A stretch of 49,742 bases of DNA from Candidatus Hadarchaeota archaeon (GTDB taxonomy: Archaea; Hadarchaeota; Hadarchaeia; Hadarchaeales; JAGGTB01), in assembly GCA_964510375.1 (NCBI GenBank), contig CAZEBR010000007.1:4895-54636 (forward strand), written 5' to 3'. The notes beneath the pieces were generated by a model. That model was given only the letters and a program-made list of their open reading frames with translations. It made no database searches and had not been told where the DNA came from. The position numbers and the translations under genes were made by a program. Shown piece after piece: positions 1 to 49,742 of this stretch. The stretch's first letter is position 1, and the number at the start of each line of letters is the position of its first letter.

Positions 1-1
1 C

Positions 2-556
2 GCATCCGGATGCGGAGACATGATCGCCAACTATACCGCAGTCCTAGACTGTGAACTCTCAAAAAAAGAAAAAGATGAAGAATACAGCGAATACGCGGCC
101 GCCCTCTCCCGTATGAGCGCCGAACTCGTCGAAAGGAACGTCGAAGTTATAAAGAATGGTACCGAGGAAGGCGCCCGAAAAATCGTGAAGGCCCTAATCA
201 GCAGCGGCGTCGCCATGAGTATAGCGGGAAGCAGCAGGCCGGCTAGCGGGGCGGAGCACCTGTTCAGTCATGCCCTCGACAAGATAGCTCCCGAACCGGC
301 CCTCCACGGAGAACAGTGCGGGGTAGGATCGATAATGATGATGAAACTTCATGGAAGAGATTGGAAACCCAAGAAAGAGGCCCTCGAAACCGTGGGTTGC
401 CCCACAAACAGCAGGGAACTTGGTATCGATCCAAAATACATAGTAAAAGCACTCACGATAGCCCATGAAATAAGACCCGGGAGATATACCGTGTTAAGGA
501 ACGGATTGACCGAAGAGAAAGCAGAGAAACTGGCAGAAGAAACCGGCGTAATATAG
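2..556 (+). CDS. egsA: glycerol-1-phosphate dehydrogenase [NAD(P)+], C-terminal part (5' end outside the window)
   Basis: Frame is open from nt 2 ([14 protein letters not shown]..). [16 protein letters not shown] and LHGEQCGVG motifs match the archaeal G1PDH branch of iron-type alcohol dehydrogenases. Confidence 0.8.
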
Positions 557-564
557 TTAACAGG

Positions 565-1215
565 CTAAATCTCGATAAGATTTACTTTCACTCCATCTTT
601 ATAGACAAACTCCGCAGCATATCCCTCGATAATCGGGCCCGGGTTTATGACCTTAGTGTCGCCGATTTTGTCCAACCCGCGAGCCTCATGAATATGTCCA
701 CAGACATTCACTAGGGGTTGCTTTTCTTCCACTATCTCCCGAACGCCCTTACTACCGGCGTGAACGTTCCCCGAAGCCATGTCCGCTTTCGTTTCAAAGG
801 GCGGAGCATGAGTCACCAGAAACCAGTCCCCACCCACCTCTAGGGCAAGATCGTTCAATCTCTCTTTTATCTCGGATTCGGACAGTTCAAATGGAGTGTC
901 GAAAGGAGTCTCGTTGGAACCGCCCAACCCCACAAAGGTTACTCCTCCAAAATAGATAGATCTGGAATGTAAATTGACTCCCCTTTGCTCAAGAACCTCT
1001 ATCGATTCCTCAGGATCACAGTTTCCCGGGATCACAAGACTGCGAAAATCTTTTTTCTCCACAAGATCAAGAACTTCGTTAACTTCCCGGGCCGGTCCGA
1101 ACTGAGTAATATCACCCAAAATCAGGAGAAGATCGTAATCGTCAGAGATCAAATTTCTTAAATTTTCTTTCGAACTGTCCTTCCCGTGAAAATCAGTTAC
1201 CGCCAAGATTTTCAT
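565..1215 (-). CDS. calcineurin-like metallophosphoesterase
   Basis: Ordered motifs TDFHG, GDITQFG, GNCD, THAPP, GHIHE over 216 aa. Confidence 0.85.
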   Translation of the reverse strand: MKILAVTDFHGKDSSKENLRNLISDDYDLLLILGDITQFGPAREVNEVLDLVEKKDFRSLVIPGNCDPEESIEVLEQRGVNLHSRSIYFGGVTFVGLGGSNETPFDTPFELSESEIKERLNDLALEVGGDWFLVTHAPPFETKADMASGNVHAGSKGVREIVEEKQPLVNVCGHIHEARGLDKIGDTKVINPGPIIEGYAAEFVYKDGVKVNLIEI

Positions 1216-1316
1216 GCTCGTTCATCGCAGAAAACGAAAAAAATAAATTTAACTAAAAAACATTTTGACATCATCGACATATAGTCCGATAACATCCATA
1301 AACATGCCCCGATGTC

Positions 1317-1853
1317 TCATGAAACCGGGAGACGTATCTTTTCTCGCTCCAATCTCTCATGTAACTTGGGATCTTCCCTGGCCAGATCGGCATATTCCAC
1401 CGGCAACATTATATTGGCCTCAATGTTCCTCCCAATCCTCTCCGATACCTCGTCCAAGGCTTTCCTTATCCTCTTCGAATCCCCTCTCTTCATGACGAGA
1501 AGTTCTAGGGGACTATCCGGAGAGTCCGTTCCTCTGGCAGAAGGACCAACCAAATAGGCGTTCCTTATCACGTCCAATTCTCTAAGCGTCGGTATAAGCT
1601 CGGACAAAGTGATCAGAACCCTGAGCTGCTTGGCGATGGGGCTCCCCCACTTTAACTTGTAGTATTTTTTCCTCCCCTCCGATTTCTCGGTTATAATCTC
1701 ATTCCTTTTCAGATTCTTTAACCATTTTATATTGGTAGCTTTGGAAAGGTCAAGTCTCTCTTGAATTTCTTTAGAGTAAAACTCCTTCTCCGGATTCTTG
1801 CAAAACAATTCAATCATTTTAACTGGCGCTTGAGACCCTAAAAAATCCAACAT
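1317..1853 (-). CDS. winged-helix DNA-binding domain fused to a nucleotidyltransferase-like domain
   Basis: N-terminal wHTH-like segment (YSKEIQERLDLSKATNIKWLKNL). C-terminal LVGPSARGTDSPDSPLELLV resembles the minimal nucleotidyltransferase GS..ARG..DxD signature. Confidence 0.5.
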   Translation of the reverse strand: MLDFLGSQAPVKMIELFCKNPEKEFYSKEIQERLDLSKATNIKWLKNLKRNEIITEKSEGRKKYYKLKWGSPIAKQLRVLITLSELIPTLRELDVIRNAYLVGPSARGTDSPDSPLELLVMKRGDSKRIRKALDEVSERIGRNIEANIMLPVEYADLAREDPKLHERLEREKIRLPVS

Positions 1854-1937
1854 CGTATCATTACAAAAGTTTAATAGATTATACCTTTTTATCAGTTTTT
1901 CCGTAACAGTTCGACTACAGATGTTCGGGAATCAAAA

Positions 1938-2861
1938 TCACTCTACAAAATCCAGCCAGTCTGTATATCTATCGTCCTTTCCTTTGACGATATCGAAAAA
2001 GGTTTTTTGTATCTTCTCGGTTATTTCCCCTCTCTCGCCGTTTCCTATCTCGGTGTCGTCGACTTCTCTTATAGGCGTTACTTCTGCCGCGGTGCCCGTG
2101 AAAAACGCTTCATCGGCACTCTTTAACCGATCCTCCTGAAAATCTTCCTCCCTAACCGAAACACCCATATCTTCTGCGATCTTCATGACTGAATTCCTCG
2201 TTATACCCTTCAGAACATCCGAATCCAAAGGCGGAGTTATTAAATCCTCGTCTTCGACTATAAAGATATTTTCCCCGGGCCCTTCAGCAATGTTACCATC
2301 CAAATTAAGTAAGATCGCTTCGTCGTAATCCTTCTCGAGAGCCTCTAACTTGGCGAGTATAGAATTCGCGTAATTAGCAACCGTCTTTGAATGAGGCGGA
2401 AGTATCCTAGAATTGATCCTCTTCCAGTCAGTAATAGTGGTCCTTACACCCTTCTCAAGACCCTCCTCGCCGAGGTAAGAACCCCAAGGCCAGACCGCTA
2501 TCGCCACATTGACAGGCGCTCCTTCCGGACTTAGCCCCATCTTCCCGTATCCATAATACGCTATGGGTCGAATGTAGCAGTCCACCATTTCATTTTCCCG
2601 GATAGTAAGCTTGACCGCATCGATCATTTCATCGACGGAATAAGGCAGGTCTATCTTCACCAAGTCGGCGGAATTCTGAAACCGCTCCATGTGAGCCCTC
2701 AGTCTAAAAACGGCCGGGCCGATCTCGGTATTGTAACAACGAATTCCCTCAAAAACTCCCAGACCATAATGCAACGTGTGAGTTAGAACATGAACCTCTG
2801 CTTCGTCCCAAGGTACAAGTTCTCCATCCATCCAGATGTAATCGGTCGGGGTTAGAGACAT
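1938..2861 (-). CDS. ilvE: branched-chain-amino-acid aminotransferase (fold type IV PLP enzyme)
   Basis: 307 aa. WMDGELVPWDEAEVHVLTHTLHYGLGVFEGIRCY N-terminus and overall IlvE-like layout. Confidence 0.9.
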   Translation of the reverse strand: MSLTPTDYIWMDGELVPWDEAEVHVLTHTLHYGLGVFEGIRCYNTEIGPAVFRLRAHMERFQNSADLVKIDLPYSVDEMIDAVKLTIRENEMVDCYIRPIAYYGYGKMGLSPEGAPVNVAIAVWPWGSYLGEEGLEKGVRTTITDWKRINSRILPPHSKTVANYANSILAKLEALEKDYDEAILLNLDGNIAEGPGENIFIVEDEDLITPPLDSDVLKGITRNSVMKIAEDMGVSVREEDFQEDRLKSADEAFFTGTAAEVTPIREVDDTEIGNGERGEITEKIQKTFFDIVKGKDDRYTDWLDFVE

Positions 2862-2950
2862 AAACTCACGCTTTATAATTTTCCCGTGATTTAATTAAGG
2901 CTTACTATTTCGAAATTTCATGAAAAGCTCGGAGGCTACGGTCACCGCAC

Positions 2951-4033
2951 TCAAAGTCCGGCGACGTCCTCTATCGCATCCGTCAGCTCCTTAACATCCT
3001 CCACGGTGTGATCCCCCATATGACCGATTCTGAATGTCTTTTCCTTTAACTGTGAACCGTACCCGTTAGAAAATACTATATTGTACTTCTCCTCTACTTT
3101 CTGCCTGACCTTTTCTACGTTAATCCCCCTTGTGTTCTCCACGGCGCTGACCGTCTGCGACCAGTAGCCATCCTCCGGGAACATGTCAAAATGTTCCAAG
3201 GCCCAATTTCGAGTATACTCGGCCATCTCCCTATGCCTCTCCGCCCGCTCCTTGTGTCCTTCATCCAGCATGTATTTCATCTGCTCTCTATAAGCGAGCA
3301 TCAGAGGAATAGCTGCAGTCTGATGGGTCTGGCCCTTTCTTTTATAATATTCAATATTCCTTTCAAAGTCCGCGTACCAGCCCCTACCCTCAACATCTCT
3401 GCTCTTCTGGTAAGTTTTATCATCTACAATACAGACCGAAAGTCCTGGCGGCATGGCAAAAGCCTTCTGGGACGAAGTAAATATCACGTTTATCCCGCTT
3501 TCGTCTATGTCTATATAATCCCCTCCGAGGCAGGAAATCGCATCTACTATAAATGTGGTATCAGGATATTCCTTCAGAACCTCACCTATCTCCTCGACGG
3601 GATTTCGAATTCCAGTAGAAGTCTCGTTCATTACGCAGGTGACCGCATCGTAATCCTCATCTTCCAAAGCATCCCTAACGTCCTCGGGCCTAACCGGCTT
3701 TCCCCACTCGTATTCCAACCTGTCGACATCTTTTCCACACCTTTCGGCGACCTTTCGCTGTCTTTCGCTGAAACTCCCGCAAGTGGTACATAAGACCCTT
3801 TCCTCGACACAGTCACGAATTGTCCCTTCCATAAAGACGGTTCCTGAAGCGGTGAGTATGATTACATGGCGATCAGTATCAAAAAACTTCTTCGTATCCT
3901 CGACGATCGTTGTATATAAATCGGTCATTTCATCCGATCTATGTCCGATCATCCACTCATTCATAGCGTCCAGTACTTCCTTTCTTACCTCGGTCGGCCC
4001 GGGCAAAAACAATTTTTTATGTTCAAAATCCAT
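2951..4033 (-). CDS. class V aminotransferase (serine-glyoxylate / phosphoserine aminotransferase-like)
   Basis: 360 aa. LFLPGPTEV start, NETSTG, DAISCLGG, PLP-lysine context TSSQKAFAMPPGL. Confidence 0.8.
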   Translation of the reverse strand: MDFEHKKLFLPGPTEVRKEVLDAMNEWMIGHRSDEMTDLYTTIVEDTKKFFDTDRHVIILTASGTVFMEGTIRDCVEERVLCTTCGSFSERQRKVAERCGKDVDRLEYEWGKPVRPEDVRDALEDEDYDAVTCVMNETSTGIRNPVEEIGEVLKEYPDTTFIVDAISCLGGDYIDIDESGINVIFTSSQKAFAMPPGLSVCIVDDKTYQKSRDVEGRGWYADFERNIEYYKRKGQTHQTAAIPLMLAYREQMKYMLDEGHKERAERHREMAEYTRNWALEHFDMFPEDGYWSQTVSAVENTRGINVEKVRQKVEEKYNIVFSNGYGSQLKEKTFRIGHMGDHTVEDVKELTDAIEDVAGL

Positions 4034-4123
4034 TCTATTACCTCATCTCTTGCATCTGGGGGTAGATGCTTTTATTTCAGTTGTTAAAAGTTTAATCCAA
4101 AAAACGGAGAAAATGCTCTGCTT

Positions 4124-4864
4124 TCAATCCTCAAGATAATCTCTAACCATTTTCAGAGCACAAAAATCTGAGCACATACTACACGTTTCGGGATCGAGTT
4201 CTGAAGGTCTATCCGATCTCAACCTCCTAGCTCTTTTCGAGTCGACTGCCAAATCGAACTGCTTGGGCCAGTCAAACTCCTTTCTCGCCCTTGACATATT
4301 TTCATCCATTTCAACATCGATCCCGTTTGCAAAATCCGCCGCATGGGCGGCTATCTTAGAAGCTATGACTCCATTCCTAACATCCTCCAAGTTCGGCAAG
4401 CAAAGATGCTCGGACGGAGTAACATAACAGAGAAAATCTGCCCCCTTCCAAGCAGCGAGGGCACCTCCGATCGCGCCCGTGATATGATCGTAACCCGGAG
4501 AAACATCCGTGACGATTGGTCCCAAAACGTAGAAAGGCGCGTCATTACAAGCGTTTTTTTCCATTTCGACGTTCGTTTCTATTTGATCCAAAGGTAGATG
4601 CCCAGGGCCTTCCACCATCGCCTGAACGTTTCCATCCCTGGATCGCTCAACCAACTCGCCCAAGGTGAAAAGTTCTTCAAATTGAGGCCGATCCGAGGCG
4701 TCAGATAGACAACCCGGTCTCAGACCATCGCCCAAACTCAGGGTTAAATCGAATTCTCGGGCCAGCTCCAAGAGGTAATCAAATTCCTCAAACAGGGGAT
4801 TTTCTTCATCGTTATGAAGCATCCAAGCCGCCAAAATAGATCCCCCGCGGCTGACAAAGTTCAT
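4124..4864 (-). CDS. thiC: phosphomethylpyrimidine synthase ThiC, C-terminal 246 codons (gene split by a 1-nt frame change)
   Basis: [29 protein letters not shown]-terminal CSMCSDFC (Cx2Cx4C Fe-S motif). Its ATG overlaps the stop of the upstream thiC piece (ATGA, 4864-4861). Confidence 0.85.
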
Positions 4865-5397
4865 AGGCGGCCCCTCTCTCGTAAAGATTCTACCGTGTCC
4901 TTGGTGACGCCGCAGTGGACCGTTACGAAGTCAACACCGTCCTCAGCGTGTTTTCTTACCGCATTGAAAATGTCATCGGAACTCATATCGACGACGTCCT
5001 TTTCATCGGCTGCCTCGATGGCTGCTTGATAGATTGGAACGGTGCCAAGAGGAACATCGATTTCCGACAATATCCTTCTCCGGACCTCCTCGATATCCCC
5101 GCCGATGCTCAAGTCCATCAAAGTGTCCGTACCATATTCAACGGCTACTTTCGCTTTCTTTGCCTCTTCATCAGCGTCGGAATAATCCGGGGAGGTTCCG
5201 ATGTTCGCATTTACCTTAGTTCGAAGTCCCTTGCCGATGCCCAGAGGCATAACATCTTCACGCGTTTTATTTTTCGGAATCACCACTTCGCCGGACGCGA
5301 CTCTCTTGATTATTTTATCAGTGGATACTCCTTCTGCCTTGGAAATCTCTTTCATCTGTTCAGTCGCTTTTCCTCTCTTCGCTTCCCTCATCTGCAT
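4861..5397 (-). CDS. thiC: phosphomethylpyrimidine synthase ThiC, N-terminal 178 codons
   Basis: Read from the internal Met ([10 protein letters not shown]..): [36 protein letters not shown]. The ORF-track start at 5598 adds 67 residues that do not look like ThiC. Confidence 0.8.
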
Positions 5398-5469
5398 GTA
5401 TCTTTCCTCATAAACTCTATCTACCACACACAAATTAAATAAACCCCAGCTCAAGACAAAACTGAGAAG

Positions 5470-6267
5470 ATGTCCGTTATAGGAATTATAACAGACTTTG
5501 GAACAAAAGACTATTTCGTGTCCGCGACGAAGGGGTCGATACTGTCGATAAATCCGGAGGCAAAAATTGTGGACATAACTCATCAGATACCAGAACACGA
5601 CATAGAGAAGGGTGCCTTCGTTCTATCAAACGCGGTTGTAACTTTCCCAAAGAACTCCACTTTTTTAGCAATCATAAACCCCGGAACGGAAACGGAGCTG
5701 AGCTGTATCGCAGTGAAAACCGAGAACTGTTTAAATTTCGTTGGACCGGACAACGGCATTTTAAGCTTAGTGGCTGAAAAATACGGGGTCCAAGAAATCA
5801 GGGAAATCAAAAACGAGAAAGTAATGAGAGAAAATGTCTCAAACACCTTCCCCGGAAGGGACGTAATGGCACCGGCTGCCGCACATCTGAGCAAAGGGGC
5901 TAAAATATCCGAGATGGGTCCGAAGATGGAGGAAATGAAGAAACTGGGTTTCGGAGCAGCAAGAATTGAGGACGACAAGATTCTCGGCCGAATTTTAAAC
6001 ATAGACAATTTCGGAAATTTGGTGACAAACATAAAAAAGAACGACATCATGAAACTAATCAACTACGAAAAAACGTTAGAAGTAGAAATCGGAGAAAAAA
6101 AATTTGATGTTCCATTCAGGAAAACTTTCGCTGATGCGAAAAAAGGAGAAAATGTATCCTATATCGGCGACACAGGGCTCCTAGAAATAGCAAAAAATCA
6201 GGGCAATATTGCCAGAAAATTGGGACTAAAGAACACTGATAAATTAAATATCAAAATCAAATTTTAA
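5470..6267 (+). CDS. SAM hydroxide adenosyltransferase-like protein (DUF62, chlorinase/fluorinase family)
   Basis: IGIITDFGTKDYFVSATKGSIL, FPGRDVMAPAAAHL, NIDNFGNLVTNI. Confidence 0.8.
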   Translation: MSVIGIITDFGTKDYFVSATKGSILSINPEAKIVDITHQIPEHDIEKGAFVLSNAVVTFPKNSTFLAIINPGTETELSCIAVKTENCLNFVGPDNGILSLVAEKYGVQEIREIKNEKVMRENVSNTFPGRDVMAPAAAHLSKGAKISEMGPKMEEMKKLGFGAARIEDDKILGRILNIDNFGNLVTNIKKNDIMKLINYEKTLEVEIGEKKFDVPFRKTFADAKKGENVSYIGDTGLLEIAKNQGNIARKLGLKNTDKLNIKIKF

Positions 6268-6303
6268 AGACCAAATAACGATTATTGAAAAGGTGAAAAA
6301 CCG

Positions 6304-7281
6304 ATGAAAAAGGGATTGACGATTGGAAGGTACCAACCTCTTCACAAAGGTCATTTTTCGGTCTTCAAAAAAATGGACGAAGAATGCGATTCCATAATGA
6401 TCGGAGTCGGGAGTGCCCAAATCGAGAGAGAAAAGGACAATCCTCTGTCCGGAGGGGAGAGAATAAACATGATTAAACGAGTGTTAAAAAATCGGAATAT
6501 AGAACCTTATGAAATTTTTCCCGTTCCGGACATTGAATGCTATCCCGCTTGGCCATACTATGTTAAGAATATTCTTCCACCGTTCGATTACCTTTATGTG
6601 CACTCAAGAACTGTTCTCCGTCTATTTAAAGGTACAAAAACTAAAATTAGGAGGGTAAAAGAATTCAACAAAAGTGAATGGTCAGCCACGGAAGTTAGAA
6701 GAAGAATAAAAAACAACGAAGAATGGCGACATCTTGTTCCGAAGGAGGTGGCTGAATTTTTGGATGAGATAGATATGAAAAACCGGCTTAAACCCACAAT
6801 CGAAGTAAAATCCGAAACCGAAAAAAAGGTCGCACATCTCCTCACAAAAGCGGAAAAAACCATTGCAACGGTCGAATCCTGCACTGGCGGTTTAATAGCG
6901 AACAGGCTAACCAACGTTCCCGGGTCATCGAATTACTTCATAGAAGGACTCGTCACCTACCGAACCAGTACCAAAACTGAATTACTCGGAATCGATGAAG
7001 ACGAGATAGAAAAACATGGAGTCGTAAGTCCTGAAACTGCCCGAAAAATGGCCGAAAAAATCAGAGAAAGGGCGGATACGGATATTGGCCTATCCACCAC
7101 CGGTTTGCTTGGCCCAGGCGGAAACGAATCGGAGGAATCTATCGGAACCGTTTACGTAGGTCTATCCCACCCGAGCGGGGTGGAGGTCGAAAAATTTAAC
7201 TTTTCTGGAAACAGGTTAGAGGTAAAAAACCAGGCAAGCGAGAAATCGCTGGCGAAGATTATAAAATTTTTGGAAAAATAA
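6304..7281 (+). CDS. fusion of archaeal-type nicotinamide-nucleotide adenylyltransferase (N-terminal) and CinA-C/PncC-type NMN deamidase domain (C-terminal)
   Basis: GRYQPLHKGH and WSATEVRRRI (NMNAT signatures) in residues 1-165. ATVESCTGGLIANRLTNVPGSSNYF..GVVSPETARKMA (CinA C-terminal domain) in residues ~185-325. Confidence 0.8.
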   Translation: MKKGLTIGRYQPLHKGHFSVFKKMDEECDSIMIGVGSAQIEREKDNPLSGGERINMIKRVLKNRNIEPYEIFPVPDIECYPAWPYYVKNILPPFDYLYVHSRTVLRLFKGTKTKIRRVKEFNKSEWSATEVRRRIKNNEEWRHLVPKEVAEFLDEIDMKNRLKPTIEVKSETEKKVAHLLTKAEKTIATVESCTGGLIANRLTNVPGSSNYFIEGLVTYRTSTKTELLGIDEDEIEKHGVVSPETARKMAEKIRERADTDIGLSTTGLLGPGGNESEESIGTVYVGLSHPSGVEVEKFNFSGNRLEVKNQASEKSLAKIIKFLEK

Positions 7282-7292
7282 AATTTAAATCC

Positions 7293-7610
7293 TCAGAAAT
7301 CATTAAACAAGTATTTCTCAAGGTCGACTCTCTGGGAATCTACTTTGACTCCCTCCCTCTCCAAGAGTTCTTTCTTCCTTTCCTTTCCGCCGCAGCTATA
7401 ATCACCGAGATACCCGGACGATTTTACAACCCTGTGGCAGGGGATTTCCACCGGCCTCGGATTATCCGCTAATGCATTTCCAACAGCCCGAAAAGCCTTT
7501 GGCCTCCCGAGAGCCTTCGCTATTTCAGCATAAGTAGTAACCTTTCCTTCGGGTACCTTCGAAACAAGGTTCAGTACGTTTTCTTTAAAACCCAATCTGA
7601 CCACTAACAC
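7293..7610 (-). CDS. MGMT-family protein (O6-alkylguanine-DNA alkyltransferase active-site/DNA-binding domain only)
   Basis: 105 aa. VPEGKVTTYAEIAKALG, NPRPVEIPCHRVV (PCHR active-site Cys). The GTG start at 7610 is uncertain. Confidence 0.8.
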   Translation of the reverse strand: MLVVRLGFKENVLNLVSKVPEGKVTTYAEIAKALGRPKAFRAVGNALADNPRPVEIPCHRVVKSSGYLGDYSCGGKERKKELLEREGVKVDSQRVDLEKYLFNDF

Positions 7611-7882
7611 AACAATTGTCCCAAGAAAATATTACCCCTGCGGATTCCACGAGCGAAAAATATAGTAGAAAAACGAATAAAAAGCTGTTATCCGCCACAA
7701 ATCGATATTTGAAAACGTCACTCAGGGATTCAAAATTTAATATCCAATTAATTCTTAGAACATGATTTCTCTTTTGACGGTTAAGCTTGTCTTCGATTAG
7801 AACACTAATTTACTGATTAAAAGGACAAAAAATCCTATAACTGATAAAAACTGTCAGACCAACATGGATAGTGGAGGTTTAT

Positions 7883-8530
7883 ATGGCTCAGATAATGATC
7901 GTAGACGACGAGCCGGATATACGAGAACTGGTAAAGCTCAACTTCGAAAAAGAAAATCACGACGTAGTACCGGCGGAAAATGGAAAGGACGCCCTAGAAA
8001 AATTGGAGGAGATTTCACCGGACTATCCCGATCTCATTCTCCTAGATATTAACATGCCCGAACTAAACGGTTGGGAAACGCTCGATGAACTGGACAAGCG
8101 AGATATCCTCAAAGATGTTCCCGTTGTGATGTTCACGGTCGAAGAGTTGACTTTCGTAAAAATGCTTCGAAAGGACATAGAAGGCTTGGTCGGATATATA
8201 GAAAAACCCTTTGAACGCGAAGAAATACTAAATACGGCCGAAAAGGTCATAGAAAAAACAAAAAAGATCAACGAAAGGAAAAAGAAGATAGAAGAGAGCC
8301 CGGAGGGGGGAGAAAGTTTAGCCGAAGCTTATAAGGCATGGTCCAGGGCCCAAATGATTCACAGAAGATTCCTAGAAAAACTGGAAGAAATGGAAGAAAA
8401 AATGACCAGCAAAAGCAAACTTGGTAGAGTTAAAAATTTGAAAAAAGGAGAAAGAAACACAATAGACCAGTTAGAGCGAAAGAAGAAAGAGCTATTGAAA
8501 ACAGCAGGTTTGGAAAAATATACTGAATAA
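7883..8530 (+). CDS. CheY-like response regulator receiver with coiled-coil C-terminal tail, no DNA-binding domain
   Basis: IMIVDDEPD, LILLDINMP, MFTV, IEKPF receiver signature. ATG at 7883 lies 5 nt after GGAGG (7873-7877). The ORF track starts 12 nt earlier at a GTG. Confidence 0.85.
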   Translation: MAQIMIVDDEPDIRELVKLNFEKENHDVVPAENGKDALEKLEEISPDYPDLILLDINMPELNGWETLDELDKRDILKDVPVVMFTVEELTFVKMLRKDIEGLVGYIEKPFEREEILNTAEKVIEKTKKINERKKKIEESPEGGESLAEAYKAWSRAQMIHRRFLEKLEEMEEKMTSKSKLGRVKNLKKGERNTIDQLERKKKELLKTAGLEKYTE

Positions 8531-8620
8531 AAAACCTTTTCTCATTTTAATTAGAAAATTCTTCAAAGAAATAGTTAGCAAGAAGCTGACAAATATTAAC
8601 CAATCAACCATTAGAAACTG

Positions 8621-9655
8621 ATGGGAGAGAATATCATGGACGAAAATGCAATTCTCCGAACTGTGCTGAAAAATAATCCCGATCCAATTTACTTCAAGAA
8701 CCGAGATGCCCACTACACCGAAGTTAGCGCCTCGATGCTACATCATTTGCAGTTAGAAAGGGAGGAAGTTCAAGGAAAGACCGACTTCGATATCTTCCCT
8801 GACAAAAAAGCTCAGGAAATGTATGAGGAAGATATCCGAGTAATGCAGAACAATGAACCCATCAATGGCAAGGTAGAAAGAATAACCTGGCCCGACGGAA
8901 AAACCCAGTGGCTATCCGTATACAAGTTTCCGCGACACAACTCGAAAGGTAAAGTCGTAGGGACCTTCGGATTACTGAAAGATATCACAGAGTACAAAGA
9001 GACGGAGCGAGAATTTGAGGGCATTAAAAAACAAGCTGTTCTGATGGCGGAACAGTCAGGAAATTTGATGTATCGAATCGACAAGAATTTCAAATGCATG
9101 TATGCAAACCAAAAAACTCTTACTTATCTCGACAGTAGCGAAGAAGAAGTTATTGGGAGCAAGTTCACGGAGTTTTTGCCCGAAAAAGACAAGAAAGAGT
9201 TTATTGAACACGTCGAGAGAGCGATTGAGTCCGGCGAAGCAGTGAAATTAGAGCACAAATGGAACATATCGGACTGTTGGCTGTACACCATTTTCACACC
9301 GGTGCCCGATCCCGATACCGGAGAAATCGTGGATGTACTGGCAATATCGAGGGACATCACCAGAGCAAAAAAGGCAGAAGAAAGACAGGAATTTCTCCAC
9401 TCACTATTAAGACATGATCTGAGGAACAAAATACAAATTATTCAAGGATACCTACAGTTTCTTGAGGATACGGATACCTCCGAAGAGCAAGAAAAATTCC
9501 TTAAAAAAGCTATAAAGGCTTCTAGAAACGGTTACGACCTTATTGAAGAAGTGAGAGCTCTGAGAAAGACTAAAAAGGACCATAAACCTATTGAGATAAA
9601 CGTGGGGGCTATTATAAGCAAGGTAATAGATGAAAATCGGGACCGCGCTCAGTAA
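8621..9655 (+). CDS. PAS-domain sensor histidine kinase, sensor + HisKA part (ends at an in-frame TAA)
   Basis: Two PAS-like blocks. H-box EFLHSLLRHDLRNKIQIIQGYLQFL. Frame continues open after TAA 9653-9655 into the ATPase domain. Confidence 0.8.
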   Translation: MGENIMDENAILRTVLKNNPDPIYFKNRDAHYTEVSASMLHHLQLEREEVQGKTDFDIFPDKKAQEMYEEDIRVMQNNEPINGKVERITWPDGKTQWLSVYKFPRHNSKGKVVGTFGLLKDITEYKETEREFEGIKKQAVLMAEQSGNLMYRIDKNFKCMYANQKTLTYLDSSEEEVIGSKFTEFLPEKDKKEFIEHVERAIESGEAVKLEHKWNISDCWLYTIFTPVPDPDTGEIVDVLAISRDITRAKKAEERQEFLHSLLRHDLRNKIQIIQGYLQFLEDTDTSEEQEKFLKKAIKASRNGYDLIEEVRALRKTKKDHKPIEINVGAIISKVIDENRDRAQ

Positions 9656-10039
9656 AAGAACGTTGAAATCGAAGACGAAAGAAAAGATAACAAGGTCTAC
9701 GGAGGACCACTCCTGAGGGATCTATTCGAAAATCTCATCATCAACGGTATCCAACACTCGGGGGGAAAGGTAGTGAGGGTTCAAGTGGAGGAAAAAGACG
9801 ACAAGGCATTGATAATTGTAGAGGACGACGGCAAAGGAATCCCGGAAAAAAACAAGGACAAAATTTTCGATCGATCTTGGTCCGGAAAAAACAGTAGGGG
9901 AAGCGGGCTGGGTCTTCACCTAGTAAAAAAGATAGCAGAAACTTACGGCGGAGATGTGGAATTAAACGAATCTGATCTAGGCGGCGCCAGATTCGACGTA
10001 TACCTAGAAAAGTACACGGAAGATGAAAAGAAAGAATAA
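9656..10039 (+). CDS. histidine kinase HATPase_c domain, same frame as 8621-9655 (ORF track calls only 9773-10039 from a GTG)
   Basis: N-box LFENLIINGIQHS, G1 VEDDGKGIP, G2 GSGLGLHLVKKIAETYGG. No stop between 9656 and 10039. Confidence 0.7.
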   Translation, partial: KNVEIEDERKDNKVYGGPLLRDLFENLIINGIQHSGGKVVRVQVEEKDDKALIIVEDDGKGIPEKNKDKIFDRSWSGKNSRGSGLGLHLVKKIAETYGGDVELNESDLGGARFDVYLEKYTEDEKKE

Positions 10040-10074
10040 AACTGAAATCTCCCTACATATCAAACCAGGATAAA

Positions 10075-11133
10075 ATGTTGGAAATAGACGGTTCGATGGG
10101 CGAAGGCGGTGGCTCTGTTCTCAGATTATCCCTAGCTTTAGCCTCGATAAAGAGCGAACCGATTAGAGTATACAATATCCGAGCCAACAGATCGAAACCC
10201 GGCCTAGCCAATCAACATTTACATGCGGTTAAATCCCTGAAGGAGCTCACTGAAGCAAAAACGAAAGGCCTCGAAATCGGGTCCGAGGAAGTAGTATTCG
10301 AGCCTAAAAGAAACACCGGGAAAGATATAAAGGTCGATATAGGAACCGCCGGGAGCACTACACTTATACTTCAGTCTGTGATGATTCCCGCGGCCTTTGC
10401 TGAAGAGCCAGTTTCCATCGAAGTAAAAGGAGGAACCGACAATCCCTTCGCACCGCCGATAGACTACCTGAAAAATGTCACCATTCCTATTTTAGAAAAA
10501 CTAGGATATCATGCCGAAATAAACTTGGTAAAACGAGGTCACTACCCGAAGGGAGGAGGAATAATTAAAGCAGAAATCAATCCCATCGAAAAACTCAAGC
10601 CGTTAAATCTCACAGAAGCTGGAAAAGTAAGCAAAATCAGTGGAGTATCCCACTGCGTTAAACTTCCAAGCCACATCGCGAAGAGGCAGGCCGAAGCTGC
10701 AAAGGAAAGACTAGCGGAAGCTGGCCACGAAGCAGGTATAGAGGTAGAGTATTACGAGAAATCCGAAGATCCGCATCTAAGTCCCGGGACTGGAGTCGTT
10801 CTCTGGGCGGAGACGAGAAACGGCTCGATATTGGGCTCAAACGGGCACGGAGAAAAGGGGAAACCCGCCGAGAAGGTCGGAAAAGAAGCCGCTGAAAAAC
10901 TTCTGGATGAACTCGAAACAGGAAAAGCTCTAGATAAATATCTAACCGACCAGATTATTCCCTATCTGAGTTTAGCGGAAGGGCAATCCATAATATCCAC
11001 CACGGAGCTGACGTCCCATACCCTGACCAACGTGGAGCTGGTCGAGAAAATCCTTGGAACCGAAATCGAGGTATCCGGAATGGAAGGAGAACCCGGAGAA
11101 ATATCGGTGAGAGGTAAAGCGTTACAAAATTGA
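10075..11133 (+). CDS. rtcA: RNA 3'-terminal phosphate cyclase
   Basis: 352 aa. IDGSMGEGGGSVLRLSLALAS, NIRANRSKPGLANQHL, GTAGSTTLILQ. Confidence 0.9.
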   Translation: MLEIDGSMGEGGGSVLRLSLALASIKSEPIRVYNIRANRSKPGLANQHLHAVKSLKELTEAKTKGLEIGSEEVVFEPKRNTGKDIKVDIGTAGSTTLILQSVMIPAAFAEEPVSIEVKGGTDNPFAPPIDYLKNVTIPILEKLGYHAEINLVKRGHYPKGGGIIKAEINPIEKLKPLNLTEAGKVSKISGVSHCVKLPSHIAKRQAEAAKERLAEAGHEAGIEVEYYEKSEDPHLSPGTGVVLWAETRNGSILGSNGHGEKGKPAEKVGKEAAEKLLDELETGKALDKYLTDQIIPYLSLAEGQSIISTTELTSHTLTNVELVEKILGTEIEVSGMEGEPGEISVRGKALQN

Positions 11134-11145
11134 CCGAAAAATAAA

Positions 11146-11158
11146 TTTTCTCTTTTTT
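11146..11158 (+). terminator. oligo-T tract downstream of rtcA (archaeal-type termination signal)
   Basis: ttttctctttttt begins 13 nt after the rtcA stop codon. Confidence 0.3.
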
Positions 11159-11190
11159 AATCCACTACCCGCTTAAAAAGCGATGGGGGA

Positions 11191-11481
11191 ATGGAAAAAA
11201 CCATACTGGTAATTGCGCTCGTAGCAGTCGCTTGGCACTTAGGGGTTTTCGGCGCCATTGAGATTATCTCCGCCGACAAACCTCCAATCCCGGTGGATAG
11301 ACTGCTGAGACTAGCAGAGCTGGATCTTCTGAAAAGGTTGAGGGGGAAACTTGAAGGAGCATCGGACGAGGAAAAGAAGGACCAACCTTACGAAAACTGG
11401 CTAAAAGAAGTCAGAAAAGAAATCAGGAGGATTAAAAACAATCGAAAACACTATCACAAAAATACTAGAAAAAATGGATAG
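11191..11481 (+). CDS. small N-terminally membrane-anchored protein, first gene of the pilus-like operon
   Basis: One TM helix (ILVIALVAVAWHLGVFGAI) followed by a basic tail. 8-nt overlap with the next ORF. Confidence 0.6.
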   Translation: MEKTILVIALVAVAWHLGVFGAIEIISADKPPIPVDRLLRLAELDLLKRLRGKLEGASDEEKKDQPYENWLKEVRKEIRRIKNNRKHYHKNTRKNG

Positions 11482-12001
11482 TTTCTTGGATATAGAACCC
11501 GATAAAATTCAGAAAGGAAAAGAAATCACAGAAGAGATTATCCGCTCGGCGGAAATATCTGAAAAACTAATTTTTGAGAAAGGGAAGAGGAAAAGATACA
11601 GTAAATTACTCTCCGAACTAGAAACTCGTTTCTCCAAACTCTCAAGAGATGTCCAAAATAGAGAGAAAAGTTCTCTCAGTTCCGACTGGCAGCAACTGGG
11701 GGAACAAAATATGTCGAAGTTAAAGGACGACGTTCTCGCACTCAGAGAATTCCTAAAGAAAAACGAAGCGGCACTCAAAAAAAGATGGAACGAGATGGCG
11801 TACGGAGCCGATATCGAGGACTTGGTCCGGAATTTGAAAAATGAAGAATCGGTTGACAGTCTGACAGTATCCAAACTGTCCAACGCCATTAAAAACAGGG
11901 GCGAGGACGAAATAGAATCCATCACGAAAGAAAATACGGACCGTCTAAATCGAATCACGAGATGGCTTTTGCTTCTGAGGGAGGTAAGAAACGCTGAGTA
12001 A
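11474..12001 (+). CDS. coiled-coil protein of unknown function
   Basis: 175 aa, E/K/L-rich heptad-like sequence. Start overlaps the stop of the preceding gene. Confidence 0.6.
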   Translation: MDSFLDIEPDKIQKGKEITEEIIRSAEISEKLIFEKGKRKRYSKLLSELETRFSKLSRDVQNREKSSLSSDWQQLGEQNMSKLKDDVLALREFLKKNEAALKKRWNEMAYGADIEDLVRNLKNEESVDSLTVSKLSNAIKNRGEDEIESITKENTDRLNRITRWLLLLREVRNAE

Positions 12002-12089
12002 AGACGAAGAATCCATTCAAGCCGCCCACGGCAGATGGATAAGGGAACTTCAAAAATCCTTCAAAATAATCAAACAGGATCTTTCCTTA

Positions 12090-12242
12090 ATGGAAGAAAG
12101 AGTTTCGGCGTTTGAATCGGAGATAGCGGAGGTCTCGAAAAAACAGAGAAAACTAAAATCTGAACTGGACCATATCTCAATGAAGATAGAGGAGCTGTGC
12201 TCCAGCGAAGAAAAACTCGAGGAGGGGAGGGGACAAAGTTGA
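12090..12242 (+). CDS. small coiled-coil ORF (50 aa from ATG; coding-like sequence extends upstream to 11988)
   Basis: Not in the ORF track (<60 aa). MEERVSAFESEIAEVSKKQRKLKSELDHISMKIEELCSSEEKLEEGRGQS. Its TGA overlaps the TTG start of the ATPase (TTGA, 12239-12242). Confidence 0.45.
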   Translation: MEERVSAFESEIAEVSKKQRKLKSELDHISMKIEELCSSEEKLEEGRGQS

Positions 12243-14419
12243 GCCCACAAGTGTTATCCGCAGGAAATAAACGAGTTCTGAAGTTCGACTGCAAGAACTG
12301 TGGAGAAAAACCCTCCCTCTCCAGCACTCCCTCCTGCATGAAGGACGTGATCGAGAACCTCGAAAAAAATGCAAATGTAGACAAGATCCTCCTAGACGGA
12401 GAATACGTCGAAGAATACCGAGAAAAAGACTTGTCCGTACTGCAAGAATATGTGGAAGCGCTGAAAAACTCGAAGTATCTAGCGCTGAAAACGCTTACTC
12501 CCGATACCTGCACCGACTGCGAGGACGAGAGGGAAGAGAAAATAAGAAAAATCTGGAGTGAGGCGAAAAGCAAACCCGCCCAGGCCAAAGGGAAACTGAA
12601 GCAACTGAAAAAGAAACTAGAGGAAAGTTCTCGGAGAGGCCCCGAAAAGTGCAAGGAGTGCAGGGAGCACTTTCTCAAAGAGGGGATAATGCCCGCCATC
12701 GATATCCTGTCGGACACGAAGATCATGGAAAAAATCGAAGAGGGAAACGGTAAAGCTGACCGATTAAAGGAACTATTTTCTCCCACATCCCGTCCGAGCT
12801 TCCTCAGATCAAAGCTGAAGCTAAAAACTCCGAAAGAAACCGAGTTGGTGGAGGCGTACAGAATCGGAGAAACGAAAATCAGAATTTACCATTCGCCAGA
12901 GGAGCTAGAGTACATTTATTTCATACTCCCCCCGGAATATGACCTTCCTCCGAAACACGTAAGGGTAATACAAGATGTCAAGCGACAACTGCTGGAGACC
13001 CAAGGAAATCTGAATCCGGACTTGGCTCGGAAGGAAATCAGAAAGAAAAGCAAAAGTCTAATAATGGAGACGGCTTTGGAAAGGGGGATAGACCTAGAGG
13101 AAAAAAGGATAGAAGGACTCTCCAAATCCCTAGCTAAATTCACTGCGGGACTAGGAATCATAGAGACCTTGCTATCGGACGACAAGATCCAAGATATCTA
13201 CGTCGACGCGCCCGTAGGAAACAATCCGGTTTACATTTACCACCAGGAATTCGAGGAATGCACTTCTAATATATTCATGACGCCAGAAGACGCTCAAGTC
13301 CTCACTTCGAGGTTCAGAGCAATAAGCGGTAGGCCATTCTCGGAGGCGAATCCCACCCTCGACCTGAACCTGGGAAAGGTCAGAGTGGCCGCGATTCAGG
13401 AGCCCCTCAGCCCCGACGGGCTGGCGATGGCAATCCGTCGACACAAATCTACCCCGTGGACTTTGCCCCTCTTCATAAGCAAAAATTTTCTAACCCCAAA
13501 GGCAGGCGGACTGTTGAGTCTCGCGGTGGACTCTCAGGCTTCCATACTAATAACGGGGAGCAGGGGCGCAGGCAAAACCTCGCTCCTCGGGGCACTGATG
13601 CTCGAACTCCTCCCAAAGTACCGCATACTTTGTCTGGAGGACACCGCCGAACTGCCGATCAAGGAAATGAAATCCCTAGGATACAAGGCACAAAGACTAC
13701 AGATTCGGCCTTCGAGCTCCGGCTCCGAGCTGGAAATGGAAGCCGAGAATGCTCTCAGGTCGGCACTGAGACTCGGGGAATCAGTGCTCGTTATGGGAGA
13801 GGTCAGAGGACCCGAAACAAAGTCACTCTACGAGGCCATGAGGGTCGGTGCCGCCGGAAATTCTGTAATGGGTACGATACACGGGTCCTCCACCAAAGAC
13901 GTATTCGAAAGGGTAGTCTACGATCTCGGAATCCCGCCCAGTTCCTTCAAAGCCACCGATCTGATAGCGGTCGCCTCTCCGATACGGGTCGGGGGAAGCA
14001 TAAAGAGGAAACGAAGGCTGACTCAAGTCAGCGAAGTGGAAAAGGAGTGGCAGGAAGACCCGTTAAAGGAGGACGGTTTTACGGACCTTCTCAGCCATGA
14101 CCCCGAAGAAGACAAACTGAGTGTTACCGATTCGCTCAAAGAAAACGAATCTCACCTTCTAGATTCGATAGCAGAAAAGTGGTCCATGTCCGTGCGAGAA
14201 TTGAAGAAAAATTTGGACCTCCGCACGCGAATTCAAAAGAAGTTAGTCGAGAAGGCCTCCTCCACTGGAAACTCCAGATTGCTCGAGGCCGAGAGGGTCG
14301 TTGAATCGAACTTGACGTTTCACAGACTCCTCGAGGAAGAGCTAGACAAGGGAAGGATCAATTATAGTAGAGTTTTCTCCCGCTGGAAAGACTGGCTCGG
14401 CGAGGTCACCAAGCGATGA
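12239..14419 (+). CDS. FlaI/PilB/VirB11-superfamily secretion ATPase with a ~190-aa Cys-rich N-terminal extension
   Basis: Walker A GSRGAGKTS, Asp box LCLEDTAEL, Walker B VLVMGEVRGPE, His box GTIHG. I prefer TTG 12239 because a GGAGGGGAGGGG run lies 8-19 nt upstream. The ORF track uses GTG 12197. Confidence 0.85.
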   Translation: MSPQVLSAGNKRVLKFDCKNCGEKPSLSSTPSCMKDVIENLEKNANVDKILLDGEYVEEYREKDLSVLQEYVEALKNSKYLALKTLTPDTCTDCEDEREEKIRKIWSEAKSKPAQAKGKLKQLKKKLEESSRRGPEKCKECREHFLKEGIMPAIDILSDTKIMEKIEEGNGKADRLKELFSPTSRPSFLRSKLKLKTPKETELVEAYRIGETKIRIYHSPEELEYIYFILPPEYDLPPKHVRVIQDVKRQLLETQGNLNPDLARKEIRKKSKSLIMETALERGIDLEEKRIEGLSKSLAKFTAGLGIIETLLSDDKIQDIYVDAPVGNNPVYIYHQEFEECTSNIFMTPEDAQVLTSRFRAISGRPFSEANPTLDLNLGKVRVAAIQEPLSPDGLAMAIRRHKSTPWTLPLFISKNFLTPKAGGLLSLAVDSQASILITGSRGAGKTSLLGALMLELLPKYRILCLEDTAELPIKEMKSLGYKAQRLQIRPSSSGSELEMEAENALRSALRLGESVLVMGEVRGPETKSLYEAMRVGAAGNSVMGTIHGSSTKDVFERVVYDLGIPPSSFKATDLIAVASPIRVGGSIKRKRRLTQVSEVEKEWQEDPLKEDGFTDLLSHDPEEDKLSVTDSLKENESHLLDSIAEKWSMSVRELKKNLDLRTRIQKKLVEKASSTGNSRLLEAERVVESNLTFHRLLEEELDKGRINYSRVFSRWKDWLGEVTKR

Positions 14420-16191
14420 AAATCGGGGAGATTTACTGCCAAACGGCCGAGTTTATCGGAAAGTTCGAGCCGTTAAAGGACGCTCAAGACCCGCCGGAAG
14501 AACTCAGGAAAAACCTTCGTTTGTCGGATTTGAAATGTTCGCCGGAGGAGGTAGTAGCCTTGGCCTCTTTCGGAGCCTTGACGGGAGGAATAATCTGCGG
14601 GAGTTTCTTGATCCTAGCCCTCGTCATGAGGCTATCACTGCTAGTACCCGCGGCTACCAGCTCCTTACCGGTGCTCCTCTACTTCTCTCTAGGATCTTAC
14701 CCGGAATGGAAAGCAAAGAAGAGGAGAAAGAAGAGTCTGGAGGGCACTCCAAGACTTATCAGTTACCTGACCGTCGCCCTACAAATAAATCCCAACTTAG
14801 AGAAAGCAACAATTTTTTCGGCGAGCAGAACTGAAAAATCCGTAGGAGACAGCTTTCGGAATGAAATCTGGAAAGCCTGCTTGGGGGTCCACAAAAACGT
14901 CCACGACGCACTATCAAAATTTTCGGAAGGTTGGGGTGCCGAAAATAACGAGCTTAAACGGGCAATAGATCTGATCAAGAGTTCGATATCGGAGAGGAAC
15001 GAGAGAACGAGAAAAAGAATCTTGGATCAAGCTCTGAATACGAGTTTCGAAGGGATAAGAAACCGGATGGAAAAATTTGCGGCGAACGTACAGCTCCCGA
15101 CCACCGTGATATACGGAATCGGAGTTTTATTGCCCCTAGTACTACTGGCCGTGCTCCCCGTAATATCCTCCACCGGTTTCAGGCTAAGCGGGACCCAGCT
15201 GGCCCTCATATACTGCCTCATCCTCCCCCTCGGAGTCTACATTCTCGAAAGGCATATACTTTCGAAGCGGCCCGAACCTTTCTCCAACCCCGAGATACCT
15301 TCGAAGGACGATAGGAGGAAGGCCATCGCGGTATCAGTTTCGGTCCTAATCGCAATTCCATCCGGTGCGATCCTACTCGGGCTTTCGAACACAATGATAA
15401 CTCTAGCAGCACTATGGGGGATTTCCCTTTCCATAACCGCGTTCTGCTATCTTAGCTCGGTTAAGACGTTCGAAGTCCGAGAGATGAACAGAGAACTGGA
15501 GGAGGAATTCTGCGACGCGCTCACCCAGCTCGGCAGCCGTCTGAAGAGTAACATCCCGGTGGAGGAGGCGCTCCTGAAAACCGCCGAAACCACGAAGGGA
15601 GGCCAAATTTCAAAAATTCTCGAGAGAACTTCGACGAACTTGAAAATGGGGGGAATGAGCACGCGTTCCGCATTCTTCGACCCGGAGGACGGTTCCCTGA
15701 AGGAGGTACATTCGAAATCGGTCCTCCATACCTTTCGGATGCTCGTGAGCCTTTTGAATCGTAGCAGCGAAACTGCGGGGGAAGCAATTCTGCAAACCGG
15801 AAAACATCTCAAGAGGATGAACGAGGCAGAAAAGCGGGTGCGCCGCACGCTCCAGAGCGTGATAAGCTCCATGAAATCGGTCGCACTATTTTTCGGCCCC
15901 TTCGTGGCCTCCGTCACGGTCCAGCTCCAGCAGGTGCTCTCGGAAAAGACCCAGAGTATGCCGATTTTCGGAATGAACGTCAGGATATCCTCCCCCACAT
16001 TTCTCGGAGTTCTCGGGACTTACGTCATAATCATCACCCTTCTACTCACGGTCTATACCGTAGAAATTGAAATTGGAGATGATGGTCCCATGAAGCGGAT
16101 GTCAATAGCTCGAGCCCTGCCCACGGCCATCACGGTCTTTACCGCCGGGCTGATCCTGGGCGGGCAACTGATGTCGATCCTGATAGGATAA
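14416..16191 (+). CDS. FlaJ/TadC/PilC-type polytopic membrane platform protein
   Basis: 591 aa with several TM clusters separated by soluble helical domains. ATGA overlap with the ATPase gene. Confidence 0.75.
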   Translation: MKIGEIYCQTAEFIGKFEPLKDAQDPPEELRKNLRLSDLKCSPEEVVALASFGALTGGIICGSFLILALVMRLSLLVPAATSSLPVLLYFSLGSYPEWKAKKRRKKSLEGTPRLISYLTVALQINPNLEKATIFSASRTEKSVGDSFRNEIWKACLGVHKNVHDALSKFSEGWGAENNELKRAIDLIKSSISERNERTRKRILDQALNTSFEGIRNRMEKFAANVQLPTTVIYGIGVLLPLVLLAVLPVISSTGFRLSGTQLALIYCLILPLGVYILERHILSKRPEPFSNPEIPSKDDRRKAIAVSVSVLIAIPSGAILLGLSNTMITLAALWGISLSITAFCYLSSVKTFEVREMNRELEEEFCDALTQLGSRLKSNIPVEEALLKTAETTKGGQISKILERTSTNLKMGGMSTRSAFFDPEDGSLKEVHSKSVLHTFRMLVSLLNRSSETAGEAILQTGKHLKRMNEAEKRVRRTLQSVISSMKSVALFFGPFVASVTVQLQQVLSEKTQSMPIFGMNVRISSPTFLGVLGTYVIIITLLLTVYTVEIEIGDDGPMKRMSIARALPTAITVFTAGLILGGQLMSILIG

Positions 16192-16214
16192 GCTCTCAAA
16201 AAACGGAAAGATTT

Positions 16215-16236
16215 AGAAAAGCTTAATTATTTTATC
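16215..16236 (+). promoter_or_regulatory. putative BRE/TATA element for tRNA-Gly
   Basis: aaaagc-TTAATTATTTTAT is centred about 26 nt upstream of tRNA position 1. Confidence 0.35.
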
Positions 16237-16255
16237 AAACAAGGATTGTTTCCGG

Positions 16256-16331
16256 GCGACCGTAGTCCAGTGGCTTAAGACACCGGCTTGCCATGCCGGT
16301 AACGCGGGTTCAAATCCCGCCGGTCGCACCA
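16256..16331 (+). tRNA. tRNA-Gly (anticodon GCC) with genomically encoded CCA
   Basis: Hand-folded cloverleaf. Acceptor GCGACCG/CGGTCGC, anticodon stem CCGGC/GCCGG with loop TTGCCAT, T-arm GCGGG-TTCAAAT-CCCGC, discriminator A, then CCA. Confidence 0.9.
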
Positions 16332-16454
16332 CTCACCCATCAACTTCTCGATATCCCCGTACTTCTGATGGAAGATCACAATCAGAAAACAAGAAACTCA
16401 AATAAAAATGGTAAAAAGAAAAAGAAAAGAGGGGTCTTAGTTTCCATTTATTAA

Positions 16455-17711
16455 TTAATGGAAGATTTCCCAGCTATGAGGAATCCAGTCAGCCCATTCT
16501 TCGGTGGCCTCGTTATAATCCTCTTTGTATACTTCACGGTTCGTTAGATTTACAAACGGAGTGTTTTCTGCCACGGTGGGTGACTCTATGATATCACATG
16601 GGACGATGGTAGGTTCTTCGTCCGCATACCATCGCATAGGCTTTCGATTGTTGGGACCAACTGCAATGCCGGTAACTAGCTCAGGTGTATCCGCCTTAGT
16701 GAATCTATCTCCTATCTTAGGAAGAGCTTCCGGTCCTTCATTCCAGAATTGTCTGAGAACCCCGACCATCGGGGCTGCGTAGTATGGTCCCTGAGGAGTA
16801 GTCGTGGCGAAGTCCATGTAACCATCCTCAAAGGCCTGCAGAGTTTCCGGGAAGCAGTCTACGTTCGTTATAACGAGATTCTCTACTTTCTCTTGTGACC
16901 AATCAAGGTTCTTTAGGGCCGTCTGAACTGCCGAGGAGAATCCGCCGTATTCTTCATATATTGCGACTACATCAGGATTGTCCGTGAGCCATGATTGTAT
17001 CTTCGGTTGTGCCTTGGATGCCGACCAAGAGTTACCGACGTACTGGACCTCGATACCGCTATAGTCTTCCATATAATCGGCAAATCCTTGGGTACGCAGT
17101 CTCTCAACCGTGCTACCCTGTAAACCACGGCATACAAGAACTTTGCCTTCGGCTTCACCATACTTTTCTTCCAAGCGTTGGACCGTGTATTCGGCACACT
17201 GTTGTCCCGATCCGTAGTCACTTCTTTGGAAATAGGCTATGGGTGCGTTATGCTGGATATCACTATTAAAGGTCAATAGCGGAATATTATTTTTCTTGCA
17301 AATTTCTCCTACCCTGGCATTGCCTTCTTCGCTTATCGCTCCGAGAATAATAGCATCGACATCCTGCCTAACCAATTCCTGAGCTCCTGTATTTTGCGTC
17401 TCAACATTTGCTTCTCCCGAAACGACCGTTAAATCCCAACCGACGGCTTCTCTTATGTACCATTTAACTCCGGCTTGATTAAAGCGGCTATAAGGATTAC
17501 CTAGACCCATAGTGATAAGACCGATATGCGGTGTTTCCTCGTCTAGATTTACTTGAGGATCTGGGACCCATCCCTGTTCCGCTGTAGTTCCCACTGTTTC
17601 ATCTTCACCGCCGCCCATAAGCAGGAAGCCTGCGACGGCGCCGACGGCAATAACTACGACGACAATCAACAGTATCTGCGATCTAGCAATTCCTCGAGAA
17701 TCAATCTCCAT
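16455..17711 (-). CDS. sugar ABC transporter substrate-binding protein (PBP type 1, ribose/xylose-like) with N-terminal hydrophobic anchor
   Basis: 418 aa. MEIDSRGIARSQILLIVVVVIAVGAVAGFLL leader, then a periplasmic-binding-protein-like fold pattern (IGLITMGLGNPY.., DAIILGA, LLTFNSD). Confidence 0.75.
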   Translation of the reverse strand: MEIDSRGIARSQILLIVVVVIAVGAVAGFLLMGGGEDETVGTTAEQGWVPDPQVNLDEETPHIGLITMGLGNPYSRFNQAGVKWYIREAVGWDLTVVSGEANVETQNTGAQELVRQDVDAIILGAISEEGNARVGEICKKNNIPLLTFNSDIQHNAPIAYFQRSDYGSGQQCAEYTVQRLEEKYGEAEGKVLVCRGLQGSTVERLRTQGFADYMEDYSGIEVQYVGNSWSASKAQPKIQSWLTDNPDVVAIYEEYGGFSSAVQTALKNLDWSQEKVENLVITNVDCFPETLQAFEDGYMDFATTTPQGPYYAAPMVGVLRQFWNEGPEALPKIGDRFTKADTPELVTGIAVGPNNRKPMRWYADEEPTIVPCDIIESPTVAENTPFVNLTNREVYKEDYNEATEEWADWIPHSWEIFH

Positions 17712-17945
17712 ATTTTATTCTCACCTTTTTATAATATTTTTAAAATTCTTAATTATATACTCTTTGGTACTGTACTTAGAGCTATTTATAATTTCATTTC
17801 TCGAAAATCATTCCATTCACGTTAAAATAATGCTTACTGAGAAATACTTCCGTGAAGCTATCTCTAAAACCGTTTGATGGATATAAAAACATTATTAATA
17901 ACTATAAAACAGTAAAGGAAAGGAAAATAGAGCTTAGAAACATTC

Positions 17946-18932
17946 TTAAGCTTTTAATCTAGAAAGAATTTCATCTTTTTTTCGATTCAGACGGGCAAAT
18001 GAAATGACCGCCCCTAAAATCACAAATCCTCTTATCATACCCTTTGCATTAGGTGGGATACCAAGCATAGCAGTGCCAGTGATGATCATAAATAGGACAA
18101 TCATCCCCCCAAAAATGTGTAGTATGTTTCCTCTTCCACCCCGCACGCTAATTCCTCCTATGGCTATCGCCGCAAAAGCGGTGAATATTTCACCATCGAT
18201 TGTATTCACGGTAATATTTCCACCCACGTAACCGAAAAGAAAGATACCAACTACCCCAGCAAGCGCTCCTGCAATCACATGAACAAGTAATTTTACATTT
18301 CCGGGATTTATTCCAACAGTCTCAGCGCCGTCCGAACTATGCCCCACGGCATATACACTGAAACCGGTCTTGGTATAGTTGAGGAAAGACCAAGTAAGTA
18401 GGAGAATGCCGATAAAGATGGGAATTGAAACTGGAATTCCAAAGACCCTCGCTTGGCCAAAGAATAGGAGTGGAGATCCTTCTATATATCCTCCTCCCGC
18501 CGATGTATAAATGACGTAGTGGGCCCACTTAAAAATAACATATCCAGCAAGAGTAACTAAAAAAGAATCTATTTTCATTTTTCCGATCAAAATCCCATAA
18601 AAAAGACCTATGAGGGCGCCGATAACCGGCATGATGATAATTATAAGAGGCCAAGATAACCCCCAAAAATAAAGAGATAATCCACACCCGGACGTAAATG
18701 CTGCTACCTGGGCCAGCGAAAGATCAAAACTTCCAGCCAGGAGACAAAGACCTAAAGCCAAAGCGAGACCCCCCAATACACTAGCGTTTTTGAGAAAAGC
18801 GCTTATATTAGTCAATGTGAGAAAGCTGGATCCTGCAGTTAAAGAAAACAATATGAATACTACTACCACCACTAGCCATACTAGATTATCGATCAAAAAT
18901 AACGAAATTTTATCCCGATTCACAACATCCAC
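17946..18932 (-). CDS. ABC transporter permease (RbsC/AraH-type, BPD_transp_2)
   Basis: 328 aa, about 9 TM segments, GSFDLSLAQV motif region. GTG start. Confidence 0.8.
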   Translation of the reverse strand: MDVVNRDKISLFLIDNLVWLVVVVVFILFSLTAGSSFLTLTNISAFLKNASVLGGLALALGLCLLAGSFDLSLAQVAAFTSGCGLSLYFWGLSWPLIIIIMPVIGALIGLFYGILIGKMKIDSFLVTLAGYVIFKWAHYVIYTSAGGGYIEGSPLLFFGQARVFGIPVSIPIFIGILLLTWSFLNYTKTGFSVYAVGHSSDGAETVGINPGNVKLLVHVIAGALAGVVGIFLFGYVGGNITVNTIDGEIFTAFAAIAIGGISVRGGRGNILHIFGGMIVLFMIITGTAMLGIPPNAKGMIRGFVILGAVISFARLNRKKDEILSRLKA

Positions 18933-19350
18933 GTTCCTAGAAACTTGATTTTTTTCTAACTCCCTTTTTGTTTAAATTCCTTATAAATCTTGAATTTATT
19001 ATAGGTATTCGAAAATTATTCTTGCTCATAAAAATCTCGTGAAATTTAATTCACAAATTTCTTCAGTCGACAAACTCGAAACACTAACCTGACAGTACTA
19101 AATGCTTTGGTAAACACCATTAGTCCAGTCTTTAGTGATGGCAAATTTTAGTTTCCTACTAGGAATAACTAATTTCAAACCGTAATAACCTACCAAATCA
19201 CCTATTGGAATCCTTAAGACCCGCCTAGACAATAGAACGAAGGGACGAAACTCATACCTGGCCTTAATCCGCCCAATACTCTCTGTTTACTATTCAGGGA
19301 ATTTTATTCATCTCCATACCAATTGGACAAGTATATCTTTCAGGCAAACT

Positions 19351-19893
19351 GGGGAAAAATTAATAAAAAAATACCTCAATTAAAAACCAGAACATGACCG
19401 AACTTCTACGCGGAGAAAAAATCCACAAATACTACGGAAAAGTCCACGCGCTAAAAGGAATAAACCTGGAAGTAGAAAAAGGAGAAGTACTAGGAATCAT
19501 CGGAGACAACGGAGCAGGAAAATCCACCCTCATAAAAATACTCAGCGGAGTCCTCCAACCAACAAAAGGAAAACTATACTGGAAAGGCAAAGAAACCAAA
19601 ATAGACTCAGTCAAAAAAGCAAGAGAAATGGGAATCGAAACAGTCCACCAAGAAGGAGGACTTGTAAAAATTCAAAGCATCGCAAGAAATATCTTTATGG
19701 GTAAGAATTGTCCAAAAGACACAGGATTCGTGAATTACGACGAGATGAATGAAAGAAGCAAAAGTAGATTAGAAAGTTTGAATCTTAATCTCGACCCGGA
19801 GACCGATGTAAGGTTTTGCTCGGGAGGAGAAAGACAGGGAGTAGCCATAGCGAGAGCACTAGAATTCGAAGCAGAACTCGTCATGCTCGACGA
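19351..19893 (+). repeat. direct repeat copy A (promoter + first 500 nt of ABC ATPase gene)
   Basis: Reads identical to 21644-22186 except one base (19359 a vs 21652 g). Identity stops at the wobble base of Glu167 (19894). Confidence 0.9.
19360..19373 (+). promoter_or_regulatory. putative TATA box shared by both ATPase copies (near-leaderless transcript)
   Basis: TTAATAAAAAAATA starts 34 nt upstream of the ATG. The same sequence occurs at 21653-21666. Confidence 0.35.
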
Positions 19894-20122
19894 ACCGCTT
19901 CGAGGACTAGCCGTTAAACCGAGAAAGAAGGTAAAAGAATCTGTCAAAAACATAAAGGAAGAAGGTTTAGGATGTATAATTTCTACACCCCGGGTCAGGA
20001 ACCTATATGAAATTATAGACAAAGTAATCGTCCTTTATAGAGGAGAAAAGATAGGAGAGTTCGAAAAAGGAGAGAGGACACCGGAAGAAATCCACAAAAT
20101 GGAAGTCGAAGGAGAACAGTAA
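19394..20122 (+). CDS. ABC transporter ATP-binding protein, single NBD, copy 1 (divergent C-terminal third lacking the H-loop His)
   Basis: Walker A GDNGAGKST, Q-loop VHQE, signature CSGGERQGV, Walker B LVMLDEP. The C-terminal IISTPRV sits where copy 2 has IISHEIR. Confidence 0.8.
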   Translation: MTELLRGEKIHKYYGKVHALKGINLEVEKGEVLGIIGDNGAGKSTLIKILSGVLQPTKGKLYWKGKETKIDSVKKAREMGIETVHQEGGLVKIQSIARNIFMGKNCPKDTGFVNYDEMNERSKSRLESLNLNLDPETDVRFCSGGERQGVAIARALEFEAELVMLDEPLRGLAVKPRKKVKESVKNIKEEGLGCIISTPRVRNLYEIIDKVIVLYRGEKIGEFEKGERTPEEIHKMEVEGEQ

Positions 20123-20384
20123 ATAGGAAACTAAAATTTAAGTTTTTTTATAAACTAGAAAATATCTATTCCACAAAGAGTACGCTACTAGCTAGAATTA
20201 GTTATATTAATGGATTAGAAGCTATCTGGTTCAATGATTATAAAGAGTAGCTATCTCCTGAATATCGAGTTAAAAAAATCGGCAATTATATCTTAAACGA
20301 GAAATTCGAATAACAACTACCCTTCAGCAAAACCATAATCAGTTGATGAACTTAAAAACAGGAGGAAAAATCCCAAACTAGAAG

Positions 20385-21389
20385 TTACTCAGTATTATTT
20401 GAAGAGGAAGAATGAAGTAGCCTTTCTTTTATCCTGTAACTGTAAGCATTCATAATAATACCTGAAAGAAGGATAACACCCTTTAACATATTCCTAGAAT
20501 AACTTCCGATCCCTATGAAGTTAAGACCGGACTGAACAGTCACCCAGAAAATCGCAGCACCCAGCACATTCAAAATTTCACCCTTGCCCCCGTCGAGGCT
20601 AACCCCACCTAAAACAGCAATGCCGAAAACCCAAAAAATACTTCCATCTAACATAGTACCTGGAGCTGAACCGTTATATCCTACATAAATCAATCCCGCT
20701 AGGCCAGCGAGCGCTCCTGCGATCATATATACAATTACTCTAGTATTTTCTACATTGACCCCTAATAACTCGGCAGATTTGGAATCGCCCCCTATTTGGT
20801 ATATCCTAATACCTGTATCCGTATAATTCAAAAATAGCCACACACACAAGACTGTAACTACGGCAATAATTGCAGAGGCATTAATTCCCAAAAAAGTTCC
20901 GCTTCCAGCGAAAAGAATCGGGCCAGGAACATCATGCACAGGAGCAGCATGAATAGTACTCCTAAAAGACCGAAAAATAATCAAAGTTGCCAGAGTAAGT
21001 ATAAACGAATTTATTCCCAGCTTACCGACTAGTATCCCATTTATAAGTCCTAAAAGCGTTCCTATTGCTAGCGGAAGAATAAGGAAAAATATCGGCGGCA
21101 TGCCGAGAAAACCAGTATGAAAAATTAAAACAGAAAACATTCCAGCCATGCCAGCAACCGCAGCAATAGTTAGATCAAAAGTTCCGGAGATAAGTGATAT
21201 GGACTCGGCCAAAGCCATGATTAGAAGCCACGATCCAATCATGAGCAAATAATTGAGATTTGAAAACACCGAACCGAATACTCCAGGAGCGATAACAACA
21301 AATACAAGGTAAGCCACTAGCGCTATTATCCAAATAAGATGGTCCAGTGCAAGTATCTGAAGTTCCTTCCATTCCAATTTTTCGACCAT
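20385..21389 (-). CDS. ABC transporter permease (RbsC/AraH-type), paralog 2
   Basis: About 334 aa polytopic, GTFDLTIAAV motif region. ATG at 21389 (ORF track TTG at 21395). Confidence 0.8.
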   Translation of the reverse strand: MVEKLEWKELQILALDHLIWIIALVAYLVFVVIAPGVFGSVFSNLNYLLMIGSWLLIMALAESISLISGTFDLTIAAVAGMAGMFSVLIFHTGFLGMPPIFFLILPLAIGTLLGLINGILVGKLGINSFILTLATLIIFRSFRSTIHAAPVHDVPGPILFAGSGTFLGINASAIIAVVTVLCVWLFLNYTDTGIRIYQIGGDSKSAELLGVNVENTRVIVYMIAGALAGLAGLIYVGYNGSAPGTMLDGSIFWVFGIAVLGGVSLDGGKGEILNVLGAAIFWVTVQSGLNFIGIGSYSRNMLKGVILLSGIIMNAYSYRIKERLLHSSSSNNTE

Positions 21390-21643
21390 CCACAATTATT
21401 TTTTTCTACCTATGGTTTTGAGTAGGGAATTTATAAAGAATTGGGTTTTGGAAACAAGAAATCGGGGCTTTAAACGGACTCGGGCTTTCTTCCTAATTCC
21501 TTCCAAATCAAATCCCACAGATTCAGGCACTTCGGAATGTGAGAATATTCCGAAGTTAAAATATTCCAGAACCATAAATGGAAATTTGATCCAATAAAGC
21601 CTAGACTCCTGTGCAATTTCTGTTTTATTAAAAGAGAAAGAGC

Positions 21644-22186
21644 GGGGAAAAGTTAATAAAAAAATACCTCAATTAAAAACCAGAACATGACCGAACTTCT
21701 ACGCGGAGAAAAAATCCACAAATACTACGGAAAAGTCCACGCGCTAAAAGGAATAAACCTGGAAGTAGAAAAAGGAGAAGTACTAGGAATCATCGGAGAC
21801 AACGGAGCAGGAAAATCCACCCTCATAAAAATACTCAGCGGAGTCCTCCAACCAACAAAAGGAAAACTATACTGGAAAGGCAAAGAAACCAAAATAGACT
21901 CAGTCAAAAAAGCAAGAGAAATGGGAATCGAAACAGTCCACCAAGAAGGAGGACTTGTAAAAATTCAAAGCATCGCAAGAAATATCTTTATGGGTAAGAA
22001 TTGTCCAAAAGACACAGGATTCGTGAATTACGACGAGATGAATGAAAGAAGCAAAAGTAGATTAGAAAGTTTGAATCTTAATCTCGACCCGGAGACCGAT
22101 GTAAGGTTTTGCTCGGGAGGAGAAAGACAGGGAGTAGCCATAGCGAGAGCACTAGAATTCGAAGCAGAACTCGTCATGCTCGACGA
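21644..22186 (+). repeat. direct repeat copy B
   Basis: See copy A. The offset between copies is 2293 nt. Confidence 0.9.
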
Positions 22187-22415
22187 GCCTACTACCAATC
22201 TACCCGAAAAGTCCATAGAAAAGGTTTTCGACCTAGTTAAAAAATTAAGAGATAAGGACATTACGACAATAATAATATCTCATGAGATAAGGAGTATATA
22301 TCCTATTATAGAAAGAGTCACACTGCTAGACGACGGAGATAAAATAGGAGAAGCTCGAAAGGAAGACATAACAGTAGAAGAAATAGAGAATGCACAGCTA
22401 GAAGGCGAACTATAA
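21687..22415 (+). CDS. ABC transporter ATP-binding protein, single NBD, copy 2 (canonical)
   Basis: Residues 1-167 are identical to copy 1. D-loop LDEPTTNL and H-loop IIISHEI are present. Confidence 0.85.
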   Translation: MTELLRGEKIHKYYGKVHALKGINLEVEKGEVLGIIGDNGAGKSTLIKILSGVLQPTKGKLYWKGKETKIDSVKKAREMGIETVHQEGGLVKIQSIARNIFMGKNCPKDTGFVNYDEMNERSKSRLESLNLNLDPETDVRFCSGGERQGVAIARALEFEAELVMLDEPTTNLPEKSIEKVFDLVKKLRDKDITTIIISHEIRSIYPIIERVTLLDDGDKIGEARKEDITVEEIENAQLEGEL

Positions 22416-22542
22416 TCCACACTTGCGATTGCCTAAATAATGATTAAGAAAACCAATCGAGGAAAGATGAAAAGTCGTTTTGCTAAACCGGTACTTATCG
22501 GGAAACAAATTTTATGAAAAACATAGCAGAAAACGCAAGAAT

Positions 22543-23079
22543 TTAAGTAAAATTAATCTGACATCCGCCATCGCTTCTGAGATTTATCTTAAAATCTTCC
22601 CCTATTATTATTACAGACTTATTTTGGGTTTTTTCGGATTTTTCTACGTTTATATCATTGATAAAATTAAAATCCAAATTTATTCTGTTCGAAACAGGCT
22701 CTTTGTCCCTCTTCTGCTCGCTAAACATGGACAGGAACTCCCCCAGTACTCCCTCATCCGCATTATCGGGACCTCGTATCCCTAACGCTTCCTTCTCGGT
22801 TATTTCTCCTAATTCATTCATTACTTCACCATCCTTTTTAGCTAGGGAAGCCCATAATCTACCGTCCTCACGTTTTATCAGATAGGAAAATTTTCCACTG
22901 CCTCCGACAAGCTTACTACTACCTTCCTCCTCCAATTCCTTTAGAAACTTCTCCTCAGCAACGGACTCTACTTCCACGTTCGTGAATTCTATAATATCAG
23001 ATTCGTTCAGAACTTTGTATCTCCAAGGGACGTTGGCAATGCTTTCATCCAATTTCTCTTCAATTTCTTCAATTTCCAT
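22543..23079 (-). CDS. acidic hypothetical protein
   Basis: 178-aa ORF with E/D-rich composition like the rest of the proteome. No recognisable motif. The A+T-rich 3' third makes the true end uncertain. Confidence 0.45.
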   Translation of the reverse strand: MEIEEIEEKLDESIANVPWRYKVLNESDIIEFTNVEVESVAEEKFLKELEEEGSSKLVGGSGKFSYLIKREDGRLWASLAKKDGEVMNELGEITEKEALGIRGPDNADEGVLGEFLSMFSEQKRDKEPVSNRINLDFNFINDINVEKSEKTQNKSVIIIGEDFKINLRSDGGCQINFT

Positions 23080-23294
23080 TTTGGCCTCCTAATTACTCCT
23101 ATCTTACAACAGCATTACTAATTAACCACTAATTATCTTTGGATATCATATTTATCAATCTATCCTGAAGAAATACTTTGAATACTTATACTCACGCCCT
23201 TTAATATTAGCAGTCACATTCTCCGGAAAGAAATCCGGTCTTAAACCCATCGTTTCTATAAACAAAAAACATGAAACAGCAAATAAAAAATACT

Positions 23295-24353
23295 TCAGGG
23301 TCTACTTGTCAAAACTTTTAACTCCAACTCGTATTCTCGAGTTTCTTGTGGTTCCAGAATAGGAAGTTCCCCTTTCTTTCTCAATTCGCTTTTATCATCA
23401 AATGGACAGTTAGCAGGTTCTAAACCCAAAACATATTCGCTCTTATTCAAATATTTCCACTCAACTAGATAAGGAAGTTGAGACTCCTTAAAAATGATCT
23501 CAAGACCTAATTCATTTTCTAAATCAGGGTTAACTAGCCTCACTTTATTAGTATCATTATCAGAGGGCATTTTATGTTCATATATTCTATCCTCATATCC
23601 CTCCGTAGGATCTTGGAACTCGTCGTACTTATTCAATTCATTACTAGCTTTCTCTCCGGAAACACTTCTGGTCCGATCGGGTTCTAAGAAAAGCTCCGAG
23701 TTTTTATCAAGTAACGGGAAACCTAAATTTATATGATAAAGAATCATGTGAGATGTTTTTCTAAATGAATTGTTTTTTACTTCATCCCTCACCTTAATTT
23801 TCTTCTCGTCCAAGGCCGTTTTTATCTCCCTTTTCAGAGTCAAATTCTCTCCGTGAAGCCTAGACTGCTTAATTTCACCGGAGACACTCAAAACATAGCT
23901 ATCGTCCTCCCAATCGGAATTCACGGATACGTTTTTTGCGGGTCTGTTAGAAATTCTCCCATGGAACACGTCACCTTCCTCAGAGGGAAATCCAAAACTT
24001 GTAAGCCCACAGGTAGTCAAAAGACCTCCAAAAAAGTTCCTTTTCCATTCCTCACCTTCGGGCTCGTAATAAGAAGGATGGCTTTCCTCAACGGGAGAAC
24101 GCCAAGCAAGATTACAACCCTTATAATACAGTGAAGTTATATCCATAGCCCTCTCAATCAAAACATCAAACTGAATACCCTTCGCCGTTCGAAAGCTCGC
24201 CTGTCTACAGCCTTTAGCAGGACCATCAGCTCTTTCCTGCAACTCCACATATCCAAGTTGGCGCATATCCCCTACTCTTTCTATAATCTCGCTCTTAGAA
24301 AGTTCTGATGCTTTTTCCCCAAAATCCATAGCGACCAACTCTTGATCGTCCAT
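23295..24353 (-). CDS. aldose 1-epimerase-like protein (DUF4432 / galactose mutarotase-like fold)
   Basis: 352 aa. FGGLLTTCGLTSFGFPSEEGDVFHGRISNRPA block is typical of DUF4432. Confidence 0.65.
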   Translation of the reverse strand: MDDQELVAMDFGEKASELSKSEIIERVGDMRQLGYVELQERADGPAKGCRQASFRTAKGIQFDVLIERAMDITSLYYKGCNLAWRSPVEESHPSYYEPEGEEWKRNFFGGLLTTCGLTSFGFPSEEGDVFHGRISNRPAKNVSVNSDWEDDSYVLSVSGEIKQSRLHGENLTLKREIKTALDEKKIKVRDEVKNNSFRKTSHMILYHINLGFPLLDKNSELFLEPDRTRSVSGEKASNELNKYDEFQDPTEGYEDRIYEHKMPSDNDTNKVRLVNPDLENELGLEIIFKESQLPYLVEWKYLNKSEYVLGLEPANCPFDDKSELRKKGELPILEPQETREYELELKVLTSRP

Positions 24354-24519
24354 ACATTCGTAACAAAATCAACTATTTAATGATTATCATAGTAAACTCC
24401 AGAGATGAAAATCCCGACAAATAGAGAAGTGAAACCCTGAATTTTTCTAGACAGAGAATTTAAGGGGGCTAATAAGGTATTCATTTAAATAGACATCAAT
24501 CGAGCGAGAATAATAAAAA

Positions 24520-25203
24520 ATGTATAATGAGCTGAAAGATGACCTAATAAGCGGAATTGTTTTTCTAGCCCCCATATTCGTTACTTTCTATGTAGCTTAC
24601 TGGCTATTCGGCATCGTTATGGACTTGCCCGGAATGAACATGTTTCCGACAACGGATTTTCCAATATTCAACCGTTTAATCCATTTTCTGGTCGTGGCAC
24701 TCATTCTAGGATTTTTTCTTGTGGGAATCGGACATCTAGTCCGAACAGTCCTAAGCACGTATGCTCAGGATTGGCGCGACAAGATAATGAACAAAATCCC
24801 GGGACTACGAATAATCTACAAAGCCACGAAGCTAGCTGTCGAAACAGTATCAAGTAGCACCACTGAATTTGAAAAACCCGTCAAGATTGAACTGGGCGGC
24901 ATTCGTCTCACCGGATTTAAGACGGGGACGACCCAAGACGGGAGAAACATAGTATTTCTCCCCACCACGCCAAACATAACTACCGGATTTCTCCTTGAAC
25001 TTGAAGATGATAAAGTACAGATCGCCGACGAGACCGTCGAGGAAGCACTGACAAGGCTGATTAGTATAGGATTCGGAGACTCACAGAAGGAAGTCAAAGC
25101 CGAATTCATGAATCAAGACGCCGATGCGGGGGATGAAGTTGAAAGTGAAGGGACTAATAATGATGGAGATAGTAGCGAAAAATCTTCATCGGGAAAGTCT
25201 TAA
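24520..25203 (+). CDS. DUF502 family membrane protein with acidic C-terminal tail
   Basis: GIVFLAPIFVTFYVAYWLF start, two TM helices, then a soluble beta-rich domain (IVFLPTTPNITTGFLLEL). Confidence 0.7.
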   Translation: MYNELKDDLISGIVFLAPIFVTFYVAYWLFGIVMDLPGMNMFPTTDFPIFNRLIHFLVVALILGFFLVGIGHLVRTVLSTYAQDWRDKIMNKIPGLRIIYKATKLAVETVSSSTTEFEKPVKIELGGIRLTGFKTGTTQDGRNIVFLPTTPNITTGFLLELEDDKVQIADETVEEALTRLISIGFGDSQKEVKAEFMNQDADAGDEVESEGTNNDGDSSEKSSSGKS

Positions 25204-25274
25204 TCCAATTTAGTTTAGTCCATGTTTTCCCAGATGCCTATTTACCCATACCAGATGACACTTACAAAAACAAT

Positions 25275-25835
25275 TCAAGTAATCCTTTCCGCAATATCCA
25301 CCCAGTCAAGCCTGAGAGTTCCATATATTATTAGAATCAGAACTATGGCTGTTATGAAGGCCGTGATCCAGCTCCCGCCAACAAACCAACCTGCGAGTTC
25401 ACCCACATAGATGAGTATTAAAGCCATCGAAAACTTTCCCAACGCGCAATAAATGAACGCCTTCCAGAAATCGTATCGGGCCAATCCCAACGGTATGAAT
25501 AGAAGATCGTCGGGAAGGGGAGTGAGAGCGAACAAAAATATCGCCGGCCCTCCATATTTGTCGAAAATCTTGAGCATCGCCTTAAACTTCCGTTCGTGCT
25601 CCTCCCCCACCAACGTTCTACCGGCATAACCGGCCCCGTATCCCACTAACTCCCCGGCTCCGGACCCAAGTCCCGCCACTACCGCGAGCAGTAAAGGGTT
25701 AAAATAGCCCGTCGCACCCGCCGCTATCAAAGCCACGGTATACGGTATCGGAATAACGATTGAACTTGCACCCAAGAAATTTAAAATAAATATTCCGGGA
25801 TATCCCAATGCGACTAGAGGGTCCCACCAGCTCAT
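25275..25835 (-). CDS. DedA/YqaA-type (VTT domain) membrane protein
   Basis: 186 aa. IPIPYTVALIAAG, GSGAGELVGYGAGY, FALTPLPDDLLFIPLGL. Confidence 0.75.
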   Translation of the reverse strand: MSWWDPLVALGYPGIFILNFLGASSIVIPIPYTVALIAAGATGYFNPLLLAVVAGLGSGAGELVGYGAGYAGRTLVGEEHERKFKAMLKIFDKYGGPAIFLFALTPLPDDLLFIPLGLARYDFWKAFIYCALGKFSMALILIYVGELAGWFVGGSWITAFITAIVLILIIYGTLRLDWVDIAERIT

Positions 25836-26021
25836 TGTTCTTTCCTTTTAATTGATGGGACTAAGGATTATTTACTATTTTACTAGTCTAGATAATTTTT
25901 AGCAACGACAGATTATTTCGGCGAAAGACCCAGCCGCTACCACGACAAATACTAATAATCCGATAGTAACTGGGTCTATATTTTTCCCTTCGAACACGAT
26001 AAAATTTATTTATTAAATAAA

Positions 26022-27479
26022 TTATTCACACGCCCTCGTCAGTCGGACATCGAATCTGGCACCACCCAGCTCGGAATCTTTTACCTCCACCTTACCTCCG
26101 TGGCTTTCTGCTATGTTCTTGACCATAAAAAGACCCAATCCGGACCCGGCAGATTCACCCTTCTTGAATTCCCTGTCGAAAACCTTCTCCTTGTCCTCGT
26201 CCGGAATCCCCTTTCCGTCATCCTCTATTATCACGACACATTCGTCTTCCCGCTTTTCCCCAGAAACACTAATCTTGGAGCAATCGGAATGCTGAATCGA
26301 ATTCTCCACGATGTTTGAAAAGAGTTCCTCCAGCAAAGGACTAGTGCATGCCTTGCACTCAATTTTATTATAATCTAATTCGATCCCGTTTTCGGATATC
26401 TTCGACTGGTGTTCGCTGAGCACATTCTTCAAAGCCGAATCTAACCAAATCTCCTCAGCTTCTTCCCTCTCCTCGACCTCTCTTAGGGTCCTTACCTTCT
26501 CGATAAGTTCAACTGCCTCCCTTATCGCTCTGTCCGTCTTTTGAAGGTATTTATCTTCCTCCTCTGCCGAAACATCAGAGGCGGAAATCAGCTCTATATA
26601 ACCCCTAGCGATCTGGGCTTTATTTCTCACATCGTGACGAAGAAGCGAATGCAGGAAGTCCTCCCTCTCCTCCACCTCTTTCTGTTCGGTTATATCTCGG
26701 AAAGAAAGAACTGCGACGGGCCTTCCATCCATCTCGAAGCCCCTTCCAGTGAAGCTTGCCCAGAACTCCTCGCCCGAATCCCTCATCAATTTTGTCTCTA
26801 CACCCTCCATCACACCGCCGTCGAATACCTCATCTTCGATTTTCGTATCAAATCTTTTCTTCTCCTCCGGGACCACAAATTCGTAGATAGCCCGCCCCTC
26901 TATATCCTCCAACGATTCCAACTCTAGCATGTCCAAGGCCGCACTGTTCGCGTGCATTATTTCGAAACTTTCGGCGTCCAGGAGAACTATCCCTTCCAGA
27001 ACTTTTTCAAAAAGGGTATCCAATCTCTCTCCCTGCTCCACCGACTTGCGCAGGGACCGCCAGTCCTCAGCTTCCCGGGCTACGATATCCGATAGGTTCT
27101 CGTACTGGGCTTCTCGGTCTCCTTCTCGAACTAGGTATCCATTGGCCCCAGAATTAAGAGCATCTATAGCAACATCCGCTGAACCTTCGCCCGAGAAAAT
27201 TATGAAAGGTATGCTCTTCCCGATTTCATTTCTTACAGTCCTCAAAAACTCTAGAGCATTGACCCCCGAACCAGAATGACCGGAAACCGTTGCATCGAAA
27301 TCACCGGCATCGAGTTTTTCAAGAGCCCCCCCGACCGATCCGGCAGTCTCAACATCAAATCTCCCCCCGAGAAAGCTCTTAGCCTCATCCAAAAATTCCG
27401 AACTATCGCTCACAACCAGTAACTTCAAGCTTCCCCCTCCAAATTCATCACCCTTCCAATTACTTTGTGTATTCATCAA
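26022..27479 (-). CDS. hybrid sensor histidine kinase: degenerate receiver - PAS - HisKA - HATPase_c
   Basis: H-box DFLHSLLRHDVRNKAQIARGYIELI, N-box LFSNIVENSIQHS, IEDDGKGIP, GSGLGLFMVKNIAESHGG. N-terminal CheY-like fold has substituted key residues. Confidence 0.85.
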   Translation of the reverse strand: MMNTQSNWKGDEFGGGSLKLLVVSDSSEFLDEAKSFLGGRFDVETAGSVGGALEKLDAGDFDATVSGHSGSGVNALEFLRTVRNEIGKSIPFIIFSGEGSADVAIDALNSGANGYLVREGDREAQYENLSDIVAREAEDWRSLRKSVEQGERLDTLFEKVLEGIVLLDAESFEIMHANSAALDMLELESLEDIEGRAIYEFVVPEEKKRFDTKIEDEVFDGGVMEGVETKLMRDSGEEFWASFTGRGFEMDGRPVAVLSFRDITEQKEVEEREDFLHSLLRHDVRNKAQIARGYIELISASDVSAEEEDKYLQKTDRAIREAVELIEKVRTLREVEEREEAEEIWLDSALKNVLSEHQSKISENGIELDYNKIECKACTSPLLEELFSNIVENSIQHSDCSKISVSGEKREDECVVIIEDDGKGIPDEDKEKVFDREFKKGESAGSGLGLFMVKNIAESHGGKVEVKDSELGGARFDVRLTRACE

Positions 27480-27577
27480 TAAATACAGTTTCCATCCATT
27501 TTATAGTAGAACAATCAATGGCGAGAGTATAAGAAATTCAACCATCTGTCAATAATAGCAAAACGTCCGACATTGGG

Positions 27578-28936
27578 CTAGTTTTTTAGACTCAGAATCG
27601 GGCTGGGTAGTCTCCCGCCCCTCTTAATTAATTTCTCAGAAGAATAATCACTCAGTTCCATTACCGGGGCACGTCCAAGGAGCCCGCCAAATTCCAAAAC
27701 ATCGCCGGCTTCCTTGCCTTCGGCAGGTATAATTCTGACTCCTTCCGTCTTGTCGTTCACGACGCCTATGGAAAGCTCATCGGCTATGACCGCACTTATC
27801 TTCTCGGCCGAAGTATTACCGGGAACAGCAAACATGTCCAAGCCCACGGAACAGACCGATGTAAGCGCTTCGAGTTTGTCCAGTTTCAAAGCTCCCTTCT
27901 CGACGGCTTCCACCATCCCTAGATCTTCGCTGACTGGAAGGAAAGTTCCACTCAAACCTCCCACGTTCCTGCTCGCCATCGCACCACCCTTCTTGACGGC
28001 ATCCATCAACAGAGCGACCGCCAAGGTCGACCCATGAGCCCCGGGCTTGTCCACACCCATGGCCTCTAAAATTCTCGCCACCGAATCGTTCTCTACCGGA
28101 GAAGGAGCCAAGGATAGATCAACAATTCCGAAGGAAACTCCCAATTCTTCCGCCAACTCCCGACCTATCAGTTGGCCGGCCCTCGTGGTCTTGAAGGCCG
28201 TTCCCTTGATGACCTCCGAAAGTTCAGTAAGGTCGCAGTCAGGATTATTGTCGACGACTTCCCTGACGACCCCTGGACCGCTAATCCCCACGTTAAGTGA
28301 AAATTCGGGTTCCCCGACGCCGTGAAAAGCTCCGGCCATGAAGGGGTTGTCTTCGGGAGCGTTGACGAGTGCGACGAACTTCGCACACCCGGTGCTATTA
28401 TCCGTCTCGCCGGCAACCTCCTTGAGAATCTCACCGAGCTTTATTATCATGTCCATATTCATGCCGGCCCTGTGACTACCCACATTGAGGAACGAACATA
28501 CCCTTTCCGTCTCGGAGAACATTTCGGGCAAAGAATCGACTAGCGCCTCGTCGGCCTCAGTGGCGCCCTTCTGTACCAACGCGCCGAAACCCCCTACGAA
28601 ATCCACGTCCGCATCCCCAACCGCATCGTCCAAAACTTTAGCCATTTCGACCAGCTTTTCCTCAGAAGAGTGCGATTCCGTGATCAGTGATATGGGAGTT
28701 ACCGAGATCCTCTGGTTGACAATCGGGATTCCATATTTGGATTCGAGCTTCTCGGTCTCCTCCACCAGTCGCTCGGAGTTCGTGTTTACCTTCTCGTAAA
28801 CGTTTTCCTTGAACTTGTCGAAGTCGGAATGAACACAGTCCTTCAGATTAATTCCCAGAGTAACAGTCCTTATGTCCAGCCCCTGGAAAAGGGACATTGT
28901 AGCCGTTTCAAATATCTCATCTACAGTGAAAGCCAT
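27578..28936 (-). CDS. UPF0210 / DUF711 family protein
   Basis: About 452 aa. MAFTVDEIFETATM..LDIRTVTLGINL N-terminus is typical of the family. ATG 28936 lies 2 nt after the ACT gene stop (ORF track TTG 28942). Confidence 0.75.
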   Translation of the reverse strand: MAFTVDEIFETATMSLFQGLDIRTVTLGINLKDCVHSDFDKFKENVYEKVNTNSERLVEETEKLESKYGIPIVNQRISVTPISLITESHSSEEKLVEMAKVLDDAVGDADVDFVGGFGALVQKGATEADEALVDSLPEMFSETERVCSFLNVGSHRAGMNMDMIIKLGEILKEVAGETDNSTGCAKFVALVNAPEDNPFMAGAFHGVGEPEFSLNVGISGPGVVREVVDNNPDCDLTELSEVIKGTAFKTTRAGQLIGRELAEELGVSFGIVDLSLAPSPVENDSVARILEAMGVDKPGAHGSTLAVALLMDAVKKGGAMASRNVGGLSGTFLPVSEDLGMVEAVEKGALKLDKLEALTSVCSVGLDMFAVPGNTSAEKISAVIADELSIGVVNDKTEGVRIIPAEGKEAGDVLEFGGLLGRAPVMELSDYSSEKLIKRGGRLPSPILSLKN

Positions 28937-28938
28937 TC

Positions 28939-29217
28939 TCAAACCCTGTGCATAGCTTTGAAAATATCCTCATGTTGAAGCTGAACCCGAAGGCCCATTT
29001 CCTCCCCTATCTCCTGTAAATCTTCCTCTATCTCTTCGAAGGAATAATCGGAATCTTGAATGTCTATGAGCATGCTCATCACAAAATATCCTTCTATCAC
29101 CTTTTGGCTAATGTCCTCAATGTTGATGTCCTTCTCGTAGACGGAATTCGACATCTTGGCGATTATCCCCTTCTGGTCCTCGCCAATCACCGTCACGAAG
29201 CAGAGCTCTTTTCCCAT
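28939..29217 (-). CDS. ACT-domain protein (UPF0237-like)
   Basis: 92 aa. VTVIGEDQKGIIAKMSNSVYEKDINIEDISQ is an ACT beta-alpha-beta pattern. Confidence 0.75.
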   Translation of the reverse strand: MGKELCFVTVIGEDQKGIIAKMSNSVYEKDINIEDISQKVIEGYFVMSMLIDIQDSDYSFEEIEEDLQEIGEEMGLRVQLQHEDIFKAMHRV

Positions 29218-29298
29218 TTTTATTAGCCTCCATCCAGAAAAATCAGCCTGTCTACTATTTAATCCTTCTATCCATGGTGGGTTATTTACTAGTGCAAC

Positions 29299-30231
29299 TT
29301 AAGGTTTGGAAAAATCCGGCAATGCCTCAATCAACCTATCAGCCAAGTCCACTATTTTGTCCCCGTGCTCCAGCTTGTCCTTCCATTCTTCCGAAATTCT
29401 ATCGGCACCGTGATACGCACCGGCGATGGCGCCGGTCATAGCACCGATGGTGTCCGCGTCCCCGCCCAAGCTTACGGCGTAAAGTACTGCACCCTCAAAG
29501 CTCTCCGGATGAGACAAGAAACAGTAGACGGCGGTCGGTACAGAATTGAAGGCTTCTACACCGTGCCCCAAACTCCTCACGACCTCCGACTTGTCCGGAT
29601 TCGCTTCGAGAAGTTCGCGGACCTTCGAGACCTTTTCCTCGTATTTCTCCTCGCTCACAGCGTTGTCGAGTTCATCCAGAAATGTACTCGTGTCGAGCTC
29701 CGAGGAGGGATCTTCCCTAGCAACAATGCCCACCGAGGTTGCCTGAAGGACGGCTCCATCCCTCCCCAGGCTATGAACATGGGTGATGCTGCTCGATTTT
29801 CGGGCCAGTTTTTTGAGTTCTTCCAAGTCGCCGCAAGCAAAAAGCCCGACGGGAGCAATTCTCATGGACGAACCGTTGCCGTAAGAGCCTGCACCGCCGA
29901 AAAGCTCCTTTGCCGGCTCATCCCACCGAACACCCCCTCCGAGCTTTCTTATGACCTTACTCGACCCCGGTCCGTAGCCTCTGGAGGGATCAAAATATTC
30001 CACCAATTTCTCCGCTAGATTCTGACCATCAAATCCACCCTTCTCCGATAAAGAATCGGCAAGAGCCATCATCTGTTGAGTGTCGTCCGTGTAACGGAGC
30101 AGATCCCTCCCTCGAACGAGATCCCTGATTCTATCAATCTTCACCATCCCACCGCCTTCTCTGGACCTTCCGATCGCATCGCCGAGCCCGGTACCCAGCA
30201 TTCCGCCGCGATAATATGATTTCAAGCTCAT
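29299..30231 (-). CDS. ADP-ribosylglycohydrolase (DraG/ARH family)
   Basis: GTGLGDAIG, RYTDDTQQM, GSYGNGSSMR, GGDADTIGAMTGAIAGAYHG. Confidence 0.85.
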   Translation of the reverse strand: MSLKSYYRGGMLGTGLGDAIGRSREGGGMVKIDRIRDLVRGRDLLRYTDDTQQMMALADSLSEKGGFDGQNLAEKLVEYFDPSRGYGPGSSKVIRKLGGGVRWDEPAKELFGGAGSYGNGSSMRIAPVGLFACGDLEELKKLARKSSSITHVHSLGRDGAVLQATSVGIVAREDPSSELDTSTFLDELDNAVSEEKYEEKVSKVRELLEANPDKSEVVRSLGHGVEAFNSVPTAVYCFLSHPESFEGAVLYAVSLGGDADTIGAMTGAIAGAYHGADRISEEWKDKLEHGDKIVDLADRLIEALPDFSKP

Positions 30232-30920
30232 TCCTCCAAGGAGACAAGTGGAAGGATGTCATCCAGAATAAAATCTACGAATTCGTCCCTTTCAAGGCTA
30301 CTGAACAGAACCACGACGCAACTTCGGGTTACCCCAACGACTATATCCTTCTCCTGAACCTCGAAAACAGCGTACCAGATGTTGCCATGATCCAAGTATT
30401 CCTGGTAGAGCGAGGAATCAGCGAGGGAAGACCCATAGAGGGCGAGCTTACCGACATCGGGAATATCGACATTGTCGAAGTAAATTACCTTGGTGGCCTG
30501 AGGATTGCTCTCATGAAGTTCCTTCAGCGTCTCCTCGGTGATGGTGGCCTCGACGATCGTTCCCTTACTGAGAAATATCGCCTCGCTCAGCTCGTTCGCT
30601 ATCCTGTTCGCCTTGTTCTTCTCCTCCAGTATAATGAGGAAAATTTCGCCCTTTCTCTCCTGAAAAACCAGTCGGGTTTCCCTCGTTTTTGGGACTTCTA
30701 TCTCTCCGTCCCTGTGGTGTATGGTAACGAGGGTGTCATGAGTATAAATCCCGTGCAAAGTTCCGTCATCGGTCTCCAAATCCGTGACTTCAGTTATCAG
30801 ATTACCCTCCCCTGCCTTGGTCTCGTAAGGTTCCTCCTCCCGATAGTCCTTCAGCTTTCGAGCTATGAAGCCCAGATCCGAGTCCTTTCCTATTCGGAAC
30901 ACTTTCGCAGTACTTACCAT
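30228..30920 (-). CDS. hypothetical protein, translationally coupled to the ADP-ribosylglycohydrolase
   Basis: 230 aa with an acidic, balanced composition. ATGA overlap with the downstream gene. The opposite-strand ORF 30216-30983 is L/F/S-rich, as expected for the antisense of an E-rich gene. Confidence 0.65.
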   Translation of the reverse strand: MVSTAKVFRIGKDSDLGFIARKLKDYREEEPYETKAGEGNLITEVTDLETDDGTLHGIYTHDTLVTIHHRDGEIEVPKTRETRLVFQERKGEIFLIILEEKNKANRIANELSEAIFLSKGTIVEATITEETLKELHESNPQATKVIYFDNVDIPDVGKLALYGSSLADSSLYQEYLDHGNIWYAVFEVQEKDIVVGVTRSCVVVLFSSLERDEFVDFILDDILPLVSLEE

Positions 30921-30961
30921 CTTGAAGTTTCACCCGAACAATCTCCCAATCTAACTTCAAG
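30921..30961 (-). promoter_or_regulatory. 9-bp perfect inverted repeat abutting the start codon of the 230-aa gene
   Basis: CTTGAAGTT (30921-30929) and AACTTCAAG (30953-30961) with a 23-nt spacer, directly upstream of ATG 30920 on the minus strand. Confidence 0.35.
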
Positions 30962-31125
30962 AAAGAAAAAACTTTGTATCTAACGCTCCTATCCAACCCG
31001 GAACTTGAAAAGATCACGAACAAAAATGCCGGGAATAAAAAGGGGGTTGAGAGAAATCATTTTTCTCCACGGGGGTTTTAAAATCAGAAGAAAAAGAAGC
31101 TTAAGACTGAAACAACTAGAAGGCG

Positions 31126-33024
31126 ATGAAAATGGCTAGCCAAGGAAATGCGAAAACACACATCAAGGAAATAATATTGGAAAATTTCATGAGCTACGAT
31201 TATGCCCGAATTCCTCTAAAACCGGGTCTGAACGTCATAAGCGGGCCTAACGGCGCCGGTAAGTCCTCGATCTTGCTCGCCCTTTCAGTGGCGTTGGGAC
31301 AGTCACATACAGAAAGGTCCCGGAAGCTGAGCGATTTGATAAGGAGGGGGGAAGAAATGGCAAGAGTGAGCGTAGTCTTCGACAACTCGCCAGTCGACGG
31401 TAGGCGCCCGATATCGGACGCCGATACCGACTCTTACGTCCTTTCGAGATACCTGCAGGAGGACGGGACCTACTGGCACGAGGCTAACTATGAGACTGTT
31501 ACTAAGGAAGAGGTCAAAAGGATACTATCTCAACTCTCCATAAATCCGGACAATATGCTCATCGTAATGCACCAGGGGATGATCGATGTCTTCGGAGCGA
31601 TCGACGCTCAGGAGAGGTTGAAGACGGTGGAGGAAGCCGTCGGGCTGAGCGACTATAGAAACAGAATATTTGAGGCGCAGGAAAATCTCTCCCACAAGAT
31701 GAGCGAAGAGGAATCGATCAACGAAATGCTTCAAGAAGCCCAAGAAACTCTGGATCACTGGGAGGAGGAATATGAGCGCTACAAGAAGAAGCAGAATCTC
31801 CTCGAAAAAAAGGAGGATCTAGAAAGAGAGTACGCATGGGCCAAGTGGTGGAGGCAGAAAGAAAGGGTCGATAAACTCGATTCGAAGGTCAGGGAAAAGA
31901 AAGAGGACCTCAAACAAATCGAAAGGGATCTCGAGAAAACTAAAGAGAAGAAAAAGGACTCCAAAGAGAAACTGGACGGATTAGAACAGAAGTTTGAAGA
32001 TCTCTATCGGAACCTCGTCCACCACGAAAAGGAAAAAAGCCGGGCCGAAGCGGAACTCGACTTAATCGAAAAAATTGGAAGATCGAAATTGGAAGGCTTA
32101 GCCGAAAACTCGAGAGATCCGGAAGAGGCCGTAGAGAAAGCCGAAGAAGAAATCGAGGAAAACAGAAACGAAATAGCCCACACCAAGGAGGAGCGAAACA
32201 GCGAAAGAGAAAGTTACATCGATCACAACATCAGGGAAGCCATTCTTGGATTCCGAAGAGAACGGACGGAAGAAAAAATTGACGACCTCAAAAAGGATCT
32301 GAGGAAAAACAAGCGGGAACTTGAAGAACTGGAGGCGGAGGCCAAAGAAAAAGGAAGTAAGATGAGGACGGACAGGAAATCTAGAGAAATCCTCGAAGAA
32401 ATCCGCGTCACCAATGCAAAGTTGGCGGGTTTGGATGACGTGTCAAAAGAATCTGAAAAGATGTATCAGGATCACAAGGAGAGGCTGGAAGAGTTAGAGG
32501 AAAAAGCGAAAGAAGCCGAAGAAAATCGAAAGAAGGCCTTAGAAAAGCTGGAACTCAGACAGGAAAAGTGGAGAAGCGAAATTCAAGAACTTTTGAAAAA
32601 AGTCAGGGAAACCTACCGGCAGATTTTGGAAAGAGTAAACGCCGTGGGGGACGTGAGAATGATAAACCCCAATAACATTGAGGAGTCAGGTCTCGAACTC
32701 ACCGTTGGATTTAGGGGAGCGGAACCACAAACCCTTGACGCCTATACTCAAAGCGGTGGAGAAAGATCAACTTCAATAATGTGCTTCCTTCTCGCACTCC
32801 AACAGCACATAAAATCCCCAATCAGGGCACTAGACGAATTCGAGTTACACATGGACCCTCGAAACCGACAGATGATGATGAGAGAGCTTCTGAACCTGAT
32901 GGAGGAGAGCAACAGCCAATACTTGGTAATAACCCCAGGAAGGTTAGTAGAGATCGAAAAAGTTCCCAACGTAATCGCAGTCCAAAACTCGGCCGGTTCT
33001 TCGGAGGTAAAGGTGGCTACCTAA
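31126..33024 (+). CDS. short SMC-like ATPase with Smc5/6-type head motifs, no hinge, no zinc hook
   Basis: Walker A GPNGAGKSS (31243-31269), Q-loop VMHQG, about 340 aa of coiled coil, signature QSGGERSTSIMCFLLAL (32749-), Walker B SPIRALDEFELHMDPRNR (32827-32856). Confidence 0.85.
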   Translation: MKMASQGNAKTHIKEIILENFMSYDYARIPLKPGLNVISGPNGAGKSSILLALSVALGQSHTERSRKLSDLIRRGEEMARVSVVFDNSPVDGRRPISDADTDSYVLSRYLQEDGTYWHEANYETVTKEEVKRILSQLSINPDNMLIVMHQGMIDVFGAIDAQERLKTVEEAVGLSDYRNRIFEAQENLSHKMSEEESINEMLQEAQETLDHWEEEYERYKKKQNLLEKKEDLEREYAWAKWWRQKERVDKLDSKVREKKEDLKQIERDLEKTKEKKKDSKEKLDGLEQKFEDLYRNLVHHEKEKSRAEAELDLIEKIGRSKLEGLAENSRDPEEAVEKAEEEIEENRNEIAHTKEERNSERESYIDHNIREAILGFRRERTEEKIDDLKKDLRKNKRELEELEAEAKEKGSKMRTDRKSREILEEIRVTNAKLAGLDDVSKESEKMYQDHKERLEELEEKAKEAEENRKKALEKLELRQEKWRSEIQELLKKVRETYRQILERVNAVGDVRMINPNNIEESGLELTVGFRGAEPQTLDAYTQSGGERSTSIMCFLLALQQHIKSPIRALDEFELHMDPRNRQMMMRELLNLMEESNSQYLVITPGRLVEIEKVPNVIAVQNSAGSSEVKVAT

Positions 33025-33025
33025 A

Positions 33026-33826
33026 ATGGTCAGCAAAAAGAAGAAGAGAGAACTGATGAACAGAATCATCGACCTCGCCGAATCCGTAAACGACAGGGAG
33101 GTCGACCCGTTTGAAGTCGAAGTGTCCGATTTCCTCGAAAGACTGGACGAGATTTTTCCCGAGGAGGAAGACCCCGAGGAACTGTTACTCGACATGAGAG
33201 CGATGCTAGGACTGACGGACGTAGTCTCCCAGCAGGAGGACTGGATAAAACACAAATCTTCCTTGCTTCACTTCGACCCGATGCTAGTCAACTGGAAGGT
33301 CAAGGAGCTTACGAAAAAACAGCTGGCCTACGTGCTCGTTGATTCCTGGCACCCAACCGTGGAGATGGAATCCATATCGAAGCCCGGTATAGAAGAGGCC
33401 ATGGAGTACTGGGAAAATCTGGAGCCTATGTCGGAGCGTGGTGCGGAGCTGGAGACTGAGGAAGTTTCGCCGGGAGCGATAAGCATGGAAGAGCTATCCG
33501 AATCGGGGTTTCAAAGCAAGGAAGATTTCGACGAGGAAGTAGAGGAAAAGTGGGAAGAACTCAAGAAAGCGACCGACGAGGAAAACAAAATTTCCTACTG
33601 GGAATTCATCGACTCGGAAAACTATAAGGAGACCATTCGAAACGCCTGGCTGACCAGCTTTCTCATAAGCTACGGCTACGCCTCCGTCGAAATGGACCCC
33701 TTGGAAGAAAAAATTACGCTGAAGGCCAGAGAAACCCAGGAGACCCCGAGGGAGAAAGACGGTAAATCCTTGCCGATAGCAATCTCGTACGACGACTGGG
33801 AGGAGAGGAGGAACCGAAATGAGTGA
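33026..33826 (+). CDS. kleisin-like (ScpA/Nse4-like) acidic protein
   Basis: Starts 1 nt after the SMC-like stop. EVDPFEVEVSDFLERL and DWIKHKSSLL N-terminal helices, an acidic linker, and a C-terminal NAWLTSFLISYGYASVEMDPLEEKITL winged-helix-like block. Confidence 0.55.
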   Translation: MVSKKKKRELMNRIIDLAESVNDREVDPFEVEVSDFLERLDEIFPEEEDPEELLLDMRAMLGLTDVVSQQEDWIKHKSSLLHFDPMLVNWKVKELTKKQLAYVLVDSWHPTVEMESISKPGIEEAMEYWENLEPMSERGAELETEEVSPGAISMEELSESGFQSKEDFDEEVEEKWEELKKATDEENKISYWEFIDSENYKETIRNAWLTSFLISYGYASVEMDPLEEKITLKARETQETPREKDGKSLPIAISYDDWEERRNRNE

Positions 33827-34370
33827 AGAAGAGGAAAAAATCGAGGAGATAAGAGAAAAGATGGAGAGGGCCGCACAGCTCATCCTATTCAAGAGGCACC
33901 GGGAACCCGGAGCCAAATCATGGGAGCTGAAAAAGGTCCTAGGTAAGAGATATCCCGAAATAGTCGATATGCTCGATCAGGAGCTCCAGAAAATAGGTCT
34001 GACCATCAAGGAAATAGGGAAGGACGAGGACGGGCCCACTCGATACTACGCCACTATGAAGGGTCATCCCCGCCTTTCGGACAGAACCTTCGGCTGGAGA
34101 ATCGACGACATGGCATCCCTCACAATCGCACTCTCATACATACAAGCAAAGAGAGGAAAGGCCCCCTTAGAAGAAGTCAAGGAACTATTGAGGGAAAAGC
34201 TACCCAAATGGCGCGTGGACAGGAATATAAACAGATTCACAAAGATGGGCTATCTCTCCGAAGATGACGGGATGCTCCAAATGGACTGGCGGGCAAAAGC
34301 GGAAATCGACCAAGAGAAAATGCTGGAAGGCCTGCTGAGCAAAGAAGTAGAAGAATCGGAAGAAAACTGA
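33819..34370 (+). CDS. tandem winged-helix (KITE: ScpB/Nse3-MAGE-like) protein
   Basis: 8-nt overlap with the preceding gene. AAQLILFKRHREPGAKSWELKKVLGKRYPEIVDMLDQELQKIGLTIKEI and SLTIALSYIQAKRGKAPLEEVKELL..FTKMGYL give two wH-like repeats. Confidence 0.5.
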   Translation: MSEEEEKIEEIREKMERAAQLILFKRHREPGAKSWELKKVLGKRYPEIVDMLDQELQKIGLTIKEIGKDEDGPTRYYATMKGHPRLSDRTFGWRIDDMASLTIALSYIQAKRGKAPLEEVKELLREKLPKWRVDRNINRFTKMGYLSEDDGMLQMDWRAKAEIDQEKMLEGLLSKEVEESEEN

Positions 34371-34398
34371 ATTTAAACTCCTCAATAACTTGAAGCGC

Positions 34399-37260
34399 CT
34401 AAGATCCCTTGTACCTGCTGAGCAATGATTTCTTTTCCTCTTCCACGACTAAATCCAGAAATTTGTCCGTGATCTCATCTTTTTCCTCCAGAATTCTCTG
34501 TGCTCCCTTCGGAGTGATGCCCTTACCAACTAGGGCCGCGGCCGCCACCTTTCCGTATTCCGAGACTAGATCAGAAGTCCTTTCAATCTTTTTCCACGTC
34601 TTGCTATCCTCGGCCTTCTTGGAACCATCTTTTACCCTATTGAGAGTCCTCCTGACCGATCTTACTTCCTCCCCCACCAACCCGATCCTCTCGGAACCAC
34701 AATTAGGACACGAAGGAGGTTCGCTCAACTCGTGTACTTCCATTATTTCCGTCCAATCCTTGCATTCGGCACAGGCAAAGGTCCGTTCCTCACTCAGCAG
34801 CCTCGATCTGACGGAGGCAAGTATCAGACGTTTCATCCTCTTGGGCGAAACGGGTTCGAACGTCAAGGAGCTCTCTTCCCACGCGGGTTCCGAAATAGGG
34901 GAAGGGCCCGACAGGACCCCCAGGGAATCAATTGAGATCTCCCCGGACTCTATCCTTTTGAGGACCTCAAGTGACTTAGGGAGGTCCAAGTCCTTTCTCA
35001 CGACTTCCTTAAACGTTTCATCGTAGACGGGGGTATTCTTGAGGCCTTTAATCAACTGTTCTACCTCCGAACTTGTCATTTCGGCATCGGACTCCAAAGT
35101 TCCCATCCTACGGGCTATCTGGACTATCCTCCATTTGAAGAAGCGGCTGTCCTCGATAACGTTCTCCAGAGTCCGTTCGAAATCCCTCTCCATCTCCCCC
35201 TTCAGTATTAGCTCGATCTCGTCGGGCGTAAGTCTCTCCGACCTTATCAATATCCTGTACGGATCGATGGTGACCGCAACGGACTCGCCCAATTCGTCGG
35301 CCGCCAGCCTAGCGATAAATCTAGCGAGAGTCCTGTTGACCAAGGTCCCGAAACATGCGTGGACCACGACGGTGTCCTCGGCCTTCTCAAGGACGACTCT
35401 GTCATCCTTAGGCACCGGATATTCCTCCTCGTAGTGATCCTTGACGGGTTGAAGCGATCTTTTCATTGCCCCCTCCTCGAATTCCCAGGACTCGGAAACG
35501 GAATTCAGCGCATCGGAAAAGTCGTTATTCTCGAGCAAGTCCACAAATTCTCCCCTCAGGCTCCCGACTTCTTGCGCCACGGAATAGGGGACCGGTATCT
35601 CCTCACCGACCCAAGAGGGAACCGCACCGACCGGATCGTCTACGGGCTTCACGAATACCTTGTCCTGGTACACCTGGACTATCTTCCAGAGAGAACCACC
35701 CATCACAAATTTCGATCCGGGCTCGCCGTATTCCGCTACGAAGGGCTCGTCCAAAACCCCGACCGCCTCGTCCTTGGTATCGTCGACGACCACGTACTGT
35801 TTGATCTCGGGAATCATTGAAAGGGACCCGAAGTAGTAATCGAAAATCCTACTATTACCGCTGGGGCGGGAGAACACCTCCTCGTCTTCTCGCAGCCAAG
35901 CCAACCTCCTAGTCATGTCCTCCATAAACTTCAACACATCGAGCAGCTCCTCCTTCTCGAGATTTCGGAACGGGTAGGCGCGCTTGACTATCTGATAGGC
36001 GTCCTCGACGTTCCAGTCCTTCGCAGCGACCATCATTCCCACGAGTTCGTGGGAGAGCACGTCCAGAGGTTTTTTCGGAATTTTAACGGGTTCAAGCTCC
36101 CTTTTCCTGGAGCGCTCCGATATCACGACCGACTCCACACCATCGGTGGGGTCCTTGACAATAATCCTTCCCTTCGACATTTCCGTTATCTTATGGCCAC
36201 TCCTGCCCACCCTCTGAAGGAGCCTCGCGACCTGGCGGGGAGAATTGTACTGGATACACAAATCAATTTTACCGACGTCGAGACCGAGTTCCATGGAAGA
36301 AGTACATATCGCCCCTTTGAGATCGCCATTTTTTAGCCTCTCCTCCGTCCTCCTTCTGGCAAATGTAGAGAGCGAACCGTGATGTATACTGACGGGAAAA
36401 TCAATATCCCACATCTTAAACCTGCTGGCAAGCACTTCCGACATCGGTCTAGTGTTTGTAAAAATAAGGGTCGATTCGTGGTCCTCGATAAGGTCTCTCA
36501 TCACGCGAAGCCTCGCTGCAACCTCCGGATAGGTGTAAATTTGAGAGGAGAGGGCCTCATCCTCCTCAGTCACGGCCGGATACAGAACATCGAGATCTAT
36601 ATCCCTAACCATCGAAACATCCACCACTTCGCAGTCTCTGTTCGATCCGACCAAGAAATTGGCAACTTCGTCAGGGGACCCGACCGTAGCCGACAGACCG
36701 ATTATCTGGAAATCGCCTCCTTTCAAGCGGCGCATCCTCTCGAGGGAAAGAGAAAGCTGGGCTCCCCGCTTGTTTCCGGCGAGTTCATGGACTTCGTCTA
36801 TAACGACCCACTTCACCGCCGCGGCGTGTCTGCTTATTCTCTTACCCACGAGGAGAAGCTGGAACGTTTCCGGAGTAGTTATCAGCACGTCCGGAGGACT
36901 CAAAGCCTGTTTCCTCCTCTCACGATCGGGAGTGTCACCGTGCCTTACCGAGACCTTTAAATCCAGTTGCCTGCACCACCACTTCAGGCGGTCTAACATG
37001 TCTCTGTTCAGAGCCCTGAGGGGTGTCACGTAGATTAGCTTTATACCGTCACTTCGGGAGCTTTTCAGAACCTTGTTTAGAATCGGTAGAATTGCTGCTT
37101 CGGTTTTACCCGTTCCAGCCGGAGCTATCAGTAAAGTATTTTTACCGTCTATAATAGGTGGTATGCCCTCTTTCTGGGGCAGAGTGGGTTTTTCAAATCC
37201 TCTCTCCTTGAGCAGATTTCGGAGGGGCTTGGCCAAGCTATCAAACACTTCTTCGGACAT
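34399..37260 (-). CDS. lhr: Lhr-type large superfamily-2 helicase with C-terminal zinc ribbon
   Basis: 953 aa. Motif I APAGTGKTEAA, motif II VIDEVHEL, SATVG, HHGSLS, LQRVGRSGH. Extended Lhr-core C-terminal domains. CAECKD..CPNCGS. Confidence 0.85.
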   Translation of the reverse strand: MSEEVFDSLAKPLRNLLKERGFEKPTLPQKEGIPPIIDGKNTLLIAPAGTGKTEAAILPILNKVLKSSRSDGIKLIYVTPLRALNRDMLDRLKWWCRQLDLKVSVRHGDTPDRERRKQALSPPDVLITTPETFQLLLVGKRISRHAAAVKWVVIDEVHELAGNKRGAQLSLSLERMRRLKGGDFQIIGLSATVGSPDEVANFLVGSNRDCEVVDVSMVRDIDLDVLYPAVTEEDEALSSQIYTYPEVAARLRVMRDLIEDHESTLIFTNTRPMSEVLASRFKMWDIDFPVSIHHGSLSTFARRRTEERLKNGDLKGAICTSSMELGLDVGKIDLCIQYNSPRQVARLLQRVGRSGHKITEMSKGRIIVKDPTDGVESVVISERSRKRELEPVKIPKKPLDVLSHELVGMMVAAKDWNVEDAYQIVKRAYPFRNLEKEELLDVLKFMEDMTRRLAWLREDEEVFSRPSGNSRIFDYYFGSLSMIPEIKQYVVVDDTKDEAVGVLDEPFVAEYGEPGSKFVMGGSLWKIVQVYQDKVFVKPVDDPVGAVPSWVGEEIPVPYSVAQEVGSLRGEFVDLLENNDFSDALNSVSESWEFEEGAMKRSLQPVKDHYEEEYPVPKDDRVVLEKAEDTVVVHACFGTLVNRTLARFIARLAADELGESVAVTIDPYRILIRSERLTPDEIELILKGEMERDFERTLENVIEDSRFFKWRIVQIARRMGTLESDAEMTSSEVEQLIKGLKNTPVYDETFKEVVRKDLDLPKSLEVLKRIESGEISIDSLGVLSGPSPISEPAWEESSLTFEPVSPKRMKRLILASVRSRLLSEERTFACAECKDWTEIMEVHELSEPPSCPNCGSERIGLVGEEVRSVRRTLNRVKDGSKKAEDSKTWKKIERTSDLVSEYGKVAAAALVGKGITPKGAQRILEEKDEITDKFLDLVVEEEKKSLLSRYKGS

Positions 37261-37711
37261 TTTAGGAGGTCACCTATAGGAATCCAGTTATTTTCCTCGC
37301 TTATTAATAAAGATTGAAAAAATCCCTGAAAAATGCAAACGTTCACAGATTTGCACATTTTGAGAAGCCGTTTCAATCTAACCGTTAAAATCGGTCAACG
37401 CTTCCGGAAAAACAATTGGAAAAGGAGGGGAAAACCCCCTCTCCCCCCAGAGCCGAACAGGCAGGATTCCCCGCATAGCCGGAAGCCGCCAAAGGCTGAC
37501 TTGGATAAACAGTTATTCCCTGGATGCGGGAAACTTGGAACCCCCTCACAAATCTCCACATATTCATAAGATATAACGGGGTAATAAAAAGAAAAGAAAT
37601 ATCACTATGTAGTATAACTATATGTGCCTTTTACTCGGGATTTCACTTAAAAGGATATTTCGTTTTCAGCGTTCATTACAGGGAAATTGCCGAAATCCTC
37701 CTTTCAGCAAA

Positions 37712-38617
37712 TCACTTTTCCAACCGATCAAAATAAAGTAAAACCCCTCTCGTACTCATCTCAAGAGATTGGCGGGCAAAGTCCTCTCTTCCAAACAGTT
37801 TAGTCCACTCCGACAGGTATCTATCTTCTATAACTCCTATGACATCCTCATCATCGAGTTCAGATCTCAAGTCTTTGATTTCGGAAACCCAAGCGTTTAA
37901 TTTCTCCCTATACCTATCCATCGTCGTCTTTGGCGTTTCACTCCATCCTTCATGAGTGAACAACAAGCTTGACAAATCCCGATCTTTCAGATCCCTAAGT
38001 ACTCTCATCTCCTCCTCCCTATCAAAACTGGGAGGGGGCGTGGTAGGAATTAACTCGTCCGCCTCGGGAAAGTAAATACCTACCGAATCGCCCACGGCCA
38101 TCGATTTACTCTTGGATTCGTAATAACACACGTGATGCGGGGCATGACCTGGCGTTTCAACAACCTCCAGAGAAAAACCTTTTCCAAGACCGAACTTCTC
38201 TCCTCCAGAAACCGGTACCATGCTATCTTCAGGTATCGGCTTGATGTCGCCCCAGTACTCAAAAAATTCGCCCGTGGCCCTCTTCACGGACCGCTTCAAA
38301 TCTCCGGGACTGTTCAAATACTCGATTCCGGACTCGTGCACAATAACCCTCGCGTTTGGAAACTCATCCAACAAAAATCCCGCACCGCCCGCATGATCCA
38401 TGTGAATGTGCGTGACCGCGATGTAGTCTAGGTTTTCCACTCCTAACTCGGACAAGTCTTCCACTATCTTATCTACTACCATGGAAGTTCCGGACTCTAT
38501 CAGTACCTTCTTATCGGAATCTATCAGAAAACAGTTTCCGGGATCGAGAGCGTAACGCGCCCGACCTACTCTATAGATGTTGTCCAAGTCGTCGACTCTT
38601 TCAAAATTCCCTTCCAT
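37712..38617 (-). CDS. MBL-fold metallo-hydrolase
   Basis: VTHIHMDHAGG (HxHxDH), ETPGHAPHH, later His/Asp ligand positions. Confidence 0.8.
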   Translation of the reverse strand: MEGNFERVDDLDNIYRVGRARYALDPGNCFLIDSDKKVLIESGTSMVVDKIVEDLSELGVENLDYIAVTHIHMDHAGGAGFLLDEFPNARVIVHESGIEYLNSPGDLKRSVKRATGEFFEYWGDIKPIPEDSMVPVSGGEKFGLGKGFSLEVVETPGHAPHHVCYYESKSKSMAVGDSVGIYFPEADELIPTTPPPSFDREEEMRVLRDLKDRDLSSLLFTHEGWSETPKTTMDRYREKLNAWVSEIKDLRSELDDEDVIGVIEDRYLSEWTKLFGREDFARQSLEMSTRGVLLYFDRLEK

Positions 38618-38638
38618 TATTTACCTCTAAAAGCAAAA

Positions 38639-39052
38639 TCATGCCTTATCGTCGATGGCACTATTTGCTAGTTCGTCGGCTTTATAATTATCCTCGCGGG
38701 AGACGTGTTCATAAGAAATTCCCTCAAAATTATCCTCAAGATTTTTCGCTTTTCTGTGGAGATTAATGAGATTATCCGAACGCACCCGATATCGGCCGTT
38801 CATTTGTCGGACCAACAATTGTGAATCGGAGCGGACTTCCACTATATCGACACCTAAACTTTTGCACTCCTCCAAGGCCCTTACCAAAGCAGAATATTCG
38901 GCTTGGTTGTTAGTGAGATCATCGCCAAAATACTCCGAAATCTCCTTTAGAGCATTCCCTTCGGCATCCTCCAACAGGATCCCCCCACCGGAAGGTCCGG
39001 GGTTTCCCCTGGCAGCGCCGTCGATCCAAGCGAGTACCTTTTTCGGCATCAA
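38639..39052 (-). CDS. rnhA: ribonuclease HI (type 1 RNase H)
   Basis: 137 aa. WIDGAARGNPGPSG (Asp), NNQAEYSALVRALE (Glu), VRSDSQLLVRQMNG (Asp), NYKADELAN (Asp). Confidence 0.85.
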   Translation of the reverse strand: MMPKKVLAWIDGAARGNPGPSGGGILLEDAEGNALKEISEYFGDDLTNNQAEYSALVRALEECKSLGVDIVEVRSDSQLLVRQMNGRYRVRSDNLINLHRKAKNLEDNFEGISYEHVSREDNYKADELANSAIDDKA

Positions 39053-39098
39053 TATCTCTCCACAGCTCCAATCAATAATTCGAAGTAGCTACTACTAG

Positions 39099-39383
39099 TC
39101 AGTATCGAACATCAAACTCGGAAAATTCGTCCTGATATTCTTTCCATTCGACCTCGACGTCCTTAACTCTGGCCGAACGGGGGCCTTCGTGGCAAAAATT
39201 TATCATTTCTTTAACTTTTTCCTCGTCCCCTTCAAAGACCGCCTCCACTCGGCCATCGGGAAGGTTTTTGACCCAGCCGGTAACCCCCCGCTTACGGGCC
39301 TCCTTTCTGGTGGTTGCTCTGAAAAATACGCCCTGAACCCGGCCGCTGACGTAGACATGGGCTCTCTTATTCATATTGATCAT
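39099..39383 (-). CDS. acyP: acylphosphatase
   Basis: [41 protein letters not shown]. Confidence 0.9.
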
Positions 39384-39427
39384 TGAGAAATACTTGGATT
39401 ATTCCTTAACTTCTTTTCCATCCGCCG

Positions 39428-39979
39428 CTAATCCAGTTTCTTGCCGATAGTCACAAAATTGGGTCCTCCCATATGCAGGACGGGCTCGAAAGTATCCACA
39501 TCGTAGATCTCGGAATCTAAATCGAATACCCTCTCGTCAACCGAGTTGGCCAATACCTTACCGACAAAAATAGTGTGATCCCCCGCTTCCAGCTTATCTT
39601 CGAGCCTGCACTCCATTTTGGCGGCGCACTCTTTTATGGAGGGAGTTTCTACCTCCTGAGATTCCTCGGGCGTAAGGCCAGTCCCTTCGAATTTGTCGAC
39701 TTTTTCACCGGATTTCGAGCCACAGAAAATAACCTCGTTCAAGAGCTCTCCCTCGGGTATGTTGACAACGAACTCCCCGTGATCCGAAATCAAATCGTGT
39801 GAATACCTTTCTTTACCCACGCTAATCGCCACCAAAGGCGGGTCCATAGAGACAGGCATCCCCCACGCAAGCGTTATAATATTGGAATTTTCTCCTTCGT
39901 CGGTGCAGGTAACGAGAACCGTCAATTTTGGATGAAGCAAATGCCGGGACGAACTCCCTGAAAGACTCTTTTCGGTCAC
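39428..39979 (-). CDS. flavin reductase-like FMN-binding domain protein
   Basis: LTVLVTCTDEGENSNIITLAWGMPVSMDPPLVAISVG and GDHTIFVGKV. Confidence 0.75.
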   Translation of the reverse strand: MTEKSLSGSSSRHLLHPKLTVLVTCTDEGENSNIITLAWGMPVSMDPPLVAISVGKERYSHDLISDHGEFVVNIPEGELLNEVIFCGSKSGEKVDKFEGTGLTPEESQEVETPSIKECAAKMECRLEDKLEAGDHTIFVGKVLANSVDERVFDLDSEIYDVDTFEPVLHMGGPNFVTIGKKLD

Positions 39980-40135
39980 AATTATTACCTCATATTATCC
40001 ATTCGAATCTATCCTAATTGATTTTTTGGCGAGGGCTGTACCAACACTACTACTTCCATACGATAACAAAACAAACAAAAACCACCGGAAGGAAAAATGA
40101 AGCCGGATGAAAAAGGTTAAGGAGGTGGATAGGTT

Positions 40136-40264
40136 TTGCCGAGCGTATTTCCAAAGTGTCCCGTTTGTGAGGAAGGCGATCTAGTACCTTTCTCGTTCCA
40201 AGAGGACGTTTTCGAGAAGTGGAAGTGTACAAGCTGCGGGTACGAAGTAAAAAAGAAGGAGTAA
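40136..40264 (+). CDS. 42-aa zinc-ribbon mini-protein (not in ORF track)
   Basis: TTG start 8 nt after GGAGGTG (40121-40127). (M)PSVFPKCPVCEEGDLVPFSFQEDVFEKWKCTSCGYEVKKKE has CPxC..CxxC. An in-frame TAG lies 6 nt upstream of the start. Confidence 0.5.
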   Translation: MPSVFPKCPVCEEGDLVPFSFQEDVFEKWKCTSCGYEVKKKE

Positions 40265-40370
40265 TATCCCGAATAAGCTAGTTATTCCTCAAAAAATTAT
40301 CCATATATCCCATTTTTTAATCTTATATCCATGCGGAATCTTGAACAAACAAAGCTAAGGTTCTAAACAA

Positions 40371-41642
40371 CTAATTTCGTAGTCTTACTGCTGGTTTTGA
40401 CAAGTGTCTACGCGCCTGCGGTGGAACTTCGTAAAGCTTAGTTTCAAGATCCCTGTCGACTTCTATCATCTTCGAGGCCCCGGAAGGCACCTTGGTTCCG
40501 CATTTTTCGCAGACATAACCTTTTCCCTTTCCTGCAGATTTCATCCTCTTACCGCAGTTCTCGCACGCGGGATTGACCTTCTCCTTGACCGGTTCGAGTT
40601 CTAGGATTTCTAGCTTCTCGAGATTTATAGTAAGCGGTAGATTCGGCTTTTCCTTGACTCCACCAAAAACCCTCACCTTATCGCCGGGGACGAGCTTCCT
40701 GACTGTATCCCTAAAACTCTGAGTCGGTTCGAAAGCCGCACAGTTAATCTCGCCCGTATCGTCAGATACCGAGAAAAATACGTGTCCTCCGGTTATCGTC
40801 TCGGGCTCGCTGGAAACTTCTCCCTCGACGACCACGGAAAGGTAAGGCTCCACCTGATCTACACTCATCTCTTGTAGATGATCGTCCGTGCCCTGATTGG
40901 TTCTATACAGCTGAATCCGTTCTACCGGTTCCTGCTCACTTACCAAATCCAAAGCCTCAAAGGCCGCTTCGGAAGTCTCCGATCGTATTCCATAGAGGAT
41001 AGGGCAGGGGGTATGGGGCGTTATGCTGATTTCCCCCGTGTCAAAATCCAAGTTATCGAAGGTTTCGGGATAAGTCACGCCGTTCATATCCTCGACCGAC
41101 TTCTCGTCGACCCTCCGAGGCGTTCCCCTGTTCTCTTCCAACCGATAGGTAATCAGTTCGTAAGTGTAGTCACCCAAAGGATAACCAATCGCGGCGAGAG
41201 CTCCAATTATTCCCCTGCCCTCGCGGAACTTGTGGACCTCGGCCCCTATCCTATCTGCCAACTCCTCGGCTTCTCGGATCGTCACCACATCTCTAACTAC
41301 TCTCCTCGAGTAGGATTCCAACTCTTCAGGGACCTCCGAACCTGGATAGAAAACCACCCCGGGCGTAGTCTCCTCTATATGAAGCTCGGCGAGCTCCTCT
41401 ACTTTCTCCAAGGTAAGTTCCTTGACCTTAGGGACATCGCCCTCCTCCAAATCAAGCGCAAACGAAACGGCACAGTTACCCCTCGTCTTGTACTTCCAGT
41501 TTGGATTCAGCCTGATTAGGCGCGGGCAACCGACAGTCTCTATTCCCAGCTCCTCCAACTCGTCCAGAATCACTGCACCTACATAGGTAGTGCACATGCC
41601 TTCCTTCGAATCCGTATCGTCTATTCCGACGCGTAACAACAT
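40371..41642 (-). CDS. tiaS: tRNA(Ile2) 2-agmatinylcytidine synthetase
   Basis: Start at MLLRVGIDDTDSKEGMCTTYVG (the family-typical N-terminus), an OB-like middle domain, and a C-terminal zinc ribbon CENCGKRM..CEKCG. Confidence 0.85.
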   Translation of the reverse strand: MLLRVGIDDTDSKEGMCTTYVGAVILDELEELGIETVGCPRLIRLNPNWKYKTRGNCAVSFALDLEEGDVPKVKELTLEKVEELAELHIEETTPGVVFYPGSEVPEELESYSRRVVRDVVTIREAEELADRIGAEVHKFREGRGIIGALAAIGYPLGDYTYELITYRLEENRGTPRRVDEKSVEDMNGVTYPETFDNLDFDTGEISITPHTPCPILYGIRSETSEAAFEALDLVSEQEPVERIQLYRTNQGTDDHLQEMSVDQVEPYLSVVVEGEVSSEPETITGGHVFFSVSDDTGEINCAAFEPTQSFRDTVRKLVPGDKVRVFGGVKEKPNLPLTINLEKLEILELEPVKEKVNPACENCGKRMKSAGKGKGYVCEKCGTKVPSGASKMIEVDRDLETKLYEVPPQARRHLSKPAVRLRN

Positions 41643-41718
41643 CGTATCACAATCCTCTCTTGAACAAAATCCATTAAATTCTTGAGTGTAATAACCTACG
41701 GAGCTTTGAGGTCGGCAG

Positions 41719-43557
41719 ATGTCAGGTGACCCATGGGAAAAATTCAGATCGGACGTAACGAATGTGTTAAAGAAGGCCTTTGAGGAACTGAATTGGCCCG
41801 ATAAGGAGATAGAGGCGTCGCTGGAGGAACCTCCCGATCCCTCTCTCGGAGACCTCGCGACAACAGTTTGCTTCGAACTTCCCAAGGAGCTTAAGGAATC
41901 ACCGCAGGACCTATCAAAGAGGCTGGCCGGAAAAGCGGAAGATCAGGGACTCATCGAGGAAATTGAAGCGGAAGGAGGTTACGTTAACTTCTTCGTGGAC
42001 GAAAATAGCCTGACTTCCATGACGATCAAAGAAATAATCGAATCGGGTACCGAATACGGTCACATAGATGACAACGGCAAAAAAACCATAATCGAACACA
42101 CAAGCGTCAATCCCACGAAACCCCTCCATGTGGGGCACGCGAGGAACGCCATAATTGGAGACACCATGGGGAGAGTACTCAAGGCTCGCGGCCACGAGGT
42201 CGAAGTCCAAAACTACATAGACGATCTTGGCCTTCAGGTGGCCCAGACACTCACCGGTTGGGAGAGAGAAAGCTCGGAAGGAAAGTTCGACCATTATCTG
42301 GGAAAGCTCTACGTCGATTTTCACGAAAAGGCCGAAAATGACCCGGCCCTAGAGGAGGAAGCCCGAACCGTGCTCTCCGAGCTCGAAAGCGGTGAGGGAG
42401 AACTTGCCGAGAAAGCCCGAGAGATGACCTCTCGGTGCGTAAAATCAAATCTCGAGACGAGCGACGACTTGAATATAGATTACGACCTGCTCGTCTGGGA
42501 AAGCGACATCACAAGAACGGGGATGCTCGACCAGACCTTGAACCGGCTGAAGAAAACGCCCTATCTGGTGGAGGGGGAAGGAAAGCAAGAAGGCGCGCTA
42601 GTCCTGAAGCTGGAAGATTTCGGGCTGGAGGACAAGGTGATAATCAGGTCCGACGGGACGGCGGTTTACACCGCGAGAGACCTTGCGTACCAGCTCTGGA
42701 AGTTCGGAGAGGTGGACATCGATCTACTCTTCGAACGCCACTCCAGCAGGCCCACCGGAACCGAAACCTACACTACTTCCCCCGAAGGGGAACCCGAAAG
42801 CCGCTTTGGAGGAGCTGATCAAGTGATTAACGTAATCGGAGTTGAACAGAAGTATACCCAAAACGTCGTTTTCTCCGCTCTGAAGATTTTAGGTCTGGAC
42901 GAAGAGTACGAGAACTCCCACCACTTAGCGTACGAACACGTCAGACTCCCCTCGAAGAAATTCAAAGGGAGGGAAGGAACATGGATAGGCTACTCCGTGG
43001 ACGACGTGCTCGAAGAGACGGTATCGAGGGCGAGGAAGGAAGTCGAGAAAAGAAATCCCGAGGCGGACGATAAATTCGTAAAAGAGGCCGCAAGAGCGGT
43101 GGCAGTGGGAGCAGTGAGATACTCCCTCGTGAGGTCATCACCCGAAAAAGAGGTAGTTTTCAAGTGGGACGAGGCGCTGGACTTCGAAAGAAACAGCGGA
43201 CCTGCCATCCAGTACTCTCATGCCAGAGCCTGCAGCATTCTTAGAAAGGGGGAGGACAAAGATCTAGAATATTCCCCGGAGGTATTCAAGAAGGATAAAG
43301 AATATCGGCTCGTGAAAAAACTTTCCAAGTTTCCTCAAATAGTAAAGAAATCCTGCAATCAGCTTCAACCACATCTGTTAGCCACTTATGCATCCGAACT
43401 GGCCCTACTGTTCAATAAATTCTACGAGGTCGCACCAGTACTCAAGGCGGAGAGTGAGGAACTGAGGCAGGCCCGGTACGATTTGGTAAAATGCACCAAA
43501 AAGGTTCTGGAGAACTCGCTGAAACTGCTCGGTATAAAAGCCCCGGAACGAATGTAA
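41719..43557 (+). CDS. argS: arginine--tRNA ligase
   Basis: 612 aa. SVNPTKPLHVGHARNAIIGD (HIGH), class I Rossmann layout, C-terminal anticodon-binding DALR-type helices. Confidence 0.9.
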   Translation: MSGDPWEKFRSDVTNVLKKAFEELNWPDKEIEASLEEPPDPSLGDLATTVCFELPKELKESPQDLSKRLAGKAEDQGLIEEIEAEGGYVNFFVDENSLTSMTIKEIIESGTEYGHIDDNGKKTIIEHTSVNPTKPLHVGHARNAIIGDTMGRVLKARGHEVEVQNYIDDLGLQVAQTLTGWERESSEGKFDHYLGKLYVDFHEKAENDPALEEEARTVLSELESGEGELAEKAREMTSRCVKSNLETSDDLNIDYDLLVWESDITRTGMLDQTLNRLKKTPYLVEGEGKQEGALVLKLEDFGLEDKVIIRSDGTAVYTARDLAYQLWKFGEVDIDLLFERHSSRPTGTETYTTSPEGEPESRFGGADQVINVIGVEQKYTQNVVFSALKILGLDEEYENSHHLAYEHVRLPSKKFKGREGTWIGYSVDDVLEETVSRARKEVEKRNPEADDKFVKEAARAVAVGAVRYSLVRSSPEKEVVFKWDEALDFERNSGPAIQYSHARACSILRKGEDKDLEYSPEVFKKDKEYRLVKKLSKFPQIVKKSCNQLQPHLLATYASELALLFNKFYEVAPVLKAESEELRQARYDLVKCTKKVLENSLKLLGIKAPERM

Positions 43558-43566
43558 AATTAGAAA

Positions 43567-44295
43567 TTACCTTACGTTAGATTTGGTCATGAAGACAGCC
43601 GCTGCGATTATTAGTGCTAAAGCTCCTGCCGCCGTCCAAATCCAGTAATTATAGCCGCCTTCTCCAAGCATATCCGTATCATTTAGCTCGTAAACGGTCT
43701 CGAAGTAACCACCCTGTGAGACCTCTTGAATAATGTGAAATTTCACGCCTAATCCGCTATCGACTTCGTAGTAATAGTCCTCAGTCGTAACCGAAAAGGA
43801 ACTGTTTTCATATCTGTGAACATGGTAAGTCTCCAATTCCCCGTAGGGTACTTTTACATTCTCTGTCCCCTCGTAAATATTCTCCAGGGTCGCGGGAATT
43901 TTACCCTCTTTCAAATCCTTCAAGGAAGAACTGTCGAGATAGAACGGATTTTTTGACTGTTCGTATCGCCAATTTTCTTCTCGAAGCCCAGGCTCAGTCA
44001 CAGAGGAAGGTTTATTTCCGTTCTCCCACTTTCTTTTAAAATTTACTTGAACGGTGGCACCGTCACTTCTAGCTTCAAGCACTTCGACCCGATAACTTCC
44101 AGAATACGAATATTCCGCATTTTCCCCGTCCGTACCGCCAGTTGACATGGTACCGTTAACGTCATACTCTAGATAATTAGTTTTCTCCGCCCAAGGGGGC
44201 TTTTCGTTTTGAGACAACGCTACGGGAGAGAGGCTAAGAGTCAAAACCAGAGAAATACCCAATACAATCATCAGTCCAGCTTTAGTGTAATCCAA
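43567..44295 (-). CDS. secreted / C-terminally anchored surface protein of unknown function
   Basis: N-terminal signal-like LMIVLGISLVLTLSLSPVALS and C-terminal TM WIWTAAGALALIIAAAVFM followed by basic residues. TTG start. Confidence 0.55.
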   Translation of the reverse strand: MDYTKAGLMIVLGISLVLTLSLSPVALSQNEKPPWAEKTNYLEYDVNGTMSTGGTDGENAEYSYSGSYRVEVLEARSDGATVQVNFKRKWENGNKPSSVTEPGLREENWRYEQSKNPFYLDSSSLKDLKEGKIPATLENIYEGTENVKVPYGELETYHVHRYENSSFSVTTEDYYYEVDSGLGVKFHIIQEVSQGGYFETVYELNDTDMLGEGGYNYWIWTAAGALALIIAAAVFMTKSNVR

Positions 44296-44390
44296 ATTTC
44301 ACACCGCTTTGCCCTTATCTCGAACGACTTTTAATTCCTTTGATTCCAAAAGTCTTCCTCCCACAAACTCACTCGAAGTCAAATGGCGAT

Positions 44391-45383
44391 TCAAAAACCC
44401 TCTCTAAACTTCCCTTCCTCCAAACTCTCATACCATTCATCCTCGACGGGTTCACTCTCGTGAAGATCCTTTCTCCTAGCTTCAAGTAGGTTAGGTTCTT
44501 TTCCTATAAGCTCGGAAGCAGTGAGAACTTCGTTACCGGCTTTCTCCGCTGCATCGTACGCGGGCTCCAAGAACTCATCGTAATCCAACGACCTCAAAAG
44601 ATGGTGATCCACTACCATCATCGGAACTTCCCCCGCCAATTGGACGAGGTTATTTTTTGAATTCTCCAAGTCGCCGTCCTCCAGCTTAAAACTGATGTAA
44701 GTGGGTGGTCCTCCGACGATCAAAAGATCCGGATTCTGAGAAAGCAGGTAATCAAGCGTGTCCTCGTACATCGGCCCCTGAACGTCCGGGGCATGTACAA
44801 GGTTGAATCCGGGCGTCTCCATTGTCATGATCAAGGAGTACCCAAGCTTAGTCTCCTCGGGGCCGTGATACGCGGGTTCCGAAAACCTGATTTTGGTCGA
44901 GCCGTAATCAAGCTCGTGTCCGTCGGCGACCCTAATCTCTTCAGCAAGGTCGAGGTTCTTCTTACGGAACATATACCCTCGCTTCCGCTGACTCGGGTTT
45001 ATATTTTCGCTAATATCCTTCGCTAAAATCAGTTTTCCGCTATAAAGTTCCATAGCCATCTCTGGAGAACTCCATATAAACTTCCAGTTTTCGAAATTTG
45101 GAATGAAATGATCGAAGTGATAATGACTGATGGAGAGAAGGTCCACATCTTCGGCGTATGATAGAATTTCCTCCCTGCTCTTGTAAAGGGCGGCGTACTC
45201 TCGCTCGTGCGGCTGCAGGTTGAAGCGAGGGCCCAGTGCAGAACCGGGATCGGCGATCATTTTGACATCGCTCGTTTCGACGTAAGTGGCCATGCCCCTG
45301 ATCCCCAAACTTTCAAAGGCTAAGGGTCTGACCTTCACCTGTCCGTTTTTAAAGGAAGCAAATTCCACAACAATCGCCCACAC
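44391..45383 (-). CDS. MBL-fold protein (UPF0282-like)
   Basis: RPLAFESLGIRGMATYVETSD.., SISHYHFDH. The exact start is uncertain (GTG at 45383). Confidence 0.65.
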   Translation of the reverse strand: MWAIVVEFASFKNGQVKVRPLAFESLGIRGMATYVETSDVKMIADPGSALGPRFNLQPHEREYAALYKSREEILSYAEDVDLLSISHYHFDHFIPNFENWKFIWSSPEMAMELYSGKLILAKDISENINPSQRKRGYMFRKKNLDLAEEIRVADGHELDYGSTKIRFSEPAYHGPEETKLGYSLIMTMETPGFNLVHAPDVQGPMYEDTLDYLLSQNPDLLIVGGPPTYISFKLEDGDLENSKNNLVQLAGEVPMMVVDHHLLRSLDYDEFLEPAYDAAEKAGNEVLTASELIGKEPNLLEARRKDLHESEPVEDEWYESLEEGKFREGF

Positions 45384-45416
45384 TCTTTAAGTCATGAGGA
45401 ACTATAATCTCTGTTG

Positions 45417-46154
45417 ATGTCATTCAATCTGAATTACCTGAAGAGGCCAGAGCTAAACAGGCCTATAGCAATAGCGGGTCTCCCCGGAATTGCCTTGATC
45501 GGGAAACTCTCCGTGAAATACCTGATCCAAGAGTTAGAAGCTGAAAAATTCGCAGAGCTGAGTTCGGACAAGTTCCCCGGATGGGCCATCAGAGAGGACG
45601 GGAAAGTGAGAGACCTGAAGATATACTTCTATCATGCGAGCGTAGAAGGATTCGAGAGGGATTTAATCCTCATAACGGGTGACGCACAAGCTTCGTCCTC
45701 GGAAGGGCAGTACGAAATATCGGAAAAAATCGTCGATATCCTGAGCGAAGAGGAGGTTGACACACTCATTACTATGGCAGCCTTTTTGGACTCCGAAGGA
45801 AAGAAATCGGCCGTTGTCGGGGCCGCGACGGACAAAGAAACTGCGGAAACTATCGAAAAAAGTGGAGTCGGACTGTTGAATAGTGGGAGAATAGTCGGAA
45901 TGAACGGCCTTTTGGTCAGACTGGGTGTCGAAAAGGGCATGAAAGGATTCACATTGCTTGGAACCACCAAGGAAAAAAGCAAGGATGTTCAAGCTTCAAA
46001 GGAGGTTATCTCTAAGTTCTCAAAGATATTCGATTTAAATCTAGATCTCTCCGAATTTGAAGAGAAAGCACCGGAACTGTCCAAATTTAAGCCACCCAAA
46101 ATAAAGATGCCCTCGGTCAGCGGAAGTAAGAGCGAAACGAGCTATATCAGATAA
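45417..46154 (+). CDS. PAC2-family (proteasome assembly chaperone-like) protein
   Basis: LNRPIAIAGLPGIALIGKLSVKYLIQEL, LITGDAQ, GMNGLL. Confidence 0.7.
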   Translation: MSFNLNYLKRPELNRPIAIAGLPGIALIGKLSVKYLIQELEAEKFAELSSDKFPGWAIREDGKVRDLKIYFYHASVEGFERDLILITGDAQASSSEGQYEISEKIVDILSEEEVDTLITMAAFLDSEGKKSAVVGAATDKETAETIEKSGVGLLNSGRIVGMNGLLVRLGVEKGMKGFTLLGTTKEKSKDVQASKEVISKFSKIFDLNLDLSEFEEKAPELSKFKPPKIKMPSVSGSKSETSYIR

Positions 46155-46235
46155 AAATCCTCAGACGAGTCCTTATCGGTAATCGTAGATTTAAGAGCCG
46201 CGGCACTTTTCCTTTTTTAGAAGACCAAGGGATTA

Positions 46236-46700
46236 TCACTCGGTATCGCGGCTGAGGATTTTGGAGACTTCCCCCGTGATATGGCTCTGATTTATTTCCC
46301 CTACCAGAACTCCTTCCTCATCCAAAACAGGTAGCACGCTCACTCTGTGAGTTACAATTTTGTTCAACGCATCGTCGACAGTCTCTGCCGGTTTCGTCTT
46401 TATGAAATCCTCCGTCATAATATCACCTACGGGACAGTTGGAACATAAGGATCTCATATCGGGAAAACCCAGTAAATATGAAGATTCCTCCGGAGAAATG
46501 ACGCTTAGAATATCGTGTTCTGTGACTACACCTTCGACCTTTTTGCTTCCCTCCTTCCTAACTACCCAAGCGTGAGACTTATCTCCTGGAAACGGCATTA
46601 CCTTCGCCATTGGATCCGTTCTTTTAACTATCGGGAGATTTTCCTTTTCCATTATCTCCTTGATTTTTATTTTCCTAAAATCCGAAGTCATAATTCTCAA
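46236..46700 (-). CDS. CBS-domain pair protein
   Basis: Two CBS repeats (IKEIMEKENLPIV..GVVTEHDIL; VGDIMTEDFIKTKPAETV..VLPVLDEEGVLVGEINQSHI). Confidence 0.8.
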   Translation of the reverse strand: MRIMTSDFRKIKIKEIMEKENLPIVKRTDPMAKVMPFPGDKSHAWVVRKEGSKKVEGVVTEHDILSVISPEESSYLLGFPDMRSLCSNCPVGDIMTEDFIKTKPAETVDDALNKIVTHRVSVLPVLDEEGVLVGEINQSHITGEVSKILSRDTE

Positions 46701-46887
46701 TCAAAAGATTAATCTGACTTCTATTAAGTTTGTAACCTCAAATTCCGTGACTCTTTCGGTCGAACGTATATCTCTCGCGGCTCAAAAAATGCGAGTTCTC
46801 AAATATAGAGGTAACCCCGGGGAATACCCAAGGTAACCGTAACAAAGTCTAAATAGAGACAACGAGAGTAGCTATTTTTAGAACCAA

Positions 46888-47496
46888 ATGTCCACAGCTT
46901 GCTACAAAGGACTGAAGCTTCGGGTCAGGCCAGACGTCTACAAACCCGACGAGGATACTTTCCTGATCGCCGATAATTTGAAAGTAGAGAAGGGAGAAGA
47001 AGTTTTGGAACTTGGAACGGGGAGCGGTCTCATCTCGATCTTGTCAGCAAAAAGAGGAGCAAACGTAACGGCTACCGACATCACAAAAAAGGCCTTGGAA
47101 TGCGCCGAAGAAAATGCTAGAAGGGTAGAAGTCGAAGAAAAAATAGACTTCGTAAGGGGAAATCTGTTCGATCCTGTAAAGAATAAGTTCGATCTAATCG
47201 TGTTCAACCCTCCCTACCTGCCGGTTCCGGCCGAGGAGAAGCTAGACACCGAGTTGGAAAAATCTTGGGATGGAGGAGTAAACGGCAGAGAGATTATCGA
47301 CAAATTTCTCGATCAAGTCGAAGAGTACTTGAAGGACGATGGCCGCTTCATCTTCGTACACTCATCGCTTTCCGAGCTGGATCCAATCCTAGAAAGACTC
47401 CAAAACAAGGAAATCGAATTCGACATCAAAAGTAAAGAATTGTTTTTCGAAACCCTGTATCTATTCAGAGCGAGACTAACTCGTGGAAATCAATAA
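46888..47496 (+). CDS. HemK/Mtq2-like SAM-dependent (glutamine-N5) methyltransferase
   Basis: LELGTGSGLISI (motif I) and FNPPYLP (NPPY). Confidence 0.8.
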   Translation: MSTACYKGLKLRVRPDVYKPDEDTFLIADNLKVEKGEEVLELGTGSGLISILSAKRGANVTATDITKKALECAEENARRVEVEEKIDFVRGNLFDPVKNKFDLIVFNPPYLPVPAEEKLDTELEKSWDGGVNGREIIDKFLDQVEEYLKDDGRFIFVHSSLSELDPILERLQNKEIEFDIKSKELFFETLYLFRARLTRGNQ

Positions 47497-48419
47497 CCCA
47501 ATAGCGAAGTCAAAATGGATTTCTGAGTGTGCATTCTATTCTCGGCCTGTTGAAACACCACGGACTGTGGTCCATCGATTACTTCAGCAGAAACTTCTTC
47601 CCCGCGATGGGCAGGCAGGCAGTGCATGAATATGGCGTCATCTTTGGCTCGCTCCATGACTCCGGAATCGACCTGATACCCCTCAAAGTCCTTCAGCCTC
47701 TTATCCCTCTCCTCCTCCTGACCCATGGAGGCTATGACATCCGTGTAAACGGCATCGGCATTCTCCACGCCCTTACTCACATCATTGGTCACTTCCACCT
47801 CCGCCTCAGTCTTCATGGGCGAAGTCTTGGCGTCCTCGACGATACCCTCCTCGGGCTCGTAACCCGGAGGACTTACTACCGAGATATCCATACCGACTTT
47901 TGAACAAGCAAGCAGAAGGGAATGACATACATTGTTTCCATCGCCCACAAAGGTCAGCTTCAGGTCGGCGAGCTTTTGCTTTATCTCCCAAATTGTGAAC
48001 AGGTCGGCGACCGCTTGGCAAGGATGCAAAAGGTCGGTCAGGCCGTTGATCACTGGTACTTCGGCGTTCCTGGCAAGCTCGAGGATATTCTCGTGTTCGA
48101 AAATCCTGGCCATTATGACATCGACGTAACCCGAAAGGGTCTTTGCGGTGTCCGATATGGTTTCTCCCCTTCCTAGCTGTAGCGTCTCCCATCCAAGGTA
48201 TATCGCATGACCGCCCAGATGGGTCATGCCGGTTTCAAAACTGACGCGGGTTCTGGTGGAGGGCTTCGCAAAAATCATCGCCAAGGTTTTCCCGTACAAA
48301 TACTCGTGAGGTTCGCCCTGATCCAGCTTTTCCTTCATGCTGGAAGCTTTTTCTAGAACCCTCATCAACTCGTTCTTATCCAAGTCCTGAACGGAGGTAA
48401 AATGCTTAACTCCTTCCAT
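47490..48419 (-). CDS. argF: ornithine carbamoyltransferase
   Basis: STRTRVSFE, HPCQAVAD, FMHCLPAHRGEEV. ATG 48419 lies 2 nt after the argD stop. Confidence 0.9.
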   Translation of the reverse strand: MEGVKHFTSVQDLDKNELMRVLEKASSMKEKLDQGEPHEYLYGKTLAMIFAKPSTRTRVSFETGMTHLGGHAIYLGWETLQLGRGETISDTAKTLSGYVDVIMARIFEHENILELARNAEVPVINGLTDLLHPCQAVADLFTIWEIKQKLADLKLTFVGDGNNVCHSLLLACSKVGMDISVVSPPGYEPEEGIVEDAKTSPMKTEAEVEVTNDVSKGVENADAVYTDVIASMGQEEERDKRLKDFEGYQVDSGVMERAKDDAIFMHCLPAHRGEEVSAEVIDGPQSVVFQQAENRMHTQKSILTSLLGY

Positions 48420-48421
48420 TC

Positions 48422-49600
48422 TCACGCGCCCTCTAAAATAGTGTTCAATTCATCAATTAAATTATCCACATGATTCTTCTCCAATATAAGGGGAGGAACG
48501 AATCTCAAAACTTTCTTTGCGGTCCTGTTAATTAAAAACCCGTCCTCACGGGCCTTTTCGACAACATCCTCGGCCAGTTTCTTTCCTTCAAGTTCCATGG
48601 CCAAAATCAATCCAACTCCCCTAACCTCGTCAACGACTTCGTGCTTTTCCGAAATATCCTTGAGCTTACTCTTGAAGTATCCACCAATCTCCTCCACACG
48701 ATCCGGGATATTCTCCTCCTTCATGATGTCGATAGTTTTGTTGGCAGCGGTGCAGGCGAGAGGATTACCACCAAAAGTCGAAGCGTGATCGCCCGGAGAG
48801 AAGGAATCCATCACCTCGGGCTTGGCCCCCATACTGCCGATCGGGAAGCCGTTGCCGAGGGCCTTAGCCATCGTGATTATGTCCGGCACAACATCCCAAT
48901 GATTGCACGCGAACCATTCGCCCGTTCTGCACATGCCCGTCTGAATTTCATCAAATATTAGAAGGGCATTTTCGTCGTCACAGATATCCCTCAGACCCTC
49001 CAAATATCCATCGGAGGGGACATTTACTCCGCCTTCCCCTTGGATGGGTTCCGCTATGACCGCAGCAGTTTCTTCGTCTACCTCCTCCCTCATCGCCTCC
49101 ACATCATCAAACTTAACGAAATCAAAATTAGAGGATATCAAACTCTCGAATGGATCCCTATACGAACTTTTCCAGGTGACACCCAGAGAAGCCGAGGTCC
49201 TCCCGTGGAAGGATCCCTCCAGCGCCAGTACTTTTTCGCGACCCGTGTGCTTGACCGCTAGCTTGAGGGCGGCTTCGACCGCCTCGGTGCCCGAGTTACA
49301 GAAGAAAAACTTTCTAATTCCTCCGGGAGTAACCCCCGCCAGTTTCTTCGCCAGCTCTGCCTGAGGGGGAATGTGATATAAATTGGAAACGTGCCCGAGC
49401 CTTCCGGCCTGATCGGATATTGCTTTCGCCACCTTGGGATTGGAATGACCGAGGGCACAAACCGCTATACCGCCGACGAAATCGAGATATTCATTTCCTT
49501 CAGAATCCCTAACCTTGACACCATCCCCCTCGACCAGAGCAAAGGGTTCACGACCGTAAGTGGGAGCAATATACTTTTCCTCTAAATCGAAAAAATCCAT
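48422..49600 (-). CDS. argD: acetylornithine (LysJ/ArgD-type) aminotransferase
   Basis: Class III aminotransferase. FCNSGTEAVEAALK, LIFDEIQTG, PLP-Lys in ITMAKALGNGFPIG. ATG at 49600 (ORF track TTG at 49606). Confidence 0.9.
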   Translation of the reverse strand: MDFFDLEEKYIAPTYGREPFALVEGDGVKVRDSEGNEYLDFVGGIAVCALGHSNPKVAKAISDQAGRLGHVSNLYHIPPQAELAKKLAGVTPGGIRKFFFCNSGTEAVEAALKLAVKHTGREKVLALEGSFHGRTSASLGVTWKSSYRDPFESLISSNFDFVKFDDVEAMREEVDEETAAVIAEPIQGEGGVNVPSDGYLEGLRDICDDENALLIFDEIQTGMCRTGEWFACNHWDVVPDIITMAKALGNGFPIGSMGAKPEVMDSFSPGDHASTFGGNPLACTAANKTIDIMKEENIPDRVEEIGGYFKSKLKDISEKHEVVDEVRGVGLILAMELEGKKLAEDVVEKAREDGFLINRTAKKVLRFVPPLILEKNHVDNLIDELNTILEGA

Positions 49601-49602
49601 GA

Positions 49603-49742
49603 TCAATCCCTCTCTATCATGGTCCCTATACCGCTTTCAGTAAACAGCTCGAGGATCAGGGCATGAGACGTTTTGCCGTTAATGATATGGGTGCGATTTA
49701 CACCCTTTTCAACGCTCCTCAAGCAGGCCTTAATTTTGGGGA
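49603..49742 (-). CDS. argB: acetylglutamate kinase, C-terminal 45 codons (rest outside the window)
   Basis: Minus-strand translation PKIKACLRSVEKGVNRTHIINGKTSHALILELFTESGIGTMIERD-stop. The stop lies 2 nt before the argD ATG. Confidence 0.75.
   Translation of the reverse strand, partial: PKIKACLRSVEKGVNRTHIINGKTSHALILELFTESGIGTMIERD

Follow-up and report, generated by a model that had tools for sequence, protein, structure and literature searches.

A conserved archaeal operon with a compact, hinge-less SMC5/6-related ATPase and its putative Nse4-type kleisin and Nse1/3-type kite

Introduction

SMC5/6-related SMC proteins of archaea were defined by Yoshinaga & Inagaki 2021 (PMC8665677), and an operon joining such an SMC to an Nse4-related kleisin and an Nse1/3-related kite was described by van Hooff, Raas, Tromer & Eme (bioRxiv 10.1101/2024.01.07.573240), whose examples include a Hadesarchaea WYZ-LMO6 gene cluster with SMC, kleisin and kite on one strand. 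In the Hadarchaeota rows consulted of the table in 10.1101/2024.01.07.573240, SMC5_SMC6_related is 1, Nse1_Nse3_related is scored and Nse4_related is 0, and the authors state that kleisins were downsampled. The locus studied here had originally been put forward as a candidate for an undescribed complex, a claim that these two studies overturn. While the operon type is already catalogued, its hinge-less form seems to have gone unremarked: the literature we found nowhere discusses a hinge-less state of an archaeal SMC5/6-related SMC, or the Pfam hinge retained by an Asgard relative. The same prediction held that no experiment has addressed the dedicated kleisin and kite set of such SMCs, and our search of the searchable literature likewise found none for any family member.

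Here we analyze a 49,742-nucleotide stretch of DNA (the window) from an uncultured brine archaeon of the MSBL1 type, a group with Hadarchaeota as its sister lineage and mentioned in neither PMC8665677 nor 10.1101/2024.01.07.573240. We consider it probable that three genes of the window encode an archaeal SMC5/6-related complex, in which an SMC ATPase is joined by a kleisin of Nse4 type and a kite of Nse1/3 type, and which would act as an ATP-gated DNA clamp or short tether.

Results

Three packed genes form one unit

The operon and the region upstream of it comprise the following features.

30921..31125, no strand assigned: divergent intergenic region of 205 bp, presumed from sequence only to be the operon promoter region
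31126..33024, + strand: gene 1, 632 aa, compact hinge-less SMC5/6-related SMC ATPase
33026..33826, + strand: gene 2, 266 aa, putative Nse4-type (delta) kleisin
33819..34370, + strand: gene 3, 183 aa, predicted Nse1/Nse3/MAGE-type kite subunit

The three genes are packed on the + strand as originally described, with a 1-nt gap between genes 1 and 2 (TAA-a-ATG, 33022-33028) and an 8-nt overlap between genes 2 and 3 (ATGAGTGA, 33819-33826). Shine-Dalgarno-like GGAGG-type runs precede the starts of genes 2 and 3, and no terminator-like sites were found on the + strand inside the three-gene unit. Gene 1 has a second in-frame ATG at 31132 and may start there, since its product is listed with 630 aa in the database. 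The presumed promoter region contains a TATA-like A/T-rich element, TTTTAAAA, at 31076-31083.

Gene 1 has an intact SMC head with Smc5/6 affinity

31243..31269, + strand: Walker A / P-loop GPNGAGKSS, aa 40-48, identified in the sequence
31564..31578, + strand: Q-loop VMHQG, aa 147-151, identified in the sequence, Q150 invariant
32749..32769, + strand: ABC signature QSGGERS, aa 542-548, identified in the sequence, S543, G544, G545 and E546 invariant
32821..32856, + strand: Walker B and D-loop IRALDEFELHMD, aa 566-577, identified in the sequence, D570, E571, H575 and D577 invariant
32917..32940, + strand: QYLVITPG, aa 598-605, at the switch/H-loop position, from alignment to yeast and human SMC5

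All motifs quoted earlier for genes 1 and 2 were located, and the catalytic motifs of gene 1, a true SMC-type ATPase, are intact. G40, P41, N42, G43, G45 and K46 are invariant in 21 diverse members of the gene 1 family, and the Walker A, Q-loop, signature and Walker B residues are unchanged in members down to 26% identity. The signature aligns with TQSGGER of yeast and human SMC5 and the Walker B/D-loop with DE[IF]xxxMDxxN of Smc5. Canonical Smc has a His at the switch/H-loop position; QYLVITPG has Thr-Pro there, as in Smc5 (SQYFLITP), and its Q598 and P604 are invariant.

Gene 1 matched Pfam SMC_N (4.6e-20) and, among solved structures searched by sequence, Smc5 (3e-29), Pyrococcus Smc (8e-26) and SMC6 (3e-20). 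Its C-terminal head half, which shares the motifs, scored 59 bits against Smc5, 43 against SMC6 and 34 against Pyrococcus Smc. When 1.84 billion representatives were scanned with gene 1, the best ~98 matches constituted its own archaeal family; the long matches that followed were, where named by their source, eukaryotic SMC5-type or Asgard proteins, and the nearest named relatives outside the family were eukaryotic SMC5. A distance tree of heads, drawn without SMC1-4, SMC6 and Rad50 and with eukaryotic and Asgard sequences chosen by similarity to the query, split the gene 1 group from canonical archaeal and bacterial Smc in 100/100 bootstraps. The Smc5/6 affinity first proposed from motifs is thus supported by the best solved structure, the nearest named relatives and the head split. 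Against NCBIfam, gene 1 scored 211 bits with SMC_prok_A (cut-off 729). The best Foldseek matches of its AlphaFold2 model (mean pLDDT 77) were SMC heads with coiled coil and joint, led by Pyrococcus Smc 5xei; this comparison did not separate Smc5/6 from other SMCs, and Rad50 first appeared at rank 24.

A short coiled-coil arm replaces the hinge

31648..32634, + strand: antiparallel coiled-coil arm, aa 175-503, from AlphaFold2 secondary structure
32077..32118, + strand: arm-tip turn GRSKLEGLAENSRD, aa 318-331, standing where a hinge domain would be

The most unusual feature of gene 1, missing from the original prediction, is the absence of a hinge. The protein has neither hinge domain nor zinc hook; in place of a hinge, a helix of ~143 residues runs into a 14-residue turn and back through a return arm. 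A Pfam SMC_hinge search of gene 1 gave no match; the same model scored 43.6 bits with an Asgard relative (P0349) and 125 bits with a canonical archaeal Smc. A CxxC hook is impossible because C553 is the sole cysteine. E, K, R and L make up 57% of arm residues. The coiled coil had been called uninterrupted, which the AlphaFold2 model contradicts: the outgoing helix (aa 175-317) is followed by the turn, and the return strand is interrupted in a joint-like manner at aa 410-418 and 435-441, leaving helices at aa 332-409, 419-434 and 442-503. The pLDDT falls below 50 at aa 325-329 of the arm tip, and aa 301-360 are the least conserved part of gene 1 (column identity 0.45-0.52).

Gene 2 resembles Nse4 and gene 3 a tandem winged-helix kite

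33593..33805, + strand: Nse4_C-like C-terminal winged-helix domain of gene 2, aa 190-260, from alignment to yeast Nse4 268-353 and human EID3 203-316

The gene 2 product (pI 4.4) has a conserved N-terminal helical region, an acidic linker and a C-terminal winged helix, and contains the motifs DPFEVEV, DWIKHKSSLL and NAWLTSFLISYGYASVEMDPLEE. It matched Pfam Nse4_C at aa 190-260 with 29.1 bits (gathering score 26), as did all 28 of the 28 family members tested. The only solved structures matched by the family profile at E < 0.01 were EID3/NSE4B (6e-6) and Nse4 (2e-5), the remaining matches being unrelated proteins with E of at least 0.018. These sequence matches support a kleisin of Nse4 type, whose C-terminal winged helix is presumed to be the SMC-cap-binding end. 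The earlier reading of gene 2 as a kleisin stands on these Nse4 matches. The ScpA-like N-terminus that came with that reading was not confirmed: there was no ScpA match, an hhalign comparison with the protein presumed to be the kleisin of a neighboring canonical archaeal Smc reached a probability of 0.2, and the N-terminal half had no detectable likeness to any known kleisin N-domain.

The AlphaFold2 model of gene 3 (mean pLDDT 79.8) contains two winged-helix-like modules. Its top Foldseek matches were 5hvq_C and 7dg2_A/C (MAGE-G1-NSE1; Nse1-Nse3-Nse4; E 3e-7 to 8e-7, TM 0.56-0.61), followed by MukE, MAGE-A and the JetABC chain 8dk1_F. The modeled fold thus supports a tandem winged-helix kite closest to Nse1/Nse3/MAGE, agreeing with the two winged helices, the first of ScpB / Nse3-MAGE pattern, predicted from sequence. 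This assignment leans on the predicted fold, since matches in the family were all weak (Pfam MAGE in 20 of 32 members, SMC_Nse1 in 12 of 32) and gene 3 itself matched neither Pfam MAGE nor Nse1. Gene 3 has no RING because it encodes zero cysteines. In UniRef, homologues are named 'Non-...' for gene 2 and 'MAGE...' for gene 3.

The operon is conserved across phyla in a chromosomal setting

30228..30920, - strand: divergent protein of unknown function, 230 aa, recurrent neighbor, possibly associated
34399..37260, - strand: convergent Lhr-type DNA helicase, 953 aa (Pfam DEAD, Helicase_C, WH_Lhr, DEAD_assoc), recurrent neighbor with a possible functional link

The Hadarchaeum operon has the same gene order (634/264/206 aa) and also an 8-nt kleisin/kite overlap, and the SMC-kleisin-kite order recurs in 16 further loci. 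The three-gene linkage, a point on which the original prediction depended, is thus kept across several phyla, which argues against a chance arrangement. Family members across phyla share 41-54% identity over full length. In keeping with a core-genome character, the operon is chromosomal, apparently single-copy and flanked by housekeeping genes; the kleisin was found in none of 2.9 million viral contigs, 72,556 plasmids and 50,697 phages.

Two neighbors recur. Homologues of the 230-aa protein, which has no Pfam, NCBIfam or PDB relative, occur upstream of the SMC in divergent orientation in Hadarchaeum (46% identity), Bathyarchaeia (40%) and loci L166 and L167, yet only 8 of 41 loci anchored on its gene contain the operon, so the linkage is not obligate. 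The Lhr gene ends 28 nt from the kite gene. In L086, L140, L006 (Thermofilales) and L168 (Nitrososphaerota), the kite is directly followed by a convergent Lhr, which lies two genes off in L167, and Lhr adjoins the operon in MSBL1, Hadarchaeota-like, Thermofilales and Nitrososphaerota loci. This adjacency is no more than a hint of a repair link, because it occurs in ~6 of the ~15 loci having enough downstream sequence. The recurrence of Lhr and the 230-aa protein beside the operon across phyla is discussed nowhere in the literature we found.

Discussion

Analogy with Smc-ScpAB and the Smc5/6 core makes it likely that the complex contains the single SMC twice, the kleisin once and the kite twice. 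The two SMC heads would engage around two ATP. The kleisin would bind one SMC at the neck through its N-terminal helices and the other at the cap through its C-terminal winged helix, and would carry a kite dimer on its acidic middle. Head engagement driven by ATP would clamp DNA atop the heads, beneath the kleisin/kite module. The arm is only ~140 residues, roughly 20 nm, long and its tip is a short variable turn with no hinge or zinc hook; the SMC pair is therefore probably held together mainly by heads and kleisin, perhaps with added arm-arm contacts. In genome maintenance, be it replication or repair, such a complex may clamp DNA in an ATP-gated manner or tether it over short range, and long-arm loop extrusion would not be expected of it.

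The operon might instead encode the main chromosome-organizing SMC complex, condensin-like and possibly replacing Smc-ScpAB. Its highly conserved, apparently single-copy place amid housekeeping genes would suit that role, canonical smc, scpA and scpB are absent from the 49.7-kb window (a statement about the window, not the whole genome), and most archaea retain only one of the two SMC types (PMC8665677). We nevertheless regard this as rather unlikely: a ScpB-like kite is scored in every Hadarchaeota row consulted in 10.1101/2024.01.07.573240, co-existence of both SMC operons is a documented state nearby, since Hadesarchaeon WYZ-LMO6 carries a canonical and an SMC5/6-related one, and a ~20-nm hinge-less arm would make an improbable chromosome-scale loop extruder. 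Surveillance against plasmids or viruses, in the manner of Wadjet/JetABCD, Lamassu or viral restriction by eukaryotic Smc5/6, is harder still to credit. Short hinge-less SMC-like ATPases are typical of defense systems, and gene 1 matches PADLOC mad3 (6e-28), LmuB (1.2e-24, nearly full length) and AriA; eukaryotic Smc5/6 also restricts viral and extrachromosomal DNA (PMC9458440). However, gene 1 scores far higher with the NCBIfam SMC model (211 bits) than with these PADLOC models (85-96 bits), and genes 2 and 3 had zero PADLOC matches, so nothing in the partners matches JetA/JetB, MksE/F or LmuA/LmuC and the Wadjet/MksBEF analogy once drawn for this locus finds no sequence support there. No nuclease or other effector gene lies within or adjoining the operon, its gene order and neighbors are kept across phyla, unlike a defense island, and the kleisin is missing from the viral, plasmid and phage collections.

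It is very improbable that gene 1 belongs to the Rad50 or ASRP (ClsN/Sph) type and works without a kleisin, with genes 2 and 3 as unrelated neighbors. The ~630 aa and hinge-less coiled coil of gene 1 do resemble ASRP and short Rad50-like proteins, and it has weak NCBIfam matches of 76 bits with Rad50 and 65.7 bits with ASRP, but these scores are far under the cut-offs of 700 and 300, which also removes the ground for the Sph/ASRP type originally suggested. Gene 1 lacks a CxxC zinc hook and has no Mre11 gene in its neighborhood, Rad50 ranks 24 or lower in Foldseek, and the triad is kept across phyla, with genes 2 and 3 translationally coupled to gene 1 and independently matching Nse4 and Nse1/3. 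The cut-off scores and partner identities effectively refute this identity.

An SMC5/6-related complex, our preferred reading, agrees with the described archaeal SMC5/6-related complex in its three subunit types, gene order and orientation, and in an assumed homodimeric SMC. Both PMC8665677 and 10.1101/2024.01.07.573240 stripped the coiled coil before analysis and left SMC length and hinge uncommented, whereas the window SMC is 632 aa and hinge-less; the account in 10.1101/2024.01.07.573240 is purely phylogenomic and, in the rows consulted, gives Nse4_related a 0, while the window kleisin is clearly of Nse4_C type. With the eukaryotic Smc5/6 core (PDB 7tve, 7qcd, 7dg2) the operon shares the head motifs TQSGGER, DE[IF]xxxMDxxN and SQYxxITP, an Nse4_C winged helix in the kleisin and a tandem winged-helix kite, and by analogy it would share the same ATP-dependent DNA-clamping head module. 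In contrast to the eukaryotic Smc5-Smc6 heterodimer, a homodimer is presumed here because there is one SMC gene; one kite gene lacking cysteine and RING stands in place of Nse1 and Nse3, no Nse2 or Nse5/6 candidates were found near the operon, and the eukaryotic SMCs are ~1,050-1,130 aa compared to 632 aa, no hinge and an arm of ~140 residues per strand. Smc-ScpAB has the same logic of SMC homodimer, kleisin and kite dimer, and head, coiled coil and joint are nearest 5xei, but the partners here have matches to Nse4 and Nse1/3 and none to ScpA or ScpB, SMC_hinge is absent and the heads split 100/100. Short hinge-less SMC-like ATPases also include ASRP (coalescin ClsN, Sph1/2), Rad50, Lamassu LmuB and a hinge-less actinobacterial SMC (PMC12153180); we found no mention of a kleisin for ASRP-type or short SMC-like families, and the word is absent from the ASRP paper and PMC12153180. 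The window SMC differs from these ATPases in having a kleisin and a kite of its own, the feature that marks true SMC complexes.

Operon organization and conservation

The original prediction described three tightly packed genes on the plus strand, and their sizes, coordinates and junctions were confirmed by ORF calling and by the sequence itself:

31126-33024, plus strand: gene 1, SMC ATPase of 632 aa (ORF call)
33026-33826, plus strand: gene 2, predicted Nse4-type kleisin of 266 aa (ORF call and Pfam Nse4_C)
33819-34370, plus strand: gene 3, predicted kite of 183 aa (ORF call and predicted fold)

At the sequence level, genes 1 and 2 meet at TAA-a-ATG, genes 2 and 3 overlap by 8 nt (ATGAGTGA), and the starts of genes 2 and 3 are each preceded by a GGAGG-like Shine-Dalgarno run. 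A terminator scan detected no terminator-like site on the plus strand inside the three-gene unit. For gene 1, a second in-frame ATG at 31132 is a possible alternative start.

The closest homologues of genes 1-3 belong to single-cell genomes labeled "candidate division MSBL1 archaeon" (67-87% identity for the named ones), followed by a tier from Hadesarchaea/Hadarchaeota at 52-60% identity. Contigs of Hadarchaeum yellowstonense carry genes of 634, 264 and 206 aa arranged alike, and there too kleisin and kite overlap by 8 nt; the order SMC, kleisin, kite was found in 17 of the 21 loci we collected for the family, that is, the archaeal compact SMC5/6-related SMCs akin to gene 1 with their kleisin and kite kin. 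This recurrence argues that the arrangement is not due to chance; the linkage is conserved across phyla, one of the points on which the original prediction had said it could fail.

Family placement of gene 1

The head of gene 1 contains Walker A, Q-loop, signature and Walker B motifs and is split by an antiparallel coiled coil, as seen in the sequence, the AlphaFold2 model and the Foldseek matches; every motif quoted in the original prediction lies at its expected residues. The catalytic residues are invariant among members down to 26% identity, indicating that the ATPase is under selection. Gene 1 matched Pfam SMC_N at 4.6e-20, and its scores against the NCBIfam models SMC_prok_A (211 bits, cut-off 729), Rad50 (best model 76 bits, cut-off 700) and ASRP (NF045487; 65.7 bits, cut-off 300) all fell far under the cut-offs, so that it is not a canonical Smc, a Rad50 or an ASRP/Sph-type protein. 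The suggested kinship with Sph/ASRP-type proteins was thereby lost, and the firm Rad50/SbcC placement that would have counted against the prediction did not appear.

Several lines of evidence converged on Smc5/6. In sequence searches against solved structures, gene 1 matched yeast Smc5 best (3e-29), then Pyrococcus Smc (8e-26), human SMC5 and SMC6. The C-terminal half of the head alone scored 59 bits with Smc5, 43 with human SMC6 and 34 with Pyrococcus Smc. The alignment showed motifs common to gene 1 and Smc5/6 heads (TQSGGER, DE[IF]xxxMDxxN and SQY[LF]xITP). HMMER, run without an index over 1.84 billion representative proteins, ranked the archaeal family on top (~98 matches, E 1e-202 to 1e-38), followed after a sharp drop by proteins of 1,010-1,260 aa, of which those named were eukaryotic SMC5-type or Asgard. 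Finally, in a tree of the heads, all 100 of 100 bootstraps placed the family, its Asgard relatives and eukaryotic SMC5 on one side and canonical Smc of archaea and bacteria on the other; this is a neighbor-joining distance tree over 282 head columns, with eukaryotic and Asgard sequences picked by similarity and without SMC1-4, SMC6 or Rad50. Taken together, structure matches, head-half scores, library scan and head tree point to Smc5/6, and by sequence comparison the head of gene 1 appears to group with eukaryotic SMC5/SMC6, apart from canonical Smc, in agreement with the affinity originally proposed.

An ORF and Pfam scan detected no second SMC_N ORF within the window; the operon holds a single SMC gene. 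When genome contigs were scanned with a broad SMC alignment keyed on Walker A, the matches listed were mostly canonical bacterial SMCs, the family being represented by two collected loci (L006 and L007).

Gene 1 lacks a hinge

The AlphaFold2 model of gene 1 (mean pLDDT 77, above 85 over most of the arm) was divided as follows:

aa 1-172: N-terminal half of the head
aa 175-317: outgoing arm, one helix
aa 318-331: turn of 14 residues at the arm tip, low confidence
aa 332-409, 419-434 and 442-503: return helices with joint-like breaks
aa 506-632: C-terminal half of the head

The coiled coil had been described as uninterrupted, a description that the turn and the joint-like breaks of the model do not bear out. 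Pfam SMC_hinge found no match in gene 1, and the 14 residues between outgoing and return helices leave no room for such a domain. The same Pfam model scored on a canonical archaeal Smc (L084) and, above threshold at 43.6 bits, on an 835-aa Freyarchaeum (Asgard) relative (P0349), which shows that it is able to detect a hinge in this clade. Gene 1 is thus missing the globular hinge dimerization domain, a feature of SMC proteins sensu stricto. The arm tip is also its least conserved stretch. A Rad50-type CxxC zinc hook is excluded, since the sole cysteine, C553, lies in the head. Foldseek searches with the model returned a Pyrococcus Smc head with coiled coil and joint (5xei) as the best match, followed by SMC3, Smc6 and Smc5, with Rad50 first appearing at rank 24. 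As modeled, gene 1 is structurally an SMC, although Foldseek does not tell Smc5/6, Smc and cohesin apart.

Compact proteins are the norm for the clade: ~60 clusters at 50% identity have lengths of 550-685 aa, with members from MSBL1, Hadarchaeota, Bathyarchaeia, Nitrososphaerota, Thermofilales and "Thaumarchaeota". Longer relatives include a Thorarchaeota protein of 1,126 aa and four from Bathyarchaeota (P0279, P0286, P0299 and P0324; 982-1,047 aa). The latter carry ~390 extra central residues, inserted between the equivalents of aa ~300 and ~370 of gene 1, in which Pfam detected neither a hinge nor any other domain; they may form an extended coiled coil or a divergent hinge. In the head tree, the long Bathyarchaeota forms nest within the compact ones and the hinge-bearing Asgard relatives lie near the base, a topology that hints at hinge loss followed by arm re-expansion inside one clade.

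One Nitrososphaerota-like locus (L003, 4073-6001) has its SMC, upstream of kleisin and kite, called as four fragments of 102, 89, 49 and 260 aa, although tblastn still spans query aa 13-629; the gene is a pseudogene unless the breaks stem from a frameshift-prone assembly.

Kleisin and kite partners

Gene 2 has the layout of a kleisin: its N-terminal region is conserved and is joined by an acidic linker to a C-terminal winged helix. The protein is acidic overall (pI 4.4). It matched Pfam Nse4_C over aa 190-260 with 29.1 bits (gathering score 26), as did all 28 of the family members tested. Searched against solved structures, the family profile matched only human EID3/NSE4B (6e-6) and yeast Nse4 (2e-5) at E <0.01; ScpA was not among the matches. 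Relatives at 35-41% identity were found in Nitrososphaerota and Bathyarchaeia. The profile matches indicate that gene 2 is an Nse4-related kleisin adjoining the SMC. The proposed kleisin identity therefore held, while the ScpA-like N-terminus proposed with it found no support: the N-terminal region has no detectable relative by Pfam, among family members or by hhalign, so its neck-binding role is one that we infer.

The sequence of gene 3 on its own gave no significant match in Pfam, NCBIfam, PADLOC or sequence searches. Members of its family matched weakly to Pfam MAGE (20 of 32) and SMC_Nse1 (12 of 32). Its AlphaFold2 model (mean pLDDT 79.8) consists of two winged-helix modules, and its three highest-ranking Foldseek matches belong to the MAGE-G1-NSE1 and Nse1-Nse3-Nse4 complexes (E 3e-7 to 8e-7, TM 0.56-0.61), with MukE, MAGE-A and a JetABC chain (8dk1_F) lower down. 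Gene 3 contains no cysteine and hence no RING. The predicted structure is that of a kite fold, nearest to the Nse1/3 type; of the two likenesses originally proposed, the paired winged helices of Nse3/MAGE type stood and ScpB found no match. With hhalign, a single sequence against a low-diversity profile gave a probability of 0.2 both for the N-terminal half of gene 2 versus the presumed kleisin beside canonical archaeal Smc and for gene 3 versus ScpB at that position, which makes both weak negatives.

Two loci, from Bathyarchaeia (L001, 4676-5911) and Nitrososphaerota (L166, 6703-7947), encode an unknown protein of 411 and 414 aa, respectively, between an SMC of 639/640 aa and an Nse4-like kleisin, and no kite was detected within their flanks. 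This protein may stand in for the kite there; the idea that it is a fused kite was rejected, as it matched neither the kite profile nor Pfam or NCBIfam.

Genomic neighborhood

Features of the window outside the operon were as follows:

12197-16191, plus strand: ATPase paired with a membrane protein, T2SSE/T2SSF-type, resembling the assembly genes of archaeal type IV pili/archaella
16256-16331: tRNA-Gly(GCC), following that pair, the only tRNA gene in the window
27578-29217, minus strand: DUF711 protein (454 aa) and small ACT-domain protein (92 aa), near the 230-aa gene
29299-30231, minus strand: ADP-ribosylglycohydrolase, 310 aa, its start overlapping the end of the 230-aa gene by 4 nt
30228-30920, minus strand: unknown acidic 230-aa protein, divergent upstream of the SMC (sequence)
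34399-37260, minus strand: Lhr-type helicase, 953 aa (Pfam DEAD, Helicase_C, WH_Lhr, DEAD_assoc), convergent, 28 nt from the end of the kite gene

The flanking genes are ordinary chromosomal ones (arginyl-tRNA synthetase, TiaS, RNA 3'-phosphate cyclase, aminotransferases, a type IV pilus-like ATPase, sensor kinases). A convergent Lhr of ~955 aa also adjoins the kite in MSBL1-like (L086), Hadarchaeota-like (L140), Thermofilales (L006, 4128-6779) and Nitrososphaerota (L168, 9387-12260) loci, and lies two genes away from it in L167 (11235-14126); the flanks of the Hadarchaeum loci and of several other operons do not contain it. As a weak pointer, this adjacency may reflect a functional link to DNA repair or fork processing.

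Homologues of the 230-aa protein occupy the same position in Hadarchaeum (L004, 5228-5932; 46%) and Bathyarchaeia (L001, 717-1412; 40%), as well as in L166 (2781-3476) and L167 (3575-4264), with 38-46% identity across these loci. A divergent 230-aa gene upstream of the compact SMC thus spans MSBL1, Hadarchaeota and TACK-lineage (Bathyarchaeia/Nitrososphaerota) loci. Single sequences and a 21-sequence profile found no relatives in Pfam, NCBIfam or the PDB. The gene is common in metagenomes, where 441 stretches carrying it were confirmed. The operon was present at 8 of the 41 metagenome loci anchored on this gene with at least 2.5 kb upstream, where no neighbor recurred more often, and the gene precedes five of eight assessable operons not selected through it. 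It is a recurrent neighbor, not an obligate partner; the occurrence at 8 of 41 anchored loci leaves a role as obligate fourth subunit unsupported.

Relation to previously described archaeal SMCs

An "SMC5/6-related aSMC" was defined in TACK, Euryarchaeota, Asgard and Thermoplasmatota archaea by Yoshinaga & Inagaki (2021, PMC8665677). In many archaea, van Hooff et al. (2024/25, bioRxiv 10.1101/2024.01.07.573240) showed a pair of complete SMC operons, of which one combines an SMC5/6-related SMC with a kleisin related to Nse4 and a kite resembling Nse1/3. In the accessible rows of their Supplementary Table 3, Hadarchaeota genomes are entered as both SMC5_SMC6_related and Nse1_Nse3_related, and Hadesarchaea WYZ-LMO6 has a canonical and an SMC5/6-related operon, the latter ordered as in the window. 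UniRef names of gene 2 homologues begin "Non-...", those of gene 3 homologues "MAGE...". Since the SMC type and its operon are both in these papers, the system is of a known kind: the original observation was real and its protein assignments essentially right, while its description as an undescribed archaeal SMC complex is superseded by these computational descriptions.

The accessible text of the two papers mentions neither MSBL1 nor protein length nor the hinge; in both, the coiled coil was taken out before analysis. The only paper on a "hinge-less SMC" that we found concerns marine Actinobacteria (PMC12153180), and our literature search turned up no experiments on any of the archaeal members. 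The hinge-less architecture, undiscussed in the two papers, and the Lhr synteny beside it are of moderate residual interest.

Possible mechanism and alternatives

By analogy with Smc-ScpAB and the Smc5/6 core, the SMC would form a homodimer in which the kleisin makes an asymmetric bridge between the ATP-engaged heads; the kleisin would carry a kite dimer, and DNA would be clamped on the heads. The arm measures ~20 nm and its tip is a variable turn, so the far end of the SMC lumen may stay open. We propose that the complex would act as an ATP-gated clamp or short tether in genome maintenance, not as a long-range loop extruder. A further, tentative possibility is that the family represents a natural minimal, hinge-independent Smc5/6 machine, which would keep the kleisin and kite head module whole and dispense with the hinge and most of the arm. 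Because the head module would be kept without a hinge, its mechanism would need no hinge-closed SMC ring and could instead use an ATP-gated head/kleisin/kite clamp or a tip-to-tip tether. Such a machine may be part of a conserved genome-maintenance module with the adjacent Lhr and ~230-aa protein in several phyla.

Three alternatives rank lower than an ATP-gated clamp or tether in genome maintenance. We consider it unlikely that the operon encodes the main condensin-like chromosome complex. A defense system is very unlikely, given that genes 2 and 3 have no PADLOC match, that no effector gene is present and that no kin of the kleisin were found on viral contigs, plasmids or phages. We give next to no credence to gene 1 as a Rad50/ASRP-like protein working without a kleisin, since its scores lie under the NCBIfam cut-offs and it has no zinc hook.

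One 632-aa SMC, one 266-aa kleisin and one 183-aa kite without cysteine-rich accessory domains make up a compact version of the Smc5/6 core, which is attractive for reconstituting and solving the structure of DNA clamping by heads, kleisin and kites of the Smc5/6 type. Because close hinge-bearing relatives exist, the family can also serve as a natural experiment on the contributions of the hinge and long arms. Lhr adjacency in distant archaeal phyla hints at an ancestral role of the Smc5/6 lineage in repair or replication-fork processing. As the source organism is uncultured, Thermofilales/Nitrososphaerota relatives or heterologous expression provide alternative routes for testing.

Comparison with known systems

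The eukaryotic Smc5/6 holocomplex contains an Smc5/Smc6 heterodimer from two paralogous genes and two kites, Nse1 with its RING and Nse3/MAGE, whereas the window encodes one SMC and one cysteine-free kite; no candidates resembling the Nse2 SUMO ligase or the Nse5/6 loader were seen among Pfam-annotated neighbors. Canonical Smc-ScpAB differs in the low SMC_prok_A score of gene 1 and in the missing ScpA/ScpB matches of its partners. Rad50/SbcC has a CxxC hook and an Mre11/SbcD partner, whereas gene 1 has no hook and no Mre11-like neighbor; membership in Rad50 or ASRP (ClsN/Sph) is ruled out by the NCBIfam cut-offs together with the absent zinc hook.

The original prediction also offered an analogy to Wadjet/MksBEF, which we discard: JetC of PADLOC scored only 29.5 bits on gene 1, on the coiled coil, and no nuclease gene (JetD) is adjacent. 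The kite fold predicted for gene 3 resembles MukE and the JetABC chain less closely than Nse1/3. For Lamassu, the LmuB model matched gene 1 over nearly its full length (85.5 bits), but the operon has no equivalent of the LmuA effector or LmuC, and genes 2 and 3 match Nse4 and Nse1/3 instead. A Wadjet or Lamassu reading fails on the same partner, effector and mobile-element evidence as defense in general. What the operon does combine is an Smc5/6-like SMC head, an Nse4-related kleisin and a predicted Nse1/3-related kite encoded side by side, the composition of an archaeal SMC5/6-related complex.
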